Position numbers and translations under genes: made by a program. Shown here piece after piece: positions 1-64,000 of a stretch of DNA of 64,000 nucleotides. This DNA is from Lingula anatina. Its lineage: Eukaryota; Animalia; Brachiopoda. Below the pieces are notes generated by a model. It saw nothing but the letters and a program-made list of their open reading frames with translations. It did no database searches and had not been told where the DNA came from. Where the stretch lies: NCBI GenBank assembly GCA_051362555.1, contig CM120642.1, positions 28,582,001 through 28,646,000 of the forward strand, in the 5' to 3' direction. Within the stretch, counting starts at the first letter, position 1; each line of letters begins with the position of its first letter.

Positions 1-43
1 CAGAGAACGTGCAGCTTATTTTATACACACTTTATTATTGCAG

Positions 44-3000
44 AGTCTCTCAGAAAGCAAGTCTTTGGTGAATGACATGGAGACGACTCACTCCTCTGTT
101 GTGAGGTGTTCCTCCATGAGGGAAAGAAGAGATGTGTTCCGCCTGAGGTTCCAGAGGTTCGGTACCATAGATACAGGATACGGAGAGGAACGCCAGTTTG
201 CAGGTGGGTAAAGGCATACCTTTGTCTCCAAGTAACTTTTGTCGTGTTGTGAAAGTTTTTCCTAGTAGACATCTGACACCTAAGATGACAGAGTTTATGG
301 TAATGACATGATCTTTTATTTTGGAAAATAGTGAATTTTACGGATACTGTATTTTTTAAAGTCATGAATTCTTCAAATTAGAACATTGCTATTTAGTGGT
401 GGCAAAGATCAAAAGGCAGGCTACTTTATGGCTTTATTATTCTAAACAGTAAAACCACCACAAATGCAAATACAATTTGACATTGCATCGGCAAACATGT
501 CTCAGGCTAGTGTTTTTAATTTCTTTCATCAAAACACTAATTTCTTTCATCACATTTCATAATTTTTATCCTCAAGTGAATGTTATATGCTAACAGCACT
601 TCTGATTTTAATACTATTACATATGAACTATTATAAAGCTGATATAAGAGAAAAAGCACTCAGATTAGTACCCGTATGCTACTATACATTACTAGGTACT
701 GTAATTGCTGAAGCCCTCATCTTCACTTCCTTAGTAATGTTTTAAGATTGGGTATGCACTTACAGTGGGCTGTATTTCAATCTACCAGCATAAAACAAGA
801 GAAGGGTTAGAGGATCTATGGTCTCCTTTTGGTCTCTGATGTAGATGTCTCTGTTCACAAGGCAGTCTACAGCCAGCTGACATGCCTCAACTCGGTGTAG
901 AACTGATTTATTACAATGAATATACTGCTGCAGCATGAAGTTGTATATGTGATCGATTTGTTAGGCTTGAGAAAAATGCTGAAACTATACAGAAATATTT
1001 TATAACCATTCTTCTGAAATTAGTTAATACTGTTCAGCTTAGAAACAATTTTATTTGTTTCAGTGCCACCATTATTGTCCCCAGATGCACACAGCTTGAC
1101 TGCGCCATCATTTCAGCTGACTTCTTCAGCATCGTCTGCTTCTAGAAAATGGAGCAGCGGAGCCAGTGGGGAGAGTGACGATGCTTTTCTGCACACAGAG
1201 GATGCTGGGATAGCTAGAGAGGGCAGGCATAGGCAAGGGAGCGAGAGAAGGTATAAGCAGTAGTAAACACTTTGATTTTTGTTGCTGTGTCAAAGTTTTA
1301 TTTTTTCTGCTTTATCAATTTTTCAGTATGGCAACATTTAACAATTAAATAATGTTTTTTATTTTTTGAAATGATATTTTTTGGAATGGATTTCTGCCTT
1401 TTGACAGAATGAGATATTTTTGGACATCTCTAAAAATTGTATTTTGCATACAGGTACGCAGTGTATTTAAAGCTGGCCTAAAACAAAAGATAAAGATAAA
1501 GATAATCTTTTAAGATTTATTTAGCCAATGAATATATAAGCTATACAACATCGGGAATGATTTGCCTTCTAAATTTTAAACTGTGAGTTTTGTGATGAAT
1601 GAACAAAAGTTGCACATGAAAAGGAGTTATACAGGGGTCTGGTTATATGCAAGTTGGCAACATATTTATACACAACCTGATGGAATTAACTCTACCAGTT
1701 AACATTTCAGTGCCAGTGGTTCCAGCGACTCTGCCATTGACTCAGACAGACGAGTGACGGAGCTGGAGAGAGAGCTGATGTAGGTACCTTTATGTCTTTG
1801 TGATTCAGTTTAATCAACTCTGGGGTATTGATTTTATTTTATTTTATTAAAGAAGTGTGAATGCTTTATATTGGGTTGATTCATGGAATGAAAACAAGTC
1901 TTAGCACAATTTTTATATTACAACCTTTGAACATGATTTATATATTTCTGTTTTGCAATTTTTAAATGTTGGAATAGTCCTTGCAGTATCTTAAAGTCAC
2001 AGATTAACAATATGCATTGTATAACAGGAAGGTCAAGGCAGAGCTTGCCTGTTCCTTAAACCAGGAGAGCAAGCTGAGGGAGGCACTGGAGAGGAAAGAC
2101 GCTGCCAGACTGGAAGTTGTGCAAGAGGTGACTGCTGACAATGAGAAGGGGAAGAGGTAAATCTTTTATAGATCAAAAGTGTTAATTGTTGTGAGGAAAT
2201 AGAAAGAGATACACTGCAGACATTAATTTAAAAAAAAGGAGATACTATTGAGCTGCCTGTCATGCCTAGAGTTAGGTTTTACGTTCTCAAAGATGAACAA
2301 ATAGTGGATTTTCCCACCTGTAGAGAGAGGAAAATTAAAATTGGTGTAGAGATATGTATGCACATAAAATAAGGCACTTAATATGAACCTGTATTTTTGA
2401 AAAATGGGAAGTCATTATATGGTAATAACTGTACCTTAGAAGGCAGTAAAATAGATGAACTGTATTGAATGTTCGAAAAATATAAATCATTGAAAAATTA
2501 ACCAGACATGTTTTTCTACATATAAGGTTTTATCATACCTGCATCAAACTGCCTGGATCGCACGACTGGCTCTTATCTCTTTTTTCTGTCATTAAACAAG
2601 AGATATTAAAAAACCCGTCACACCTCTGAGCTCATACCAAAAGTTGTTAACAGCATGCTTCCTCTTTATCTGCAGTTCTAAGCCTGATGCCAAGCTCCAG
2701 GAGAAGACAAGGGTGTTGCAGAACCAGAACCGGTTTCTGAACGAGGAGGTAAAAAAACTGGGGAACCTCAGGCAGCTTGAGAGGGAGAAATTTCAGGACC
2801 AGGAGAAGTAAGTGACAAATTGTTCTTAATTTTTTTGTTAAACAGAACACTAGAGAGGGGGGCCTTTCAGGAAAATGGTCTTAAATGAATGGTGGGCAGC
2901 ATTTGATTTCCAGAAATTTATGGATCAGTAATATATGTTATCACATGGTATGCATTATGTAAAATATCTAAATTTGTCTAAAACTTTTTGTCAATTTATT

Positions 3001-6000
3001 TTGTAATCTTTATTGTATTTTTTTACATAATTTAATATATTTTCCTTATTTTCTGATCCTTCAGAAAAATCCACTGCCTTGAGGCAGAGATAGACCAATG
3101 GAAGAGGGACTATTTGTTTGTGCTCCAGTCTACCATTAGGATGCCTGACGGGGACTTGGTGGAGGAATATGAAGTAAAACTGTATGGAGGAGACAGGGTG
3201 AGTTAGTTATTATCATTGATAAAAATGATATATTGGAAATCTTTCATATTTTAAGGGGGTCCCATGGGGGGGGGGTAATGATCACAGTTCACGGGAAATA
3301 AAGCCCTTAAATCACAAATCACATCAAGCAAAACTTTAGTCATATCTCATTGAAAATGTGAGTCTTGTGAATTGTAAATCAAGAATCCCCAAGTATAAAG
3401 ACTTTGTTTTACGAAGGACACAGAATAAAAAGCCACATTTATGAGGCATGGAAATGGGGTGCTTCATGGAACACCCTAAATAATTTCAGCATTCCACACA
3501 TCTAAGACCCTTTTTTACACTATTTGTGATGTTCAGTGATCACCATTGTGTCAATTTTTTGTTTTATAGATGTTTCATTTATATTTTTATCACTCTGTTT
3601 TGTTTTTTAACCAGCATCAAGTGAGACTGAGGCAGTTGCTGGATGAGGCACATAAATCTAATCCCAGTCTGCCCTCTTATGACAGGTAGAGTTAGTTATC
3701 AAACATTTTATGAAAGTGGCACTTGCTTTCATCTCATAATCTTTTTAGCTTTTTTCCCCTCTCTCTCTATCTCACACATACACTCAAGCATGCACTCAAA
3801 CACACACACTCACACACACACACGCACTCACACACACACACGCACGCAGGCCCACACACACATTTCTCAGCCTGGGTCCAGAATGCTTCAGAATGCTTCA
3901 TATATTAACACAACTTCAATTACAGTGACAGTGGAAGGAGTAGTCTTGCTGTCTATGGTGGTCCCGGCATTGGCACACTGCCCTCTATATTGAATAAAGT
4001 GAGACAAAAGTGGCTGCAGTACTGCGGATGGGTTTCTTCAAGATAGATTGGCCCAACTTTGCTGACAGCACTTCTGATATCTTTATAACATTATTAGCTG
4101 TAGATAGTTAATCTCCACTAGTTGATCTCCCTCAGTTTATCTCCCACAGCTGTGGATGACACATGTCTCAACTTTTCATAGCTCCCAGGTCCGTATCTCA
4201 AGTCAATCCAATTTACACATTTATTTTAGGGTTAGCATCTCAATACAGCCCTATAGCACAATGTTAAAAAAAACACAACTCTGGGGACTGTATCTCAACA
4301 AACCCAATCTAATTAACACAGTTCTTGAGACCTTATCTCAACTAACACAATGTTATCAACACAGCTAACTCTGGGATTGTGTCTCCGCTAACACAATGTA
4401 AAAAGCCTTTGCCAAAGCATGTTATCTAACTAGCAGGGTAATTAACACATCTATATAGGCTTAACCTCAACTCAGCTATGGGAATGCTATATAAAATAAT
4501 ACAATGGGATCCACAAACTAAGCTCTGTGATTGTATGCCAACACAATGTTACCCAGTTAACTCTATAACTGTATATCAGCACTAACACAGTGTTATCCAC
4601 ACAATTAACACTGTGATCCTACGTGAACTAGCAAACTTTTATCCACACTGTTAACTGTATGTCAACTAACATTGTAATCCCCCTGTAATCCCCCAGGCTC
4701 CAAGAAGGCGAGGCCCACATAGACAGCTACGGTTTTAAGCAGAGACCAGAAAACGACAGTCTCATCCAGCACTTTGTGTGCACGCAGCTGTACCAGCACT
4801 ACTGCCACCAGTTACAGTCTTATGAACAGCACCAGCAGGCCTGGAGGGACTACCTTAAGCTGCACAGACACAGCCTGACCAAAACTGTGAGTGGGACAGT
4901 TTGAATGTGGTAGATGTGCTTGGTTGTGTCGAAAAAGCATTGTGTTAGAATTCCATTTGTTGTTGGGATAAGTCTCATCCTTTAACCAGTCATAACATTA
5001 AGGTGTATGGCACAATTAAGTTAACTCTGGATTTTTGCAGCTAAGCAATATTTTATTAATTAAACTTTTGTTTGACGCATTAGACAATTGAACAAAATAT
5101 ATCAATCTTTCTTGTAATCTGAATAATTAGTTGTCTCCTGTTAAAATTATTCATAAATGGAAAAATTAAAAACCCTCTGTTAAGCTTAATGTATAAATTT
5201 AATTCAGTTTTACTAAATCAAATTGAACAAAGCTGTCAATGATCATTCATATATAGTACATCTATGTGTTTTCAGAAAGAGTTGAAGACCCTGTGTAGGG
5301 CAGGTATTCCTCCCCAGCACAGAGCCGAGGTGTGGACTCAGCTAATATATAACCAGGTGCAGGACCTGGTCAAGACCAAGGGACCCCATTATTACCAGAA
5401 TGTCTGTAATATGATGCCAGATTCTGTGGTCAGTATGAACATGCATGCAAGCACGCACGCATGCATGCATGCACGCACGCACACACGCACACACACACAC
5501 ACACACACAATTCAGGTATGCCTGCACGTATGCACTGTGCATGGATACAGGAATGAAGTTCATGGCATTGAAAAAGCAAATGATTTTGGATTTGTTTGTA
5601 AAGTAAATGGTTAATCATCATAAAATTGTCTTTGTGTAAAATGTAAGAAATCATTGATGTTAGCAGAAAGTAGGAATAGTATGATAAAATATTAGGAGTT
5701 AAACAATGTATTGTATTTTGATATTCCTTGTCAACATGCAGACTTTTGTCATCATTTTTTTTTTTGGTTTATATTATATTGAATACTGTTATGTATAGTA
5801 TGGCCATTGTCATATTTCAGAATGCTAACAGGTACCTACGACAAATATCTCTGGATTTAATGAGGACAATGCCCAACAACATCCACTTCAGCAGTCCCAC
5901 ATCAGATGGGGTATGTCACTTGCACACCATTCTACATACACTATTTCTTATTTCTGAATATAAGATTAACATGGGTATTATTTTTATTTCCCAATGAGAA

Positions 6001-9000
6001 AGATGTATTTTTGTGTGTGGTCAACCTTTTAATATCTTTTAATTTATCAACTTGTATAGAAACCCTTTCAGTAAGTTAATTTTCACCCTGCAAAGTTAGT
6101 TTTATTGAAATTAACTGTACAAACAGATTTATCTTTAGAACAAACATCATGTTTTTTGTATGGAAATAAGAAGTAAACCCCATTTTATGTAATATTTTCA
6201 GATAAAGAAGATGCGGGAGGTGCTCCAAGCCTTCTGCGTCCACAATCCTCAGCTAGGGTATTGCCAGGGGATGAATTTCATTGTTGGGATGGCTCTTCTG
6301 TTTATGGAGGCCGAAGATGCTTTCTGGTACGTTTTAAACAGTTCTGGATAGAAAAATGAACTCCGCATAGTTATTGCCGTTTTTATCACCTGTTGCAAAG
6401 GAAACTTCTTTTATATTGTTGTATGTTATTGTTAACATTGACAGAGAAGCATTTTGTGGAGTTTTAACTTCAGTGAAATATTATATAGTGACAATTATCA
6501 TAGCACTTTGCCAGGGTGAACAATACCATTCCTTGTATTTATTACTGTGTGGAGTGTGCAAATGTTTGTTTGGAATTGTAGTCCATGATATACCAGTATG
6601 TGGAAAATTACTATTCTCACTTTGACTAAAATAAAATGGCATAAACTTGAACTCAACATCCTTTCTCAATCCTAGGACCCTGGTGGCCATCACAGAGAAG
6701 TACTTCAGTCCAAACTACTTTGACCACAATTTAGTGGGGGCCCAGGCAGACCAAGAGGTGCTGAAGGAGTTCCTGAGAGAGAAGCTACCCCAACTGTGGC
6801 AACACCTGGAGGAGCTGGACATAGAGATCAGTACTGTGACCCTCAACTGGTTCCTACCTATCTTCTTTGATGCTGTGCCTTTTGAGGTATGGTATTATAA
6901 ACCCATGATTGAAAGCCAAACCCCTACTTCCCTTAAAGTTTTCTTTAAAGAGACAGGGTGCCTTTTGAGGTATGGTTTACAGAATATTGAAAACAAATTC
7001 CCCACTTCCTTTTCCTTTAAAGAGATAGGTGTTGATTTATTTGAGAAAAAAAGTTGTACAAATTGTTTTCACTCTTTTGATATATGCCCCTTTCCTCTTC
7101 AAGACATTTGATCCTTTATTTAAAGGATTTTTAAGTGATAAGGAAGGCGGTGTAGTAGTTTGTGCCTATTGAAGTGACAGTAATATTTTAGAAGTAGCAT
7201 CCAAGTGGCTGGTTTTACAGGAAGTTAATGAAATGAGAAGACTTGTTGTTACTCTGTGAAATATTGGCAGTAAAGACACATTGCCCACATGTGTTCAGAT
7301 CACAGTTATCATTCCCATCAAAAACAATATGCCCACTTTCTATATATACATACATTTTATTTCATAGAAATGTAATAAACGGACGGCAGTTGTCTAGTCA
7401 ATCTTGATACCATTTACTGATATACTTATATATAGTACACCAGTAGCACTTGTTATTTTCACTTTAATTAAAGGATTATGACCTGTGTCATTAGCCCATG
7501 TAAATTATTAGAGGTGTGGTTTACTACATCACAGCTGCTCCAAGGTTACTACTATCTAACTACAAAGTCACTCATGTACAGAAGTATTGGCAAAACTGTG
7601 GCACTTAATTCATTCACACAACAAGTTCTAAGCTACAAGACTTTGACAAAATAAAAAGATGCACATAGTGCATTATGTAATACATTCAAATGAACTCAAC
7701 ATACAGAATATTGGCAAATTTTGTGGCAGTCTATCCTTCACTTCTTTCAGTACAGATCATGGACAAAAATACTCACACGGACAAAATGAAAAATAAAGTT
7801 CTGACACAATACCATTATCAACTAACATCACCAGATATTGAGGACCGTAAGGGTCGGACTTTCATGTTCACTCTTTTCACTTCCATCCACTCATCTCTCT
7901 CGTGATTAAACCACACAATCCCTATGCTATATCTCCCGTTAAGGTTGCTATAGTGACAGTGTTTGTACCACCAGCCAGATGTGTAAAACTTGGCGCAGTG
8001 GGTGCTGCTGGCGTCATTGTCTCTGTCCAGTGAGCTGAACGCCATGTTGTTGGAGTACGAGAGTGAGTCTGATGCATTGCCATGGTAACCTCCAACATGG
8101 AGGGCATATTTGTTACTCTCGTTGTCAACTTTGAAATAGTCATATTGGGCATACCAGTAATTACTATATATATCCCACATTTCTATAAGCAAAGTATAAT
8201 TAGTTTGGGATGTTAAAAAGTGCAAGTTTTCATTTCCAATCCAGAATTCTCCTTGCTCGTCCCCAAACCCTGCCTTGTATTCCTTCCATGGCCGACCAAA
8301 CTCCACAGATCCATCAAGGCGTCTTTGGATGAATGTCCATCCGCCATTTTTGTCCATTTCACAAAATACGCGCAGAGACTCTCGACTCCTCACAGGTTTG
8401 ATGAGGTGAATACCCGTCAGCTGGTTACCATTGTAGTTCTTTTCCTGGCAGTCTAAAAAGACATAAGACATCAAAATTTAGTGGGTATTAATGACTGTTG
8501 AGATGTTTTTACATGGTTTGCATACACATGGTCAAACTGAGTTGTTAGAGATATTAAAACAGAAACACATTCTTTATTGGCATCAAAATCATTAGAATAT
8601 TTTGTCAGAACATTTAATGTACTACATGTATTATTATTATTATTATTATAATTATTTAGTAACTTACCAGTGGGTAAATCCATAACAAAATTATTGACCT
8701 CTTTCTGGACATGTAACAACATAGGAAGCTGACTCGTGATGTTATCTGCTTGGACCACTAATTCATCAATTACAGTGCTCTTCGCAGAGAATTCCTTATA
8801 CACACGCTGCAGGTTGTTCTGAACACGTTTCACATTGTCTTCAACATCTTCTATTTTGTTATTGGTCTCTGAGAGCTCCCTCTCAAGTTCTATCAGTTTT
8901 GACTCCTGCAGCCAATCCCTGTTGGATTTCTGACACGAAATAAGAGATGCGTTGAGGACTTTGACCTCTACGTGAGCGAGGCGATCGTGAATTGAGTTGT

Positions 9001-11143
9001 ACTGGTTACGAAGTGTGTGAAAGTCTTCTCCTATCTCAGATATGGCGTTACTGGCCTGACTGTTCATGTATTGCAGCTTGTGTTTTATTTCTTTGAAGTC
9101 GAAACCAACAACGTCTATTTGGCTGCGAAGGTAGTTGTATTTCTGTGTGCTCTCGTAATTCATCTCTGTGAAGAGAGTTTTCATGGATTCTCCCTCCTCA
9201 CTGTTCTGCTGAATGAGTTGGAGGAGATTCTCCAGTTGCTTTTTACTTTCCACGCTAATGTTAACAAAGGCTTTCTTATTATATTGCCATTGTTGACTGA
9301 TGTTATTGACTTTTCCCTTCAGCTGCTTCAGCTCATCTTGGACAGCTTCCACCTTGTTGTCATTTTCCACACTATTCTTAACTTTGGTAAGCTGCAGGGT
9401 GACATTGTTGATCAGTTCCTCTAGTTTTAATAGACTGCTATCTTGTTGCTGTACATGTTTGTGCATTCCTGTAACTTCCTCCTTTATTGTTCTCTCATAT
9501 TGGGTGAGGTGGTGAATTTTGTTGTCTATTGTATTTTCTTTTTCTTCCAATTTTGACAAAATGGCATCCAGAGGAGAAATGTCTCCTGATCCTTCTTCCT
9601 CTGGCGCATACCTCACATTCGCTATCACATTTAACCTGTCACTGCCTGAGAAGGATGGTTTATATACAGAGTAGGGGAATGAAGGGTTGCTGGATGATGA
9701 CGAAGTTGAAGATGGTAATGTTGTTGATGCTGTTGTTGTTGTTGTAGGTGGCAGTGATGATGAGGTTACAACAGTCGTAGTTTTGTCTTCTTCTTTTTCT
9801 TCTGTTTCGTATATAAAACTTTGCAGTCCAGTCTGAAGCTGTTTAAGGATAGTTTTATCCTTTATAACCCCAGTTCTAAGATCTCTCATGTCTTTCTCCA
9901 ACAAACTCAACCTCTTATTAATCCTGTGTGCATTTTGGGTGTTGTTGGACTGCACTTCCTGTGCCACGTTGTCAACTCTATCGCGTATCGTTGTCAGGTT
10001 TCCAAAGAGGTACGTCTGTTGGTTTTTAAGGTCCATGATTCCCCAGCCCTGGTTGGCCGACTGCTTGGTCAGTTCTTCCAAACTGTCTTTATTCTCCCCG
10101 CGAAGGTTCTCCAGAGCGATCACCTTAGTTCTCAACATCACAATCTCTCTTGCCTGAGCAGCCACTGCAGATTCTAGTCCTGCCAGCACTGTCCTGAAAT
10201 GTGACAGTAATATAAACAAATTTAATATGTAATGAAATTGCTAATTCAAGTGACAATATCTGATTGTGAGTGAAAGCCGTGTTAAGTAGCCAAGAAAACT
10301 AAATGCATGAAATGGTTGGAATATTTTGAAAAGAAAATTGCCATTAATTATATTGTGACATATTACTAAGACTGACAGTAGAGCATTTAAGCTAACTATT
10401 TTTGGACTTTTTTAGTTTTGCCTAAAATGCACAGTTTGTAACTTTAAATGTTTATTCAAATTTGAGTGTGTTGGGATATGACTGGCTTCTCTAACGAAAT
10501 ATGTTTATCAACATTCAAAAGGACGATATAACTCATGTCCTATCCTTTGCTATTTTGACTTTCCTCTGTAAAAAAACAATGTCAAACAGTTAATGTTGTC
10601 ATATAAAAAATACTCAGTGAAAAAATGTTTTTACAACAAATATCTCTTAAATTCAAACAAAGAGCACCTGGTTTAGTGGCGAAAAATACACACCAAATCC
10701 AGTTGGTCACATCACAGGACAAGTGGTATTAATCTTCTTATGAGAACAGAATTGCACTATGATTTGGTTTAAAACTGCTATGATTTAGTGTAAAACTGCC
10801 TGGGGCATGTATTTTGCTGTATTTAGAACTGGAAAGCAGCCACACATACTAAACCCCTTTTTCACATCCTGCCTTATGTGACGTGCAGTAAACTTAACTG
10901 GACTGGTCTTTTTTTGAGAGATTGACAACTTTAAATCGCCTGGCTATTGTATATATAAAAGAGTCACCGAAACAACATTCTGTTAATGCTCGGTTAATTT
11001 GCATTTCATTTTTTTTTTCTTAAAAGTAGCATTATTTTCCTTTTCTATATCTTTTGTGTAACTTATTTTATGTATTCTCAAAATGAAAAAAAAATGTTAG
11101 GAGTTTCCCTAACATATAAAAGTATAAACCCAAGTTTAAAAAA

Positions 11144-11211
<68 letters not shown>

Positions 11212-14200
11212 TTTTTTTAACTTGGGTTTATACTTTTAAAATTTCATGATTCTTTAGAACATGCACAAGATTTTGAGAAAAGCAGTCAATTTTTGATCGA
11301 TTGAATGGAAATGAAGCAACATTTTACAAATAATTAGAATAGCCAGGATAGCATAGCTCAGGATTTAAGCTTTTAATCATAAAGGTGAATAGGGAATACT
11401 GGGACATGTTTTTATAACTTGAAAATAGGGAAATTGTGAAATTGAAAAAATTCAGAATTTAATTTAATAGAGTATTTCTCACATACAATTGGAGTGACAA
11501 CACTATTGTTCCCTTTAAACTGGTTAAAAATTAAATTTCTGTCCATAAAGTCATTACATAAGAAGAAAAGTGTGCATGTGTGAAAAATAAATAAAACAAT
11601 GGAACTTCTTTATTGCTTTATTGAATGAGGTGAGAAAAAATTGGCTGTCGCACTCTGGTTTACAGATACACAAAGCTGACTACTTCAATATGGTCAGTTT
11701 TTTAGCAGTGTTACTGTAGCTGGATTAGATTTGAGGGGTCAGTGAACAGTTAAAGTGCTCTGTCGCAGAAGAAAGCGCAGCATGGGAGAGAGCCGTGCTA
11801 ATCCACCACTTCATGTCAACCATTAGCAAAAAAGATTTTGAAGAATTTTTTTCTGATACTGACACAAATGGTAATGATGGGAGTTGTGCGAAGTGCTCCC
11901 ATAAACTATTTATAACACTCGTCTCCATCTCATTTATGTTTGGGTTTGCAGACAATTTTACCTCATTTAAACTAATTTAAATAGGGTATAAAAGTTCAAA
12001 TTTAAATTGAATTTTCTTCTCTATTGTGCCCCAGTTGGCATTTGAAATACATAAATGTTCATAGCATAATGTCTACAAATATGAGGCATATGTTACAAAG
12101 GTCAAACTTTTCTGAAAGAGGTTTTATTTCGTTAATGCTATGGATCCAATGTGCAAGATGATGAAATATTAAATTTAAGTTCTAAAGGATGCAAGTGATA
12201 TAACTGACCTGCATAGCACAACTAGAAGTTTGTGGAACTTGAAGTATGTACAATGGTTTATTTGAAGGATTTGTGAAGTTTGGTATGCAAAATAACCTTT
12301 GAAGTTTTGTTTTAATGACAGTTACAGCATTAAAAATTACTCTTTTTTTTTGTACAATCAATAGTTTTCTGTGTTGATGCTATGTTGATATTGGCCTGTC
12401 AATTAGAATGTTGAAACGACATGGCAAATCCAAAAAATAACTCTTTGATGAAAACCTGGTTTTACACTTAACAAGAAATAATATTTACAGATTTTCGTAT
12501 TTTTTCAGGAAGAACCACACCCATTAAATATTTTCACTTCACCTGTCTTGTTTCCGTACACCTCAGAAGAGATGTAAATTATGGTTTGTAATTAGGTTTG
12601 GTTTTTCTAGCCACATGCCATGTTTGTTTGTGGCGACCTCTAGTGGCCTCCCAGAGGGGAGCAATCAGGACCACATGATAGAGAGACCACCAAGTGGAGA
12701 AAACTGTTTTCATTCAGTAAATTCCCTAGTCTGTCTGGTGCAGGAGGTTAGTTACAAGCTTCATTTCCTGATGACATTCACCAACAATTATGAAAATATT
12801 GGTTTCAGGTTGTTTTAACTAACCACACGGCAAAGACTGTATGTGCATGAACGTGTGTATATTATAATTAACAGCAGAGAAAACTGGAGACCAGATGAGA
12901 GTTTAATTTGGAAATTATTTCCATTAAAAACCACAATATTATTTTCTTATCACCTCACTATTAAACCAATGGGTAGCTTTTGATTTAACAAAATAACTTA
13001 TATACTGGTTTGTCTATACCTAAGGTAGCCATTGCAGCAAAAATATAGCCAATGAAATGAGAGATAACAAATAAAAGGTGCTGCGTGTGGGTGATAATTA
13101 TAGCTCAACCACAACTCTGTAGTTCAATAAATCTTTATAGAGAGCAAGTGTAATATTTAATTATGTTTAAACAAGAGCTCTGGTGTTTTCTTTTACTTCT
13201 TTGTCTATGTAAGAAATGAAGACATTACAGACAATTTGGTCAAATTTAACAAGTATATTACATGTACAGGTACTTATCGGCATTATATTAAGGGCTACTT
13301 GTAGACACAGAATGTTGCCAGAGTGCATTAATCTGTAATTGGTAGTCATATTGTCTATACATTTCAAGGGCAATAGAGCTAACAAAGGGCCCCTCTACAG
13401 CATTTCCAGGAGTAATATTCCTCATATTTTCTTAATTTTAGACAGATGTTAACTGGATTAATTCAAGGAACTCAAATTTCATGTTTCACTTCAGATCTGG
13501 TCGGGCTTCACAGGGCTGACCACTGCCATATGAATAAAAAATGAGGGCTTTGATGTTGAAATTCAAGATACTATCACTGAAGTGTTTCTCTTTAAAGTTA
13601 TTTTTTATTCTAGATGTCTAACAATGGTGCACTGTACTTACATGAGTTTTAATGTTACAATGTAGCTAGCCAAATTTTGTTTTAGCACCTGGCTATAGCA
13701 TGCTCCGTCTTGAAATTAATGAATGAAGACAAAACAATATTTTTATTGTGATATTTCAGGAAAAAATAATTTCTGTTTGTTAATTTGTTGATCTAAGCAG
13801 TATCTTTCAAGAGATTATTTGTATGGAGCTGATGAAAGAAGAGTGAAGCCATTGAAACCCAGCAAGAATCCTTGCTTGATTTCATTCACAGGTCAGATAT
13901 TGATCAGACATAGAAGCCAGATTTACAAACAAGTCTTCATTTCCCTTAACTGATATAGACAGAGGCAATCTTAGACTGTCTTTAATCTTGCTGACAAACA
14001 TCTACATGATGATTGATGACTCTTCAACAATTGCTGATTTTTTTTCATTTAAATAAAAAAGTGATAAATTAAAACCCTTTAAAAGCTTTTGGCCTGGGTC
14101 TTATTAAAAGAGTTGTAGATGTTAGGTTAAAAGGCATCAAGTGCTTTATACTGTTACTTGGCCTTTTTTGCTATGCATTGTTATGACTATCAATTTAGAC

Positions 14201-17200
14201 TTTGAAATGAGAAGACTATAAACATTTCCAGTTTTGATGAGGGAACAGATAAATATGTGGAAACAGCAACTCTCTATGCTGGAGTTTTCAAAGGATTGGA
14301 AGAAGGGCATTATACAACATTTAGATTAAAGAAGGTGTTATTCTTCTGCACAAAATAATTATAGGTGAAATATGAGGTTACTTGATCCAGCATCGTAGCA
14401 ATGTATGAGTATGACGGAATAGGACATATCAAATGAATCCTCTATCAAGAAAAAAATAATGGAATTATTGCTCATTTAAAATGCTAGCATTATCTTTTGA
14501 AGTAACATGGCATCCTGAACAACCTGCAAGTAATTTAATTATGTTGCCTGTAATCTCTATTATATTAAATTACCTATATTCTTTCAATCACACACACACA
14601 CGTGCACCTTTGCACGCACACACACACACACACACACTTCCCCTGCATGCGACAAACACATAACTCCCTGTATCCTTGTCATGTGGCAAACAATTGTTTA
14701 CTCTTTCAAATTCTCAATTTCAATCTCAATTTATTTCTGTTTGCATTTTATTTTGTCTTCGGGGCAAATTCAACAGTCTGTTTTCATGCAGTGTAAGGTT
14801 ACTAATTCACTAATTCCATTCATTTCCTGTCACTTTCAATGCCACTAAACTTAAATCTAATGAATGGTAACCATTATTGCTGCCAGTAATACATGTCATC
14901 ATGTAAGTTCACGATGCTATCACACTTGGTTAGTAAATCAGATTCAGTTCCTTCTCACCAACTTTTTTTAAACCATTCAAATCTGGGCTATTTGCCTGCA
15001 AAGACCATGTATTTTTAAAAATTAAATTTCACTAAACGGATACTAATCTATATCTACATTGATTAAAGTTTTTCTGACAATGTGCTTTGAGCCATGCAAT
15101 TGAATTTGACAAATAGATACTTTCTCCAGCTATTTCCACAGAAAAATCATTTAGACAGTGGGACTTTCTAAAACTGGGTATTTGAAGCCACTTTGAGCTT
15201 TTGTTTGTCTCTGCAGTATCATCGGTCATACACCTATATGTATTTTAGAAGTTGGTGGTTTAAAGTAAATTAATCACACAATGAAAAGCTGTTTGCTGAT
15301 GAGGGCTTCATGAAACTGTTCCCAGATTACTAAGGAACACCATGACTCTGCTAAATGCCATGTAAAGAAATAAGCTAAGGGAGTCCCGTTTCCAGTCTAA
15401 GACAGCTCTGTTGTAAGCATGCCATCATACCTAGTCAGAACTATCATAAAACATACATCTAAAACATCGATCTACTAGTACATTTCCCCCTGCCAAGACA
15501 CAATATACACAGATCAACTTGTAGAATTTAAGCCTTCCTGGTTACAGTGACTTAGGGTTATGTCCAGTTTCAAACTTAATAGTGCAATAAATGGTATATT
15601 TAGACCCTTAATGTCACTGTTTGACCTGAGTAACCAACATGTTCTAAGTACATGTGGTACATAGAGTTTTGAGTGCTTTTAATTTTTGTTATGATTTTTT
15701 TTTATCCTGACAATTTTGGACAGAAAATCAGGCCCGTAGCCAGGGGGGGTTCGGGGGGTTTGAAAGAACCGCCCCTTTTGCCGGGAAAAGGTCCACTCTG
15801 GGTAAAATCTGATCTAGGTACATGAAGTTTTTATGGGAAAAGGTCCACTTTTTCAAAAAAAGAACCCCCCTTTTGAAATTGCTGGCTACGGGCCTGAAAA
15901 TTTAGCTGTAGCAAATAAGATACATATTCACAAAGTGTTAACCTGTTTCTTTACATAAATCTGTTATTCACAGACCCCCTATCTCTCAATCACTCATGCT
16001 GTTAAACACGCCTAATGGTTACGCTTCTATATTTGACCAAAGTACAACAACATATTATAAGAACTTGCCACTTGTATTGCCTACAGTGCTATCTTTGCAG
16101 TGCTACCTCAGATGTTGCCATCTTGTAACAGGGAAATGAGATCTATTATCACAGACCCAATATCAAATGCTGCTCCTCTCAACCCATCCCTTGCTTATGA
16201 ACCCCGTTTGTCCTCAAAGTGAGCCAAGAGAAAAACCATCCTTACTTGGCAGCACCCCATAACTATACTTATTTCCAAGGTTTGAGAGTCTTTTGCTGAA
16301 AATTTAAAGTTGGCTTTTTATCTTCTTTGAAGATCCTTCTAGAAATGGCATTGAATACAGATAAAATTTTAATGCAGAGTGAACCTTTTGCAGCCAATTC
16401 CAACCCCCTGAACTCCACCCCCCCCCCCCCACCCCCCATTCTTATGGGCCTGCAAGAATAAAGGTTTTTACTCGTTGGTTTCCGAGGAAAATTGCCAGTA
16501 GACCATAAAATCAGGGTTGTCTCAGAAAGGGTGCCTGTCATTGAGAAAATCTTACCTCTCTTTCTCCTGGACTGCCTGCATCATCTTCATTTGGCCCAGC
16601 AGGTGCTGCAGAACTTTACCCAGATTCCCAGGGTGCATGTACTGGTCATTTTGACCCCTCTCATTATCAGTCTGGTCCGCCAGCAGGTTGATCTGGTCAT
16701 TCTCTTTGTCTGCTACTGACCGTCCAGAACACAACTTGACAAAAAACAGAAGCAACACGTAGAAAAAGTGAACTTGGAATGGTGCAGAGGGTTTCATAAT
16801 GGCAGGAATATGGTGTGTGCGTCTGGTAAATGAAATCTTTCTCCTTGTGTCTCTTTTTCTCTCTCTCGCCACTATCCCCGTCCAGATGAGATCAGTAGAA
16901 GTGTCAGCTGTTTCTCTTATTTATGTGTCCAGGCATCAGGCAGGAACTGGCATATATCATTCCACTGAAAAGATACAGATGCTCTTCCCCAATGTTTTCA
17001 CTCCCTAAACTCCTAAATATAAACTTCTTTGAAAGTCCCAGGCAACTGTGTTGTGAAAGGTGTCATTTAGGTGATGCAAGGTTGGCTTTTCCTTCAAAAC
17101 ATCTAACCAGGATCTTTTTTACCAAAGGCTCGAGTTAAATGATCATATTACAGTATCATTGAATTTATCCTTTGAAGTTTGCTCAAAAGGTAACCCATGT

Positions 17201-20200
17201 ATTATAAAATGATTTTTTGGGTTCAGCTGCTCATTCTTCCTCCTCTCTCCAACTTCTCAAACACTTCCCACTGAAATTACCTGTACACTGACACAACTTT
17301 GCATGGAGTCATTTATCTTGTCCTAGACGGAATGTATAAGGAAACAATATCCTCAGTAACTTCTTGGAAAACGGCTACACCTTTCAGTCTTTGACTTAAT
17401 CCGACTGGTCTACGGCCACTGCCCACTCACTGCCCTCTCACTGCACTGACCGGTCCATCCAGGTATGAGGTCAGAGTACTGTCTTAGTGCACCTGATCAA
17501 ATCCATAGGGTCTACAGCTTTATACCAGACCTGGGCTGGGATAGTCCATTGTGCTGGCGGGGAGGATGGGTTGGCTCATTGCTAACAGGTGTCTTGAGAG
17601 GGAAGGGACTGGTGTGTGTATCCCTTGTTTATATTGGCTGAAAAACCAGCTGTAGTTGTGTAAAAATGTGTCATAAATTGCAGTTTTCCAAATTTTTGAC
17701 CAGAGTGAGAAAATGTTCCTTTTTTCAGAAAGGAATGAAAAAACACCCTGCTTGCAAACAGTTGTGATGGATTTATTTGTCCCTAGTGGTAGAAGCCATT
17801 CCAGTCCATGATAAATGGCATAGTAGTGGCTTCCTGCTCTTACAGGTCAGAGGTCACCAGGCAGAAATCATTTGGTGAATACTAGTGAAAGGAAAGCCTG
17901 TCAAACTGGGATTTGAAAGGGTTGGTTTATTATTGTCAGTAAAAGTTCCCAGGTGAATTTTTGCTTCATTTAATTATATAGACTTTTTTTAAAGTTGTCA
18001 CTTTCTTTGACAATTGAAACCAAGAGGCATGGTTTTCTGTGACAGTTGTATTTGTTAGATAAATTATAAATCAATGCAAAAGGAAAATAAATACAGGGTA
18101 GGCAAGTTTGAAAAAAATTACTATGAAAAAGTATGTTCCAAAAACAAAACTATTTACTAAAACTGTTTACTATTTGGTATTTTTCTATGATAGCGATAAA
18201 ACAAGTAAACAAATACACTTAATCTGTATTCACAGATAGTAAGTGGAATTCAATTTGGTACTTTTTTTATTAGATTTAAAAAGCAAAAAGTGTATGATGG
18301 TCCTCCTGGACAGACTATATCAAAGGCTCTGTTCTCACAACTTTTAGATCGATCTATCACCGCGGGGAGTCTCACTAGATTACTGTCAGATAATCCCCCT
18401 TAAGTGTCCGTCCCCGCCTACTACAAGCTTTAAGGGGTAATTAACTTTCGTGTCCGCCCGGCTGACAGCTATTTAGCGTGAACCCCCAGGGAGTTAGGTC
18501 GATCCAATGTAGGTCGATCTAATCTATGAGAATGGGGTGAAACATAAGTGATGAAGTGATGTTTCACAATTTGTTTTCTGTAACTTTGAACTTGATCAAT
18601 ACTTGGATGCAACCGAACTCCCTTTCATTGTAATATTTTACAGTTTAATATTGCACATATGAAATTACAGATATTTTTTTAAATGCCTCATAGTGAATGT
18701 TTCAGTGGAATATAAATCATACTTTTTGTCGTTGTTGGTCATATTCTATATTGTTTATATTCTGTGTGACATTCGGCCACACTAAATCACAGAAGGAAAC
18801 AAGTAACATGTGCTTCTTATCACAACCGTTCACAGACTCGGGAGGTGCGCGATCTTTAAAATTATTTCAAATTCAAGAAGTTGGCAGAGATTTGATTTGT
18901 AGTTAAGAGGTTCTGTGAAAGTATGTGGGGATTGGTTTGTGCTGTGATTTGATTTGTAATACCTGAGCTCAAACCTGGCAGAAAGCAAGGGGCCAAGACT
19001 TTGTAAAGATTTGTCAGTTATTATAAAGATAAGGTGTTAACAGCCAATAGTTAATACTGGTAATAAGATGAGAGTGCATCTAGGTATATTTTCAGTTACA
19101 GCCAATCTACCAGCTGTGTTCTTTACTGTCCATTACACCTGTACTGGTCACTGCAGATGGATAAAGTCTTTGTCTATCTGTTTTGTTGGTCTTTTGAATA
19201 TGTTTTTTTTTTTTCAAGTTATTAAAAAAATTTCAAAGATCATTTTCTGATGGACTGCTGTGTGAAATGATAATTTGGTATTTTTGCTTTGACATTGCTG
19301 GCCTGTTATAATTGTCTGATCTTCCCTTTGTTTGCAACTCCCTGAATCCATATCTACAGGTCACTTAATTTACACTCCATGGCTTCTTAGGCATGGGCTG
19401 CCTAATCTGCTGTTGGTGGGTGGGTGGGGTTGGGGGACAGTTGTAGCTTCTTGTGGTAATTTATGCTGTGAAAGTGGTTTAAGATTTTATCAGTCTGAAT
19501 CGATTCGCTAGAATAAAAAGATCACGAGTTTCATTTACATGGGTGTTTTGTGATTTCAAATGAATTTTTTTTTTCAGTATAACCAGACCAACAGTTCGGC
19601 ATTTGCCTATTTAATTCTAAAATAGTGAAATGATTTTTTTACATTTGGATAAGAGAACAGAGTGTAGAACATGTTCTATCCTGTCTCTTCACTACTTGAT
19701 TTTATTTAGGTTTGGATCGAGTAACTGTGAGCATGAAAACTATTGTGTAGGGCAGATCTCTATTTATTCACGTAGTAGGCAGAATAAGAACCTCTTGGGA
19801 GGTGTGAGGTTAGATAAATTTCCCAACTGTTGCCTAACTCATGGTGCTTGTCCAAACATTGACTTTGTGTTTGTTTTGTATTGTTTTGGGGTAGGCTTCC
19901 AGAAATTATTAAAGTAGGAATTCCACTCACTTGGTTGTGATGATTTTAACAATGACCCAAGATAACATAATTGAAATCTTGTTTTCAGGAAGAAATTAAG
20001 ATCTCTTTGCCACTCAAAATTCACCAAAAGTTGATGTCATTTTAAAGGATATTTTGTCTTATGACATATTGTAAAAGCAGCATGCATGGCAACATGTCAC
20101 AAAAGTGTCAGATATAGTTGTATGATTTAACATTTTTAAAAATATTTTATTTCTGGCTAATGTTTTCAATATATCACCCACCGCCTCCCATCCCATCAAC

Positions 20201-23200
20201 CAGATGAAAAACAAAACCTTGAAAGCACTTTTTCTATCTATCCTTTATAGAAAGGAAATACTTTATATTTTTATGTAATAGATGAAATGGCTATTAAGAG
20301 ACCCGTTCATTTAAATACAACAAGGGGTCAGTGTTTTGGGGCTTTCAACCTTTGCCAATGAAATGTTGTACAATGTCATGCGGTTAAATGTATGTAAACA
20401 GAGGCCAATTTTTAAAGCCAAATTGAAGTCAAGGTTTTGGCAAAAGTTTAAATCAACAAATGCCAAACAGCATAAGGATTTTCTTCCCTTTTTTCCCCTC
20501 TGAGGTAATGCCTTATCTGTGTTGCAGAACATTACTGGGAATTTGTAGATCTTGTTAAAGATTTGTTGTAGTAGCCCTGAGTGGTGGTCAAGAAAAGGTG
20601 AAAGCATCAGTGGGAAATTGACTTTTTCTCTCGACAACATAATCACTTAAGGCTATTAAATGCTTGTTTAGGATTTCAGTGTACCATCCGGTACTGTGTG
20701 AAGTGCAGTGTGGGGTCTGGCAGGGATAGCTTATTGGTCATTTTATATATGGACATTTATATAGAATATATTTAAAGATCTATAAAGTTTTATTGGAACA
20801 CGTAGAAGACCCTATAATTTTGTTATAATCAATGTCCATACCACAACTACTACTACTGATCATGGGTATAGCAGATCAGCTCTGTAAAGTTTTGATATTC
20901 ACTCAAAGTTTTTCCTTAAATATATATATGTTATTATTTTGTGATATTATAGCAATATTTGAAAAATGAAAGCCATTAAAATGTTTCTGTATTATTTTGT
21001 AGACTCTGCTGAGAATTTGGGATTGCTTTCTTCTGGAAGGACCCAAGGTGTTGTTCCGTTTTGCACTTGCCATTCTTAAAATTCACGAATCTTCGGTTGT
21101 GCAAAAAACTGAGACCATTTCCATCATGAGACACTTGAAAGCCTGCGCCAAGTTGACCTTTGACATTGAAGGGCTAGTCAAGGTGAAGATATATTTTATT
21201 TGGAAATTGATTTTGATTGCTAATGCACTGTAGGTGCCAGCTTGGACCTTAATAACACTTTCTCGAAGGTCAACAGCATCTGATGGTGTGACTCTTCATA
21301 AGATGTTGTTTCTCCATGCCACACTTTTCTACATGGGATTCTATGTAGAATTAAATCAATTTATAATGACAAATCTGGGAGTCACCACAGGTGTATATTT
21401 AACTGAGAAAAAAAAAAACATTTGAATATTTTGCTGAGCATGGGAATATCCTGCATTAGGCTAACTTTGGAAGCATTAGGCATCATAATGCAGCATATTA
21501 CTATTTAAGATGGCCATTTCTGTAATTATAATAGAACCTAAGAAATTCAGGAAGCATCTTGACACATTTTCTTAAAGATTTTAAATTAAAATGTTCCTGT
21601 AATATCTTCAGACTGCATTTGAGGACCTAAATCCATTTCCTCGAAGGAAAGACATCACATCCAAGCAGGCGTACTATGTGAACATATTGAAGGAGAAGGT
21701 AAAGAAGAGAGAGAAGCAACAGCGGGCATTCCTGGAGAGAGAAAGAATGGTAAGAACTACAAGTTGTAAAAACCAAGAAATCGGGAGATTGAAAACATAC
21801 TAAATTGATAAAAATCTTCAATGATAATAATAATAATAATAATAATTATAGTTTGATCAGTAAAATGGCAACCCGATGGTTGAAATTCTACAATGTTAAA
21901 AAAAAATATTTGTACTTATTAGGTAAAATTAGGTAAGATCATAAATATCAAAACTAAATTGCTTCTAATACACTTAAAAATAGACTGAGGAGTAAACTGT
22001 CACATCCTATGCTGATTGTTTATTTATTTTAACATTGGCCCAAGATAACATAATTGAAATCTTGTTTTCAGGAGGAAATTAAGGTCTGATTTATTGAAAA
22101 TAAATGTAATCTAACTTCTATTTTGATAGATTTTATTAATTTTACTCCTTCAGTTTGAAGATCTGGACCTATACTCTTCAGGGAAGAGAGCCCTTATAGA
22201 GTGTGCTGTACAGTTCCAGGAAGGTGAGTGGATTGCAATCGTCTTAGTATTAACAGGGCCAGATTAAGGCCGCATTCACAACCAAAGTTGATCCTCAGAC
22301 TAACAAGGTCAACAGATCAATTATAGCTGACCACTTGAAAGCTTCTCATGAAATCCCCGCAGGGAATCTATTCAGTGTATATTAGGGGATAATGCAGCTA
22401 GGTTTCAATGGGGTCAGCCATGTTTGATCCACGGATCTGTTTCACCTCTGAGCAACTTCTGAATGCGCGTCATCCAGATTGACTCCTAGCCCTTGTGCAG
22501 TCTGAAGTTCGTTTTGCTGTCTATTTAGCATTGTAATTTTTTCAAGGGACATTTCGACTGTCTTTGTAGAAACAAAGGGACCAGCCTTATCTGTCCCTAC
22601 AAGTCCTACCAACCTGGACAATGTGATCTTTTTTCATGACATAGTTTAATAAAAGATTCTCAAATAATAGTAACTATGTAGGTTATTAGTCCAGCCGTAT
22701 TTAACATAATTTAAGTGTTTTAAATCTTTTACTTTACTTAAAGTTTAGTCTTATTTTTATAATTTACGATGTTGCATCTCTCTCATAGACTTAAGCCTGT
22801 CTTTTGAATTAACAGGTGAAATTATTCTAAGACTCTGCCATTATAGGTGAAGACAACTTTTTAAGATTAAAAGGGCAAAAAGTGCTCCCTGTTATGTATA
22901 TATTTTATTGCATTAAATGAACACATTTAACTTAATACCTTTTTTGTACAGTACTCAAGAAAAAAAAATTGGATTAATATGCATTCAACATGGCAGGTTT
23001 GCGAAGAAATAATTGACCCAAACTCTGACAACAATAGCAGGCACGTACTGAGTAAACATTAAAACTCCCAATTAAAACTGTTTTGAGTTGGACTGACGTA
23101 ACCTTTTACAGCTGATGAAATTGTTGAAGAAAAACATCAAAGTCGAGAACACTGCTTGCAAAGTGCATCAGACAGCATAAGGTTAGCATTCTGCCCTGAA

Positions 23201-26200
23201 AAGTGGCTGGCAAGTTGGTAACAGGCATTTAATTTGTTGTAAGCTTGCAGAAACAGCCTTCAAAAGAACAGTATATCAAAGCAGGCATGCCGGCCAGACT
23301 TCTGTCTGTTTACTTTATGCAGATGGCCGCCAGTTGTACTACACGTGGCCATTGGCAGGGGGATTAGGGAGAAGAGGGGTTACAAAAGTACTGCCCCTTT
23401 GGCTGGAAAAGGTCCTCTGTGAATCACAATTTCATTCTAGGTTTTATGCCATTTCTCAAGTTGGGTGAACAACAGAAATGCCCAAATTTTTAAGCCTTCC
23501 AAAAATTTTGGCCTGTCAATAAACTTAAATAAATCAATGTGATGAAAGTTAAATAATAACAAAAAATGGTGGGTATGAAAACAGGAGGAAGTATAAGGAA
23601 AATATATCTAAAATATTTAAGACCACTTATTTAATATGTAAAAGCCTTCAGAAAAATTTAATGATTGTAATAAAAGATTTTTTTATTGTTGCTTATAATA
23701 ACAAATATAAAAAAATATAAATTCCTTTAAAGGTGGTACAATAACAAACTTTTTTCCTTACTTGTTTCATCCAATTTATAACAAACAATTTGCACATTGC
23801 ATATTTTGTCTTTATGATAACCATGTCTTTGACAACTGCTGTCCTTGTTACAGGAAAGTTGTGGGTTTTCCATGGCAACCAGCTGTCATCCAGGGTCGCA
23901 GAGGTCAGATGTCAAAAAGGTTTTATGTATGACATAAACATAGAGGTAAGAGTTTAGTGAGCAGGCACAATATTTTTATCAGCTCTGTGTAATTTATTTC
24001 ATTAGCTTACTTCCCTTACAGTATTTACTTTCTCGGTTCTCTTCCATATGCAGTTGTCAAATTTAACCTTTAAAATTTCTGTTGCAACGCTTTTGACATT
24101 ATTTTATTTTACCTCTTCCAGTTTGACACTCGAGTCCTGTGTGCGTGTGCCCTCAGCCCCGAGGTTGTATTGGTGGGAACTCTCAGCCAATCACTGTTTG
24201 CCTACTGTACAAGGTCAAGGTAATTTGTAGCGCAATGCCAATGTTATGTATGATTGAAATTTATGAAAGTAGTCAAGATCATTTAGAATTGATACACATA
24301 TAATGTACATCCTGGAACTTTTTCATAGATAATTTTTACAGTACATTTTTTGTGTATTATTACAATGGATTAGAAATAAGCTTTTTAAGGCAAGCAGTTA
24401 CAATTTGTTTATTCATTTTATACTCTGGACATAATATATGATATTAGTGTCTTGCTTGCTTCAGAGTACAGCTGTGGCATGTACGCCTTAATGACGCCAT
24501 CTTTGCACTGAGAGTGATGGATGAACAGGACAGACAGAAGAAGATCTTCGCAGCTCTGGCAGACGGTACAGTGGCAGTGCTGGAGGTCAGAAACGTCTAT
24601 AGTAGAATTCATCTCGTAACAGTGTATTTTTCACATTTTATCAGGAAGATGGCTACATGTCAGATAACATTTCTGTGACTTATGAAAATGTGAAAAAGTG
24701 AAGTGTTTGAAATTAGCTTAATGTGAATCTAATATGTTGATTTCTATAACATTTTGTTTTGTTTTCTTTCAGAAATTGTCCTCTTCAGACAGTGCCCAGT
24801 ATGAAGTATTCTACATTCCCGTTGGTCAGGGGCCTGTGACCTCCATGCTGCTGATAGACAAACAGTTATGGTGTGCAACAGGGAACATGGTCCATATATT
24901 ACATGCTGTGTAAGAACATGACTTGTATAATCAGTTATGAGATTTTTCTGACTATCGTCAGATTTCCGACTTTTTGGGAGCCAAAAATATCACTTTTGTG
25001 ATCCATGCAGAGTGCCCCCTAGACCTCTTGTCAAATTTTCAGACTTTTCACTAAATGGCAGTTGCATCTCTGTATAGTAAGCTGTCTGTTCTTCACTGAT
25101 TATGCCCTCTTAAAAACATGCATTTGATCATTTTCTGTGTGTTGAATTTAAAGTGTTTGTAAGTGAACATGATTGTCAATTGATCTTTATTTTGAGGACT
25201 ACAATGTGAGCAATCTGAATACACTCTTTTGGTAGAGTGAGTATATTATTAATAAAATTGATGCAATGAAAAGGTAATGTCATGTATTTGGCCTTATGAT
25301 GTAGAATTCATGATATATCGTACTGTAAGTTGTTTACTTTGTTTTTTCTCTTCACAGTACCCTGGACCCCATGGACAACTTTGTGGTGTCCACCAACCCC
25401 TATGACCACATTCTGACCCTCGCCATGAGCCAGTATGGGGTCTGGATTGCAATCAAGGGGTCGTCCATCATTGAACTCTGGGACAACAGACTGCTCACGT
25501 GCATGATGTTCTTTGATGTGAAGGATAATAGATACCCAAACCTGAGGAAGGTAGGTTGGGTCTGCTTTATTGCACCAGTGATGATAACCACAACTCAACA
25601 TATCTGTTGTATCATTCACAGTGTTAAGATTAGGCTTGTATTGGTTAACAGGTGAATGCCTGACATTGTGTTAGAGAAGCTGTGATTGTGTTGCATTGAT
25701 CTATGCAGCGTGGGCAACAGCACTGTCCTGGGCTCACAAACAGATGTTTTCACAACCACATACAGAAAAAAGTACATGCAAATTTGCAATAAAGTTTGTG
25801 CAAACAAACAGACAAGTGCCATCTCATTTTTTTACCTGAAAAATTGTGGGTAAGGCTTTAAAACAAAGATTTAAGCTCTCTGGTTAGGACAATTGAACAG
25901 TGATCATGTTTTTTCGCACAGGAGGATTGTTGTTACTTCAATGGGTCCCGTATCACAGCAGTCCTGCCCATAGACCATGCTGTGTGGATAGGAACAGGAG
26001 ACGGAAATTTGCTGCTCTATGATGTCATAGATAAGGAAGGTGTCTTTCACAGCAAGGCGGCGACCCCTCACAGTGACAGCAACCTCAGCTCTCCATACTA
26101 CACCAGCTGTGGACAAGTGGTCAAGTGAGTCCTCTGTTGACAAAATTGTTTTCAGTTTTGTCTGCTGAAATTGGAATACTGAATTGCCAACACTGCTGAT

Positions 26201-29200
26201 TCTGATCCACTTTCACAGATTTCAGAGATAGCACAGTCAGGTTGTCAAATGTCAGGGCCATTGGGATTATGTGTACATTTTAGAATATTGTTATGTTAAA
26301 TGTTGAATAGTTGGCGAAGGTAAAACACTTATCATACAAGTGTCAAATCCCATTCATGTGTTGCACATAAAAAGTGAGAGGAGAGTGATTTAAAAGCAAT
26401 AAATCCAGGTCAACCAATAACAAAAGCAGGTTGATTAGAAGACATTAAGAAGTCTTGATATTCATATCTCAATTAACTTTACATTTGTTTTCCATGTGGA
26501 TTCCAGGGACCTGAGAACACTACACCAAGTGGGGCACAAAGTGGAGGAACTGTACTACCAGAGGCTGGAGGAACAGAAAAGTAACAGACTCAGTCCTCGC
26601 TGCTCACTGGGTGGTGGAGTTGGTGGGTGATATTTGTGGAAAATTGGGGGGAAAATCTTGATTTTGTAGATAGGAATTATATTGGAACGAATGACTTCAG
26701 ATGTACTAAATGAGGGTCATCTTTCTGACAAAAATGATTGACATTTTAATTGAATAAAAAATGATAGACATTTTAATTGAATGAAAAAATTATATTAAAA
26801 AATTATTATTTCACTATTATGAAGTGATTTCTGGAAAAAATTGATTGTCTTCGTGATCTTTCTGCCATTAAAAGAATATAAATTATTTATTCCAGAAAAC
26901 TCCAGATTTCTCCAGCAGGGGGCGCCAACCAGGCAGGCCATCAGCGACTCTGCACTGGACCAGTCTTCTAGAATGCGAAAGATCTCCCGTGACAGTGGCG
27001 TTACTGTCATCTGGAACAATCCAGCTTTCTGTGACAAAGACATGGAGGAAAACCTCACACCCAAACTGTGCAGCTCAAGTGAAAACAGACTGGAACATTT
27101 CACGTTTGATCTATCAGAGTTTAATGGGCAGAAATTTGATAAGGTCAGAGAAAATGAGGCACCTTATTTATCTGGCTGGAAAAAAATAAAACAAGATGGT
27201 GGAAATGACAATGTCAAAAATAGTAGTAACGAATATTATTCAGATACTGACAGGGTTACTCATCATATCAATGGTGAATGTAAGTTGTCACCAACAACAT
27301 ATAAGAATGACATGTCTCACAGCGGTGTCAGTAAGAGCAAAGAAGACAAAAACAACGACTGTACAAAGTTTGTACATGATGCTTCCAATGGAAGCAGTGT
27401 CAGTAGGCAGCAGAATGGTGCTAATTGCAACAGTGGTGCTAGTGGAGAGGTTGGTACTGAAGAAGGTCAGGCAGCAGGATTCTTGTCTCACAGCCAGAAG
27501 GCAACAAATACATGTGCAAGTGATCAGGAGCTGGAGGAGGTGGAGGGGAGAGTTAGAGATGAACAAGCCGAAGATTTTCAAGGTGAATCAGATTTCAGTT
27601 GTGTAAATTTGGAGAAAGATGCTGAGAGGTTCCAAATGGAGGCATGTGCAATAAAGCAGGAGAGTTGTCATGGGTTGGAAAAAAGTTCATGTAGTACTGC
27701 TGAAGAAGGCATACAGGCAGCTTATCATATGGAGAAAAATGAAGAAAAGCAAGGTGTCATGATTTCAGATTCAGACTTTGACACAGGAAATGAAGAAATA
27801 CATGAAAATCAAATGTTATCTAAACTTGATCATTCCGCCAGGCAATCAATAATAAATGATAACAAAAATCAGGAATCTCAGTCACAAGCTGAAGAGACAC
27901 ACCAACCTTCTCTAAAAGAAATAATTCTTGAAGCCATAAGGCAACATGAGCGGTGTGAGAATCTGCTATGGTCAGAGCACTGTTCTCTTACAACTTCATC
28001 AGTGCCTGTGCATTCTTTTCAAACAGAAGAATCACTGATTAGGAAGCATAGTGATAACCTTGACCATCCAGGTCAAGGTCAAAGCAGTGCTGGTAACAGT
28101 TCAGAAAGCACTGATCCTAATTCATCTGAAACTGTAGTTCCTGCCTTTTATTCTAGGAGTCTTAAAAAGAAAAGCACAGGAGTGGAAGATGTTGTGGATG
28201 TAGTGATCAGTGAAAGTATTGATCTGCATAATGGTTGCTATAGAGATACTGACCCTAAGCCAGATGAGAAGTCAAGGTCAAGTAGTGAAGTGACTGACAT
28301 TGACCTTGATGGGTCAGCACGAAGGTCAAGGACAGACAGTGACCTCACAGACCTCGAAGCTAGGATTGAGTCTCAAAAACTTTTGAAGAAACCCAGTTTA
28401 CAATGGGACCACAATATTGGTGATGAGGAAGGATTCATCAGTATGGAAACTGCAACTGACAATGAGACATCTTTCACAGACTTTGCAACTAAAGAAGAGA
28501 AATTTGACAATGGCCTCATTTTATTTGAGGTTGGCGAGGGAGGAGAAGAGCAAGCAGAAGATAGTTCCAGTGGCGTTATAATCAATGTCGAGGATTTCGA
28601 CAACCTTCCAGTGACTCATAACCACACTTTGACCCATACTTCAAGTTCTCCAGCCATTCTGTCTACAAACTCTATTCTACAGCAAGATGGTGACTCGCCC
28701 CTGGAGAAAAGAGACCTGCCTATCAGCCCCCAGGCTTCCAGGAGGACTGTCAGTTCCAATGGCAGACAAATGGGGATAAACGGCAACATGCTTGGGTGTC
28801 ACTCCAGGCAAATGAGTCTGGACACCAATGCTAGCTCTGTGTTCTGGTCAAGCGAAGAGGAAAGAGGGTCAACTGGTCAGTACTTTAATTAATTTAATGA
28901 GCTTGGGGTCTACAGGGTATCAAAACATATTCAGTTTGGAAGTATTTTATCTTTGCATAATGGTGCAAGATCGACTGTAAGTGCAGTGTATGAAAATTTC
29001 TAACAACTGTCATGGAATGATGACACTACTGTCACTTTTATCTTTAAAATAAGAACTACAATTAGTATATTTAGATTGGGGTAGACACCAATTTGAAAAT
29101 AAGTATAGTTTTTAACTGTGATTAAAACAAAAGCCAGCGGAATAAATAATAACCTGTCAATTATTTTCCCTCGCTAGGCTCACTGAAGGAAGGCGAGGAC

Positions 29201-30187
29201 ACGGATGGTGTCGTAAGGCGTAGCAGCGTCTCAGGGTTCTCCAGGCGTCTCAGCTCTATCAGCGTCGCATCTGCTTACTCCACCATCAGCACCAATGAGG
29301 TCCCATACCTGTTTGACCTTTCTCTGCAGGCCAGGGTCAAGGTCGCAGATAAACCAATCAGGGCAGTTCTGTGGACAAGGTACATAAACCTTGGTTGATA
29401 CTAACATCTAGAATCCTTGCAGGGTCTAAGAATATTTTAGCTTAAGATGATGCATATGATAAAATTGCTTTAAATCAAAATTTGTTTAAGTTTCTTTTTC
29501 ACTCCAATCCCTCTTGTAATTTCAGATGTAGTGGTGAGCCTGTCATTGTCAGCTGTGCTGGTTGCTATGGTGATGATGAATCTGTCCTCAAATGGACCAA
29601 AGAAGAGGGTGAGGTGAGTCGGCATGTATTTGGAGTTGATATCCTGTTAACTCTGGAAGCACTTGGTCAGCTTGTACTGAGTATATGGTAAATGCCATGG
29701 CTGATTTAATCTCCCATTGCTGATAAAAACAAGTGGAATTTTGACTTAATATCATCCACACACTAATAACTTTCTATACCAGTGCCCTCTTTCCAAATAT
29801 GGGAGAAAATATTTTGTCCTTGATTTTTGATTGGATTATATTTTGTTTCTTTTGAATATATTTTTTCAATTTAAAAAAAGCGTTATTGAAAATTTTTACC
29901 ATTTAGTTCTGTGTCCATGTTAGTGCTTCGTAAACAAATTCATTATTCGTCATATTTACCTGTATTTCCAGAAAATGTGGACCAATGAACCCTTCATGGA
30001 GATCTGCCCCATTACTTCCTCCCCGAAACGCCCCGTGTACATGTTCAACAAACCTTTCTCGCCAAAGAACAGCATAAGGAGCGAGAGTGACTTGTCGTCC
30101 TATGAGGTCATCCAGCTGGGAAGTAGCCCAGAGAAACATGTCAGCTTTCACCCACAAGAGAAATCGGCAGATCACCAGTTTTATTAA
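44..30187 (+). CDS. TBC1D2B: TBC1D2/TBC1D2B-like Rab GTPase-activating protein with C-terminal beta-propeller extension; multi-exon, 5' end outside window
   Basis: GT/AG exons, phase-checked for most junctions: 44-203, 1064-1250, 1711-1779, 2028-2156, 2676-2807, 3065-3197, 3615-3685, 4697-4886, 5276-5428, 5821-5910, 6202-6326, 6676-6886, 21003-21182, 21612-21749, 22154-22223, 23854-23945, 24122-24219, 24465-24585, 24773-24909, 25358-25550, 25922-26124, 26507-~26627, 26896-28875, 29178-29379, 29526-29613, 29972-30187 (stop). Motifs: LQNQNRFLNEEV and HIDSYGF (TBC1D2-type pre-TBC), ELKTLCRAGIPPQHRAEVW, RQISLDLMRT (arginine finger), GYCQGMNF (glutamine finger), LLRIWDCFLLEGPKVLFRFALAIL. Confidence 0.88.
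4020..4675. repeat. Degenerate intronic minisatellite (~45-bp AACACAATGTTATC..CACAGCTAACTCTGGGATTGTATCTC-like units)
   Basis: Recurring aacaca(a/g)tgtta and ctctg(g/t)gattgta words through the intron; the unit is diverged and its boundaries are approximate. Confidence 0.5.
7818..16797 (-). CDS. Secreted coiled-coil + fibrinogen C-terminal domain protein (scabrous/angiopoietin-like), ~800 aa, nested in a TBC gene intron
   Basis: Three coding exons with matching phases. 16797-16556: MKPSAPFQVHFFYVLLLFFVKLCSG signal peptide, donor AG|gtaag. 10193-8668: long heptad coiled coil, donor G|gtaagt. 8452-7818: DCQE...VFCEMDKNGGWTFIQRRLDGSVEF...GEFWIGNENLH...GWWYKHCHYSNLNG fibrinogen domain. Total 2403 nt = 800 codons + stop. 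Confidence 0.9.
11117..11238. repeat. 122-bp AT-rich near-perfect palindrome
   Basis: TAAAAGTATAAACCCAAGTT + A-run + (AT)n + T-run + AACTTGGGTTTATACTTTTA; the outer 20-bp arms are exact reverse complements. Confidence 0.9.
15729..15896. mobile_element. MITE with 15-bp terminal inverted repeats
   Basis: CAGGCCCGTAGCCAG ... CTGGCTACGGGCCTG, flanked on both sides by AAAAT (possible 5-bp TSD). A decayed inverted relative lies at ~60335-60450. Confidence 0.8.
17480..17645 (-). promoter_or_regulatory. Candidate core promoter of the nested fibrinogen-domain gene
   Basis: Minus-strand TATAAA at ~17519-17524 with CCAAT at ~17633-17637. A donor (CAG|gtaatt, ~17280) and an acceptor (ttttcag, ~16965) suggest a non-coding first exon. 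Inference only. Confidence 0.3.
18325..18538. mobile_element. ~200-bp MITE (PIF/Harbinger-like), copy 1 of 3
   Basis: Reverse complement of the elements at 60871-61084 and 61782-61981 (shared GACCTAACTCCCTGGGGGTTCACGCTAAAT...GACAGTAATCTAGTGAGAC core); subterminal TAGATCGATCTA inverted repeats. Confidence 0.75.
22268..22471. mobile_element. Decayed MITE with GGCCGCATTCACAA-type inverted ends
   Basis: ggccgcattcacaaccaaagttg ... caacttctgaatgcgcgt imperfect TIRs, similar in style to the 61124-61322 element. Confidence 0.45.
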
Positions 30188-30639
30188 ATTATTTCTCAGT
30201 CAACCACTGGATAATTTCATCTTTTGTAAATTACCCAGGCATTTTGTCAATTGTCAATCAAGAAACAATCATTGTTATTAAAAAAAGTATTGCCAATATA
30301 TATATATATTGGATCGCCTTCCCTTGGAGCCAAAATCTAGTCCTTCAAACCCAAAATGATTTCAAATTTGATTGCATTTTTGATTTTATACCTTATAACT
30401 TTGTTGAGGATATAATGTACCTTCATGTCAACTAACATGTTAGAATATGAATTGAGGTTGTGGTTGACACTGTTATTAAGATTTAGTGTTTGAAGTTATT
30501 AAAAATTTTAATTAGGTATTAATATTTGGATTCATCAGTACATCATGTGCACTGACTTGTAACATATATGTGTACTTATGTAGTATGCTTACATAATGCC
30601 TATGATTATAATATTTCTTAAATGTCGACTTGTTTAATG

Positions 30640-32036
30640 AACATGTATATGTATATATATATATATGTCTACACATCAAATATTTCATGATGGTTACTTA
30701 CAATTGGATCTTTTTCATTAATTTTTTTTAATTTAGATACATGAAAATGGACCATGTGATTTTTGTAATGCCCTCTTTTACATTATCTTTGCAAAATCAA
30801 CAACTATTATCTTTCTGGACATCAGTTTAAAAAGAAGTTGTTGAGTGAATCATAGTTAAAGAGGGTGTAATTAATACAGTCATATAACTCTTAATGGAGG
30901 AACCAGATCATACAGGCTTTTATAGTACTTAAACAGAGTGATTTATTTTTATGAGCGTGCATATGAACAGAGTGTTAAATGACATGGACCAATCCAGAAG
31001 ATAAAGCTTGATTTATTTTCATATGTCTGCTGCTTGCGCATTGGAATGCATCTTGTTTTATGCAGACACAAATCCCAAACAGGCACATGCAGAATTAAAC
31101 GTGTAAAATTTGCAGTCCCAAGTGAGAAGAAATCTCCAACATATGGATGGAGGGATTACATGGTGTGAAAACTACATGTCAAAGAAAGCTTAACAGAAAA
31201 TAACTCAAGATTTTGTGCTTCAAAATTGGTGAGAAATTGATGGTAAAGAATAAAGCATGCTTCTTATCATGGCTTACATAGAGCATTAATAATTAATTTT
31301 TTGTTATCTTATTAAAAGAGCAATATATTATTCTGTGATAATATAATCAGAAATATGATTGTTTCATATTCAGAATTGTGCTTAAGTATATTTTGCTTAC
31401 ATGTTTGTTGATATATACATATATATATATATATATATACACATTGCTGATGTTTTTGTTGTTGTATACATTTAATGTTTTTGCCTTAAAAATAATTAAC
31501 ATTTCGTGTACATAAATTTTTTGTCAGCGGTGATGGTGGGTTTTACTGAAAAGTTGTTTGTTAAATATTGCCTAAAAAGTCAACAAAGAAACGGTGCTGA
31601 TAGTTGCAACATTCATTGTTATATATTTGTTTTTAAATTGTTAAAATTAAGTGAATCAGGTGGCTCAGTTCATTGCCAGAAATCAGAAAAACTATTCAGA
31701 GTGCAACAATGGAACAAAATGTTACTTAAAAGTTATATTTTTTATAGAAGTGTCAGTTTTGAGATATGGAAATAAAACACGACAAATTACAACCTTTGAA
31801 ACTTATAGATTTTTGTGTACTACGTACTTCTTTTTATGTTACAAATCTACTGGCGGATAGTTTTAAAATCAAATCATAAACAATGGAAAAAGACAAACGG
31901 GATTGTTTATCTAAAACTAAATCTTTATGAAAGAAGAAATATTAACTTATTATGCTAAAGATGTTCTACTTTATGGAAAGATACTTTATGGAAAGATAGA
32001 GGTCAAGTCGTTTGTCATCTGTTAGTTGGTAAATAC
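30640..32036 (+). repeat. Copy 1 (uninterrupted) of a ~1.4-kb tandem duplication downstream of the TBC stop codon
   Basis: 30640-31300 matches 32037-32696; 31301-32029 matches 38397-38437 plus 48264-48960, with scattered substitutions and small indels. Confidence 0.92.
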
Positions 32037-33559
32037 AACATGTATATGTATATATATATATATGTCTACACATCAAATATTTCTTGATGGTTACTTACAA
32101 TTGGATCTTTTTCATTAATTTTTTTAATTTAGATACATGAAAATGGACCATGTGATTTTTGTAATGCCCTCTTTTACATAATCTTTGCAAAATCAACAGC
32201 TATTATCTCTCTGAACATCAGTTTAATAAGGAGTTGTTGAGTGAATCATAGTTAAAGAGGGTGTAATTAATACAGTCATATAACTCTTAATTGAGGAACC
32301 AGGTCATACAGGATTTTTATAGTACTTAAACAGAATGATTTATTTTTATAAACGTGCATATGAACAGAGTGTTAAATGACATGGACCAACCCAGAAGATA
32401 AAGCTTGATTTATTTTCATGTCTGCTGCTTGCGCATTGGAATGCATCTTGTTTTATACAGACACAAATCCCAAACAGGCACATGCAGAATTAAACGTGTA
32501 AAATTTGCAGTCCCAAGTGAGAAGAATTCTCCAACATATGGATGGAGGGATTACGTGGTGTAAAAACTACATGTCAAAGAAAGCTTAACAGAAAATAACT
32601 CAAGATTTTGTGCTTCAAAATTGGTGAGAAATTGATGGTAAAGAATAAAGCATGCTTCTTATCATGGCTTACATAGAGCATTAATAATTAATTTTTATGT
32701 ACAGACACAGATGTGTCTGTACATATAGCCGTCACCTGCATCTGTCGCCATCGTAGCCATCGCCGTGCACTCAGCGATAACACGATAAGTGGAATACCGT
32801 TTTACATTTTGTATTCCAATTTACAGAACTGATGAATATTCATAATTTTTAGGGAAGTTATGCTGTTTTTTCACTTTTTTTAGCATTATTATAACACCGA
32901 TAACACGATAAGTGAAAAACCTTTTTACTTTTTGGCTTGAAACTTATAAAACTGATGAATATTCATAATATGCAGGTCAAGTTCGAAAATCAGAGCTATC
33001 GGGTCAATTTTATGGAAGTTCTGCTGTTTTTTCACTTTTTTCAGCATATATGCAACACCGATAACACAATAAGTGAAAAACCGTTTTACCTTTTGGCTTG
33101 AAACTTACAGAATTGATGAATATTTTTAATACGCAGGTCAAGTTCGAAGATCAGCATGATCGGGCCATTTTAAGGGAAGTTATGCTGTTTTTTCACTTTT
33201 TTCAGCATATATGCAGCACTGATAACACAATATAAGAAAAACAGATGGGCAAATTGTCATTATACTCACAGGAGTGGTCAATCTTACTAAAACGTAGGAT
33301 GAGTTGGAAAATCAGCATAATCGGGCCATTATTTTAGAAGTTATGCTGTTTTTCACATTTCCTCAGATTCAATTCTTAGGCATGTTAACAGTCTCATTAT
33401 TGAACTAATAAGATATGTAAAAGTGTTTGTTTGACATTTCCTGCATCTTTATAACATTGTAAGTTGATTATGTAAAAATGATGGTAAACTTGTTATTGTG
33501 TATTATTCAAATTACTGTTTTTCTTTTTATCAAGAGCTTGTAAAATATGTGGGTATTAC

Positions 33560-33600
33560 CTCCAATATTTCTGTGACTGTCAGTCACCATCATCAGGGAG
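33560..33600 (-). ncRNA. Minimal type I hammerhead ribozyme (Penelope-associated)
   Basis: Minus strand CTCC-CTGATGA-TGGTGACTGACAGTCACA-GAAA-TA-TT-GGAG: stem I CTCC/GGAG, CUGAUGA and GAAA core boxes, stem II GTGAC/GTCAC, palindromic vestigial stem III. It lies 55 nt 3' of a Penelope ORF stop. Confidence 0.65.
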
Positions 33601-33654
33601 TAAATGACTTGGGTCATTTCACCTGGAATGAAAATCCAGGTCAATTGCCCCTAA

Positions 33655-34236
33655 TCACTGGCCTTGTGTTGTAACTGTTCCTTGCTCCCCCCGGGGCTCC
33701 TCTGCATCCCTCTGGAGCACCGTGAGGTAGATAGCTGGTAAATCATACCCCCCCTGTCTGTTCAGGTCTGGTTGTTTGGTCCTGATGTGTACAGCTTCTG
33801 CTATTTTTCTTTGGAATGTCCAGTTTTCCCTGTCTATCACTTTCAGGCTGTCAAAGTCTATGTGGTGACCTGGATGTTTGCAGGTATGTTCTCCAAGGGC
33901 TGATTTCCAGTTGTTTTTGGCCACTGAGTCTTTGTGTTCTTTCATTCTTGTGGCTAATGGTCTTCCTGTCTCGCCAATGTATTCTCCATGGCAGGTTCCA
34001 CATTTGACTGAATATATACACCACATTGCTCTCCTTGGGTTAGAGGATCCTTGGGCTTCACTAGTGCTTGTCTCAGCGTCCAACCTGGCTTATGGTGGAG
34101 TTTGATGTTATATTTTTTATAAACCCGGCTTAGTTTTTCTGACAGACCTTGGCAGTATGGTAACACTATACTTTGCTTTGCACCCTCAATGAGGCCCATT
34201 GCATCCTTTTCTTTGTCATGTCTGTTCTTGCCTCTT
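33655..34236 (-). mobile_element. Penelope-like retroelement 3' fragment (linker + GIY-YIG endonuclease), frameshifted
   Basis: IVLPYCQGLSEKLSRVYKKYNIKLHHKP...KDP...GV, then a frameshift (~34015) to IYSVKCGTCHGEYIGETGRPLATRMKEH...SALGEH...RKIAEAVHI...LNRQGG. Confidence 0.9.
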
Positions 34237-34794
34237 TTTATGACTGTCAAACTTTCAAAAAAGAAAGACAGGACTAAAATGCAGCCTGAGTTGGAAAAGC
34301 AGTCTAATTGGCTTCTTTTTCTGGAAGTTATACATTTTCAAAGTGTGAACTTGTTACACATTTTACTTACATTGGTATTACCTGTTGAGCATAATTAAAT
34401 TTGATGTTGAATTTGCAGTTTAACATAATGTACTTTTGCATCAGAATTGACAGTAGCCTATTTTGTGCATAGTTATTTCCTGTTTTTTGTCTGTACGTTT
34501 GACAGCTTTGCTGCCTTGTTCAAATATTGAGACTTTCATCATGTGAATTTGAACTCTCATGGTCCTGAAACTGTAACTGAATCTTATTGAAGGGGTGGGT
34601 TGAGACCATCTTCTGGGTCTTCCGGAAGACGGTCAGGTTATTAAGTTTATATTGACTGTTATCTATTTTTTTCTGTTGGAAGACCATAAAAATGGGAGAT
34701 GGATCAACATAGATACTTTGGAATACTGTCAGAAAATATCTCTGGGTCGACTCCTGTTATTGACCATGTTACCTGTTGTGCATGATTAAAATTC

Positions 34795-34916
34795 AGTGTT
34801 GACTGACAGTGCTATTATAAGCATTATTTATTATTGCATCAAAATTGACAAAATGACCTATTTTGCATCTTTATTTTCTGTTTTTTGTCTGTACATTTGA
34901 CAGCTTTGCTGCCCTA
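34795..34916 (+). mobile_element. Orphan 3' end of the same HINE family
   Basis: TTTTTTGTCTGTACATTTGACAGCTTTGCTGCC preceded by ~90 bp similar to 34400-34490. Confidence 0.6.
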
Positions 34917-36609
34917 TTTTAAATAAATGATTTCCTTCTAAATGACTACCCTATCACTTGTGACTCCCATATTTACATGAACATTCCAAAAGGAAATATC
35001 CACACTAGGTTCTTTTATTTTAGTGATTTTAGTTGTTTTTGGAAAAAAAGTAGCTTTGCAGGATGTGCTGACAGGAAATATGACTTTGGGACATTTTCAA
35101 ATACAGTTTTTAAGTAAAAGTTTTATCCCATTTCCCCTACTGATTGATGGGACCCATGGAAGGGAGGAACCACAGGGATGCTGCAGCAATGTTAACACAC
35201 TGATTGCATGATGGAAGACCACGTGTGTCACCACCCTGGAACAGAGGGTTCTCTCATGATGCTGAACCATCTCATTGTCTGTGCGAACTAATTTTAGTGC
35301 CGCTGCACACAGACCCAGTGTGTGCGGCTCACTCCTGATGGATGTTTTTCACTTTCTAATTCAGTAACTAACTGCTGACATGGGAAGCATGGTTGAAGGA
35401 TGATTACGAACATCATATGTAGGCAGTACTTTCTAGTTGCCAGCTCTGCCAGATATTAGAAACACATAGTAGATGTAACAACTGATGAACTTTTCTGTGT
35501 GTTACATGCATTTTGACTTAAAGGATGTTATCAAAGGTTGCACTACCACTGTGTTACTTCCAGAAACGGATACATTGTGAAGGTTCAACTGAAGAGCATT
35601 TGACCTTTACGCTTACTTAAAGTGGAAGTAGCAACTTTCTAATGCAATGGAATATTTATGGATTTTGCTCATATCAGGGCAACCCTTTGAAGACTAATTT
35701 TAGTTCATAGAGAAGATAATTAATATTATATTACCTTGGATTTTCAACATATAGCTAAAGACTGAGGTAAAGAGGGATAGAACTGGATGTAAAGTTAAAT
35801 ACAGGTATGGTGAATAGCAGGAAAGTTCATATTGCTTCATGAAAAAGCTGTAGGATTTATTTATTTATTTATTTTAACATAAAAGTTTTCTTTGGAAAAT
35901 TGTTTTATCTGATTTGCTTAAATGTTGACAAAAGTATTAAGAATAGCTGGATACAATGAAAATGAACAAATAATTGGAATTTAATCAATACATAATTATT
36001 TTTATTGGGCAGTTTTAAAAGTGTTTTTGACCTGGACCTAAATAGGCCTAAATATACTATGCTATAAAAACCACACCTTTGAATTACTTTATCACAGGTG
36101 TTTACATAGCGATGTGGTAGGAAAAAAGTGTGTGAATGGTTAGAACCCTGGCTTGAGCTAACAGCATTTTTATTGTAAATGAATTTTAATATTACTGTTG
36201 TTGGTGTGTATCCTGAAGATCCAATGATGGCAATGGAAATCATCCTTGCTATACCAAAGTGTTGGACTTAGTATAAATTCTAGAGAGATTTAGTAAGATT
36301 TGTAGGATACAGGAGTCGTAAATAATTTCAGACTAGCAAGCATGGAATGGGATTGAAGAAAAGCTGACAAATATCTGTGGACATTGTATTCTGGCTGTTT
36401 TCTCTAAAGTTCTGTGGAATAAGTCTGTTGCACAACAGTGCGCATTCACTGTTGTGCCTGTTGCTTTCTAAGACAACATACCTAGTGCATAGGTAATCTT
36501 TGCTATAAGATTAGTCCCATCTCATGTTGGTCCTTGCACTTTTTCTAGTCTTATGTGACATCTACTGTGACATCATCGTCATTTAAGGCTTATATGTAAG
36601 ATAATTTTT

Positions 36610-38396
36610 ATGTACAGATACAGATGTGTCTGTACATATTGCCATCACCTGCGTCTGTCGTCGCCGATGCCGATGCCGGCGCCATGCACTTTCCTTGTAA
36701 ACACGATAAGTGGAGGGCAGTTTTACTTTTTGGCTTTATATTTACAGAGCTGATGAATATTCATAAAACGCAGGTCAAGTTTGAAAATCAGCATGATCGG
36801 GCCATTATTGTAGAAGTTATGCTGTTTTTTTCACTTTTCAGCATATATGCAACCCTGTAAACACATTTTAAGGAAAACCATTAGGCCTGTTGTCATGAAA
36901 CTCACAGGAGTAATCAATCTTACTAAAACGCAGGTCAAGTTCGAAAATCGGCATGATTGGGCCACTATTTTAGTAGTTATGCTGTTTTTTCAATTATCAG
37001 CATATATGCAACACTGTAAACACAATAGAAGAAAAACAGATGGGCCAATTGTCATTAAAACTCACAGGAGTGGTCAATCTTACTAAAACGCAGGTTGAGT
37101 TCGAAAATCAGCATAATCGGGGCATTATTTTAGAAGTTATGCTGTTTTTTCACATTTTCTCAAATTCAACTCTTAGGCATATTAACAGTCTCATTATTGA
37201 ACTAATAAGATACGTAAAAGTGTTTGTTTGACATTTCCTGCATCTTTACAACATTGTTAGTTGATTATGGAAAAATGATGGTAAACTTGTTATCGTGTAT
37301 TGTGTAATAAAGTTTTAAAAATTTAAATAAACTCATATCATTGCAGTTTGTCAGATTCAATCATTCACTATGTTCAGAATCTCAGAATGGAAGAAATTGG
37401 ACATTTAACACTGTTCTATTGATATTTTTCCCATCTCATCAATTTTCTTAGTTGATCATATAAAAATTGCAGTAAACTGTTAATTTTGTTTTATGTTTAA
37501 AAAATTGTTAAAAATGGAGAAAAAAAACATTTCAGAACAGTGCTGTCTTGTTTAAATTTTGGCATTTTCAAGTTGTGACATTGAAGTTCCATGGGCCTGA
37601 AGACCTTTGCTAGTCACATTTTCTGAATATCCATAATACTTATATTTTATTATGAAAATTGATGGTCATTATGCTGTTAAACATTATGTAATATTGCATC
37701 AAAATTTGAAAAAAACCTATTTTGGGCACTGCTCCCATGATGACCATTTAAGAAAAACCATGTCACTTACTGTTCTCAAACTTACAGGAAAGAAACATGG
37801 GACTAAAATACAGCTTCAGTAGGCAATGCAGTCTGTTTGGTAATTCTTAATGCCAGTTAAACAGTTTTTTTTTTTTGTGAAAATTTAATTTTTCACATAT
37901 TGGCATTTTCAAGGTGTGACTTTGAAGTTCCATGGGCTTGAAGACCCATGCTAGTCACATTTTCTGAAAATCCATGATATGTATATTTTATTATTAAAAA
38001 TTGACGGTCCTTATGCTGTTAACCATTATGTAATATGGCATCAGAATAGAAGAAAACACAATTTTGGGTGCTGCTGCCATGATGACCATTATGGGAAAAC
38101 CATGTTACTTATGATTGCCAAACTTTCAAAAAAGAAATACAGGACAGTCTAAAATGCAGCCTGAGTTGGAAAAGCAGTCTAATTGGCTTCTTTTTCTGGA
38201 AGTTATACATTTTCAAAGTGTGAACTTGTTACACATTTTACTTACATTGGTATTACCTGTTGAGTATATTTAAAATTTGATGTTGAATTTGCAGTTTAAC
38301 ATAATGTACTTTTGCATCAGAATTGACAGTAGCCTATTTTGTGCATAGTTATTTCCTGTTTTTTGTCTGTACATTTGACAGCTTTGCTGCCTTGTT
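36610..38396 (+). mobile_element. Non-autonomous Helentron/Helitron2-type element (HINE), copy B, apparently complete
   Basis: Same 5' hairpin (ATGTACAGATACAGATGTGTCTGTACAT), ~159-bp core repeats, a second ~341-bp internal repeat (37559/37900), and 3' GTCTGTACATTT-GACAGCTTTGCTGCC-TTGTT. Confidence 0.8.
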
Positions 38397-38437
38397 TGTT
38401 ATCTTATTAAAAGAGCAATATATTATTCTGTGATAAT

Positions 38438-38869
38438 AGTATCAGAGTTGAACTTCAGTATCAGTGGAAGAATGAGGGATCAGCAATAACCAACAACAAG
38501 ATTTTCTGTTGCCACTGACTTTATTCTATCTCTCTCCCTGTCCCTCTGTCCCTCTGTGAGGATGCAGGGGATTATATACACAAATATCAAAGACATTCCT
38601 ATGATCAAAGAGATACATTTAAGATAACTGTAAGGGCGACAACATGTCCCTTCAACTTGTGCCCAGCCAGTGTTACGGACCTGTATTTCAAGTTAAATGC
38701 TAAATATTTGTCATGGCAGGTCATTTCTGACCCTGCCCTGTAATTATCAAAATGATGCTGGAGATGTGTGTGGTAGGTCATCTCTGACTCTGTGTGCCAC
38801 GGCAGGTCATTTCTGACCCTGCCCTGTAATTACCAAAATTCACCAAAAATCACTAAATTTAACATGAAA
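38438..38869 (-). repeat. 3' LTR
   Basis: No differences from 47832-48263 seen by eye. Minus-strand TATA-like box at 38572-38578 and AATAAA at 38520-38525. Confidence 0.95.
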
Positions 38870-38871
38870 CA

Positions 38872-38883
38872 TCTTCCTGGCCC
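38872..38883 (-). promoter_or_regulatory. Polypurine tract candidate
   Basis: GGGCCAGGAAGA on the minus strand, immediately before TGTTTCATG at the start of the 3' LTR. Confidence 0.55.
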
Positions 38884-39287
38884 AATAAAATTTGTGCCTC
38901 AAATTTTGTTCACAATGTAATGACAAACAGAAATATTGTCTTATAATAGGACTACCATAATCGTAAGATAAACATGAGTGCAAGCTATTATGCTGGCAAT
39001 TATTATAGCCATAAGCAACAAAGTTTAACATTAGCATGCCTTTTCATAGTAATAATGATAATAATGCTGAAGTCTCCCTATAATAGTCTATGTCTACAAA
39101 TAATTAATGCTATTGAGCATAAAAAGATATTCTTTTAACTACCAGTAAATATGGTACATCTCTTAATTCACTGTAACAATCAAATTTGATTGCCTTAACA
39201 TTACACAGACAGATACAGTATATAATATATAATCCTGTGTTTACACATTTAAGAGATACATGTGTAGCATTGCTTGACAACCTAAAG

Positions 39288-39788
39288 TTATCATTATCCA
39301 TTACATTATCAATACCCTCCACCATCAAATCAACAATTGTTTTGTTTCATATTTGTCAATTAATTATTATAACTTTTTCTATGTGGTTACATAATTTCCA
39401 GAATCAATTCTGATTTTCTCATTAATATCATATTGAAAGTCATTATTTTATTATATCATGATGGAACATTAATATAATTCATGTATACTGTCAGTACACT
39501 CAAATATACATCTTAGAGTTACATGTACATGTATAGTTATATTTCACATCATAAATGTTATCATAATCCATTATATTATCAATACCCTCCACCATCAAAT
39601 CAAAGATTTTTGCTAAATATTGGTCATTGCTACATCAATTAATTATCATAACTTTTTCAATGTGGTTACATAATTTCGATAATCAATACTGATCGTCTCA
39701 TTAATATCAAATTAAAAATTATTTTCTTATATTATGATAGCTCATTAATATAATTCATGTATACTGTCAGTACACGCTCAAGTATACA
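39288..39788. repeat. Diverged ~230-bp direct repeat (2 copies, ~270-bp period) in the element's 3' UTR
   Basis: ATTATCAATACCCTCCACCATCAAATCAA...ATGTGGTTACATAATTTC...CATTAATATAATTCATGTATACTGTCAGTACAC occurs at 39288-39510 and 39558-39788. Confidence 0.85.
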
Positions 39789-39893
39789 ACACAAATCACT
39801 GTGGATCACACATAATCACACTCACACTCCGTAGAAGTGGACTGTTCATTAAATTGTTTTACCCTTTATAGCGTAATAAGGTCAAATTGGTAT

Positions 39894-42232
39894 TCACAGG
39901 AGGTACATTAAACGTTCATGATGCAACACTACAAGATGCGCATCAAATGGCTGATCAATTATTGACATGATAGAAAAATATTGCCACCAGGACAAGGGGA
40001 CACTGGTAGGCAATGGAATGAAGTGGTTCACCTGTCCTTGAGTCACTTTTATTGTTACATCTCCCCATTCAAGCACTAAATTTGGTCTTAATCCCTTTAT
40101 TACTATCAGGTTAGCAATAATTTGATTTCCCATTGCTTTGATATCAAATGGACACTGTTTAAGATGACATAGGTGTATCAACATGCTCTTTTCAGCATTG
40201 TTTATTTCTAGTGCTAGGCCATTTTGCTGGTGCCTACCTTTACACAAAATAATTACTCCCAGAATGATAAAAAGAAGAAGTATTGCTGAAAAGTAAACTG
40301 CAGGAGCAATTTCATGCGTTAAAATTTTATAGATGTCGAATTCAATTTTGGGTGACGGAGATGGTGAGCTATATTGGTAGATAAAATTGGGAGCAGTGTT
40401 TGCCTTGGCATGGGCCATAGTTAACATTGCAGTGCTTAAAACTTTGATTTTATAAGTAAGTGTGGCTGACAGAGCAATTGCTAGGATTGCAACACCCAAA
40501 GCTACATACCCAATTATATCATCCAGAGACAGTCCTCCTGTGGGTAATGTTAAGTCACCAGACAAGAGGGGCTCAGTCAGCGACTGAAATATAGTCTCTC
40601 CCTTTTTTGCTGCTGACATTACTTTTCGCAGATTGAGTTTAATGGAGGAATCCTTGGTTAAAAATTGTGAAAAGTTATGATTGTATAGGCGTAACGTGGG
40701 GATTGTTACTCTGGGGGGTGTTTGAAAGACGGAATGACCAAAAATATCAGAAAAGTTACCTTCATCAAAAAGTTGCTGTAAAAGTGCTAAATTTATGGGA
40801 TGAAGAATTTCAGTAGTTTCATTATGTTCACAAATTCGACGGGGAGGAATATATGTGGAGTCCCCTTCTATAGAGCAGGAACATGGCACCTTCAAAACAC
40901 AAAAATCACAACCAACTTTGGTTACATTGGATGAACACCGCATTGTCAAATTTTGAATTCTGTTAACCAGAACTTGATCTTTCCCAACTGGCGTTAAGGT
41001 GGAGGAGATGCTATTGGGTAGGAGTTGGAAATCGCAGAGGTCTTTGATGCTGGTTTTATCATTTAGTAGAAGGGCCTTTAAGCAATGAGGTTTCTTGGAT
41101 ACCTTAGTATTTTCCAGTGCACAAAACATGGGGTTTTGTCCAGTGCAAGATTTCAGAAAATCATAGTTCAGGCTAATGTGGTGGTTCCCAAAACTGGCAA
41201 AGTATTCAGGAACATTGTGGAGGAGGGTGGCATGTTTACTTGTCGCATTGAGGGGAACTGGTACTGCTTTAACATGAAACACTGTAAATAAATCGTGGGA
41301 TGCTATGGGAATTTTGATGGTGATTGCTATTGACTGATTTAAGTTATGTGTGGCAATTTTGCCATAACGGTAGTAATACTGCAAATTTTGGTTGATAAGT
41401 AGTCCTGGAAATTGTTTTTGAAGAGAAGCCTTAATTTTCTTTAAAGTGCTGCTTAGCATATGAGGGGGAAATAGAATTGGTGAAAGCTTTCCATGGGAGA
41501 CATCATTCATACCTATCATTGTATTTTCGATTTCAAAGGTGAGCTTGTTAGTTATGGTACTTACATGCATTAACTTTGTAAATAACCCAAGTGTAAAATC
41601 TATTTCATTCTCAATATACTTTAAATCACCTCCTAACATTATGTTTAACTGGTGATTGTCTTCTATCTGTTTAACCATGTTCATCATGCGTTCATTTTGC
41701 CCACTTACAATTGACCCATATTGAGAACTAAATTTGGAAAAGGATGTCAGGGCTTTTTGCTGCCTTGATTGCAATGCATTGATGTGATCAATCACCTTAT
41801 TAAGTTGGTCTTCCGTTGCCACTCCAAAGAGACTATTCGCCACCTTACCTACAAATGGAAGTGCTGATCTTTTTTGTCTATTTTCCTCAACATCATCATT
41901 GGTAAATATTTCACTTACTCTATGCCGAAGTGCTCTCAATTCACTTCTTGTTTGACTATACAACTTTCTACCTTCATCTACTGCTCTTTCGATTAATTTA
42001 CATGTTTTCTTATTTAAACGCCCATCGCAATTATACTCTAAGTTAGGCTCCATCGGAACTTCTGGCAAGTACACAAACATCGTGTGTAGCCAATAGTCGT
42101 TTACCACTGCCATCGTCCCTTCATTTCTAAAGAAAACACCGTAGTTTATCCGATTTTCAGCACTGGTAAGGGGCAGAATTGCCACAGCCATCCAGATGAC
42201 AAGCCATAGACTTATGCAATCGTATTGGGGTC
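39894..42232 (-). CDS. env: Envelope fusion glycoprotein (baculovirus-F/errantivirus class I type), probably from a spliced mRNA
   Basis: 765-aa ORF from Met 42191; the frame stays open back to a splice acceptor at 42232. Hydrophobic signal CISLWLVIWMAVAILPLTSA, furin site RQKR followed by fusion peptide SALPFVGKVANSLFGVATEDQL, heptad repeat, Cys-rich region, N-glycosylation sequons, two TM segments. Confidence 0.9.
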
Positions 42233-42445
42233 CTGAGGAGAAAAATGAGATTTTAAGAAGTGGCCTTTACCTATCTTACTTATAGAACCGGCTACAAGAA
42301 GATTGCGCATTAGGTACAAAACCAAAGATCAGAAAGGAGTAGGAGAACAGGACTGTACAATAAAAAGGCATAAGGACTAAGCGCTAGACATTTTAGAAAG
42401 ACTGCCAATTCTATACTGAGGAGTTGCATTACATCTGATCACAAT

Positions 42446-45400
42446 CTATTGACGAGTCACCAGTTTACGCTTTTTCTTCTTTCCTTTCTTCGTCTTATTA
42501 GCGTGGAATTCCTGAATTAGCAAATCTGGCACTTTATCAGCCCTAACCCAAGTCGATGTTTTTATACCTTTCCACTTTATTCTATATAGCTTTTCTCCTT
42601 TGTACCATTCATAACATAATATTTTCTCTACCTCTTTTTCCTGTGGGTTATCTATCTCAACTTCACATGGGACAGGAGTGTCAGGTACATTAGCATCAAA
42701 TTGTGCTTCTGGTTGGATATTTTCAGTATCATTGATCGGACCATTAACTGGAACATTTTGTGGAGTGATGTCATCAAACTTTGTTCTGATAATGGGGTCT
42801 TTGTATGGTTTAAGTCTATTGGCATTAACAGGGGCCTTCACAAGTTTGTTGGTGATACACTCTCTCAATTGGTATGTGGCATTGCCAAGCACTCTCACTA
42901 TATAGAAAGGCCCTATAAATTTTGGAACGAGTTTGGATGTCAAACCTTTTGGGGTTCTTTCATTTCTTAATAAAACTTTGTCCATTTCGGCATATTTTGG
43001 ATTTGTAGCATTTCGGTTATGATATTTGGCATTTTGCCACTGAGATTCCAGTTTTATTTTTGCTGCCACCTGTCTACCCTTGTTTAGAGAATCTAATCTG
43101 TCTGATACATATTTTGCCACATTATGGGGTAGGTCCCTCTTGGGTAGTAATTCAACATCTAAAGGTGTGGTCATTTCCTTTCCAAAAAGAATGAAAAATG
43201 GACTATAACCCGTCCCTTCTGTGGGAGAACTTCTATAGGCCATTAACACTGATTCTAAATGATCTGCCCAATCTGACTGATCTTCTCGACATAGGGCACG
43301 CAGTGATTGCCATATAAAACTGTTGAACCGTTCACACGTGGCATTTGTTTGGGGATGATACGATGCTGTGTAGTGTCTTTCTACATCAAAAATGTCACAA
43401 ATGGCTTGTACTAACTTTGATCTAAAATTTTGGCCTCTGTCTGTAATAATTTCAGAAGGCGCACCAAATCTTGTAAAAATATGTTTGTATAAGACATTTG
43501 CTATTTCAGTAGCCTCTTGTGATTTAAGGGCAAATGCCTCTGGCCAACGTGAAAAAGATTCGACAGCTAGCAAGATATACTTGTGTCCGGACTTTGTTGG
43601 TGTGATTGGACCTAGTATATCCAAATGCCATGTGCTGAAAACATCTTTTATGGGAAGGGGCTGTAGTAACGACTTTGTATTGTGATAACCTCTTTTGACC
43701 TTCTGACAAACACTGCAGGACTTGACATAACGTTTAATGTCCCTTGACATTTTTGGCCAGTAATATTTTAACCTGATTTTTTCTAGGCATCTCCTAAAAC
43801 CTGGATGGCAAGCGCCTGCTCTGGCATCATGGTACGCTTTCAATACCTTAGCCCTGTATTGTTTTGGCACTGCTAACTGCTCTATCAAGTTTTCATCACC
43901 TGCCTTTTGTTTTCTTCTATTTATGTGTTGCCTATACAGGATACCGTTCCTAATCAGGAAAAATTGTTTCAGGTTCTTCTTTTCTGATTGTACACTAGTA
44001 GGACTTTGGAGGAGTCTGATGATTGGAGCTAGGTCAGGGGAAGCGCTTTGATTTTGAGCCAAGTCAGTTAGTTCTACCTTATCTGGCCATTTTGTTAGTG
44101 GTGTTTTATTGACACTTGCAACTACTACTGGAGGATTTGGTCTGCAGTAATTGAATTTGATGGTATGAAGTTTCTTGTCAATTTTTGATGGGGGTGTCAG
44201 GGTATACGTGCCCTTAGCATCATCTATCATGTTGACTTTAGGTTGTGTTAGAGCTATGTCATCGTCTGCTTCATCAGTTTGTCTTGATAAACAGTCTACG
44301 GGGTTCGTGCTACCTTTCTTGTAATAAATTGAAAACTGTAAGTCTTGAATTTCAAGTGCCCACCTATTCAATTTCTGGTTTCCACTTTGTTTTGATTGCA
44401 ACCACTCCAGAGGTTTATGGTCAGTAAAGATTGAGAAATGATTGGGTTGAAGGTAAACTCGGTATTCCTTAATTCCCTCAATTAAAGCCAAACATTCTTT
44501 TTCTGTAACATTGTAATTTCTTTCTGCAGGACGCAGTGTTCTAGAACCATAAGAGATAGCATGTTCCCTTCCATCTTTGTCAACTTGACTAAGCATATAA
44601 CCTATCGCAAAGTCTGAGGCATCAGTCGTTAGTTTGAATTCTCTGTTCATGTCGGGGAATGCCAAGATAGGGGCTGTCGCTAAGGTGTTTTTTAGCTTGT
44701 CAAATGACTGTTGGCACGTGTCTGTCCAACTAAATGGTTTATCCTTTCGTGTTAATGCATTCAAGGGGGCTGCAATTTTAGCATAATTTTTGACAAAACG
44801 ACGATAGTAATTACACATACCCAAAAAGCTTTTCACTTGTGTGCGAGTTTTCGGTCTCAAAACTTTTTTGACTGCCTCTACTTTTGACATATCTACTGAA
44901 ATGCCATCTTTTGAGATGAAATGACCTAAAAAGGCTATTCGTTTAGTAGCAAATTTGCATTTTTTTGTTTTCACTTTGAGATTGGTTTCTTGTAACCGTT
45001 TGAAAACTAATTCCAAATGTTGGAGATGTTCCTCAAAATTTTTTGAAAAGATCAAAATGTCATCAATGTAACACAACACCATTTTCCAATTTAAATCTTT
45101 TAGCACACGGGCCATTGTGTTTTGGTAGTGCGCCGACGCGTTACGAAGGCCAAACGCAAGTCTTTTAAACTGAAAATGACCATGGTGGGTCACAAAAGCT
45201 GTTTTATGTCTGGTAGTCTCTTCTAAGGGAAGTTGCCAAAAGCCCGAGAATAAATCTAAAGAACTGTACACCCTGGCATTAGAGTCAGCAAGTATGTCGA
45301 GTACGTCAGTCAGTCGAGGCAAGGGAAAGTGGATGGGCGTGGTCACTTTATTTAAACGTCTATAGTCTATAGCAAAACGCATAGATCCGTCTTTTTTGCG

Positions 45401-46534
45401 AACCAAAACCACTGGGCTTGCCCACTCACTATTTGACTCCTCAATGATATCATTTCTAAGCATCTCATCTGTTTGTCTTTCTATCTCAGTCTTTTGGTCA
45501 GTTGTCTGTCTATAATGTCTTTGTCTTTGGGGCGGGGCGTTACCTGTCTCTATCACATGTCCTTTCACTTTTGCCTCTCCCATTTCTGATAAATCTGATG
45601 CAAATATATCCCTGTATTTCCCTATTAATATTAATAGTTCACCTTTCTGTTCTTCTGTCAGGTCAGTTTCATCTAAAGATAAGCCCGTTTCTTTAGCTAA
45701 CTTCAGGAAATGTGAGTTATCTATGGACTCTGCCTCTGTTGTCCCAATAAAGTGTTCCCGTTTTAAGCATGAGCTAATGTTAGCTGGACCCTCCTCACCC
45801 ATGGGTAGAATACAGTTTGTCTCTACAGGGTATGCTTTGGCCAAGACAGTGTCATTTGGAATGGTTATTGATTTGTCAGTGGGATTGTATATTCTGCACA
45901 TGCTCCGATTCTTATCTATAACACACCTAGCCACCAAATAGTGGTTATCGACAGGATCTAACAGTAGACTTTTAGCATTGGTCTTATTTGCTCCAGATAT
46001 TTTTACAGGTATTAAGCTTTCAGTTCTGGGACCAACAGTTATTTTGTGATTGGTACGCACCAGGCCTACATAATTTGGTTTATTTGTGTGACAGAACTTC
46101 TTATCATTAAATGACAGGATGCTATTTTTCATGTCAAAGGTAGCTCCATTTGTCTTTAGGAAATCAATGCCCAAAATAACATTTCTTGGAAGGTTTTGCA
46201 AAATGTAAAATTTATGAGTGAAGGAGTTTTTGCCTATGACAAAGTCAATTAAAGCACAACCAATAATTTTATGGGATTCTCCGCCTACTCCTGAGATTGT
46301 TAACAGGTCTGATTTTAAAAACTTAACTGTTGATTGCTTTTCATGTTTTAGTTCTCTCATGATGTTATCCGAAATGCAAGATATTGATGCACCTGTGTCA
46401 ATCATGGCCTTAACTGTCAGGGTATTAAAATGGATTTTAATCAAATTGTGTTCTATAGGGTCCCCTCCCATGACATTCCCTAGAAAACAACTCTCCTGTA
46501 AATTTTTCAATTTTTCCTTATTACGCAGACACCC
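42446..46534 (-). CDS. pol: Pol polyprotein: aspartic protease, RT, RNase H, integrase, C-terminal chromodomain
   Basis: MIDTGAS (PR), RFAIDYRRLN and CYIDD (RT), TTDASDFAIG (RNase H), HDARAGACH...CSVCQ (IN zinc finger), WHLDILGP/IITDRG/CERFN (DDE), IGPF, EVEKIL...YRIKWKG...TW (chromo). The frame is open from the codon directly after the gag UAG. Confidence 0.97.
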   Translation of the reverse strand, partial: GCLRNKEKLKNLQESCFLGNVMGGDPIEHNLIKIHFNTLTVKAMIDTGASISCISDNIMRELKHEKQSTVKFLKSDLLTISGVGGESHKIIGCALIDFVIGKNSFTHKFYILQNLPRNVILGIDFLKTNGATFDMKNSILSFNDKKFCHTNKPNYVGLVRTNHKITVGPRTESLIPVKISGANKTNAKSLLLDPVDNHYLVARCVIDKNRSMCRIYNPTDKSITIPNDTVLAKAYPVETNCILPMGEEGPANISSCLKREHFIGTTEAESIDNSHFLKLAKETGLSLDETDLTEEQKGELLILIGKYRDIFASDLSEMGEAKVKGHVIETGNAPPQRQRHYRQTTDQKTEIERQTDEMLRNDIIEESNSEWASPVVLVRKKDGSMRFAIDYRRLNKVTTPIHFPLPRLTDVLDILADSNARVYSSLDLFSGFWQLPLEETTRHKTAFVTHHGHFQFKRLAFGLRNASAHYQNTMARVLKDLNWKMVLCYIDDILIFSKNFEEHLQHLELVFKRLQETNLKVKTKKCKFATKRIAFLGHFISKDGISVDMSKVEAVKKVLRPKTRTQVKSFLGMCNYYRRFVKNYAKIAAPLNALTRKDKPFSWTDTCQQSFDKLKNTLATAPILAFPDMNREFKLTTDASDFAIGYMLSQVDKDGREHAISYGSRTLRPAERNYNVTEKECLALIEGIKEYRVYLQPNHFSIFTDHKPLEWLQSKQSGNQKLNRWALEIQDLQFSIYYKKGSTNPVDCLSRQTDEADDDIALTQPKVNMIDDAKGTYTLTPPSKIDKKLHTIKFNYCRPNPPVVVASVNKTPLTKWPDKVELTDLAQNQSASPDLAPIIRLLQSPTSVQSEKKNLKQFFLIRNGILYRQHINRRKQKAGDENLIEQLAVPKQYRAKVLKAYHDARAGACHPGFRRCLEKIRLKYYWPKMSRDIKRYVKSCSVCQKVKRGYHNTKSLLQPLPIKDVFSTWHLDILGPITPTKSGHKYILLAVESFSRWPEAFALKSQEATEIANVLYKHIFTRFGAPSEIITDRGQNFRSKLVQAICDIFDVERHYTASYHPQTNATCERFNSFIWQSLRALCREDQSDWADHLESVLMAYRSSPTEGTGYSPFFILFGKEMTTPLDVELLPKRDLPHNVAKYVSDRLDSLNKGRQVAAKIKLESQWQNAKYHNRNATNPKYAEMDKVLLRNERTPKGLTSKLVPKFIGPFYIVRVLGNATYQLRECITNKLVKAPVNANRLKPYKDPIIRTKFDDITPQNVPVNGPINDTENIQPEAQFDANVPDTPVPCEVEIDNPQEKEVEKILCYEWYKGEKLYRIKWKGIKTSTWVRADKVPDLLIQEFHANKTKKGKKKKRKLVTRQ

Positions 46535-47719
46535 CTATTGTTTTATGGTTCTGCAAACCACAGCCAAATGACCAATACGCTCACAGTTGTAGCATTTCAT
46601 GTTACGGGCAAAACAATTTAATTCCGTATGAAAAGTCCACTTACCACAACGTGAACACTTCCTCTCCTTTTCCTCTCTTCTCTCCTTCCTCCATTCACCC
46701 CTTCTTTCTGCACTCCTTTCACGCATCCTCTCCTTGCTGCTATCTCTAGATCGATCTGCTGGCTGGAATGATACTTTTCTGTTACTTCTCTCTGTTGAGA
46801 CTACCTGTACACTGGGCCCTTCCAAAACTCTATTTATCAATTGTGTTATTTGGCCCATCATGTTTTCTTGCATTGTGACAAATTTGTTAAGTATTAAATG
46901 ATTGTTGTCATGCTCTTTCAGGTCTGTAGACAGGGGTGCCACGGTAAGATCTGGAGACACATTAGTGGTAGCAGTTTCAGCCAAAATAGCTGCTTCTTCT
47001 AATTGTCTCAAATTTTGAGGGTTCTGCATGGTTACAGCTGCCCTTATTGTAGGTTTAAGGCCATTAATGATGGCTGCCAAAATGTGTTGCTCAGGCAATT
47101 TTACCTGATGTCCCATTTTCATCATTTTAGAAATGAAGTCTCTTACCTTTTCTTCGTCCTGTCTACTGGAAAATATAGATGCAGTCATGGATCTGATTTT
47201 GCTTGGACTAGGTCCATATCTTTCTAAAAATGACATTTTTACTCTTTGATAACTAGTTTTGTTCTGCAAACTTAGGTACCATGTTTTGGCATTTCCTTGT
47301 AATAAATAACTAAAATGCGAAAGTCTCATATTGTCATTGTATTGCATAATATCACAATATTGATCAAATTGATAAACCCAATCTGATGCACAGTCCCCAT
47401 CCTCTCCCCTAAAAGGGAAGGGAGATAGATGTTGTGGCATCGTGATTACCACTGGAATCCCTTGATTTTTCTGAGCTGCCACTGGACTCCCTTGATTTTG
47501 TTGAGCTGCACTGGGGGGCATAGGTGGCGGTGGTGGTGGTGGTGGTGGCATCTCTATCATTGCTTGGGACTGCTCCTGTTGCTGCCCTGGGGATCTTATC
47601 AGAGAGTTGGTCTGCTGGGCTTGTTGTTGTCTCTCAATCTGGTCCAGAGGCTGCAGCTCCTGTTGTTGCTGAGGACCAGGCTCATGTTGCTCTGAGGGTA
47701 CGTTGTGGTTGTTGCCCAT
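46535..47719 (-). CDS. gag: Gag (Q/P-rich N-terminus, capsid, two zinc knuckles)
   Basis: 394-aa ORF: retrotransposon capsid (FRGEDG..DWVYQF...LLQGNAKTWY...RQDEEKVRDF...IINGLKP), CSRCGKWTFHTELNC and CYNCERIGHLAVVC knuckles. Confidence 0.93.
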   Translation of the reverse strand: MGNNHNVPSEQHEPGPQQQQELQPLDQIERQQQAQQTNSLIRSPGQQQEQSQAMIEMPPPPPPPPPMPPSAAQQNQGSPVAAQKNQGIPVVITMPQHLSPFPFRGEDGDCASDWVYQFDQYCDIMQYNDNMRLSHFSYLLQGNAKTWYLSLQNKTSYQRVKMSFLERYGPSPSKIRSMTASIFSSRQDEEKVRDFISKMMKMGHQVKLPEQHILAAIINGLKPTIRAAVTMQNPQNLRQLEEAAILAETATTNVSPDLTVAPLSTDLKEHDNNHLILNKFVTMQENMMGQITQLINRVLEGPSVQVVSTERSNRKVSFQPADRSRDSSKERMRERSAERRGEWRKERREEKERKCSRCGKWTFHTELNCFARNMKCYNCERIGHLAVVCRTIKQ

Positions 47720-47824
47720 CTAATTCAGGGGTATGCTGACTCGAAGCCTGCTGTTCTGTTGCTGCTTGCTGCTGGTTGGAAGTTCTGGGGGATGCCCGTC
47801 TCATTTTTGTTGCCCTTATGGTTA

Positions 47825-47832
47825 CTCCACCA
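47825..47832 (-). promoter_or_regulatory. Primer-binding site (TGGTGGAG, tRNA-Ala-like)
   Basis: Directly abuts the 5' LTR and shares its last T. Complementary to the ...CUCCACCA 3' end of eukaryotic tRNA-Ala, but only 8 nt are recognisable. Confidence 0.6.
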
Positions 47833-48263
47833 GTATCAGAGTTGAACTTCAGTATCAGTGGAAGAATGAGGGATCAGCAATAACCAACAACAAGATTTTC
47901 TGTTGCCACTGACTTTATTCTATCTCTCTCCCTGTCCCTCTGTCCCTCTGTGAGGATGCAGGGGATTATATACACAAATATCAAAGACATTCCTATGATC
48001 AAAGAGATACATTTAAGATAACTGTAAGGGCGACAACATGTCCCTTCAACTTGTGCCCAGCCAGTGTTACGGACCTGTATTTCAAGTTAAATGCTAAATA
48101 TTTGTCATGGCAGGTCATTTCTGACCCTGCCCTGTAATTATCAAAATGATGCTGGAGATGTGTGTGGTAGGTCATCTCTGACTCTGTGTGCCACGGCAGG
48201 TCATTTCTGACCCTGCCCTGTAATTACCAAAATTCACCAAAAATCACTAAATTTAACATGAAA
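47832..48263 (-). repeat. 5' LTR
   Basis: Direct repeat of 38438-38869, followed on the minus strand by PBS and gag. Confidence 0.95.
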
Positions 48264-48320
48264 ATATAATCAGAAGTATGATTATAATTGTGCTTAAGTA
48301 TATTTTGCTTACATGTTTGT

Positions 48321-48322
<2 letters not shown>

Positions 48323-48390
<68 letters not shown>
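48323..48390. repeat. (TA)n microsatellite
   Basis: About 30 TA units, longer than the paralogous tract at 31410-31443. Confidence 0.95.
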
Positions 48391-48391
<1 letters not shown>

Positions 48392-49650
48392 TTGCTGATG
48401 TTTTTGTTGTTGTATATATTTAATGTTTTTGTCTTAAAAACAATTAGCATTTCATGTACATAAATTTTTTGTCAGCGGTGATGGTGGGTTTTAAGTTGTT
48501 TGTTAAATATTGCCTAAAAAAGTCAACAAAGAAACGGTGCTGATACATGTAGTTGCAACATTCATTGTTATATATTTGTTTTTAAATTGTTAAAATTAAG
48601 TGAATCAAGTGGCTCAGTTCATTGCCAGAAATCAGAAAAACTAATCAGAGTGCAACAATGGAACAAAATGTTACTTAAAAGTTATATTTTTTATAGAAGT
48701 GTCAGTTTTGAGATATGGAAATAAAACACTACAAATTACAAACTTTGAAACTTATAGATTTTTGTGTAATACTTCATTTTATGTTACAAATCTACAGTTG
48801 GATAGTTTTAAAATCAAATCATAATCAATGAATAAAGACAAATAGAATTGTTTATCTATAACTCAATCTTTACGAAAGAAGAAAAAATTAACTGATTAAG
48901 CTAAGAATATTCTACTTTATGGCAAGGTAGGGGTTGAGTTGTTTGTCATCTGCCAGTTGGCAGCCTTCGAGCAACCTCCATGTGAGCTATATGCCATATT
49001 GAAAAAAAAATCATAGATAGTGAATTTATTAACATATTTTAGGAACTATACCCACATTTAACAACTCCACAGAATGTATCTACTACTACAGTATATTGTC
49101 TCTCACATAAAGAAAAAATTGACTCAGATTTTATATCAGCAGTGTGGTATTCAGTACAAGACAGTGTCAGTGCAGGTTAATATGATGGGTCTGATGGCCA
49201 GAGGGCAGCACATGATAGTATCAGTGTAAAGTTGTCCACCTTGGCCAAACGCCCCTCAAGCCGACATTGATTTATATCAGTATGGACATATAGGGTTACA
49301 TTCCCAATGAAACTATTGTTCTAAGTAATTCTTAGTAACTCCTGGGGACTCTCACTGAATTCAATCAGATTAACACACATCTGCTTGTGTCCAACGTACT
49401 CGTAAAATCACCAGCTTTTCTATATTCTACTCAATACCAGGAAGAGGCATGTTAATATTTTAATCTGATTGCATTGAAGCAGTGAAATTCCCTGCTGAGT
49501 TGGGTTGATCTACGTAGAACACAAGTTTCATTGGGAAAGAGCCCTAAGTGACAAAGGAATCTACATAATATATATACATTGTTAGAAATGCTTTTAAGTC
49601 ATATTTTCTGTAGACTGACCATTACTTTCGGAAAAGTTGAGGATAGAAGT

Positions 49651-51391
49651 ATGGTTCACAGAAATCTGCTGTATGGCTTGGCTGGTGCACTGGTGCTGAT
49701 GGCGCTCTTGATAATGGTAAGTTCTGGCTGGTGGAATGAGAATCATCCTTTCCTTTTCAGATCACTTTTGATTCTTGTGCAATGTTTGATGATTTTATGG
49801 GTAAGTTTGACTGAAGATGATGTTGAGTTCTTTCGAGATAATACCACACCACATTTTGGCTGTTTATTTGACTGGTGATAAGGTGTTTTTGGTGATGGAT
49901 ATATTGGAAGGTCTTTCATTCAGGTGTTACTTTGCAGGAAGTTAGAAGAAGTCAGATCTGTGTATTGTTACAACAGTTGGCTGTGTGATTTGTATGCAAA
50001 TTTGGGTTGTAGAGGCTTACAAAGTTTCTTATGAATTATGAATTTGATTATAAACTGTATTTGGATCAAGTGGATCTTTTGTTACCTTTAACGATGCACA
50101 GATTAGATAAATTTTAAAATGGAATTATGTTCACATTTTTTATCCTTGAGCTTAAATATTTTATATTTTAAGTGATGGTCACAACATTTCTGGCTTATTT
50201 GAAAGTTTTCTTCTAGTGAACTGAAGATGGGATAGTTGTCACTTAAGTGACATGGTGACGTTTTGAAATGAGCTCAGATATATGTTTGTTTAGAAATCCA
50301 GTAATTTGAAAAAAAGCAGTGATTTTGTACTTTTTCAAAATTGTTCAATTACTAAACATATCATAGTATTCTAAGTGTTCAAAATAGTTGTAATACTCAT
50401 GTTCTTTCAGCTGCCAAAGAAGTTTGAAATGCTGAAGACAAATGGTGAACCAAACCATTTACCAGAACCAGCCAGTAAAAATAACCAGCATCAGACAGAG
50501 GTCTCAAGGGATCATCTGCATTTGGCACCATCTATTGACAACCCCCTGTCTCCTCCTTGTGGGGAAGTCTGTGATTTTTCCATCCACAAAAGCAAAGGAA
50601 TGTCTTTTGTCAAGAAGAATTTTAATTGTCGTAACATATTTCTGAGACTTAAATACCCTCCTGGAAAAGTGTATAAACCACCTCTACGAGAGCCACCTAC
50701 AGAGCTTTTGGATGCGTTCACACAAAATGGAGACATGGCACTGGGATCTTTTTACATGGATGGCACAACGGCTTCTAAGGGCTCCGTGTTCAAGATAGAG
50801 GACATGAACAAATTAATCAAAGACGATAAAGAGCTAAAAATGATTGGAAGTTACGGAAAAGAGAGTGCAAAGTTTAAGAATGGTCTCAGCAAATACAAAT
50901 CTGAACTGACGGGCAAGTCTGGGATAGTGATTGGGAGTATTCGTCCTTGGATAGAAGTAATGCTCATAAACATGGGTGTCAAGCATGTGACAACAGTAGA
51001 TTATAATTCTGTCATATTTGAGCATCCTCAGATATCGTTTAAACTGATGCCAGACTTGGCAGACGAAAGTATAAAAAATCAGCCACCCCAGTTTGATTTT
51101 GCTGCATCATTTTCTTCCTTAGAACACTCAGGACTTGGTCGCTATGGCGACCCTATTAATCCATATGGTGATTTTGAAGCTGCAGCGCAAATATGGTGCA
51201 TGCTTAAGCCTGGTGGGTTATTTTTTCTTGGTGTTCCTGCTTCATTTGGAAAGAGAAAAGGGACGCTGGAGTATAATGCACATCGTATCTACGGTGAAGC
51301 TCGTATCGAGCAACTCACGGCAAACTTTGAGGAAATTTATAGGTTTCATACTGGTATTCACGGTGTATTTGTGTTGAGAAAGCGAGTGTGA
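49651..51391 (+). CDS. DUF268 family protein (class I SAM-methyltransferase-like fold), type II membrane anchor, ~348 aa
   Basis: Exon 49651-49716 (MVHRNLLYGLAGALVLMALLIM|gtaagt) joined in phase 0 to 50411-51391. Motifs VIGSIRPWIE, FDFAASFSSLEHSGLGRYGDPINPYGD, LKPGGLFFLGVP, NAHRIYG. Confidence 0.85.
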
Positions 51392-53141
51392 TCAGATCGC
51401 CCTGAGGTTCAGAGCCTGTATTGGAACCTCTCTGAATATCAGAGTAAACTGCATTAGATCAATGAATCTGTGAGTGGGGATTATTGATAATATATGGAAA
51501 TCATTGGCAAGGAGGAAGATGTACTCTTCATGCACATTAAATACAATAAAGTTATCTGGTTTGCAGAACTGAAAGTGGTGTGATACACCAAAAAGTAATT
51601 AAAAAGCAAAAAAAGTAAAATATGGATTTGATAGCATGGCGTCAAACCAGAAGTGATGAGGTGAACTGTCTCCTGTTTAAGTGGCTCTTGCTCCCCCTCA
51701 GGGACAACATTTATCATTATGCCTAACATGATACGACCAGATATGACTCCCATAATTTTAAACTCCCTCACTTCATCTCATAAGTTTTGATAGTATGTCG
51801 TCCAAATTTGCATAAGAATTTTGACATGTTACAGTTCTCTCACCAAGACTTGCGTCATAAAATATTTAATGCAAATGGTGATCTAAGTTAAGTATAATGT
51901 TATCTGGCATTTTTCACCTCAGCTATTTAGTTTGAAGAGTTGATATTTAACTGGTAGGTGCCCTTCTTCAGGTACTGAAAATAAAAGTTACTAATTTTAA
52001 CTGAAAAGGCCTATTAGTAACCTTTCCTTTTTATTTTATTTTACTTTATCATTATTATCATATTTTGTACTGGTGACAGTAAAATCATTTAGTTAAGTAA
52101 AATATGAAAAATTAAAGATATTATGTTGACAACCAGTGTTTATTTGAGAAAAGAAACAACTATGAATTGAATTGCCATGATAAATAACAAAATTTGATTT
52201 CTGACCTTGTTCTTTGGACATTTAACATCACAGCCAATGGAGAGTAAAAACATAAGTCAACAAGATGTATTTTTAGAATTGTACAAACAAAAAAATATTT
52301 TAATCTAATTAAAATGAGTGAAAGCTATAACAAAAAATGTATATATAAAATGAACAAAAATAATAAAATAATACTGTATATTATACTAAACTATGCATTA
52401 TTAACCAAAGTTACACTCTGAAATTCATAATTATAATGTTTACACTGCAAGGGTGCTAAATGCCCCTGAAAATGATCTCTTCTCATCTAATCTCGCAGTT
52501 GTTACAAAATGCTGCATTCCTGTGGTCTTTTTTTTTGCATATATTTAACCCAAATTCAAAGACTCATCCATCACTTATAAATGGGTAAATAAAATACAGA
52601 TATATTTCTAACAGGGGATGCTAAATAAAATGCACATGCTGGCATGACCCTGGAGTTGTGCCAACTCTTCTAAAAAGTCACCATTTCACTGAGGGTGTTT
52701 CCATCACCATGGAAGAATTAGCTCATCATCAGACAATTCCATGGTATGGGTACTGTCCAAAGGAGATTTAAAATTTTGATTTGTCATATTCCCATTCTAC
52801 TCATTTTTAACTACCAGTAACTAGGGAACTAACTTCCTTAGAAATCCAATGTAAACCTGGGCCAATATGACCCATTATCCCCTCAGTATAAATAATAAAG
52901 ACAAGTGAAAGTGCTATCTGCCACTTGTATAGAGGCACAGCACAACTAATATGTGCTGTTCACTAAATATCAATGTTCTATTTATAGTCTTCTATTTACG
53001 ACTTCATGCTATTTATTGTTAACTTTCATAAACCCAAAATATAAATGAAATCAGAGCATTGCACAGTCAATAAAAGAGAAGTTTTGTACCACGTAAATAT
53101 CAATTAAAGAAATGAAAAAACAAAAACAGAGATCTGCAGTA

Positions 53142-56100
53142 TCATAGACTAATCTCCATTATGGCATTTTCCTGCAGGCTGTTCACTTTCTGATCTTTCC
53201 TGTCTATTTTTGGGGTCACATGCAGATCAGCCACAATGGCCGAGTCACTATTTCCATCATTCCCTATAGTCAGGGCATCCTCTACCTTCAGGGATTGCCT
53301 CAGGTTGGTCTTGGCGGCACCGCCAGTTTTGATATTGTCATGTGTCATGGCTACTGTTGTGGGTGCCGTTGTACAGGTCGTGAAAGTACTGTAACTGTCA
53401 AAGACACTATCTCCATTGCTTTGGTAATGGGTGGGGCTGCTGTCTGAAGTCATGCTTCCCATTTTTGCAGTAAAGTTTCTAGAAGTTTTTCGCCTGAGAA
53501 GATTTTGGGGTGTGTCGTCTGCAGCAAAAGGTGGTGACCTCTGGTGGTACTGGCTGGCTTTATCCTGCAGATGTTTATGTAGCTGACGAATATGATCTTC
53601 CTTCTGCAAAATATAGCAAATACTTTATAAGCCAATTATATGATGCAACTTTCTGAATAGTAATGCTCGTTTTAATCAATCCCTGCTTTAAATTTGTGTC
53701 ATAATAGAAATTACTCTTTTGAAAAAAAAAATTCATTTGCTGATTTTTTTTCACACTTCTTAGGACAAATTTATCTGACATGTGTTCCATATTCTAGACT
53801 ACCTCTGATATTGCTTTCTTAAGATCCTCGTTATCTGTGACTAGCTGGTTGTATCTGCCCTCATCTTCTTGAACCACAGTAGCATCTGTCAAGGAGACAT
53901 TCTCAGCTCCATCTCGGGGGTTCCTTATTATTTCTATAATCTGCAAAATGTTTTGAAAAATTGACAGAAGTGACAGAAGCTGGACTGACTTTTGAACGGA
54001 ATGTTTAGAAAGTATTCACATCATAGAAAATTTTGTACTTTTTTGCAACATTCTCCACATGGGCCCTTGAGAATTAAAAGAAATACAAATTTTAAGTAAA
54101 AAATTCATAAAGATCATTGTCAAACTGAAATGGAGAATGAGGTTAAGAAATCTTTAAAAAATGCAAAATTAATTTGACTTTCTGGTGGTAAAACTTAACA
54201 AATATATATGAATTGTCAAGTGAAACAGTCCAATAAACTGGCAGTTAAAGTTAATATAAAACAGATAATTGTTAAAGTTACTTCCACCAGTAAAGAACTT
54301 CACATGTACATGTAGATAATTTCATTGCATATGCCATATACAGTTACACCACAAATTAAAACAATCAGATATCTAACAATGTCCACTCAGTGAAATCACC
54401 TTAAAACCAAGCTCACCTTTGGTACAAAAATCAGCCCCATGGATAGAAAAGAACACAATATGATTGCTATGGAGACAAAGGCAAAGCTGGCATCAGGCTG
54501 GCTACGTATGACAAGTGTCACTGGACCTGTGATAAGACTGACCACCTAGATTGGATAAAGAGTTTATTCAGCCATTGATATACAAATATAATTCACATAT
54601 AATAACAGAAATCAGATTGCTATTCAGATAAAATGTATAAAGTATAAGGTAACAATATAGTTTATTAAAATATGGTTACTAAAAATTCTATTTTTTTCTT
54701 TTTTGATGTTGTTGTTGTTGTTGTTACTTCTATTGAAATAATTTACTACATATAAGCAGTCTACATAATTATGTTGACAGCCAGAACACAGCATACACTG
54801 AATCGTGAATACAAACAGGACAATCATTTTAGATGAAGTCAAATATAGTAGACTTTTATCAAATATACCAATTTCATGCGTAGTCACTGTTTTAAAAAGT
54901 CAGTATCCGTAGAAGCAGCTACCCTGTTCAGAAATATTAAAAATTCCACTTTTATTATAGCCTGCTAATAAAATTGAATAAATGTCAGAATGAGTAATGA
55001 AATTAGGCAGTAATTCAATGAGAAGCATGTCTACCCACCACAACATTATAGATACTCATTCCAATAAAGCGAGAGTCATTCACTTGTTTCATCTTTATAC
55101 TCCTCGTTTCATAGGCAAGAAATAGTCCAAATAGAAGTAGAAGGCCTTTGTATCCAAACACAACACCTGAAAAAGAAAAAAAAAACACTGCCTTATACTG
55201 AAGTGCAAAATATCAAAAGAAGAAAATACTGTTGGTCATTCAATATCTGTTCCTTTGTCTGATATCTATACTCTTACATGTGGTGAATTCAGGGTTTAAA
55301 GAATTTGCCTTAACACACTACCAACACGGCCTATCTCAATGCAGTCTCCCTACACACACTTAGTACAACATACATATGTAATGAACATAGTGTCACACCT
55401 AAAAAATATCACTCCAGACAAACTGTCAAACCTAACACTCTGTCATCGCAAACATAAAACACATTGTCATACCTTATAAATTACCACGCCTAACATGTTG
55501 TTGAAGGTTGCACATTGTCACACCTAACACACTGTAACAACAAACACATTGTCACACCTAACACACTGTAACAGCAAACACATTGTCACACCTAACACAC
55601 TGTAACAACAAACACATTGTCACACCTAACACAATCACACTTTACATCATATCCTACCTATCCATATCATAAAGTGGTGTGATTCACAGTGCTCCAGCTG
55701 TGGCAATATCTTCACATCTTTGTGGATATCTGGAGGGTCTTCCTGGGGGAAATCTTCCAGCTCTCTGTACAGAGGATCCAGCACCTGCCACACAGTGAGA
55801 GCAGCCAGGTCCAGAACCAGGATGACGATGAGGACAATGTGGAGCTCCCACTCCTTCATTAACTGAAACATGTTAAATTATATGTGTACATACATCATCT
55901 TAGATTATTCAAATTTTAAAATAATTTGTTTGAAAGAGATTATCATGAACTGAAAAGGTCAGATAATGTACCAATATATCAATCTATGTTTTGTAAAGTC
56001 AAAAACGTTGTTCAAATTAATAAAATAAAGCCTTCAAAGTTTCTCATTATATACTACAGCACTGTTTTGAGACACACTGAGCTATCAAATAAGGATAAGA

Positions 56101-58880
56101 AGAAAAGAATTAAATCATTTGGAGATGTGTGTAACATGTGTCATAAACCAGTTTGTTAGTGACAAAGTGATATGTCAATTAAGTGACGTGTCAAGGACAA
56201 AGTGTCCTCACCTCTCCCTCTTTCTTCCCCCTGGTGGTCCACCTGTGAACTGCAGAGATCTTGGAGAACATGGAGCCATAGCCGAGAAGGAAGCCAATAG
56301 ACAGTAGCCACAGTCTGGCCTGGGGATAAAGAAGATTCAACAATTCTTTAGCCAAGTTATTATAGACTGACCGCAGTTCCAGTGTAAAAAAGCATTTTGC
56401 TGACTAATTTGCTTAGTCAGTGGCTCATGGGCCTATAACAAAGGTGAAGCTCTAAGATAACTTCCAGCAGAGCCTGCAGACAAGAGGATCACAGCTAAAA
56501 TAGTATTATAGAGACTGAAAAGTACTTTTGTTGCTCTGTTTTACATGTGAGATAAACTGGTCCTATATCGATTCCAAATACAAGATTTTGTGACTAATTT
56601 AACTTACATGTTTCAGGCTACATATTAAGTATATTGAGTATATGAATGCATCCTTCCAGTATAAAAAAGTATTATCCCTACCTGGCACATCTGAGGGAAA
56701 ACCTCAGGTGGAATAAACTGTCCGTCCAGTCCTTGTAGGAAGACACAAAACAGGCAGATCATACAGCCTATCACAGTGATGTTGTTCACGTCTGGGTGGG
56801 ACATACGGATCAACCTGAAAGACACAGCAACTAATGGAGAAAACAGGACACCAATGCCATCTGGTGGACAATAGGTGAATTACTCATTACAGCGCAAAAA
56901 CTCACACAGAGACTTTTAAATAATTTCCACTAGAGCATTTGAAAAACGAGACTGATAACAGTTACTGTGGTACTGAGAGAGAGAATAAAAAAGTCATCAA
57001 ATATTCTTCTTTTGCTTCCTTCTGCTTGTCTTTGCTTGTTTTTGATTTTCAGTTTCATTCTAAATGCTCTACATGTGCACATACCTACGATGTCTGTGTT
57101 TATAGTTGAACAGCAGGCAGCCGACGCCCACGAGGATCCCCAGTGCAGCAAACACTGATATGGCGATATACGTCCCCACTGACAGCACTCTGAGTGTGGG
57201 CTCCAATAGTGTCCTGTCTGCAGGAGGCTGGCCATCTGAAAGTTTTGAAAATAAGTCAGCAAAGCTGTCAAATGGACAGAAATGTACAGACAAAAAGCAG
57301 AAAATAATGATGCACATAAAAGGTTATTATGATGCAATAATACATTAGGCCTAACAGCAAAGTCAGTGCCAAATGTCAACTATGCCCGTCCTTTAGTATA
57401 AAAAAAATATATATATAAAAACGTGGAGGTATTTTTTTAAATGCACAACACCGCATCCATTGTCTTTAACTTATTTACCTGGTTTCTTACATTTTATGAT
57501 ATGTGAACATAAAGTTACAATGAATAAGGATTCTTTAAATATTAAGACAAGAAATATCCCTAAAATGTCCCTTTCCTAATTTTTGTCCATATGTCAGCCA
57601 TGAAATCAAAAGTTGTGACTCACCAATCCATTGTTCGATATTGTACCAGATCAGCTTGTCTGCTACATAATCATAGAAACCAGTCTTATTGTAGATACCA
57701 CCTGCAAGGGAGAATACAATGGGCTTTGTGCACAGGTCAATACCAGGTGAGAGTTCAAATTTAAGAAATTGAAACTTTATCCAGTTATGTTCGATTTTGA
57801 AATTCAAGCTCTTTCATACATAATTTCATCTAATTCTGTAGCCTGTTTTACGTACCAACCATCTGTTCTATCTGGACCCATGCTATTCGGTCACCTTCAG
57901 AGGTGAAAGAGACTGGACCCTGGAATGGAATGTTCACATTGGTTAAAGGACAGTAAAACAGCTGATTACCCCACAAAACCAATCACTGCTACTGATATTA
58001 TTCATGATACGATTTTATGTACACTGAAGTGATACTTGAAAAGAAAAACAATTTGTTGCAAATTTTCTTTCAGCATTGATGATGAAACAACTAGCTAATA
58101 CAATCTATTAGACTAAGTCCCTTAATGCTTGGGCCATAGACAAGTTGTTACGTGAAAATGTACTCATCATCTGAAAGTCAGCCAACAACAGCTAGTACTT
58201 GTTCCTGTGAAATGTACTGTACAAAGTTGATTTTGGAAAACAACAACCAGCATTCATTCTTCCACTTACCGAGACTCCAAGAAAGTTAGTAGAGTTCATG
58301 GCATTGTAAATCTCTTCCATTATTTCTCTTTTTGAATACTCAAAATCTTCAAGTTTCAGACCCTTTGCAGCAAGCCTGGATAACAAACAACATCAGCATA
58401 TATTGTGCTGCCACCTACTGGTTGCCTATGGACATTATGATGAACAAAACCATTCGCTGACTGTCCAAAATGTTAGGAAACACATTTTTTGTTTCAAAAT
58501 TGAAGATTAAACATCAGACAGATTTTTACTATCATACCAGGTACGTTGAATAAATATATTATTTGCTATATATAATGTCATTAAATAGTATCTATTTACT
58601 TTCTTGAAATAGTGAATGATAACATCTATTTCAAGTTGCAATGAATATGTAGTCAAGTGACTTTTAATATTAAGCTATAAAAGCACATGATGCTGTAGCT
58701 GATCAAAGGATTGTGATCTTTTGGAAAAGAGTCAAGTATTGTAACTATCTATTCAAGGCTCTATAATCAAAGGAAACAAGTGAGTACATGTGTATGTGCA
58801 TGCATGCACCTGAAATCATAAGCCAACAGCACCTGTGTGTGTGTGCGTGTGTACGCACGCGTGCGTGTGGGTGTATTCAC

Positions 58881-58917
<37 letters not shown>

Positions 58918-61553
58918 CATGCATGCATGTATGCGTGTGTGTTCCATGTGTTACCTTGGTATTGTCTTATTAAAGGCAAAAGCCAGTGCCCAAATGGCGT
59001 CATAAGCCAGGGGAGCCTCTGGATAACCCTCTGTGTCAGAGGGAGCCTTTCCAATCCTCTTTTTCAGCTCGTCTTCAAACTCTTGAGCTGTCTGAAACAA
59101 CAGTGCACCAGCTAAACTTCAACAATCTTAAGTCAAATTCATAATCCTTCGTGAAAATATCTCATTTTACAAACCTTGTTTAGATAACTTTGATTCTCTG
59201 TAAAATATCAATTGAATTCTGAAGATGATATCAGGAAATAAATAATTAAATAATACATCTAGAACAATTTCAATAGAAATAGACAAAGGATAAAATGTTA
59301 CAGTTGTTTTCAACTGGATTATTCAATTGGACTTTCAAAATTTGTCAAAGTTTAACCTCACTTTTTATTTTGAAACACTTTGCACACTGAAAACTAAAAT
59401 GAAGCAGCTGACACACTGACGTCACACCTAACACATTCTACTTCTGATGGCACAATCCTTCTGATGTCACATCAAACACACTCATTGACTACTCACAATT
59501 CCAGCATCACTGACAACAGTTTTGTTTTGATTCAGCATCATGGCTTCTGTTGTGAAATGTCCCTCCAAGGCCTCTTGCAGTTGCTCAGCTGTACAATTCA
59601 CATTGGGGTCTGGTTTAAGATACCACTTATCTGGGTACCAACCAATTAGAAACCACACATACTTCTTACCATAGAGTTTTTCTTTGTAGACCTTAAATGA
59701 TAATAATAGAAATAACTATAAAATATTTCAATGACAGCACTGTCTATTCCATAGGTTTATATGTGGATGTAGCTGTACAAGAGACAAAATGATTTTTTTC
59801 AAAACTTCTCTAAAATCAAGCAAGGAAGAGAAGTGTTGGCAAACACTGAGAATTAAACAACTATTGTGTGATCTTTACCTCGCAAAACACTCTCCTGGCC
59901 ATATTTTCATAGAACACTCCAACAATTATTCGTGGGTCCTGTTTCTGAAATAAACATAACAAAGCACAATATAGATTCAATTGAGATTAAAGAATGCCTT
60001 TAAGTTGCTTAAACTGAAGCCTGTTACAAAATAAAATTGACTGGTTTTGAAATAAGCCCATAGAAGCTCACCAAAAAAATTCAATTGCACAGCAAAGTAA
60101 CATGTGAGGGAAATGATCAATAGCTTTCAGCATTGTTGAATCATCTATTCTGCGATGACTGTCAATTTTAAGTGCACCCTAAGCACGTAAGACATTTAAA
60201 ACTTTTAACGGAAAGGAAGAAATACTGAATCAGGCATAAATAGATTTAGGAGCAATGTTTATCACTATTGCAAGGAAGTGCCTGATTATAATACATAAGA
60301 ACAGCAAGGGGAGGAAGTGGACCCAGTCAAAATCCAGGTCTGCAGCCAGCAATTTCAAAGGGGGGTCTTTTCTGAACAAGTTTTAATTTTAAAGCAGACC
60401 ATTTTCTGTCAAAAAGGAGGGTTTGTTCTACCCCTCCCCCAACCCCCCTGAAATCAGTAAAATCAGTAAAAATGCTGGGTCTTTTCTCACATCACGACTG
60501 ATTCTGAAATGAATCAGAAAGAAATAAGAAAGTTTAGCATGTCCAAATGACAAGTTTTATGCTGACAGTTTGTTAGTCACAGCAAGATCCTCCAAACACC
60601 AAGTGGGAATTCAGCTGCCTTCATTACACAGTGGCTCTAATTTCCTCATCAATCTCACTAACCACTGCGACTCTCCGAGGAAAAAATAACTATTTCCTAA
60701 ATGAATTGGTTTTTAAAAAAGTCATCAGACCAAAAATGTCACTGTGAAAACAAGTCTGATTACTGGAATTATTGTCATTATCTGGTGAAGCCACCTTGTG
60801 TATACCTCTGGCAAGCTGACAGATCACCCTGAGAACCCTAACGTACCACAGAACACACAGAAGACACAATGACCCCATTCCCAGAGATTGGATCGATCCA
60901 AACTAGATCGACCTAACTCCCTGGGGGTTCACGCTAAATAGCTGTCAGTCGAGCGGGCACGAAAGTTAATTACCCCCCTACAGCTTGTAGTAGGCGGGAC
61001 GGACATTTAAGCCAGATTATCTGACAGTAATCTAGTGAGACAACCCATGGGGATAGATCGATCTAAATGTCTGGGAATACGCCCAATGTCTCTTTTGTCA
61101 GTCTGGTTTTGCTGCTGAAGTAAGGCTCTGTTCACAACCAAGTTGAGCTGCAACCTAACTGGGCCGTGCACTTGAAACATGCTGTGCATGCTGCATAATG
61201 ACTTCTCTGCTTTCCCATATGCATCATCCCTGCAGGGATTACATGGCATGTTTTCAAGTGGGTCGCACCATATTTGAGCTACAGCTCAGTCAGATCCACT
61301 CAACTTGATTGTGAACAGAGCCCAAGGTTGGTGATTAATAAATATGGTCTCTCTATTATCTTTCCAGTACTCTTTCATCTTTTTCAAACTTAAATTTCAT
61401 CCTTTGATCTCTCTGCATTATTCTCTCTGTACTTTCAGTGTTGTAATTTACCTTCAAATTTCTAACAGCAACGGCTGGGTTGGTAAGGAAGTCTTGCCGG
61501 ATGGCTATCTCTATTCCAGCTTTTCTGGCCCTTTCCTCCAAATCTTTCACAGT
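53142..61553 (-). CDS. GABBR1: GABA-B receptor subunit 1 (class C GPCR), 3' part; upstream exons lie beyond the window
   Basis: Exons 61553-61452, 59944-59879, 59691-59497, 59091-58955, 58375-58270, 57919-57856, 57701-57624, 57235-57085, 56814-56682, 56319-56212, 55862-55658, 55166-55039, 54545-54417, 53940-53803, 53603-53142. Motifs [84 protein letters not shown], and a C-terminal coiled coil; closest to invertebrate R1 as recalled. Confidence 0.92.
55511..55632. repeat. 34-bp minisatellite, ~3.6 copies
   Basis: CACATTGTCACACCTAACACACTGTAACAACAAA starts at 55511, 55545, 55579 and 55613; decayed units lie upstream. Confidence 0.9.
58785..58942. repeat. Compound (TG)n/(TGCA)n microsatellite
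   Basis: Alternating purine-pyrimidine tract. Similar (CA)n tracts occur at 3775-3862, 5440-5509 and 14589-14637. Confidence 0.9.
60871..61084. mobile_element. ~200-bp MITE (PIF/Harbinger-like), copy 2 of 3
   Basis: GACCCCATTCCCAGAGATTGGATCGATC ... GATCGATCTAAATGTCTGGGAATACGCC imperfect TIRs; homologous to 18325-18538 and 61782-61981. Confidence 0.75.
61124..61322. mobile_element. MITE with 24-bp TIRs (PIF/Harbinger-like)
   Basis: GGCTCTGTTCACAACCAAGTTGAG ... CTCAACTTGATTGTGAACAGAGCC (1 mismatch); flanks TAA / CAA. Confidence 0.8.
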
Positions 61554-61781
61554 CTGAAAAGAAGTAATAAATTGAAAGGGTCTTAATATGAACTGGATAA
61601 CATGCATTTCCTTTACTGCAGCCACAACAGGATTAGTTCATTTTCTTACTATACAGTAAGTACTAAGAGAGTGATGCATGAAGTTTCATGGAGACTGTTC
61701 ACAATGAATTTTGTTGACCATACTAATGCAAACTAACTCCACAGGTGCTGTGGCCAAATGCAATCAGATTAACGGGCTAAA

Positions 61782-61981
61782 GGTGTATTCCCAGAGATTT
61801 AGATCAACCTAACTCCCTGGGGGTTCACGCTAAATTGCAGTCAGCCGAGCGCGCACCATAGTTAATTACCCCTTTACAGCTTTTAGTAGGCGGAGCAGAC
61901 GCTTAAGACGGCTAAGCTGACAGTAATCTAGTGAGACTCCCCACAGGGATAGATCTATCTAAAATCTATGGAAATGGGGTC
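61782..61981. mobile_element. ~200-bp MITE (PIF/Harbinger-like), copy 3 of 3
   Basis: Direct homologue of 60871-61084. Confidence 0.75.
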
Positions 61982-64000
61982 TAACACTCCTCCTGGTGTT
62001 GAGTAGAATAAAGAAAACATGGTTATTATACATGTATGTTGGGGAAAAAGAAGAGGCAACAAAATTCATTACATTCATACAGACAGACAAATAGGCAAAT
62101 CATTATACCAGAATAACAAACAAAGACTAGAAAAAATTAAAGACATACAATGAGCTTTTGACTATAAAGGCATGGTTAGAAACAGAGTAAAACTTCCATG
62201 ACACCAGTGTATCCATAATGCAAACAACTGATTACATTTAAAACAGGGTGATTACATTTAAAACTAACCCTATTTTACTTTTGTTTATTCATATTAAATT
62301 AGTGAATTATAACCAGATTCCCATTCTAGAGCTAATAATGCTTATAATGTTTTGAATTATTGGTTGTCACACCTACATGAACTAGTGGCACTCTGAAAAT
62401 AGAAATCTACACCCCAAAAAGGCGTTTATGAGATATACAAAACCTTGTTATTTCAGCAGATTTGAATTAGATATATTAAAAGTTGGTGTTAAACGGAAAA
62501 TTGTTGAACTTTCCAGGAAAAATCATTAAATGATCTTATGCCTACACTCAATCATGCTTTCCTTCCATGACAGATACACAGACACAAAAAAGAAAATTTA
62601 GCAGATGAACAAAATAACAATAATTATTATAGAGTCAGCCCAAAGAATGATTCAGCAATGTGTGGGATAACTTTCACTTCTACGCAGAGATCCTTTAAAA
62701 ACCAAATTAAGATTGAAGTAGAAAAAATGTTTTAATGACTAAACACTGTTCTTGGATAAATATCAAGTAAACACATTTGCCATCTTAAATGTTTTCCTAA
62801 TTTAAGTAATGGTTTTAAACGCAACTGCCTTAATGCAAAGAGAAGTTGTTCCACTATGAATAAAAGTTGCTTCAGCACAAAGAAAACATACATATTCCTC
62901 TGAGAATTTCTCATTAGTGCCAGCAATTTCAATAACAGTATAAGACCTTATCTTTTTACAAACCTAACCTTTAACTCACCGGAGATTGATGAAGTTGTCC
63001 AATAAAAACTGAAATCTCTCAAGTGAGTAAAAGTTAAAGTTTGCAAGAAAAAAAGAAAACTAAGATCTTGAAGTGTATTTCAACATAGACACTCATGAGG
63101 CTATCATCTACTTTCGAACAAACAATCAATCAGTGTACTGCATAATTATCTATAAACTTGTTTTTTTATGTCATCTACATGCAATCCCTTAACCACCAAC
63201 TAAGTTAATGAGTTTGGCTTCATTCAACTTTACTGAACTTTACAGTCAGACAATTTCATTTTGAAGACTGGTAGTTCTCTTTTCCGATCTTATTGCCTCC
63301 ACTTTTGCCTTTGTTTTGGTTTTTATTTGTTAACAGACTGACTAAAAAATCTGTAGACAGATTATGATAAAAATTTTAGGCTAAGTCAGATAGGCTAACT
63401 TACATATGTTTAACCCAAAAGATTTTGCTGTGGTTAATTAATTAATCAATTAATTTATCTATTAACCAATAATAAATATTGAGCTGACTTGGAAAAGGTC
63501 TGCACACTTTAAGTGTTTTTCTTGTAACTTATCAAACAAATTTGCTGCTCAATGAATTTAATAAACACAATTACTGCTATCTCAGAAGTTAACTTTACTG
63601 AGTATGCAGACACCATTTTGTAACAGTTCTTAAAAAAGTGGACAAAAAATCCCCTTTTCAGTTTGTGATAGATACCTAAACAGGTTAGTTTGAAATTCTC
63701 TTTAAGTAAATTTTTAACGGAGCCTGTGTCATCTCTCAGTATGCTACATGCATGTGGCAGTGGAGACCTACACTAATATCATCATGCAAACTCTAACCAG
63801 CTATATAGATAATCAGGCATCAGAATTCTTAGCATGACAATATTTTCCTTTCTGCTTGATGAGCCTAGGAATCATAGAAGTCAGCTAATTTCACAGAGTG
63901 TATGTTTTACTTTTGCACTATAAATTTATACAATAAATCATGAATACACCATTCTAAGCTATCTATGCTGGCTAAAAAATTCCTTGCAAAAGAATCATTG

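Follow-up and report, generated by a model that had tools for sequence, protein, structure and literature searches.

Structure of the provirus

A 64-kb stretch of the genome of the brachiopod Lingula anatina (the window) carries a 9.8 kb Ty3/gypsy provirus on the minus strand at 38438..48263 (Table 1). The segments 38438-38869 and 47832-48263 are identical at 432 of 432 nt, and comparison with an empty paralogous site at 31328-31360 yields a 4-bp target duplication and an LTR length of 430 bp; the LTR end bases are uncertain by 1 nt on either side and the ends are not TG...CA. LTRs, a short target duplication, a primer-binding site, a purine tract (PPT) and PR-RT-RH-IN order, all expected of Ty3/gypsy elements (Metaviridae), are present. 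The first 8 nt of the primer-binding site fit the ends expected of tRNA-Ala; no tRNA gene was found in the 64-kb window. The best PDB sequence match of Pol is Ty3 Gag-Pol (E 3e-126), and its RT is closest to that of Ty3 among solved structures. Copies in other samples are 99.5% identical to the window element, one of them (run X5) lacking one copy of the 3' UTR tandem duplication. The identical LTRs and the identity between samples indicate recent copying of the family; contig depths were not taken as copy numbers. An initial annotation of this DNA had proposed a young Gypsy-type insertion with LTRs free of visible differences in a non-insect host, and these points hold: the LTRs are identical, the type follows from the LTRs, target duplication and domain order, and the source is a brachiopod, in keeping with a 98% protein match to Lingula.

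Table 1. Features of the provirus in window coordinates, in order of transcription.
Feature	Positions	Strand	Evidence
Target-site duplication, right copy	48263..48266	.	Comparison with empty paralogous site
5' LTR, 430 bp	47833..48262	-	Identical block 47832-48263; AATAAA at LTR position 345, TATA-like word at 292
Primer-binding site, begins TGG	47815..47832	-	Sequence
True gag start, first AUG (47804); only 40 codons open in window copy	47682..47804	-	P0001 residues 1-34 match this frame at 100%
Frame break in 5' part of gag, window copy only	47695..47705	-	Indel against 4/4 runs; frame switch against P0001
Main gag frame, 394 aa: Q/P-rich head, capsid (Retrotrans_gag 135-223), R/E-rich stretch, two knuckles	46535..47719	-	ORF list, Pfam
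Intron A, 687 nt in frame with GT-AG ends; excises capsid domain	46763..47449	-	Run X1 joint with GT..AG ends; same joint in RefSeq P0001; geometry
First (variant) knuckle, C-x2-C-x5-H-x4-C; contains env splice donor, last exon base 46645	46613..46657	-	Sequence; of 52 GT sites in leader and gag, the top-scoring phase-1 donor
Second knuckle, canonical CCHC	46553..46594	-	Pfam zf-CCHC E 0.006, below cut-off
In-frame UAG between gag and pol, CAA-UAG-GGG (type III readthrough hexamer UAGGGV)	46535..46537	-	Sequence; hexamer class PMC13517186; same in run X2
pol, 1362 aa: PR (DTGA), RT (YIDD), one RNase H, mini-domain bridge, IN (HHCC, DDE), SH3/GPF, chromodomain	42446..46534	-	Pfam, structure model
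Integrase chromodomain	42503..42634	-	Pfam, model
Intron B, 4412 nt, GT-AG; removes knuckles, UAG and pol, joins gag to env in frame	42233..46644	-	RefSeq models, X2 contig breaks, geometry
env exon from phase-1 acceptor: internal signal segment, F ectodomain, furin site, fusion peptide, anchor, second membrane segment, cytosolic domain	39894..42232	-	Pfam, model
Env hydrophobic signal segment; sole env-frame AUG before ectodomain lies late inside it	42162..42218	-	Sequence
Furin site RQKR, then fusion peptide	41868..41879	-	Sequence
Membrane anchor, then K-x-K and signal-like hydrophobic run	40437..40517	-	Sequence
Second membrane segment	40242..40298	-	Sequence, relatives
Conserved beta-rich C-terminal domain, about 110 aa, predicted cytosolic	39897..40226	-	pLDDT 87-96; conserved columns
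3' UTR, AT-rich; 270-bp tandem duplication 39257-39510 / 39526-39788, 81%; purine tract 38872-38883	38870..39893	-	Sequence
3' LTR, same sequence as 5' LTR	38439..38868	-	LTR comparison
Target-site duplication, left copy, 4 bp	38435..38438	.	Comparison with empty paralogous site

The 394-aa gag ORF begins at an internal AUG. RefSeq protein P0001, which represents another copy, keeps to the first-AUG frame for residues 1-34 before passing into that of the main gag ORF, and all four of the four other samples differ from the window by an indel at 47695..47705. This frame break may be a true mutation or an assembly error. The earlier description of an intact element with gag, pol and env free of stops and frameshifts is thus correct for pol and env, the latter open over 790 aa (39894-42266), but fails for gag in the window copy. 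The zinc-knuckle character of Gag is retained, with one canonical CCHC knuckle matched below the Pfam cut-off and one variant knuckle.

The chromodomain reported at the end of the integrase matches Pfam at E 6e-5 with 23.3 bits, below the cut-off of 25.1, and folds in the model into three strands plus a helix with pLDDT exceeding 90, which bears out the assignment. At the positions that we take from HP1 to form the aromatic cage, the first and third residues are not aromatic here. Pol also contains an SH3_Tf2-1 match in Pfam. Between RNase H and integrase the model places a helix (224-260) followed by strands at 261-264, 267-273 and 285-290; by secondary structure, this agrees with the single RNase H and mini domain (N-terminal helices, three small strands) described in the text of PMC13524379. 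The bridge of about 140 aa has no second RNase H fold in the model, and the pseudo-RNase H of insect errantiviruses is therefore absent. A tether followed by a second RNase H, given as a feature of Retroviridae and Odin-Loki elements in passages of PMC12440569 and PMC9040795, is likewise not present, the element having one RNase H.

Env is of the F type, as initially proposed, based on a Baculo_F match (E 1e-9), the RQKR site and a model resembling RSV F (Foldseek E 5e-12) and hMPV F (VIA Z 11.4, rmsd 7.3, 382 residues aligned). Env sequence searches against the PDB returned nothing meaningful. The extra membrane domain noted earlier corresponds to a second C-terminal hydrophobic segment, and two such segments occur in 105 of 115 full-length Env relatives, with a median tail of 143 aa. 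The C-terminal domain has no Pfam match, and that of a homologue gave no usable match against the Atlas; whole-model structure searches were filled by ectodomain matches. Env clusters number 9,582 at E up to 0.001.

Expression of pol and env

Gag-Pol is likely made by reading through one UAG. As first noted, gag (46535-47719) and pol (42446-46534) share one frame across a single stop, and a -1 frameshift was rejected given this shared frame and no slippery site seen. In-frame gag-pol stops reportedly occur in a few elements of the retrotransposon recoding survey by Gao and colleagues of 2003, so readthrough in LTR retrotransposons generally is not claimed as new. The junction carries the UAGGGV hexamer that, in passages of PMC13517186, defines type III stop-codon readthrough, a class usually needing a stimulatory downstream structure. 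The 116-nt fold 3' of the UAG has a z of 0.49 and no stable structure, in a model that excludes pseudoknots and long-range pairs. In-frame gag-pol stops are found in 9 of 46 relative loci with a protease match (L028 and L071 are near-duplicates) and in all three decidable loci within the element's own clade. Stop contexts among relatives include TAG-CAATCA and TGA-CAATCA (type I-like), TGA-CTA (type II) and TAG-GGA (type III).

Pol could instead come from a spliced RNA in which the env donor is joined to an AG before the protease (first exon base 46479, phase 1), removing the UAG. A phase-compatible pyrimidine-AG is indeed present there and no stimulatory structure was found 3' of the stop, but we consider this route very unlikely: none of the four runs shows a joint or contig break at this site, RNA reads of a diverged copy alter the AG synonymously (4/4 reads, 3 starts), and splicing would require neither a shared frame across the stop nor the known readthrough contexts of the relatives. 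More improbable still, and already largely refuted, is a dead family in which an ordinary nonsense mutation produced the UAG within a fused gag-pol. The second lesion in gag of the window copy and the near absence of RNA in four RNA runs would fit such decay; the stop is, however, the same in X2 and occupies the same position in distant relatives, and identical LTRs and 99.5% identity between samples speak for recent copying.

The spliced env, which the initial annotation had only inferred, is now supported by RefSeq joints and contig breaks. Gag is joined to Env directly after the first CxxC in the RefSeq proteins P0001 and P0002 from Lingula, whose Env parts are 48% alike, and P0236/P0277 from Argopecten; the joint is thus common to models, which are predictions, of three families in two phyla. 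Contigs of run X2 break at 42204-42233 and 46644-46673, the overlaps expected of an intron B junction. Depth in X2 is 47 over env, 24 over pol and 25 over gag, and one extra contig at depth 18.8 explains three bin depths. Gag depth is not doubled, unlike the expectation for a whole pol-less DNA copy. The X2 joint is deduced from break points and depths and is not among the joints listed, and X2 may be RNA or DNA. Runs X1, X3 and X5 show no contig break at intron B. The four RNA runs are nearly silent for the element, and no splice junction occurs among the 76 reads matched from 44.9 million records. Among acceptors preceding the signal segment, one of phase 1 ranks first or joint first in the window and in the relatives L078 and L032, and not in the distant L065. 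Overall, env is likely spliced from a donor inside the first Gag knuckle, which predicts a capsid-envelope fusion protein.

Within the same clade, the Gag-Env joint might be a by-product: the C-G-K codons of the knuckle spell a donor, gene predictors adopt it and rare spliced RNAs are copied back to DNA, while functional Env arises via a short upstream exon or a doubly spliced capsid-less RNA. The codons do spell the donor, the same 9-mer occurs in L072, a relative without an env match, and the donor is weak in L078 and absent in L037. We regard a by-product as unlikely, since no other phase-1 donor in leader and gag scores above 1.4, P0002 and P0277 retain the capsid, and X2 shows intron B without intron A. 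No longer Gag fusions were found among proteins above 1,921 aa, a search uninformative on Gag-Env fusions, which would be near 1,100 aa.

Clade placement and proposed mechanism

Chary and Hayashi (eLife 2026, PMC13524379) describe a clade of env-bearing Ty3/gypsy 'ancient errantiviruses' in Cnidaria, Mollusca and Annelida, all with a chromodomain, and place it basal to chromoviruses. By our present count, 28 of 139 rows of their chromodomain sheet are positive, and all 11 chromodomain-positive members checked have an F-type env. Most members have several genomic copies above 98% identity, the Lingula anatina entry reads 'yes - No intact copies', the survey finds env-bearing Ty3/gypsy elements to be ancient, and their mechanism of transmission outside Drosophila is described as not known. 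In the main text of that paper, frameshift, splic-, readthrough, CCHC and zinc do not occur, and the Env analysis there covers the ectodomain alone.

The element shows the features of this clade: env after pol with an F-type ectodomain, furin site and fusion peptide, and a chromodomain C-terminal to the integrase (Pfam below cut-off; model pLDDT above 90). An RT/IN tree had been suggested as a check. In our RT-RH tree of 168 rows, which contains none of the named elements of PMC13524379, the provirus groups with Mytilus and Pinctada proteins inside a clade rich in chromodomains (SH-like 0.918), local support around it being weak at 0.711. Two metagenome relatives combine knuckle, TAG and chromodomain, L078 with a whole env and L037 with an env-tail remnant only, so the combination is a lineage trait. 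Judged from sequence, the element likely belongs to the chromodomain-bearing 'ancient errantivirus' clade. The initial view of an undescribed system fitting neither errantiviruses nor chromoviruses does not stand, as the clade appears in PMC13524379 and the combination recurs in L078 and L037. Already known is the chromodomain and F-env clade. New against the open literature searched (subscription journals, Repbase and Dfam lay outside the search), in which none of the three was found, are the probable Gag-Env splice joint, probable gag-pol readthrough in this clade, and the post-anchor module of membrane segment and folded, predicted cytosolic domain.

We consider it probable that the locus holds a young Ty3/gypsy provirus carrying gag, pol and F-type env, likely of this clade in Lingula, which likely makes Gag-Pol by UAG readthrough and Env from a spliced RNA starting at the gag AUG, predicting a capsid-envelope fusion. 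Full-length RNA would yield Gag together with a few percent of Gag-Pol. The well-supported step is splicing between 46645 and 42232, which would fuse the Env signal segment to a Gag that ends at the first CxxC; the optional second intron (47449-46763) would drop the capsid to leave a short leader. The internal signal segment may then thread the ectodomain into the ER, where signal peptidase and furin would mature the fusogen and leave a membrane-anchored Gag fragment on the cytosolic face. The hydrophobic run after the anchor could act as a second internal signal, turning the Env tail into a small membrane protein with a cytosolic beta-domain and a likely matrix-like role in envelopment. Crippled for Gag by its 5' frame break, the window copy would presumably rely on sister copies.

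More speculatively, and with clearly less confidence than in the provirus itself, these features may define a large marine-invertebrate retrovirus lineage in which splicing welds capsid to fusogen precursor, membrane-anchored capsid can co-assemble with Gag in place of matrix, and the Env tail provides a second small membrane protein with a cytosolic domain of uncharacterised fold, a way of building the envelope not described before; similar Env architecture may occur in chu-like RNA viruses and an abalone herpesvirus. For a lineage with thousands of Env clusters, the locus offers concrete steps for Pol production, the Env start and the membrane tie of a Gag without a known matrix domain. The locus also extends readthrough of the gammaretroviral kind to Gypsy elements with env, in a clade where several readthrough classes coexist. 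The entry for Lingula anatina in PMC13524379 lists no intact copy, and the provirus now supplies a brachiopod member in which pol and env are both open.

Comparison with known systems

Chromoviruses (Tf1, Maggy, Sushi, Reina) share the chromodomain at the integrase end, and the element has an SH3_Tf2-1 match, but chromoviruses lack env; the one likely chromovirus row in the 168-row tree (P0104, from an alga) lies far from the element. Foamy virus Env has a long cytosolic N-terminal leader before an internal signal segment, which stays membrane-anchored and meets the capsid. That leader is encoded by env, whereas in the element it would be Gag itself.

Insect errantiviruses make Gag-Pol by frameshifting between different frames, and their Gag is not known to carry knuckles; the element instead has one frame with a UAG. 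As is likely for the element, gypsy, ZAM, Idefix and other insect errantiviruses (iERVs) express an F-type Env from a spliced subgenomic RNA. Passages of PMC12992720 place the env donor of the idefix subclade within gag and give the spliced insect Env an N-terminal signal peptide, one membrane segment and a tail. In contrast to the insect elements, the donor proposed here comes after the capsid, where gag ends, and the pseudo-RNase H that PMC13524379 reports for the insect elements is missing. Gammaretroviruses and snakehead retrovirus share the in-frame gag-pol UAG with its UAGGGV hexamer (as listed in passages of PMC13517186). The element differs in having no tether and second RNase H, an F-type rather than SU/TM env and, as far as the 116-nt fold could show, no pseudoknot; it works like gammaretroviral readthrough and is not a member of that family.

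The closest likeness is to the chromodomain clade of PMC13524379. The text and sheets of that paper do not deal with readthrough, the Gag-Env splice or the post-anchor module. Members described there, such as Mare_errantivirus_1 and Gmag_errantivirus_4, share with the element gag-pol-env order, an F-type env with furin site and fusion peptide, a single RNase H, the mini-domain bridge and the integrase chromodomain. The supplement annotates an Ala-type primer-binding site for both, and that of the element is presumably Ala-like as well.

Structure, lineage and age of the element

The provirus lies on the minus strand between 432-nt terminal repeats that are identical, as the initial annotation had stated; comparison with an empty paralogous site sets the target duplication at 4 bp and the LTR length at 430 bp, and the LTR ends are not TG...CA. 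A TGG primer site lies 3' of the 5' LTR, with a purine tract upstream of the 3' LTR. Pfam matches comprise Retrotrans_gag, PR, RT, RNase H, IN, SH3 and Baculo_F, with weak matches for CCHC and the chromodomain. PR, RT, RNase H and IN each have their catalytic motifs. The pol and env frames are open, as claimed earlier. Gag had also been described as free of frameshifts, but the window copy is broken near 47,700: the Lingula RefSeq model P0001 follows the frame of the first AUG (47804, which opens 40 codons in this copy) for its first 34 residues and the main gag frame afterwards, and 4/4 public runs carry an indel relative to the window at this point. The break, either real or assembly-derived, is confined to the window copy compared with the four runs. 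The 394-aa gag ORF of this copy begins at an internal AUG of weaker context.

Features of the element and its surroundings in window coordinates
Feature	Position	Strand	Remarks
gag open frame	46535-47719	minus	
pol open frame	42446-46534	minus	same frame as gag, one UAG between, directly behind UAG
env open frame	39894-42266	minus	
Terminal repeats	38438-38869; 47832-48263	minus	
Empty paralogous site	31328-31360		
Partial duplication of insertion surroundings	31270-31983		
Dispersed repeat	37900-38397 (left flank); 34238-34520		extremely abundant; summed contig depth hundreds of thousands (two runs)
Arrays of diverged 161-bp unit	32847-33329; 36645-37150		
DUF268 frame	50375-51391	plus	338 aa, single-exon in appearance; E 2e-38; family named from Caenorhabditis
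Coiled-coil and fibrinogen-domain gene	7818-10240	minus	angiopoietin-like layout; perhaps nested in an intron of the RabGAP-TBC gene
RabGAP-TBC exon	6635-7111	plus	opposite the fibrinogen-domain gene
Near-perfect palindrome	11117-11238		122 nt, (A)n(TA)n(T)n

The survey of 'ancient errantiviruses' (Chary & Hayashi, eLife 2026; PMC13524379), in the parts available to us, describes these elements as having a single RNase H plus a mini domain, presents one clade (Cnidaria, Mollusca, Annelida) with a chromodomain in all members and enters Lingula as lacking intact copies. By our own count, its chromodomain sheet has 28 positives in 139 rows; its supplements give an F-type env for 11/11 chromodomain-positive elements looked up and an Ala-type PBS for two. 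We built an RT-RH tree from 128 proteins, 78 loci and the window; after removal of sequences with <380 residues covered, it has 168 rows, none of them an element of the survey. Our element falls there in a chromodomain-rich clade beside mussel and pearl-oyster proteins. Structural comparison of the Env model (116 sequences, pLDDT 83.5) gives matches to the F proteins of RSV and hMPV. The surveyed clade, the tree position and the F-like Env therefore overturn the suggestion that the element fits neither errantiviruses nor chromoviruses; it is real, young and slightly damaged, and probably belongs to the lineage described in 2026.

Env is most similar (98%) to a protein of Lingula anatina, which points to Lingula as the host. 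The whole element was found in four runs from two studies at 99.5-99.6% identity, in long unbranched contigs that fit a young, low-copy family. Four RNA runs with 44.9 million records yielded 76 reads; many of these stem from diverged copies, and none shows a splice joint. The element is nearly silent in these samples.

The Gag-Pol stop codon

Gag-pol junctions were scored in the 46 loci with a protease match out of 78 fetched. An in-frame stop is present in nine (L028 and L071 being near-duplicates), the others comprising 17 other-frame overlaps, seven long frames ahead of the protease and 13 undecided junctions. All three decidable loci of the element's clade (L002, L037, L078) carry TAG. 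Following the readthrough classes I-III as available from PMC13517186, the window context TAG-GGG is type III, and relatives show TAG-CAATCA and TGA-CAATCA (type I-like), TGA-CTA (type II) and TAG-GGA (type III). We infer that Pol is made by readthrough of the UAG; the lack of a stable local RNA fold downstream of this codon (z 0.49) counts against it. L048, L028 and L010 sit in other tree clades, which suggests that readthrough was gained more than once.

Individual in-frame stops include TGA-CAATCA (L048), TGA-CTA (L028/L071), TGA-GGA (L010) and TAG-GTC (L019). Related Pol frames P0010 and P0049-P0065 carry 450-600 additional residues ahead of the protease with no match to capsid. The IMG/VR relative L078:1-9045 is circularly permuted (pol, chromodomain, env, one LTR-sized gap, gag, TAG, protease); its layout is that of the window element, and it is either a circle with a single LTR or the product of assembly collapse.

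The Env tail

Beyond the anchor, Env has a basic pair and a signal-like run, then a P-x-F-x-Y stretch and a second membrane segment; the final part is a beta-rich domain (~110 residues, pLDDT 87-96) that has no Pfam match. Two C-terminal hydrophobic segments occur in 105/115 full-length relatives, and the Env family comprises 9,582 clusters (E up to 0.001). The tail may be cleaved off as a separate membrane protein, with a putative matrix-like role. Among viral structures in BFVD, the Env model matches best to several glycoproteins of chu-like viruses and to A0A145VUZ2, an uncharacterised protein of 801 aa from an abalone herpesvirus (>=800 alignment columns, though rmsd is high); gene flow between these retroelements and invertebrate viruses is possible.

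Probable splicing of env from within gag

In the env frame, no AUG precedes the signal segment. The top-scoring acceptor (42232) is phase 1, and the strongest phase-1 donor of 52 GT sites (46645) sits within the first knuckle. In RefSeq models from two Lingula families and one scallop family, Gag is joined to Env immediately after the first CxxC; two scallop models (P0236, P0277) show the joint, and a third (P0278) belongs to the same cluster. Contig breaks in run X2 fall at 46644-46673 and 42204-42233, precisely the overlaps expected from a 46645-42232 joint. Depths in X2 are 47 for env and 24 for pol, and a single contig of depth 18.8 accounts for three bin depths (48.55 vs 48.5, 27.61 vs 27.5, 30.38 vs 30.5). 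The X2 joint is deduced from these break points and depths. Run X1 contains a second GT-AG joint (47450/46762) that drops the capsid and is also used by P0001. If the runs are DNA, as the tool guesses, the joints reflect reverse transcription of spliced RNAs; if the runs are RNA, the joints come from transcripts. Splicing is implied either way.

Against splicing, contigs of X1, X3 and X5 run unbroken across the ends of the gag-env intron (42233-46644), and gag in X2 does not reach twice the depth. C-G-K codons can also give rise to the donor, which is present in the env-less L072, weak in L078 and absent in L037.

The value of the element lies in an expression scheme outside the treatment in the available parts of PMC13524379: Pol readthrough and a capsid-keeping Env splice, both probable, together with a second module that is conserved beyond the anchor. 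Our boldest reading, offered tentatively and on balance doubtful, is that a large marine-invertebrate lineage splices capsid to a fusogen precursor, a membrane-anchored capsid replacing matrix, that the Env tail becomes a second membrane protein, and that this architecture may be common to chu-like viruses and the abalone herpesvirus. An env donor that retains the whole capsid had no match in the literature searched. A donor inside gag is already known from the idefix subclade, according to the parts of PMC12992720 available.

Follow-up and report, generated by a model that had tools for sequence, protein, structure and literature searches.

Why does the env frame of a retroelement in the brachiopod Lingula anatina run on behind the membrane anchor of its fusion protein, and what is encoded there? 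The question arises from a 64,000-nucleotide stretch of this genome (contig CM120642.1, positions 28,582,001 to 28,646,000), hereafter the window, in whose positions all coordinates are given. In our preferred reading, to which we assign a probability of about 0.68 for the mechanism as a whole, env encodes a two-protein precursor made of an F-type fusogen and a second protein of 168 aa, which signalase probably sets free; it is predicted to be membrane-anchored and would carry the matrix fold of the Mononegavirales.

The element and its env frame

The module is hosted by a Ty3/Gypsy element on the minus strand, in which LTRs flank gag, pol (in the order PR-RT-RH-IN) and env. The features are as follows.

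47832..48263, minus strand, 5' LTR, a 432-bp run identical to the 3' copy (approximate ends)
46535..47719, minus strand, gag frame, stop to stop, with Q/P-rich N-terminus, capsid and CCHC knuckle
42446..46534, minus strand, pol, with protease, RT, RNase H, integrase and chromodomain
39894..42266, minus strand, env frame, stop to stop, 790 aa (acceptor-like site ending at 42233)
42159..42218, minus strand, predicted core of the Env N-terminal signal peptide (hydropathy)
40518..42158, minus strand, F-type fusogen ectodomain (Pfam Baculo_F, 1.3e-9)
40452..40517, minus strand, TM1, the fusogen anchor, N outside and C inside by charge bias
40401..40451, minus strand, predicted internal signal peptide, with basic n-region, hydrophobic core of 8-9 residues and A-x-A end
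40311..40400, minus strand, T/P/S-rich linker, predicted short ectodomain of the second protein (family composition)
40242..40310, minus strand, TM2, anchor of the second protein (hydropathy; basic residues behind)
39897..40241, minus strand, 115-aa beta-sandwich domain, predicted to be cytosolic and of matrix fold (predicted structure)
38438..38869, minus strand, 3' LTR, a 432-bp run identical to the 5' copy

Env-carrying Ty3/Gypsy elements of this type are already known as errantiviruses, of the Metaviridae (PMC13524379). As in the ancient errantiviruses of that study's accessible text, LTRs surround gag, pol and an env with signal peptide, F-type ectodomain, furin site (RQKR at 41879-41868, minus strand, followed by a fusion-peptide-like hydrophobic stretch) and TM. 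The integrase chromodomain also fits the clade described for ancient errantiviruses, in which the accessible text reports a chromodomain for cnidarian, mollusc and annelid members (Chary and Hayashi, eLife; PMC13524379). The Lingula entry in the supplement of that paper reads 'yes - No intact copies'. According to the same accessible text, only the Env ectodomain between signal peptide and TM was analysed, and the words 'matrix', 'cytoplasmic', 'tail' and 'budding' have 0 occurrences in the main text; what appears new here is the module behind the ectodomain, where that text stops.

Since no ATG precedes the signal core in the env frame and an acceptor-like site lies at 42233, env is likely expressed from a spliced mRNA, and the database gene model P0003, which enters the env frame at that very site, agrees. 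The closest named protein matches were two L. anatina gene models, with 98% and 48% identity. In the four same-species RNA runs covered, out of nine, the element was nearly silent, with env depth near zero and no env splice joint seen. A GT lies directly behind TM2 (40238), where P0003 leaves the env frame; such an exit would yield an Env devoid of the matrix-fold domain and may be either an annotation artefact or a real isoform.

At the 5' end of gag (window 47700-47800), the first ATG that follows the primer-binding region does not share the frame of the gag ORF. The near-identical P0003 reads through at this point, so gag appears frameshifted near its start in this copy. Six reads from one RNA run joined the left flank (38446) to the right flank (48282), as would fit an allele, or a related repeat, that lacks the insertion; together with the LTR identity, they suggest a recent insertion. 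Neither canonical TG..CA LTR ends nor a target-site duplication could be made out. The roughly 1 kb that separates the env stop from the 3' LTR (38870-39893) is A/T-rich and non-coding and includes an imperfect internal duplication. A host gene adjoins the element (ORF 50375-51391, plus strand, Pfam DUF268, 1.9e-38), and arrays of 160-161-bp repeats surround fragments at 33655-34337 (minus strand), 32847-33329 and 36645-37149, which may resemble the end of a Penelope-like RT with a GIY-YIG-type stretch.

The last domain and its predicted matrix fold

Hydropathy along the env frame revealed three peaks above 1.3, namely the N-terminal signal (42218), TM1 (40517, KD 2.27) and TM2 (40298, KD 3.02). 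The sequence-only reading of this DNA had placed a second TM and an extra domain behind the fusion protein, and the Env segments that it quoted are all present in frame 39894-42266. A HMMER search of 1.84 billion representatives retrieved 2185 matches at E 0.001, and all family counts given here rest on the best 150 of them; a word-index protein search had yielded 1, 3 and 4 relatives only. The last domain is covered by 116 of the 151 aligned sequences (query plus best 150 of 2185), one of which, P0151, is a misalignment and was left out of later counts. Among the 142 sequences that reach the end of the ectodomain, 114 carry the domain, a match list biased toward carriers because the query included it. 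Most of the 28 non-carriers break off within, or shortly behind, one of four parts (TM1, signal-like segment, linker, TM2); three others, P0102, P0129 and P0151, have a different continuation. Neither of the testable outcomes that the sequence-only reading had named against itself, a single TM or a C-terminal domain lacking conservation, was what we found.

More than 110 relatives, at 20-30% identity, keep the same arrangement, in which the F ectodomain is followed by TM1, the signal-like segment, the T/P/S linker, TM2 and the 115-aa domain; a pearl oyster record is among their hosts. Median pairwise identity is 21.8% for the domain and 26.8% for the ectodomain (best 150 of 2185). Directly behind the domain, P0024, P0027, P0031, P0045, P0051, P0052, P0053 and P0063 have a motif of C-x3-C-x2-C type, possibly a zinc site of this subgroup.

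Sequence searches with the last domain found no matrix match: in PDB, neither the sequence alone nor a profile built from 24 sequences had one, Pfam offered no credible family either for the last 168 aa or for the 24 domain sequences, and the ESM Atlas had no usable match for the P0004 domain. A four-copy complex prediction (score 0.00, alignment not used, fold uncertain) was counted neither way. Two predicted models of the domain have a beta-sandwich that matches the bornavirus/filovirus/paramyxovirus matrix fold, and all sampled matrix-family branches head their lists of fold matches. The closest predicted fold, among the matches listed, is the single-domain bornavirus M (BDV-M), with a match that covers nearly all of the domain and most of BDV-M. 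In a second library, BFVD, Foldseek also found predicted bornavirus and nyamivirus M proteins for the second model. Coronavirus M/ORF3a and rhabdovirus M were absent among the 50 fold matches listed; once cut as predicted, the second protein would have a single TM ahead of its domain, versus three before the cytosolic beta-sandwich of coronavirus M/ORF3a. The domain is net positive in 101 of 111 relatives (best 150 of 2185) and has a charge of -1 in this copy; two cysteines are partly conserved in the family.

The domain, a predicted single beta-sandwich that is net basic in most relatives, would share its fold with the Mononegavirales matrix proteins (BDV-M, VP40, paramyxovirus and pneumovirus M; PMC3887258). 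These are soluble and encoded by their own gene, whereas here the domain is TM-anchored, derives from an envelope precursor and belongs to a reverse-transcribing element. Since it continues the env frame and follows a TM, we file it as matrix-fold and not as a standard M protein; we consider it quite probably a true homologue of the Mononegavirales matrix.

Late motifs in relatives point in the same direction. Among the best 150 of 2185, the protein extends at least 15 aa past the domain in 87 of 114 family members, and 46 of these 87 tails contain a late motif, versus 3.6 when shuffled. LYPxL is found in 27 (0.06 shuffled) and P(T/S)AP in 16 (0.29 shuffled), often adjacent to each other; the accessible text of PMC8402826 describes these motifs as recruiting ALIX and TSG101, respectively. 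Late motifs thus lie within the matrix-fold protein of relatives, as within VP40. Tails of P0030, P0040, P0028, P0068, P0089 and P0134 have P(S/T)AP with YP motifs a few residues later, and the combination [TS]AP...YP occurs in 11 of 87 tails versus 0.07 shuffled (best 150 of 2185). In this copy, no late motif was found in the second protein, which ends right after the fold, or in the gag frames. With no motif, no tail and a charge of -1, this copy would need another scission route or be a weakened member of the family.

The domain could instead be an unrelated beta-sandwich that resembles a matrix protein, borne by a second protein that is real and cleaved but acts as a fusogen chaperone, a sorting factor or a host-interaction accessory. 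We consider this unlikely, given that matrix-family branches specifically lead the list in two models, that the match spans nearly the whole domain, that a second library also yields matrix proteins and that late motifs lie in the same protein in relatives. The matrix-like and budding roles raised by the sequence-only reading thus find backing in the predicted fold and in the motifs of relatives; its viroporin option has none and was rejected as a main role, with one TM and no amphipathic or pore evidence. Its suggested comparison with a lokiretrovirus gamma protein led nowhere, as the accessible text of PMC7947760 mentions no protein of that kind besides gag, pol, env and, optionally, an smc gene.

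Topology and predicted cleavage

Each TM is preceded by acidic and followed by basic residues. Of the 116 domain-covering sequences, 115 gain net charge from one side of TM1 to the other and 114 do so at TM2, and both TMs reach a KD of at least 1.6 in 110 of 116 (best 150 of 2185). Two TMs with a cytosolic last domain are a layout that we hold to be nearly certain, and since both helices run N-out/C-in, the chain has to cross the membrane once more between them.

The stretch between TM1 and A-K-A scores below a full TM in hydropathy. When the family is aligned on the last K/R behind TM1, 8-9 hydrophobic positions are followed by Q-rich polar residues and by a peak of A at +14 to +17. An uncharged run of at least 8 residues follows TM1 in 109 of 114 sequences, versus 9 of 115 behind TM2, and [AVSTC]-x-A occurs in 81 of 114, versus 43.3 +/- 4.5 when shuffled (best 150 of 2185). 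The n-, h- and c-regions, small residues at -3/-1 and an N-out downstream part are thus present at the family level, with a weak control for the motif, the same test on N-terminal signals giving 25 of 56 versus 18.5. N-terminal signals are also more hydrophobic than the internal signal-like segment. In this copy the core is weak (best 8-mer 1.66 versus a median of 2.48, sixth lowest of 114), and the case for an internal signal consequently rests on the family. As far as sequence can tell, the second protein is likely released from the Env precursor by signal peptidase; the predicted product (40400-39897, starting behind A-K-A) has 168 aa and 19.1 kDa, in line with the product of about 168 aa and 19 kDa expected by the sequence-only reading, whose internal signal peptide is favoured by topology and family statistics, its cleavage being a prediction. 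The linker, with about 36% T+P+S across the family, would fit a short O-glycosylated ectodomain.

A different possibility is that the same matrix-like domain stays uncleaved, with the short segment remaining in or dipping into the membrane, so that a three-pass Env would tether the matrix to the fusogen. That cleavage is a prediction, that the A-x-A test failed its positive control and that this copy has a weak h-region speak for such an Env. A core of 8-9 residues followed by Q/K/P is nevertheless short for a stable TM, small residues peak at a fixed distance well above the shuffled expectation, and several fragments have the same A-x-A end, which makes it improbable, marginally more so than the unrelated fold. 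A hairpin of two TMs without internal signal, exposing the last domain as an extracellular receptor-binding or shielding module behind a cytosolic linker, is very improbable: the two partly conserved cysteines and the sequon ratios (linker 0.57x, last domain 1.33x, ectodomain 1.62x) lean slightly its way, but basic residues lie behind TM2 in 114 of 116, tail ESCRT motifs function only in the cytosol, and sequons occupy no conserved column (maximum 13 of 114, best 150 of 2185) and are absent from the domain of this copy.

In the two-protein precursor, TM1 would halt the transfer of F, and the short signal behind it would re-enter the ER and be cut after A-x-A (40401/40400). TM2 would then anchor the second protein, leaving a cytosolic matrix domain made 1:1 with F. 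This domain may line the inner leaflet and gather F trimers and the Gag capsid, which lacks a matrix domain; in relatives with P(T/S)AP and LYPxL tails, TSG101 and ALIX would be recruited and an enveloped particle would bud. Indeed, Ty3/Gypsy Gag has no matrix domain, the gag frame at 46535..47719 matched no matrix family and contained no late motif, and the module is a candidate for membrane contact and budding of env-carrying elements.

Comparable are the structural polyproteins that signal peptidase processes in alphaviruses (E2-6K-E1), flaviviruses/HCV and bunyaviruses (Gn-Gc), where a TM anchor leads straight into the internal signal of the membrane protein that comes next. In those viruses the downstream product is a glycoprotein or a viroporin instead of a protein of matrix fold, and the fusogens belong to class II.

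Chu-like viruses and the meaning of the module

One would not expect a retroelement to encode a matrix fold of Mononegavirales type, which until now has been an assembly component of negative-strand RNA viruses such as Borna, Ebola and measles viruses. With the first model, eight of the top ten BFVD matches were proteins of 1041-1235 aa, seven of them from named chu-like viruses (top matches with probability 0.84-1.00, TM-score 0.41-0.60, E 0.02-0.2); with the second, the top eight were all chu-like virus proteins (E 0.003-0.02), bornavirus and nyamivirus M ranking lower, the Foldseek output giving no position of the match within the chu-like glycoproteins. These Jingchuvirales matches are presumably mainly Aliusviridae. 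They come from negative-strand RNA viruses, unlike the present retroelement.

Aliusvirid glycoproteins are class I and unusually long, above 1100 aa, in the accessible text of Viro3D (PMC12583693), and the ICTV profile of Jingchuvirales names GP, NP, L and unknown ORFs, with no matrix (PMC10770922). By eye only, the end of the rice thrips ollusvirus G given in the accessible part of PMC11122063 shows a TM, a signal-like segment, a linker with three N-sequons and a T run, a second TM, a basic cluster and a beta-type domain with similar W-G and L-P spacing. The same module appears to close the glycoproteins of chu-like viruses, for which no matrix gene has been named.

We see the odds as evenly balanced that a large clade of animal LTR retroelements and aliusvirus-type chu-like viruses have a transferable cassette in common, with a single precursor from which a class I fusogen and a bornavirus-type matrix anchored in the membrane are cut. 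Such retroelements would bud like negative-strand viruses, env supplying both matrix and ESCRT motifs, and the cassette would mark a negative-strand lineage as source or recipient of env and supply the missing matrix of jingchuvirals. The matrix domain offers a second marker of env origin, independent of the fusogen, and a TM-anchored matrix bears on how Borna, Ebola and measles viruses came by their soluble M proteins. In the openly accessible text covered, no matrix domain or second membrane protein was described in Gypsy env or jingchuviral glycoproteins, nor does the accessible text of PMC9210306, 10.1101/2024.09.25.615016, 10.1101/2024.11.25.625296, 10.1101/2024.12.15.628590 and PMC11508223 hold anything on the module.

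Adjacency of M behind a glycoprotein does exist in carbovirus bornaviruses, with gene order N-X-P-G-M-L in the accessible text of PMC5834213, and carbovirus M is itself a Foldseek match (probability 0.94). There M and G are separate ORFs and M has no TM, whereas here a single frame encodes a TM-anchored domain; bornavirus G is described as class III (PMC2753318), and the present Env is F-type. Further BFVD matches to the domain are short ORFs without a name, 134-136 aa long in arlivirus/Hubei rhabdo-like virus 3 and 134 aa in Wuhan sharpbelly bornavirus, and the glycoproteins, about 730 aa in length, of two additional chu-like viruses; these may be unannotated matrix proteins or carriers.

What the first reader, a model, noticed from the sequence alone, without database searches (positions are those of the whole stretch)
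46440..46545. gag and pol are in the same frame separated by one UAG: stop-codon readthrough rather than frameshifting
Seen (minus strand): ...ATA AAA CAA TAG GGG TGT CTG CGT AAT AAG GAA AAA TTG AAA... The pol frame is open from the codon right after the gag stop (46537-46535), and the ORF finder's start at 46510 is a TTG 8 codons later. Known: UAG-G readthrough is the gamma/epsilon-retrovirus strategy, and CAA before the stop favours leakiness; most Ty3/Gypsy elements use frameshifts or a fused ORF. Inference: programmed readthrough, possibly with a 3' RNA stimulator that I could not fold with confidence.
Basis: partly seen in the sequence, partly recalled or inferred. Interest (0 to 1): 0.75.

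Follow-up and report, generated by a model that had tools for sequence, protein, structure and literature searches.

The report
Errantivirus clade with gag-stop-pol junction
A freshly inserted, envelope-carrying jumping gene of an animal has one stop codon between its coat gene and its enzyme gene, and its distant relatives keep an in-frame stop at the same place, so ribosomes likely read through it now and then, a trick known from mouse leukaemia virus but not found described for this group.

Summary
Observation confirmed. The TAG (46537-46535) ends gag of a full-length Ty3/gypsy gag-pol-env element with identical LTRs, an F-type env and a weak chromodomain hit; pol continues in frame for 1362 codons. 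Near-identical contigs from two other samples keep the TAG. Of 9 clade relatives held as DNA (RT-RH 49-54% identical where measured), 6 have one in-frame stop after the zinc knuckles (4 UAG-G, 2 UGA-C), 2 lack the junction and 1 has no gag beside pol. Outside the clade 8 of 96 classified loci do. Spacers differ only by whole codons, no AUG is conserved, and synonymous bases behind the UAG are kept. Three relatives fold a covarying hairpin after an 8-nt spacer, as in murine leukaemia virus. The window's own 3' RNA folds no better than shuffles, so a stimulator is unsupported here. Programmed readthrough is likely (0.85) but not measured; fused and frameshifting relatives exist, and all six relatives come from two assemblies. 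The strategy is known (gammaretroviruses, fission-yeast Tj1); I found no report for env-carrying invertebrate gypsy elements. The scan noted similar junctions in copia, DIRS-like and Euglena elements, none like this sequence.

The parts
47832..48265 (-). 5' LTR
   Evidence: 432 nt exactly identical to 38438-38869; the first two bases differ from the 3' LTR
48266..48270 (-). 5-bp target-site duplication ATTAT, left copy
   Evidence: read; contigs of runs X5 and X9 join the two flanks
47815..47832 (-). Primer-binding-site-like stretch starting TGG right after the 5' LTR
   Evidence: sequence; the tRNA was not identified
46538..47719 (-). gag ORF, 394 aa from the first in-frame ATG of this copy; capsid domain and two zinc-knuckle-like motifs
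   Evidence: the 5' part differs from other copies by a frame-changing length difference near 47,700
46535..46537 (-). gag terminator UAG, in frame with pol; likely readthrough site
46523..46534 (-). Conserved 12-nt 3' context GGG TGT CTG CGT (G+1, U+4, G+9, C+10, U+12 invariant in 5 of 5 UAG elements; GGG in 4 of 5)
46490..46529 (-). Place of the hairpin found in relatives L161, L162, L164; only a weak -3 kcal/mol helix here
42446..46534 (-). pol ORF, 1362 aa: PR, RT, RNase H, integrase, C-terminal chromodomain-like region
   Evidence: Chromo E 6e-5, 23.3 bits, below the curated cut-off of 25.1
39894..42266 (-). env ORF (790 codons stop to stop), F-type fusion protein; acceptor-like site near 42233
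   Evidence: Baculo_F E 1e-9; acceptor read, not tested
38872..38883 (-). Polypurine-tract-like stretch before the 3' LTR
   Evidence: sequence
38438..38871 (-). 3' LTR
38433..38437 (-). Target-site duplication ATTAT, right copy

Best explanation
The UAG is the inherited end of gag in a recently inserted env-carrying Ty3/gypsy element, and Pol is likely made as a Gag-Pol fusion when a small share of ribosomes read through it. Shown: layout, conservation of an in-frame stop across the clade, leaky stop contexts, conserved synonymous bases, a covarying hairpin in three relatives. Inferred: most ribosomes stop and make Gag; a near-cognate tRNA decodes the UAG in a few percent; the protease then cuts the fusion. 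The signal is likely UAG-GGG-U..G-C.U, helped in some families by a stem that starts after 8 nt. In this family the stem looks decayed, so the linear context or a structure I could not find would carry the signal.
For: 1) Same species: X4 record 15 (2 differences) and X5 record 22 (3 differences) span the junction, and depth sums place all their differences at 46337, 46478 and 46661, none in the stop. 2) The family moved recently with the stop in place: LTRs identical over 432 nt, flanks joined in X5 and X9. 3) Of 9 other DNA loci in the window's RT clade, 6 have gag-stop-pol in one frame (L161, L162, L164, L165 UAG-G; L170, L242 UGA-C); L163 and L255 lack the junction and L081 has no gag beside pol. 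They are 49-54% identical to the window in RT-RH. Outside the clade 8 of 96 classified loci have an in-frame stop. 4) 7 of 7 junction stops are UAG-G or UGA-C, against 1 of 10 true pol/env terminators in the same clade. 5) Stop-to-Asp spacers are 45-71 codons, stop-free in frame, with 1-9 stops in each other frame; base shuffles are stop-free in 5-26% each. 6) No shared AUG: Met lies 24, 58, 14, 23, 40 or 19/15 residues before the Asp, and L242 has none. 7) Rare synonymous choices are kept: GGG in 4 of 4 Gly codons (background 0.07-0.37) and G at +9 in 5 of 5 over four amino acids (0.05-0.33). 8) L161, L162, L164 fold at z -2.2, -3.8, -3.0; their consensus stem starts at +9, with 13 pairs of which 4 have double changes. 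9) No slippery heptamer within 60 nt of any of the 7 stops, while the -1 sister loci L276 and L275 each have one.
Against: No readthrough product or ribosome data exist here. The window's own 3' RNA has no supported structure, and in the four-way alignment it breaks 5 of 9 pairs. L165, L170 and L242 show no significant fold either. All six relatives come from two MAG assemblies, so few hosts are sampled and the cases are related by descent; the Fisher P of 1e-5 overstates the support. The clade is mixed: P0044 and its cluster are truly fused, 4 of 150 close proteins carry knuckles fused to PR, and L081 starts pol with no gag beside it. The letters at the stop were not displayed for X1 record 6 or for the ~90% subfamily contigs (419 rows hidden). 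A strong-context ATG lies at +64, 24 residues before the Asp, behind an acceptor-like TTTTCTAG/G at +55 (sequence). In Tca2 the junction alone gave no readthrough (PMC2194720, abstract).
Confidence: 0.85

Rival explanations
1. Pol is made apart from Gag: from a spliced RNA that uses the acceptor-like site at +55, or by reinitiation or internal initiation at the ATG at +64.
For: An ATG in good context (GTC ATG G) lies 24 residues before the catalytic Asp, early enough for the whole protease. It is unchanged in reads of a diverged relative that match +53..+110 at 51 of 58 bases (table 3). The L081/P0013 subclade seems to start pol at its own ATG. Tca2 has a promoter in its junction (PMC2194720, abstract).
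Against: The AUG position is not shared and L242 has none. Acceptor-like sites passed my filter in only 2 of 7 spacers, in different phases, and the window's site did not pass. This route gives no reason for the kept frame, the UAG-G/UGA-C contexts or the hairpin. No joint was listed in 4 RNA runs, but cover was only 6-33 reads each.
Confidence: 0.09
2. The UAG is a nonsense mutation in a single gag-pol ORF of this copy or subfamily, with Pol supplied by a fused partner.
For: Fused relatives exist in the clade (P0044 cluster). This copy has another lesion in the 5' part of gag. Contigs drop rare variants.
Against: The TAG is kept in two other samples. Six relatives at about 50% RT identity stop at the same place with shared context. 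No protein above 40% identity over the PR-RT start, fused or not, was among 4634 candidates. Pol is open for 1362 codons behind the stop.
Confidence: 0.02
3. The stop is bypassed by another recoding event (hopping, double frameshift, RNA editing of the UAG, or a host that reads UAG as sense).
For: The window lacks a classical stimulator, and non-canonical bypass was proposed for Tca2 (PMC2194720, abstract).
Against: No slippery site. Pol of the same element also ends in TAG, which speaks against a recoded host. Two relatives use UGA instead. Editing could not be tested: at most 3 RNA reads, of a diverged relative, cover the stop.
Confidence: 0.04

Closest known systems
Gammaretrovirus (Moloney MuLV) gag-pol readthrough, Type III signal
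   Same: UAG followed by G, between the zinc knuckle and the protease DTG motif; in three relatives a stem begins after an 8-nt spacer (PMC13517186 and PMC3159437, passages).
   Different: The element carries Ty3/gypsy-type domains and an F-type env. The structure in relatives is a hairpin with no pseudoknot shown, and the window has no supported structure.
Fission-yeast Ty3/gypsy Tj1, Tcry1, Tosmo1-3
   Same: Ty3/gypsy with one in-frame stop between gag and pol; the stop is needed for Tj1 transposition (PMC4600332 and bioRxiv 2022.12.06.519325, passages).
   Different: Those use GAA-TGA-CT, have no env and are fungal. Here the context is UAG-GGG-U (or UGA-C in two relatives), with env, in an animal.
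Env-carrying chromodomain errantiviruses of Cnidaria, Mollusca and Annelida (Chary and Hayashi, PMC13524379)
   Same: gag-pol-env order, F-type env, C-terminal chromodomain-like region, LTRs, multi-copy.
   Different: The main text has no hit for read-through, frameshift, in-frame, fused, translation or recoding, so the junction is not described there.
Plant-virus UAG-GGR readthrough sites (Tombusviridae; rice stripe necrosis virus UAG-GGG-UAC)
   Same: UAG-GGG-UAC occurs letter for letter in L162 and L164; the window has UAG-GGG-UGU (PMC3159437, passages).
   Different: Unrelated RNA viruses, so the likeness is convergent. No long-range partner of +1..+22 was found in the element (35 of 40 shuffles did as well).
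Candida albicans Tca2 (Ty1/copia, gag-UGA-pol)
   Same: In-frame stop between gag and pol; Pol made from the full RNA (PMC2194720, abstract).
   Different: Copia, UGA; its junction alone did not direct readthrough, a warning for this case.

Membership tests
Ty3/gypsy env-carrying errantivirus | Two LTRs, target-site duplication, PBS- and PPT-like sites | tested here: met
Ty3/gypsy env-carrying errantivirus | Pol order PR-RT-RH-IN with gypsy-type domains | tested here: met
   (gag-asp_proteas, RVT_1, RT_RNaseH, Integrase_H2C2, rve)
Ty3/gypsy env-carrying errantivirus | Third ORF encoding an F-type or gB-type fusogen | tested here: met
   Baculo_F E 1e-9 in the window; also in L162, L163, L165
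Chromodomain errantivirus clade of Cnidaria/Mollusca/Annelida (PMC13524379) | Chromodomain after integrase | tested here: inconclusive
   Chromo E 6e-5, 23.3 bits, below the cut-off of 25.1; several close proteins carry PF00385
Chromodomain errantivirus clade of Cnidaria/Mollusca/Annelida (PMC13524379) | Placement in that clade of the published RT tree | not testable with these tools
   the supplements list coordinates and names, not sequences
Type III (gammaretrovirus-like) readthrough signal | UAG followed by G, in frame between the nucleocapsid knuckle and the protease | tested here: met
Type III (gammaretrovirus-like) readthrough signal | Stable 3' structure after an 8-nt spacer, in the window's element | tested here: not met
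   z +1.9 and +0.23; breaks 5 of 9 consensus pairs
Type III (gammaretrovirus-like) readthrough signal | Stable 3' structure after an 8-nt spacer, in relatives | tested here: inconclusive
   hairpin in 3 of 6 relatives, 4 of 13 pairs with double changes; only three sequences; no pseudoknot tool was run
Type III (gammaretrovirus-like) readthrough signal | Measured readthrough giving a Gag-Pol fusion | not testable with these tools
   needs a reporter, ribosome profiling or proteomics
Tj1/Tosmo in-frame-stop elements | GAA-TGA-CT junction | tested here: not met
   window CAA-TAG-GG; relatives differ too
-1 frameshifting Ty3/gypsy | Overlapping gag and pol with a slippery heptamer | tested here: not met
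   same frame, no heptamer in 7 of 7; present in sister loci L275 and L276

The most novel reading that the evidence does not exclude
A whole old clade of env-carrying invertebrate Ty3/gypsy elements has independently arrived at the gammaretrovirus solution (UAG-GGG, 8-nt spacer, stem) and switches between UAG-G, UGA-C, fusion and -1 frameshifting; this family has lost the stem and reads through on the linear signal UAG-GGG-U..G-C.U alone, a structure-free Type III signal.
Probability: 0.3. Interest if true: 0.62.

Novelty: new member of a known kind. Interest (0 to 1): 0.45.

Why it matters
It would add a natural, deeply diverged series of gag-pol readthrough signals from animals outside Retroviridae, with and without a 3' stem and with two different stop codons. 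That series makes it testable how much of UAG-G readthrough rests on the linear context and how much on structure. It also shows that gammaretrovirus-like layout (gag-UAG-pol plus env) is no marker of retroviral descent, and that annotation should not call such copies defective.

Tried and rejected
No genome is held for the window, so copies could not be counted directly. Viral contigs gave no relative with the single protein and only distant ones with the alignment. A search of 301 genomes of the MAG's family found matches in 4 and no new junction. The Gag search found 1 protein at 24%. No RNA holder was listed. Four RNA runs gave 6-33 reads each; only 3 reads, from a diverged relative, cover the stop bin, and the pile at +53..+110 has its first mate on the minus strand, so it is likely antisense; these data say nothing on splicing or editing. 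The window's minimum-energy hairpin at +37..+97 was rejected: z about -0.7, and the other copies carry a change at 46478 that breaks one of its G-C pairs. A long-range partner of +1..+22 was rejected. CAA as a conserved 5' signal was rejected. My automatic junction classifier left 79 of 182 DNA rows unclassified and called L258 +1, which proved -1 by hand; the outside counts were not all checked by hand. The inner tree is weakly resolved: the 63-tip clade has support 0.73, the 67-tip clade with the -1 sister loci 0.999, and IQ-TREE on 55 thinned rows reshuffles the inside, so no order of events is claimed. The Atlas gave no answer for Env. Gao 2003 and Harrell 2002 were not held; Gao 2003 may list animal gypsy elements with such a stop. 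Nine paper searches showed no report of this junction in env-carrying invertebrate gypsy elements.

Full report
OBSERVATION. The minus strand carries the quoted sequence, with TAG at 46537-46535. Gag (47719-46535, 394 aa) and pol (46534-42446, 1362 aa) are adjacent in one frame, and a third ORF (42266-39894) follows. Pfam gives Retrotrans_gag and a zinc knuckle for the first; PR, RT, RNase H, integrase and a weak chromodomain for the second; and Baculo_F for the third. The LTRs are identical over 432 nt and flanked by ATTAT, and contigs of runs X5 and X9 join the two flanks. This is a recently inserted, polymorphic, env-carrying Ty3/gypsy element. The host is an animal by inference (fibrinogen-domain gene, F-type env); I did not determine it further.

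IS THE STOP A LESION? No genome was held, so I laid contigs of 4 runs on the element. X4 record 15 and X5 record 22 (two samples of one study) span the junction with 2 and 3 differences. Depth sums assign all of these to 46337, 46478 and 46661, so both keep the TAG. For X1 record 6 only 4 of 10 differences were shown, and for a ~90% subfamily the letters at the stop were hidden, so these remain open. Contigs drop rare variants.

RELATIVES. A Pol alignment fetched 239 loci, and 49 more came from the two MAGs holding the closest ones and their family. After removing duplicates, viral loci L007-L080 and rows without a good RT, 182 DNA rows (the window included) and 55 proteins entered an RT-RH tree. 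The window's 63-tip clade holds 9 other DNA loci. Six have gag, one stop and pol in one frame, 6-16 codons after the last knuckle Cys: L161, L162 and L164 with TAG GGG TRC GYG CCT, L165 with TAG GAT TTT TCG CCT, L170 with TGA CAG and L242 with TGA CGC. L161 and L170 begin inside the knuckle region, so only the end of gag is seen. L163 and L255 start inside pol, and L081 has no gag beside pol. The six are 49-54% identical to the window in RT-RH; L162, L163 and L165 lie next to an F-type env. Outside the clade, 96 rows were classified automatically: 51 as -1, 32 fused, 5 as +1 and 8 in-frame stop; 76 stayed unclassified. The nearest sister loci L275 and L276 are -1 with slippery heptamers. Limits: all six relatives come from two assemblies (host contigs filed in bacterial MAGs), the clade support is 0.73, and fused forms exist inside or near the clade (P0044 cluster; 4 of 150 close proteins have knuckles fused to PR, 5 more have long N-termini).

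SIGNS OF TRANSLATION ACROSS THE STOP. All 7 junction stops are UAG-G or UGA-C, the Type III and Type II contexts of PMC3159437 (passages), against 1 of 10 true terminators in the clade. The stop-to-Asp spacer varies from 45 to 71 codons, always by whole codons and without an in-frame stop, while the other frames hold 1-9 stops; shuffled spacers are stop-free in 5-26% of cases each. No AUG is shared, and L242 has none before the protease. Behind the UAG, G+1, U+4, G+9, C+10 and U+12 are invariant in 5 of 5. The first Gly codon is GGG in 4 of 4, where the elements' own usage is 0.07-0.37, and +9 is G over four different amino acids. This is conservation at the RNA level.

STRUCTURE. L161, L162 and L164 fold a hairpin at z -2.2, -3.8 and -3.0. 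For L162 and L164 it beats all 14 background windows in pol. The consensus stem starts at +9, with 13 pairs of which 4 show double changes, the same 8-nt spacing as in Moloney MuLV (PMC13517186, passages). Three sequences are few, and no pseudoknot tool was run. The window has only a -3 kcal/mol helix in that register, folds worse than shuffles, breaks 5 of 9 consensus pairs and shows no other local or long-range structure. L165, L170 and L242 show nothing significant.

MECHANISM. Shown: the layout and its conservation. Inferred: most ribosomes end at the UAG and make Gag, and a few percent insert an amino acid and make Gag-Pol, which sets the Gag:Pol ratio (0.85). The main rival is a separately made Pol, from the acceptor-like site at +55 or the ATG at +64 (0.09); these features are not shared by the relatives, and the RNA reads were too few to test them. 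A nonsense mutation is very unlikely (0.02), and other recoding is unlikely (0.04).

KNOWN SYSTEMS. It works like gammaretroviral gag-pol readthrough and like the fission-yeast gypsy elements Tj1, Tcry1 and Tosmo1-3 (bioRxiv 2022.12.06.519325 and PMC4600332, passages), but it matches neither fully: the domains are gypsy-type, the context differs from GAA-TGA-CT, and this copy lacks the stem. By features it fits the F-env chromodomain errantiviruses of PMC13524379 (abstract, sections 14 and 22, passages, parts of supplements 1 and 4), whose main text does not treat the gag-pol junction. UAG-GGG-UAC is also the site of rice stripe necrosis virus. PMC5009743 (passages) reports 28 of 51 animal elements as -1 and 2 as +1 in a 2003 survey; that survey itself was not held and may list in-frame stops in animals. 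PMC2194720 (abstract) warns that the Tca2 junction alone gave no readthrough. PMC4402516 (passages) had nothing on this point. Nine searches found no report for this group; subscription journals and Repbase were not searchable. The scan's notes list similar junctions in copia, DIRS-like and Euglena elements (unchecked) and nothing like this sequence.

VERDICT. A real, conserved gag-stop-pol junction that likely works by programmed readthrough. The strategy is known; the carrier clade and the series of signals with and without a stem appear undescribed. Novelty: new member of a known kind. Interest 0.45.

Noticed in passing
window near 47,700 and 47804: Near-identical contigs of X1, X4 and X5 all differ from this copy by a frame-changing length difference in the 5' part of gag. 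The first ATG after the PBS (47804) opens only a short ORF in this copy, so its gag 5' end may be broken or mis-assembled.
   Followed up: partly
window 38433-48270: Contigs of X5 and X9 join the two flanks, so the insertion is polymorphic; the LTR ends are unusual (no terminal CA; first two bases differ between the LTRs).
   Followed up: partly
L091:4443, L196:1569, L104:2272, L126:3723, L202:1500: Gypsy loci outside this clade also have a long ORF, one in-frame stop and pol, with textbook contexts TGA-CTAG (L091, L196) or TAG-G (L104, L126, L202).
   Followed up: no
L081:289-5403; proteins P0013, P0016, P0022, P0036: A subclade whose long Pol starts at its own ATG with a conserved W-x-C-x3-C motif; in L081 no gag lies in the 288 bases before it. 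Possibly a different way of expressing Pol.
   Followed up: no
P0044 cluster; P0149, P0157, P0200: Truly fused Gag-Pol forms among close relatives; several full-length members in the P0044 cluster.
   Followed up: partly
window 46425-46482: In runs X10 and X11, 14 and 10 reads of a diverged relative match only this stretch (51 of 58 bases), likely as antisense RNA; it may mark a conserved RNA-level element at +53..+110.
   Followed up: partly
L162:1349: A second in-frame TGA inside gag, 79 codons before the junction stop; likely a lesion of that copy.
   Followed up: no
L161-L170, L173-L174 and many more: Two bacterial MAGs hold many eukaryotic LTR-element contigs (126 and 17 matches), i.e. 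host contamination of reference genomes.
   Followed up: no
window 39284-39775: Direct repeats about 270-279 nt apart in the long stretch between env and the 3' LTR.
   Followed up: no
window 7818-8477, 50375-51391, 26823-28892: Host ORFs: a fibrinogen C domain, a DUF268 protein, and a 689-codon ORF with no Pfam hit.
   Followed up: no
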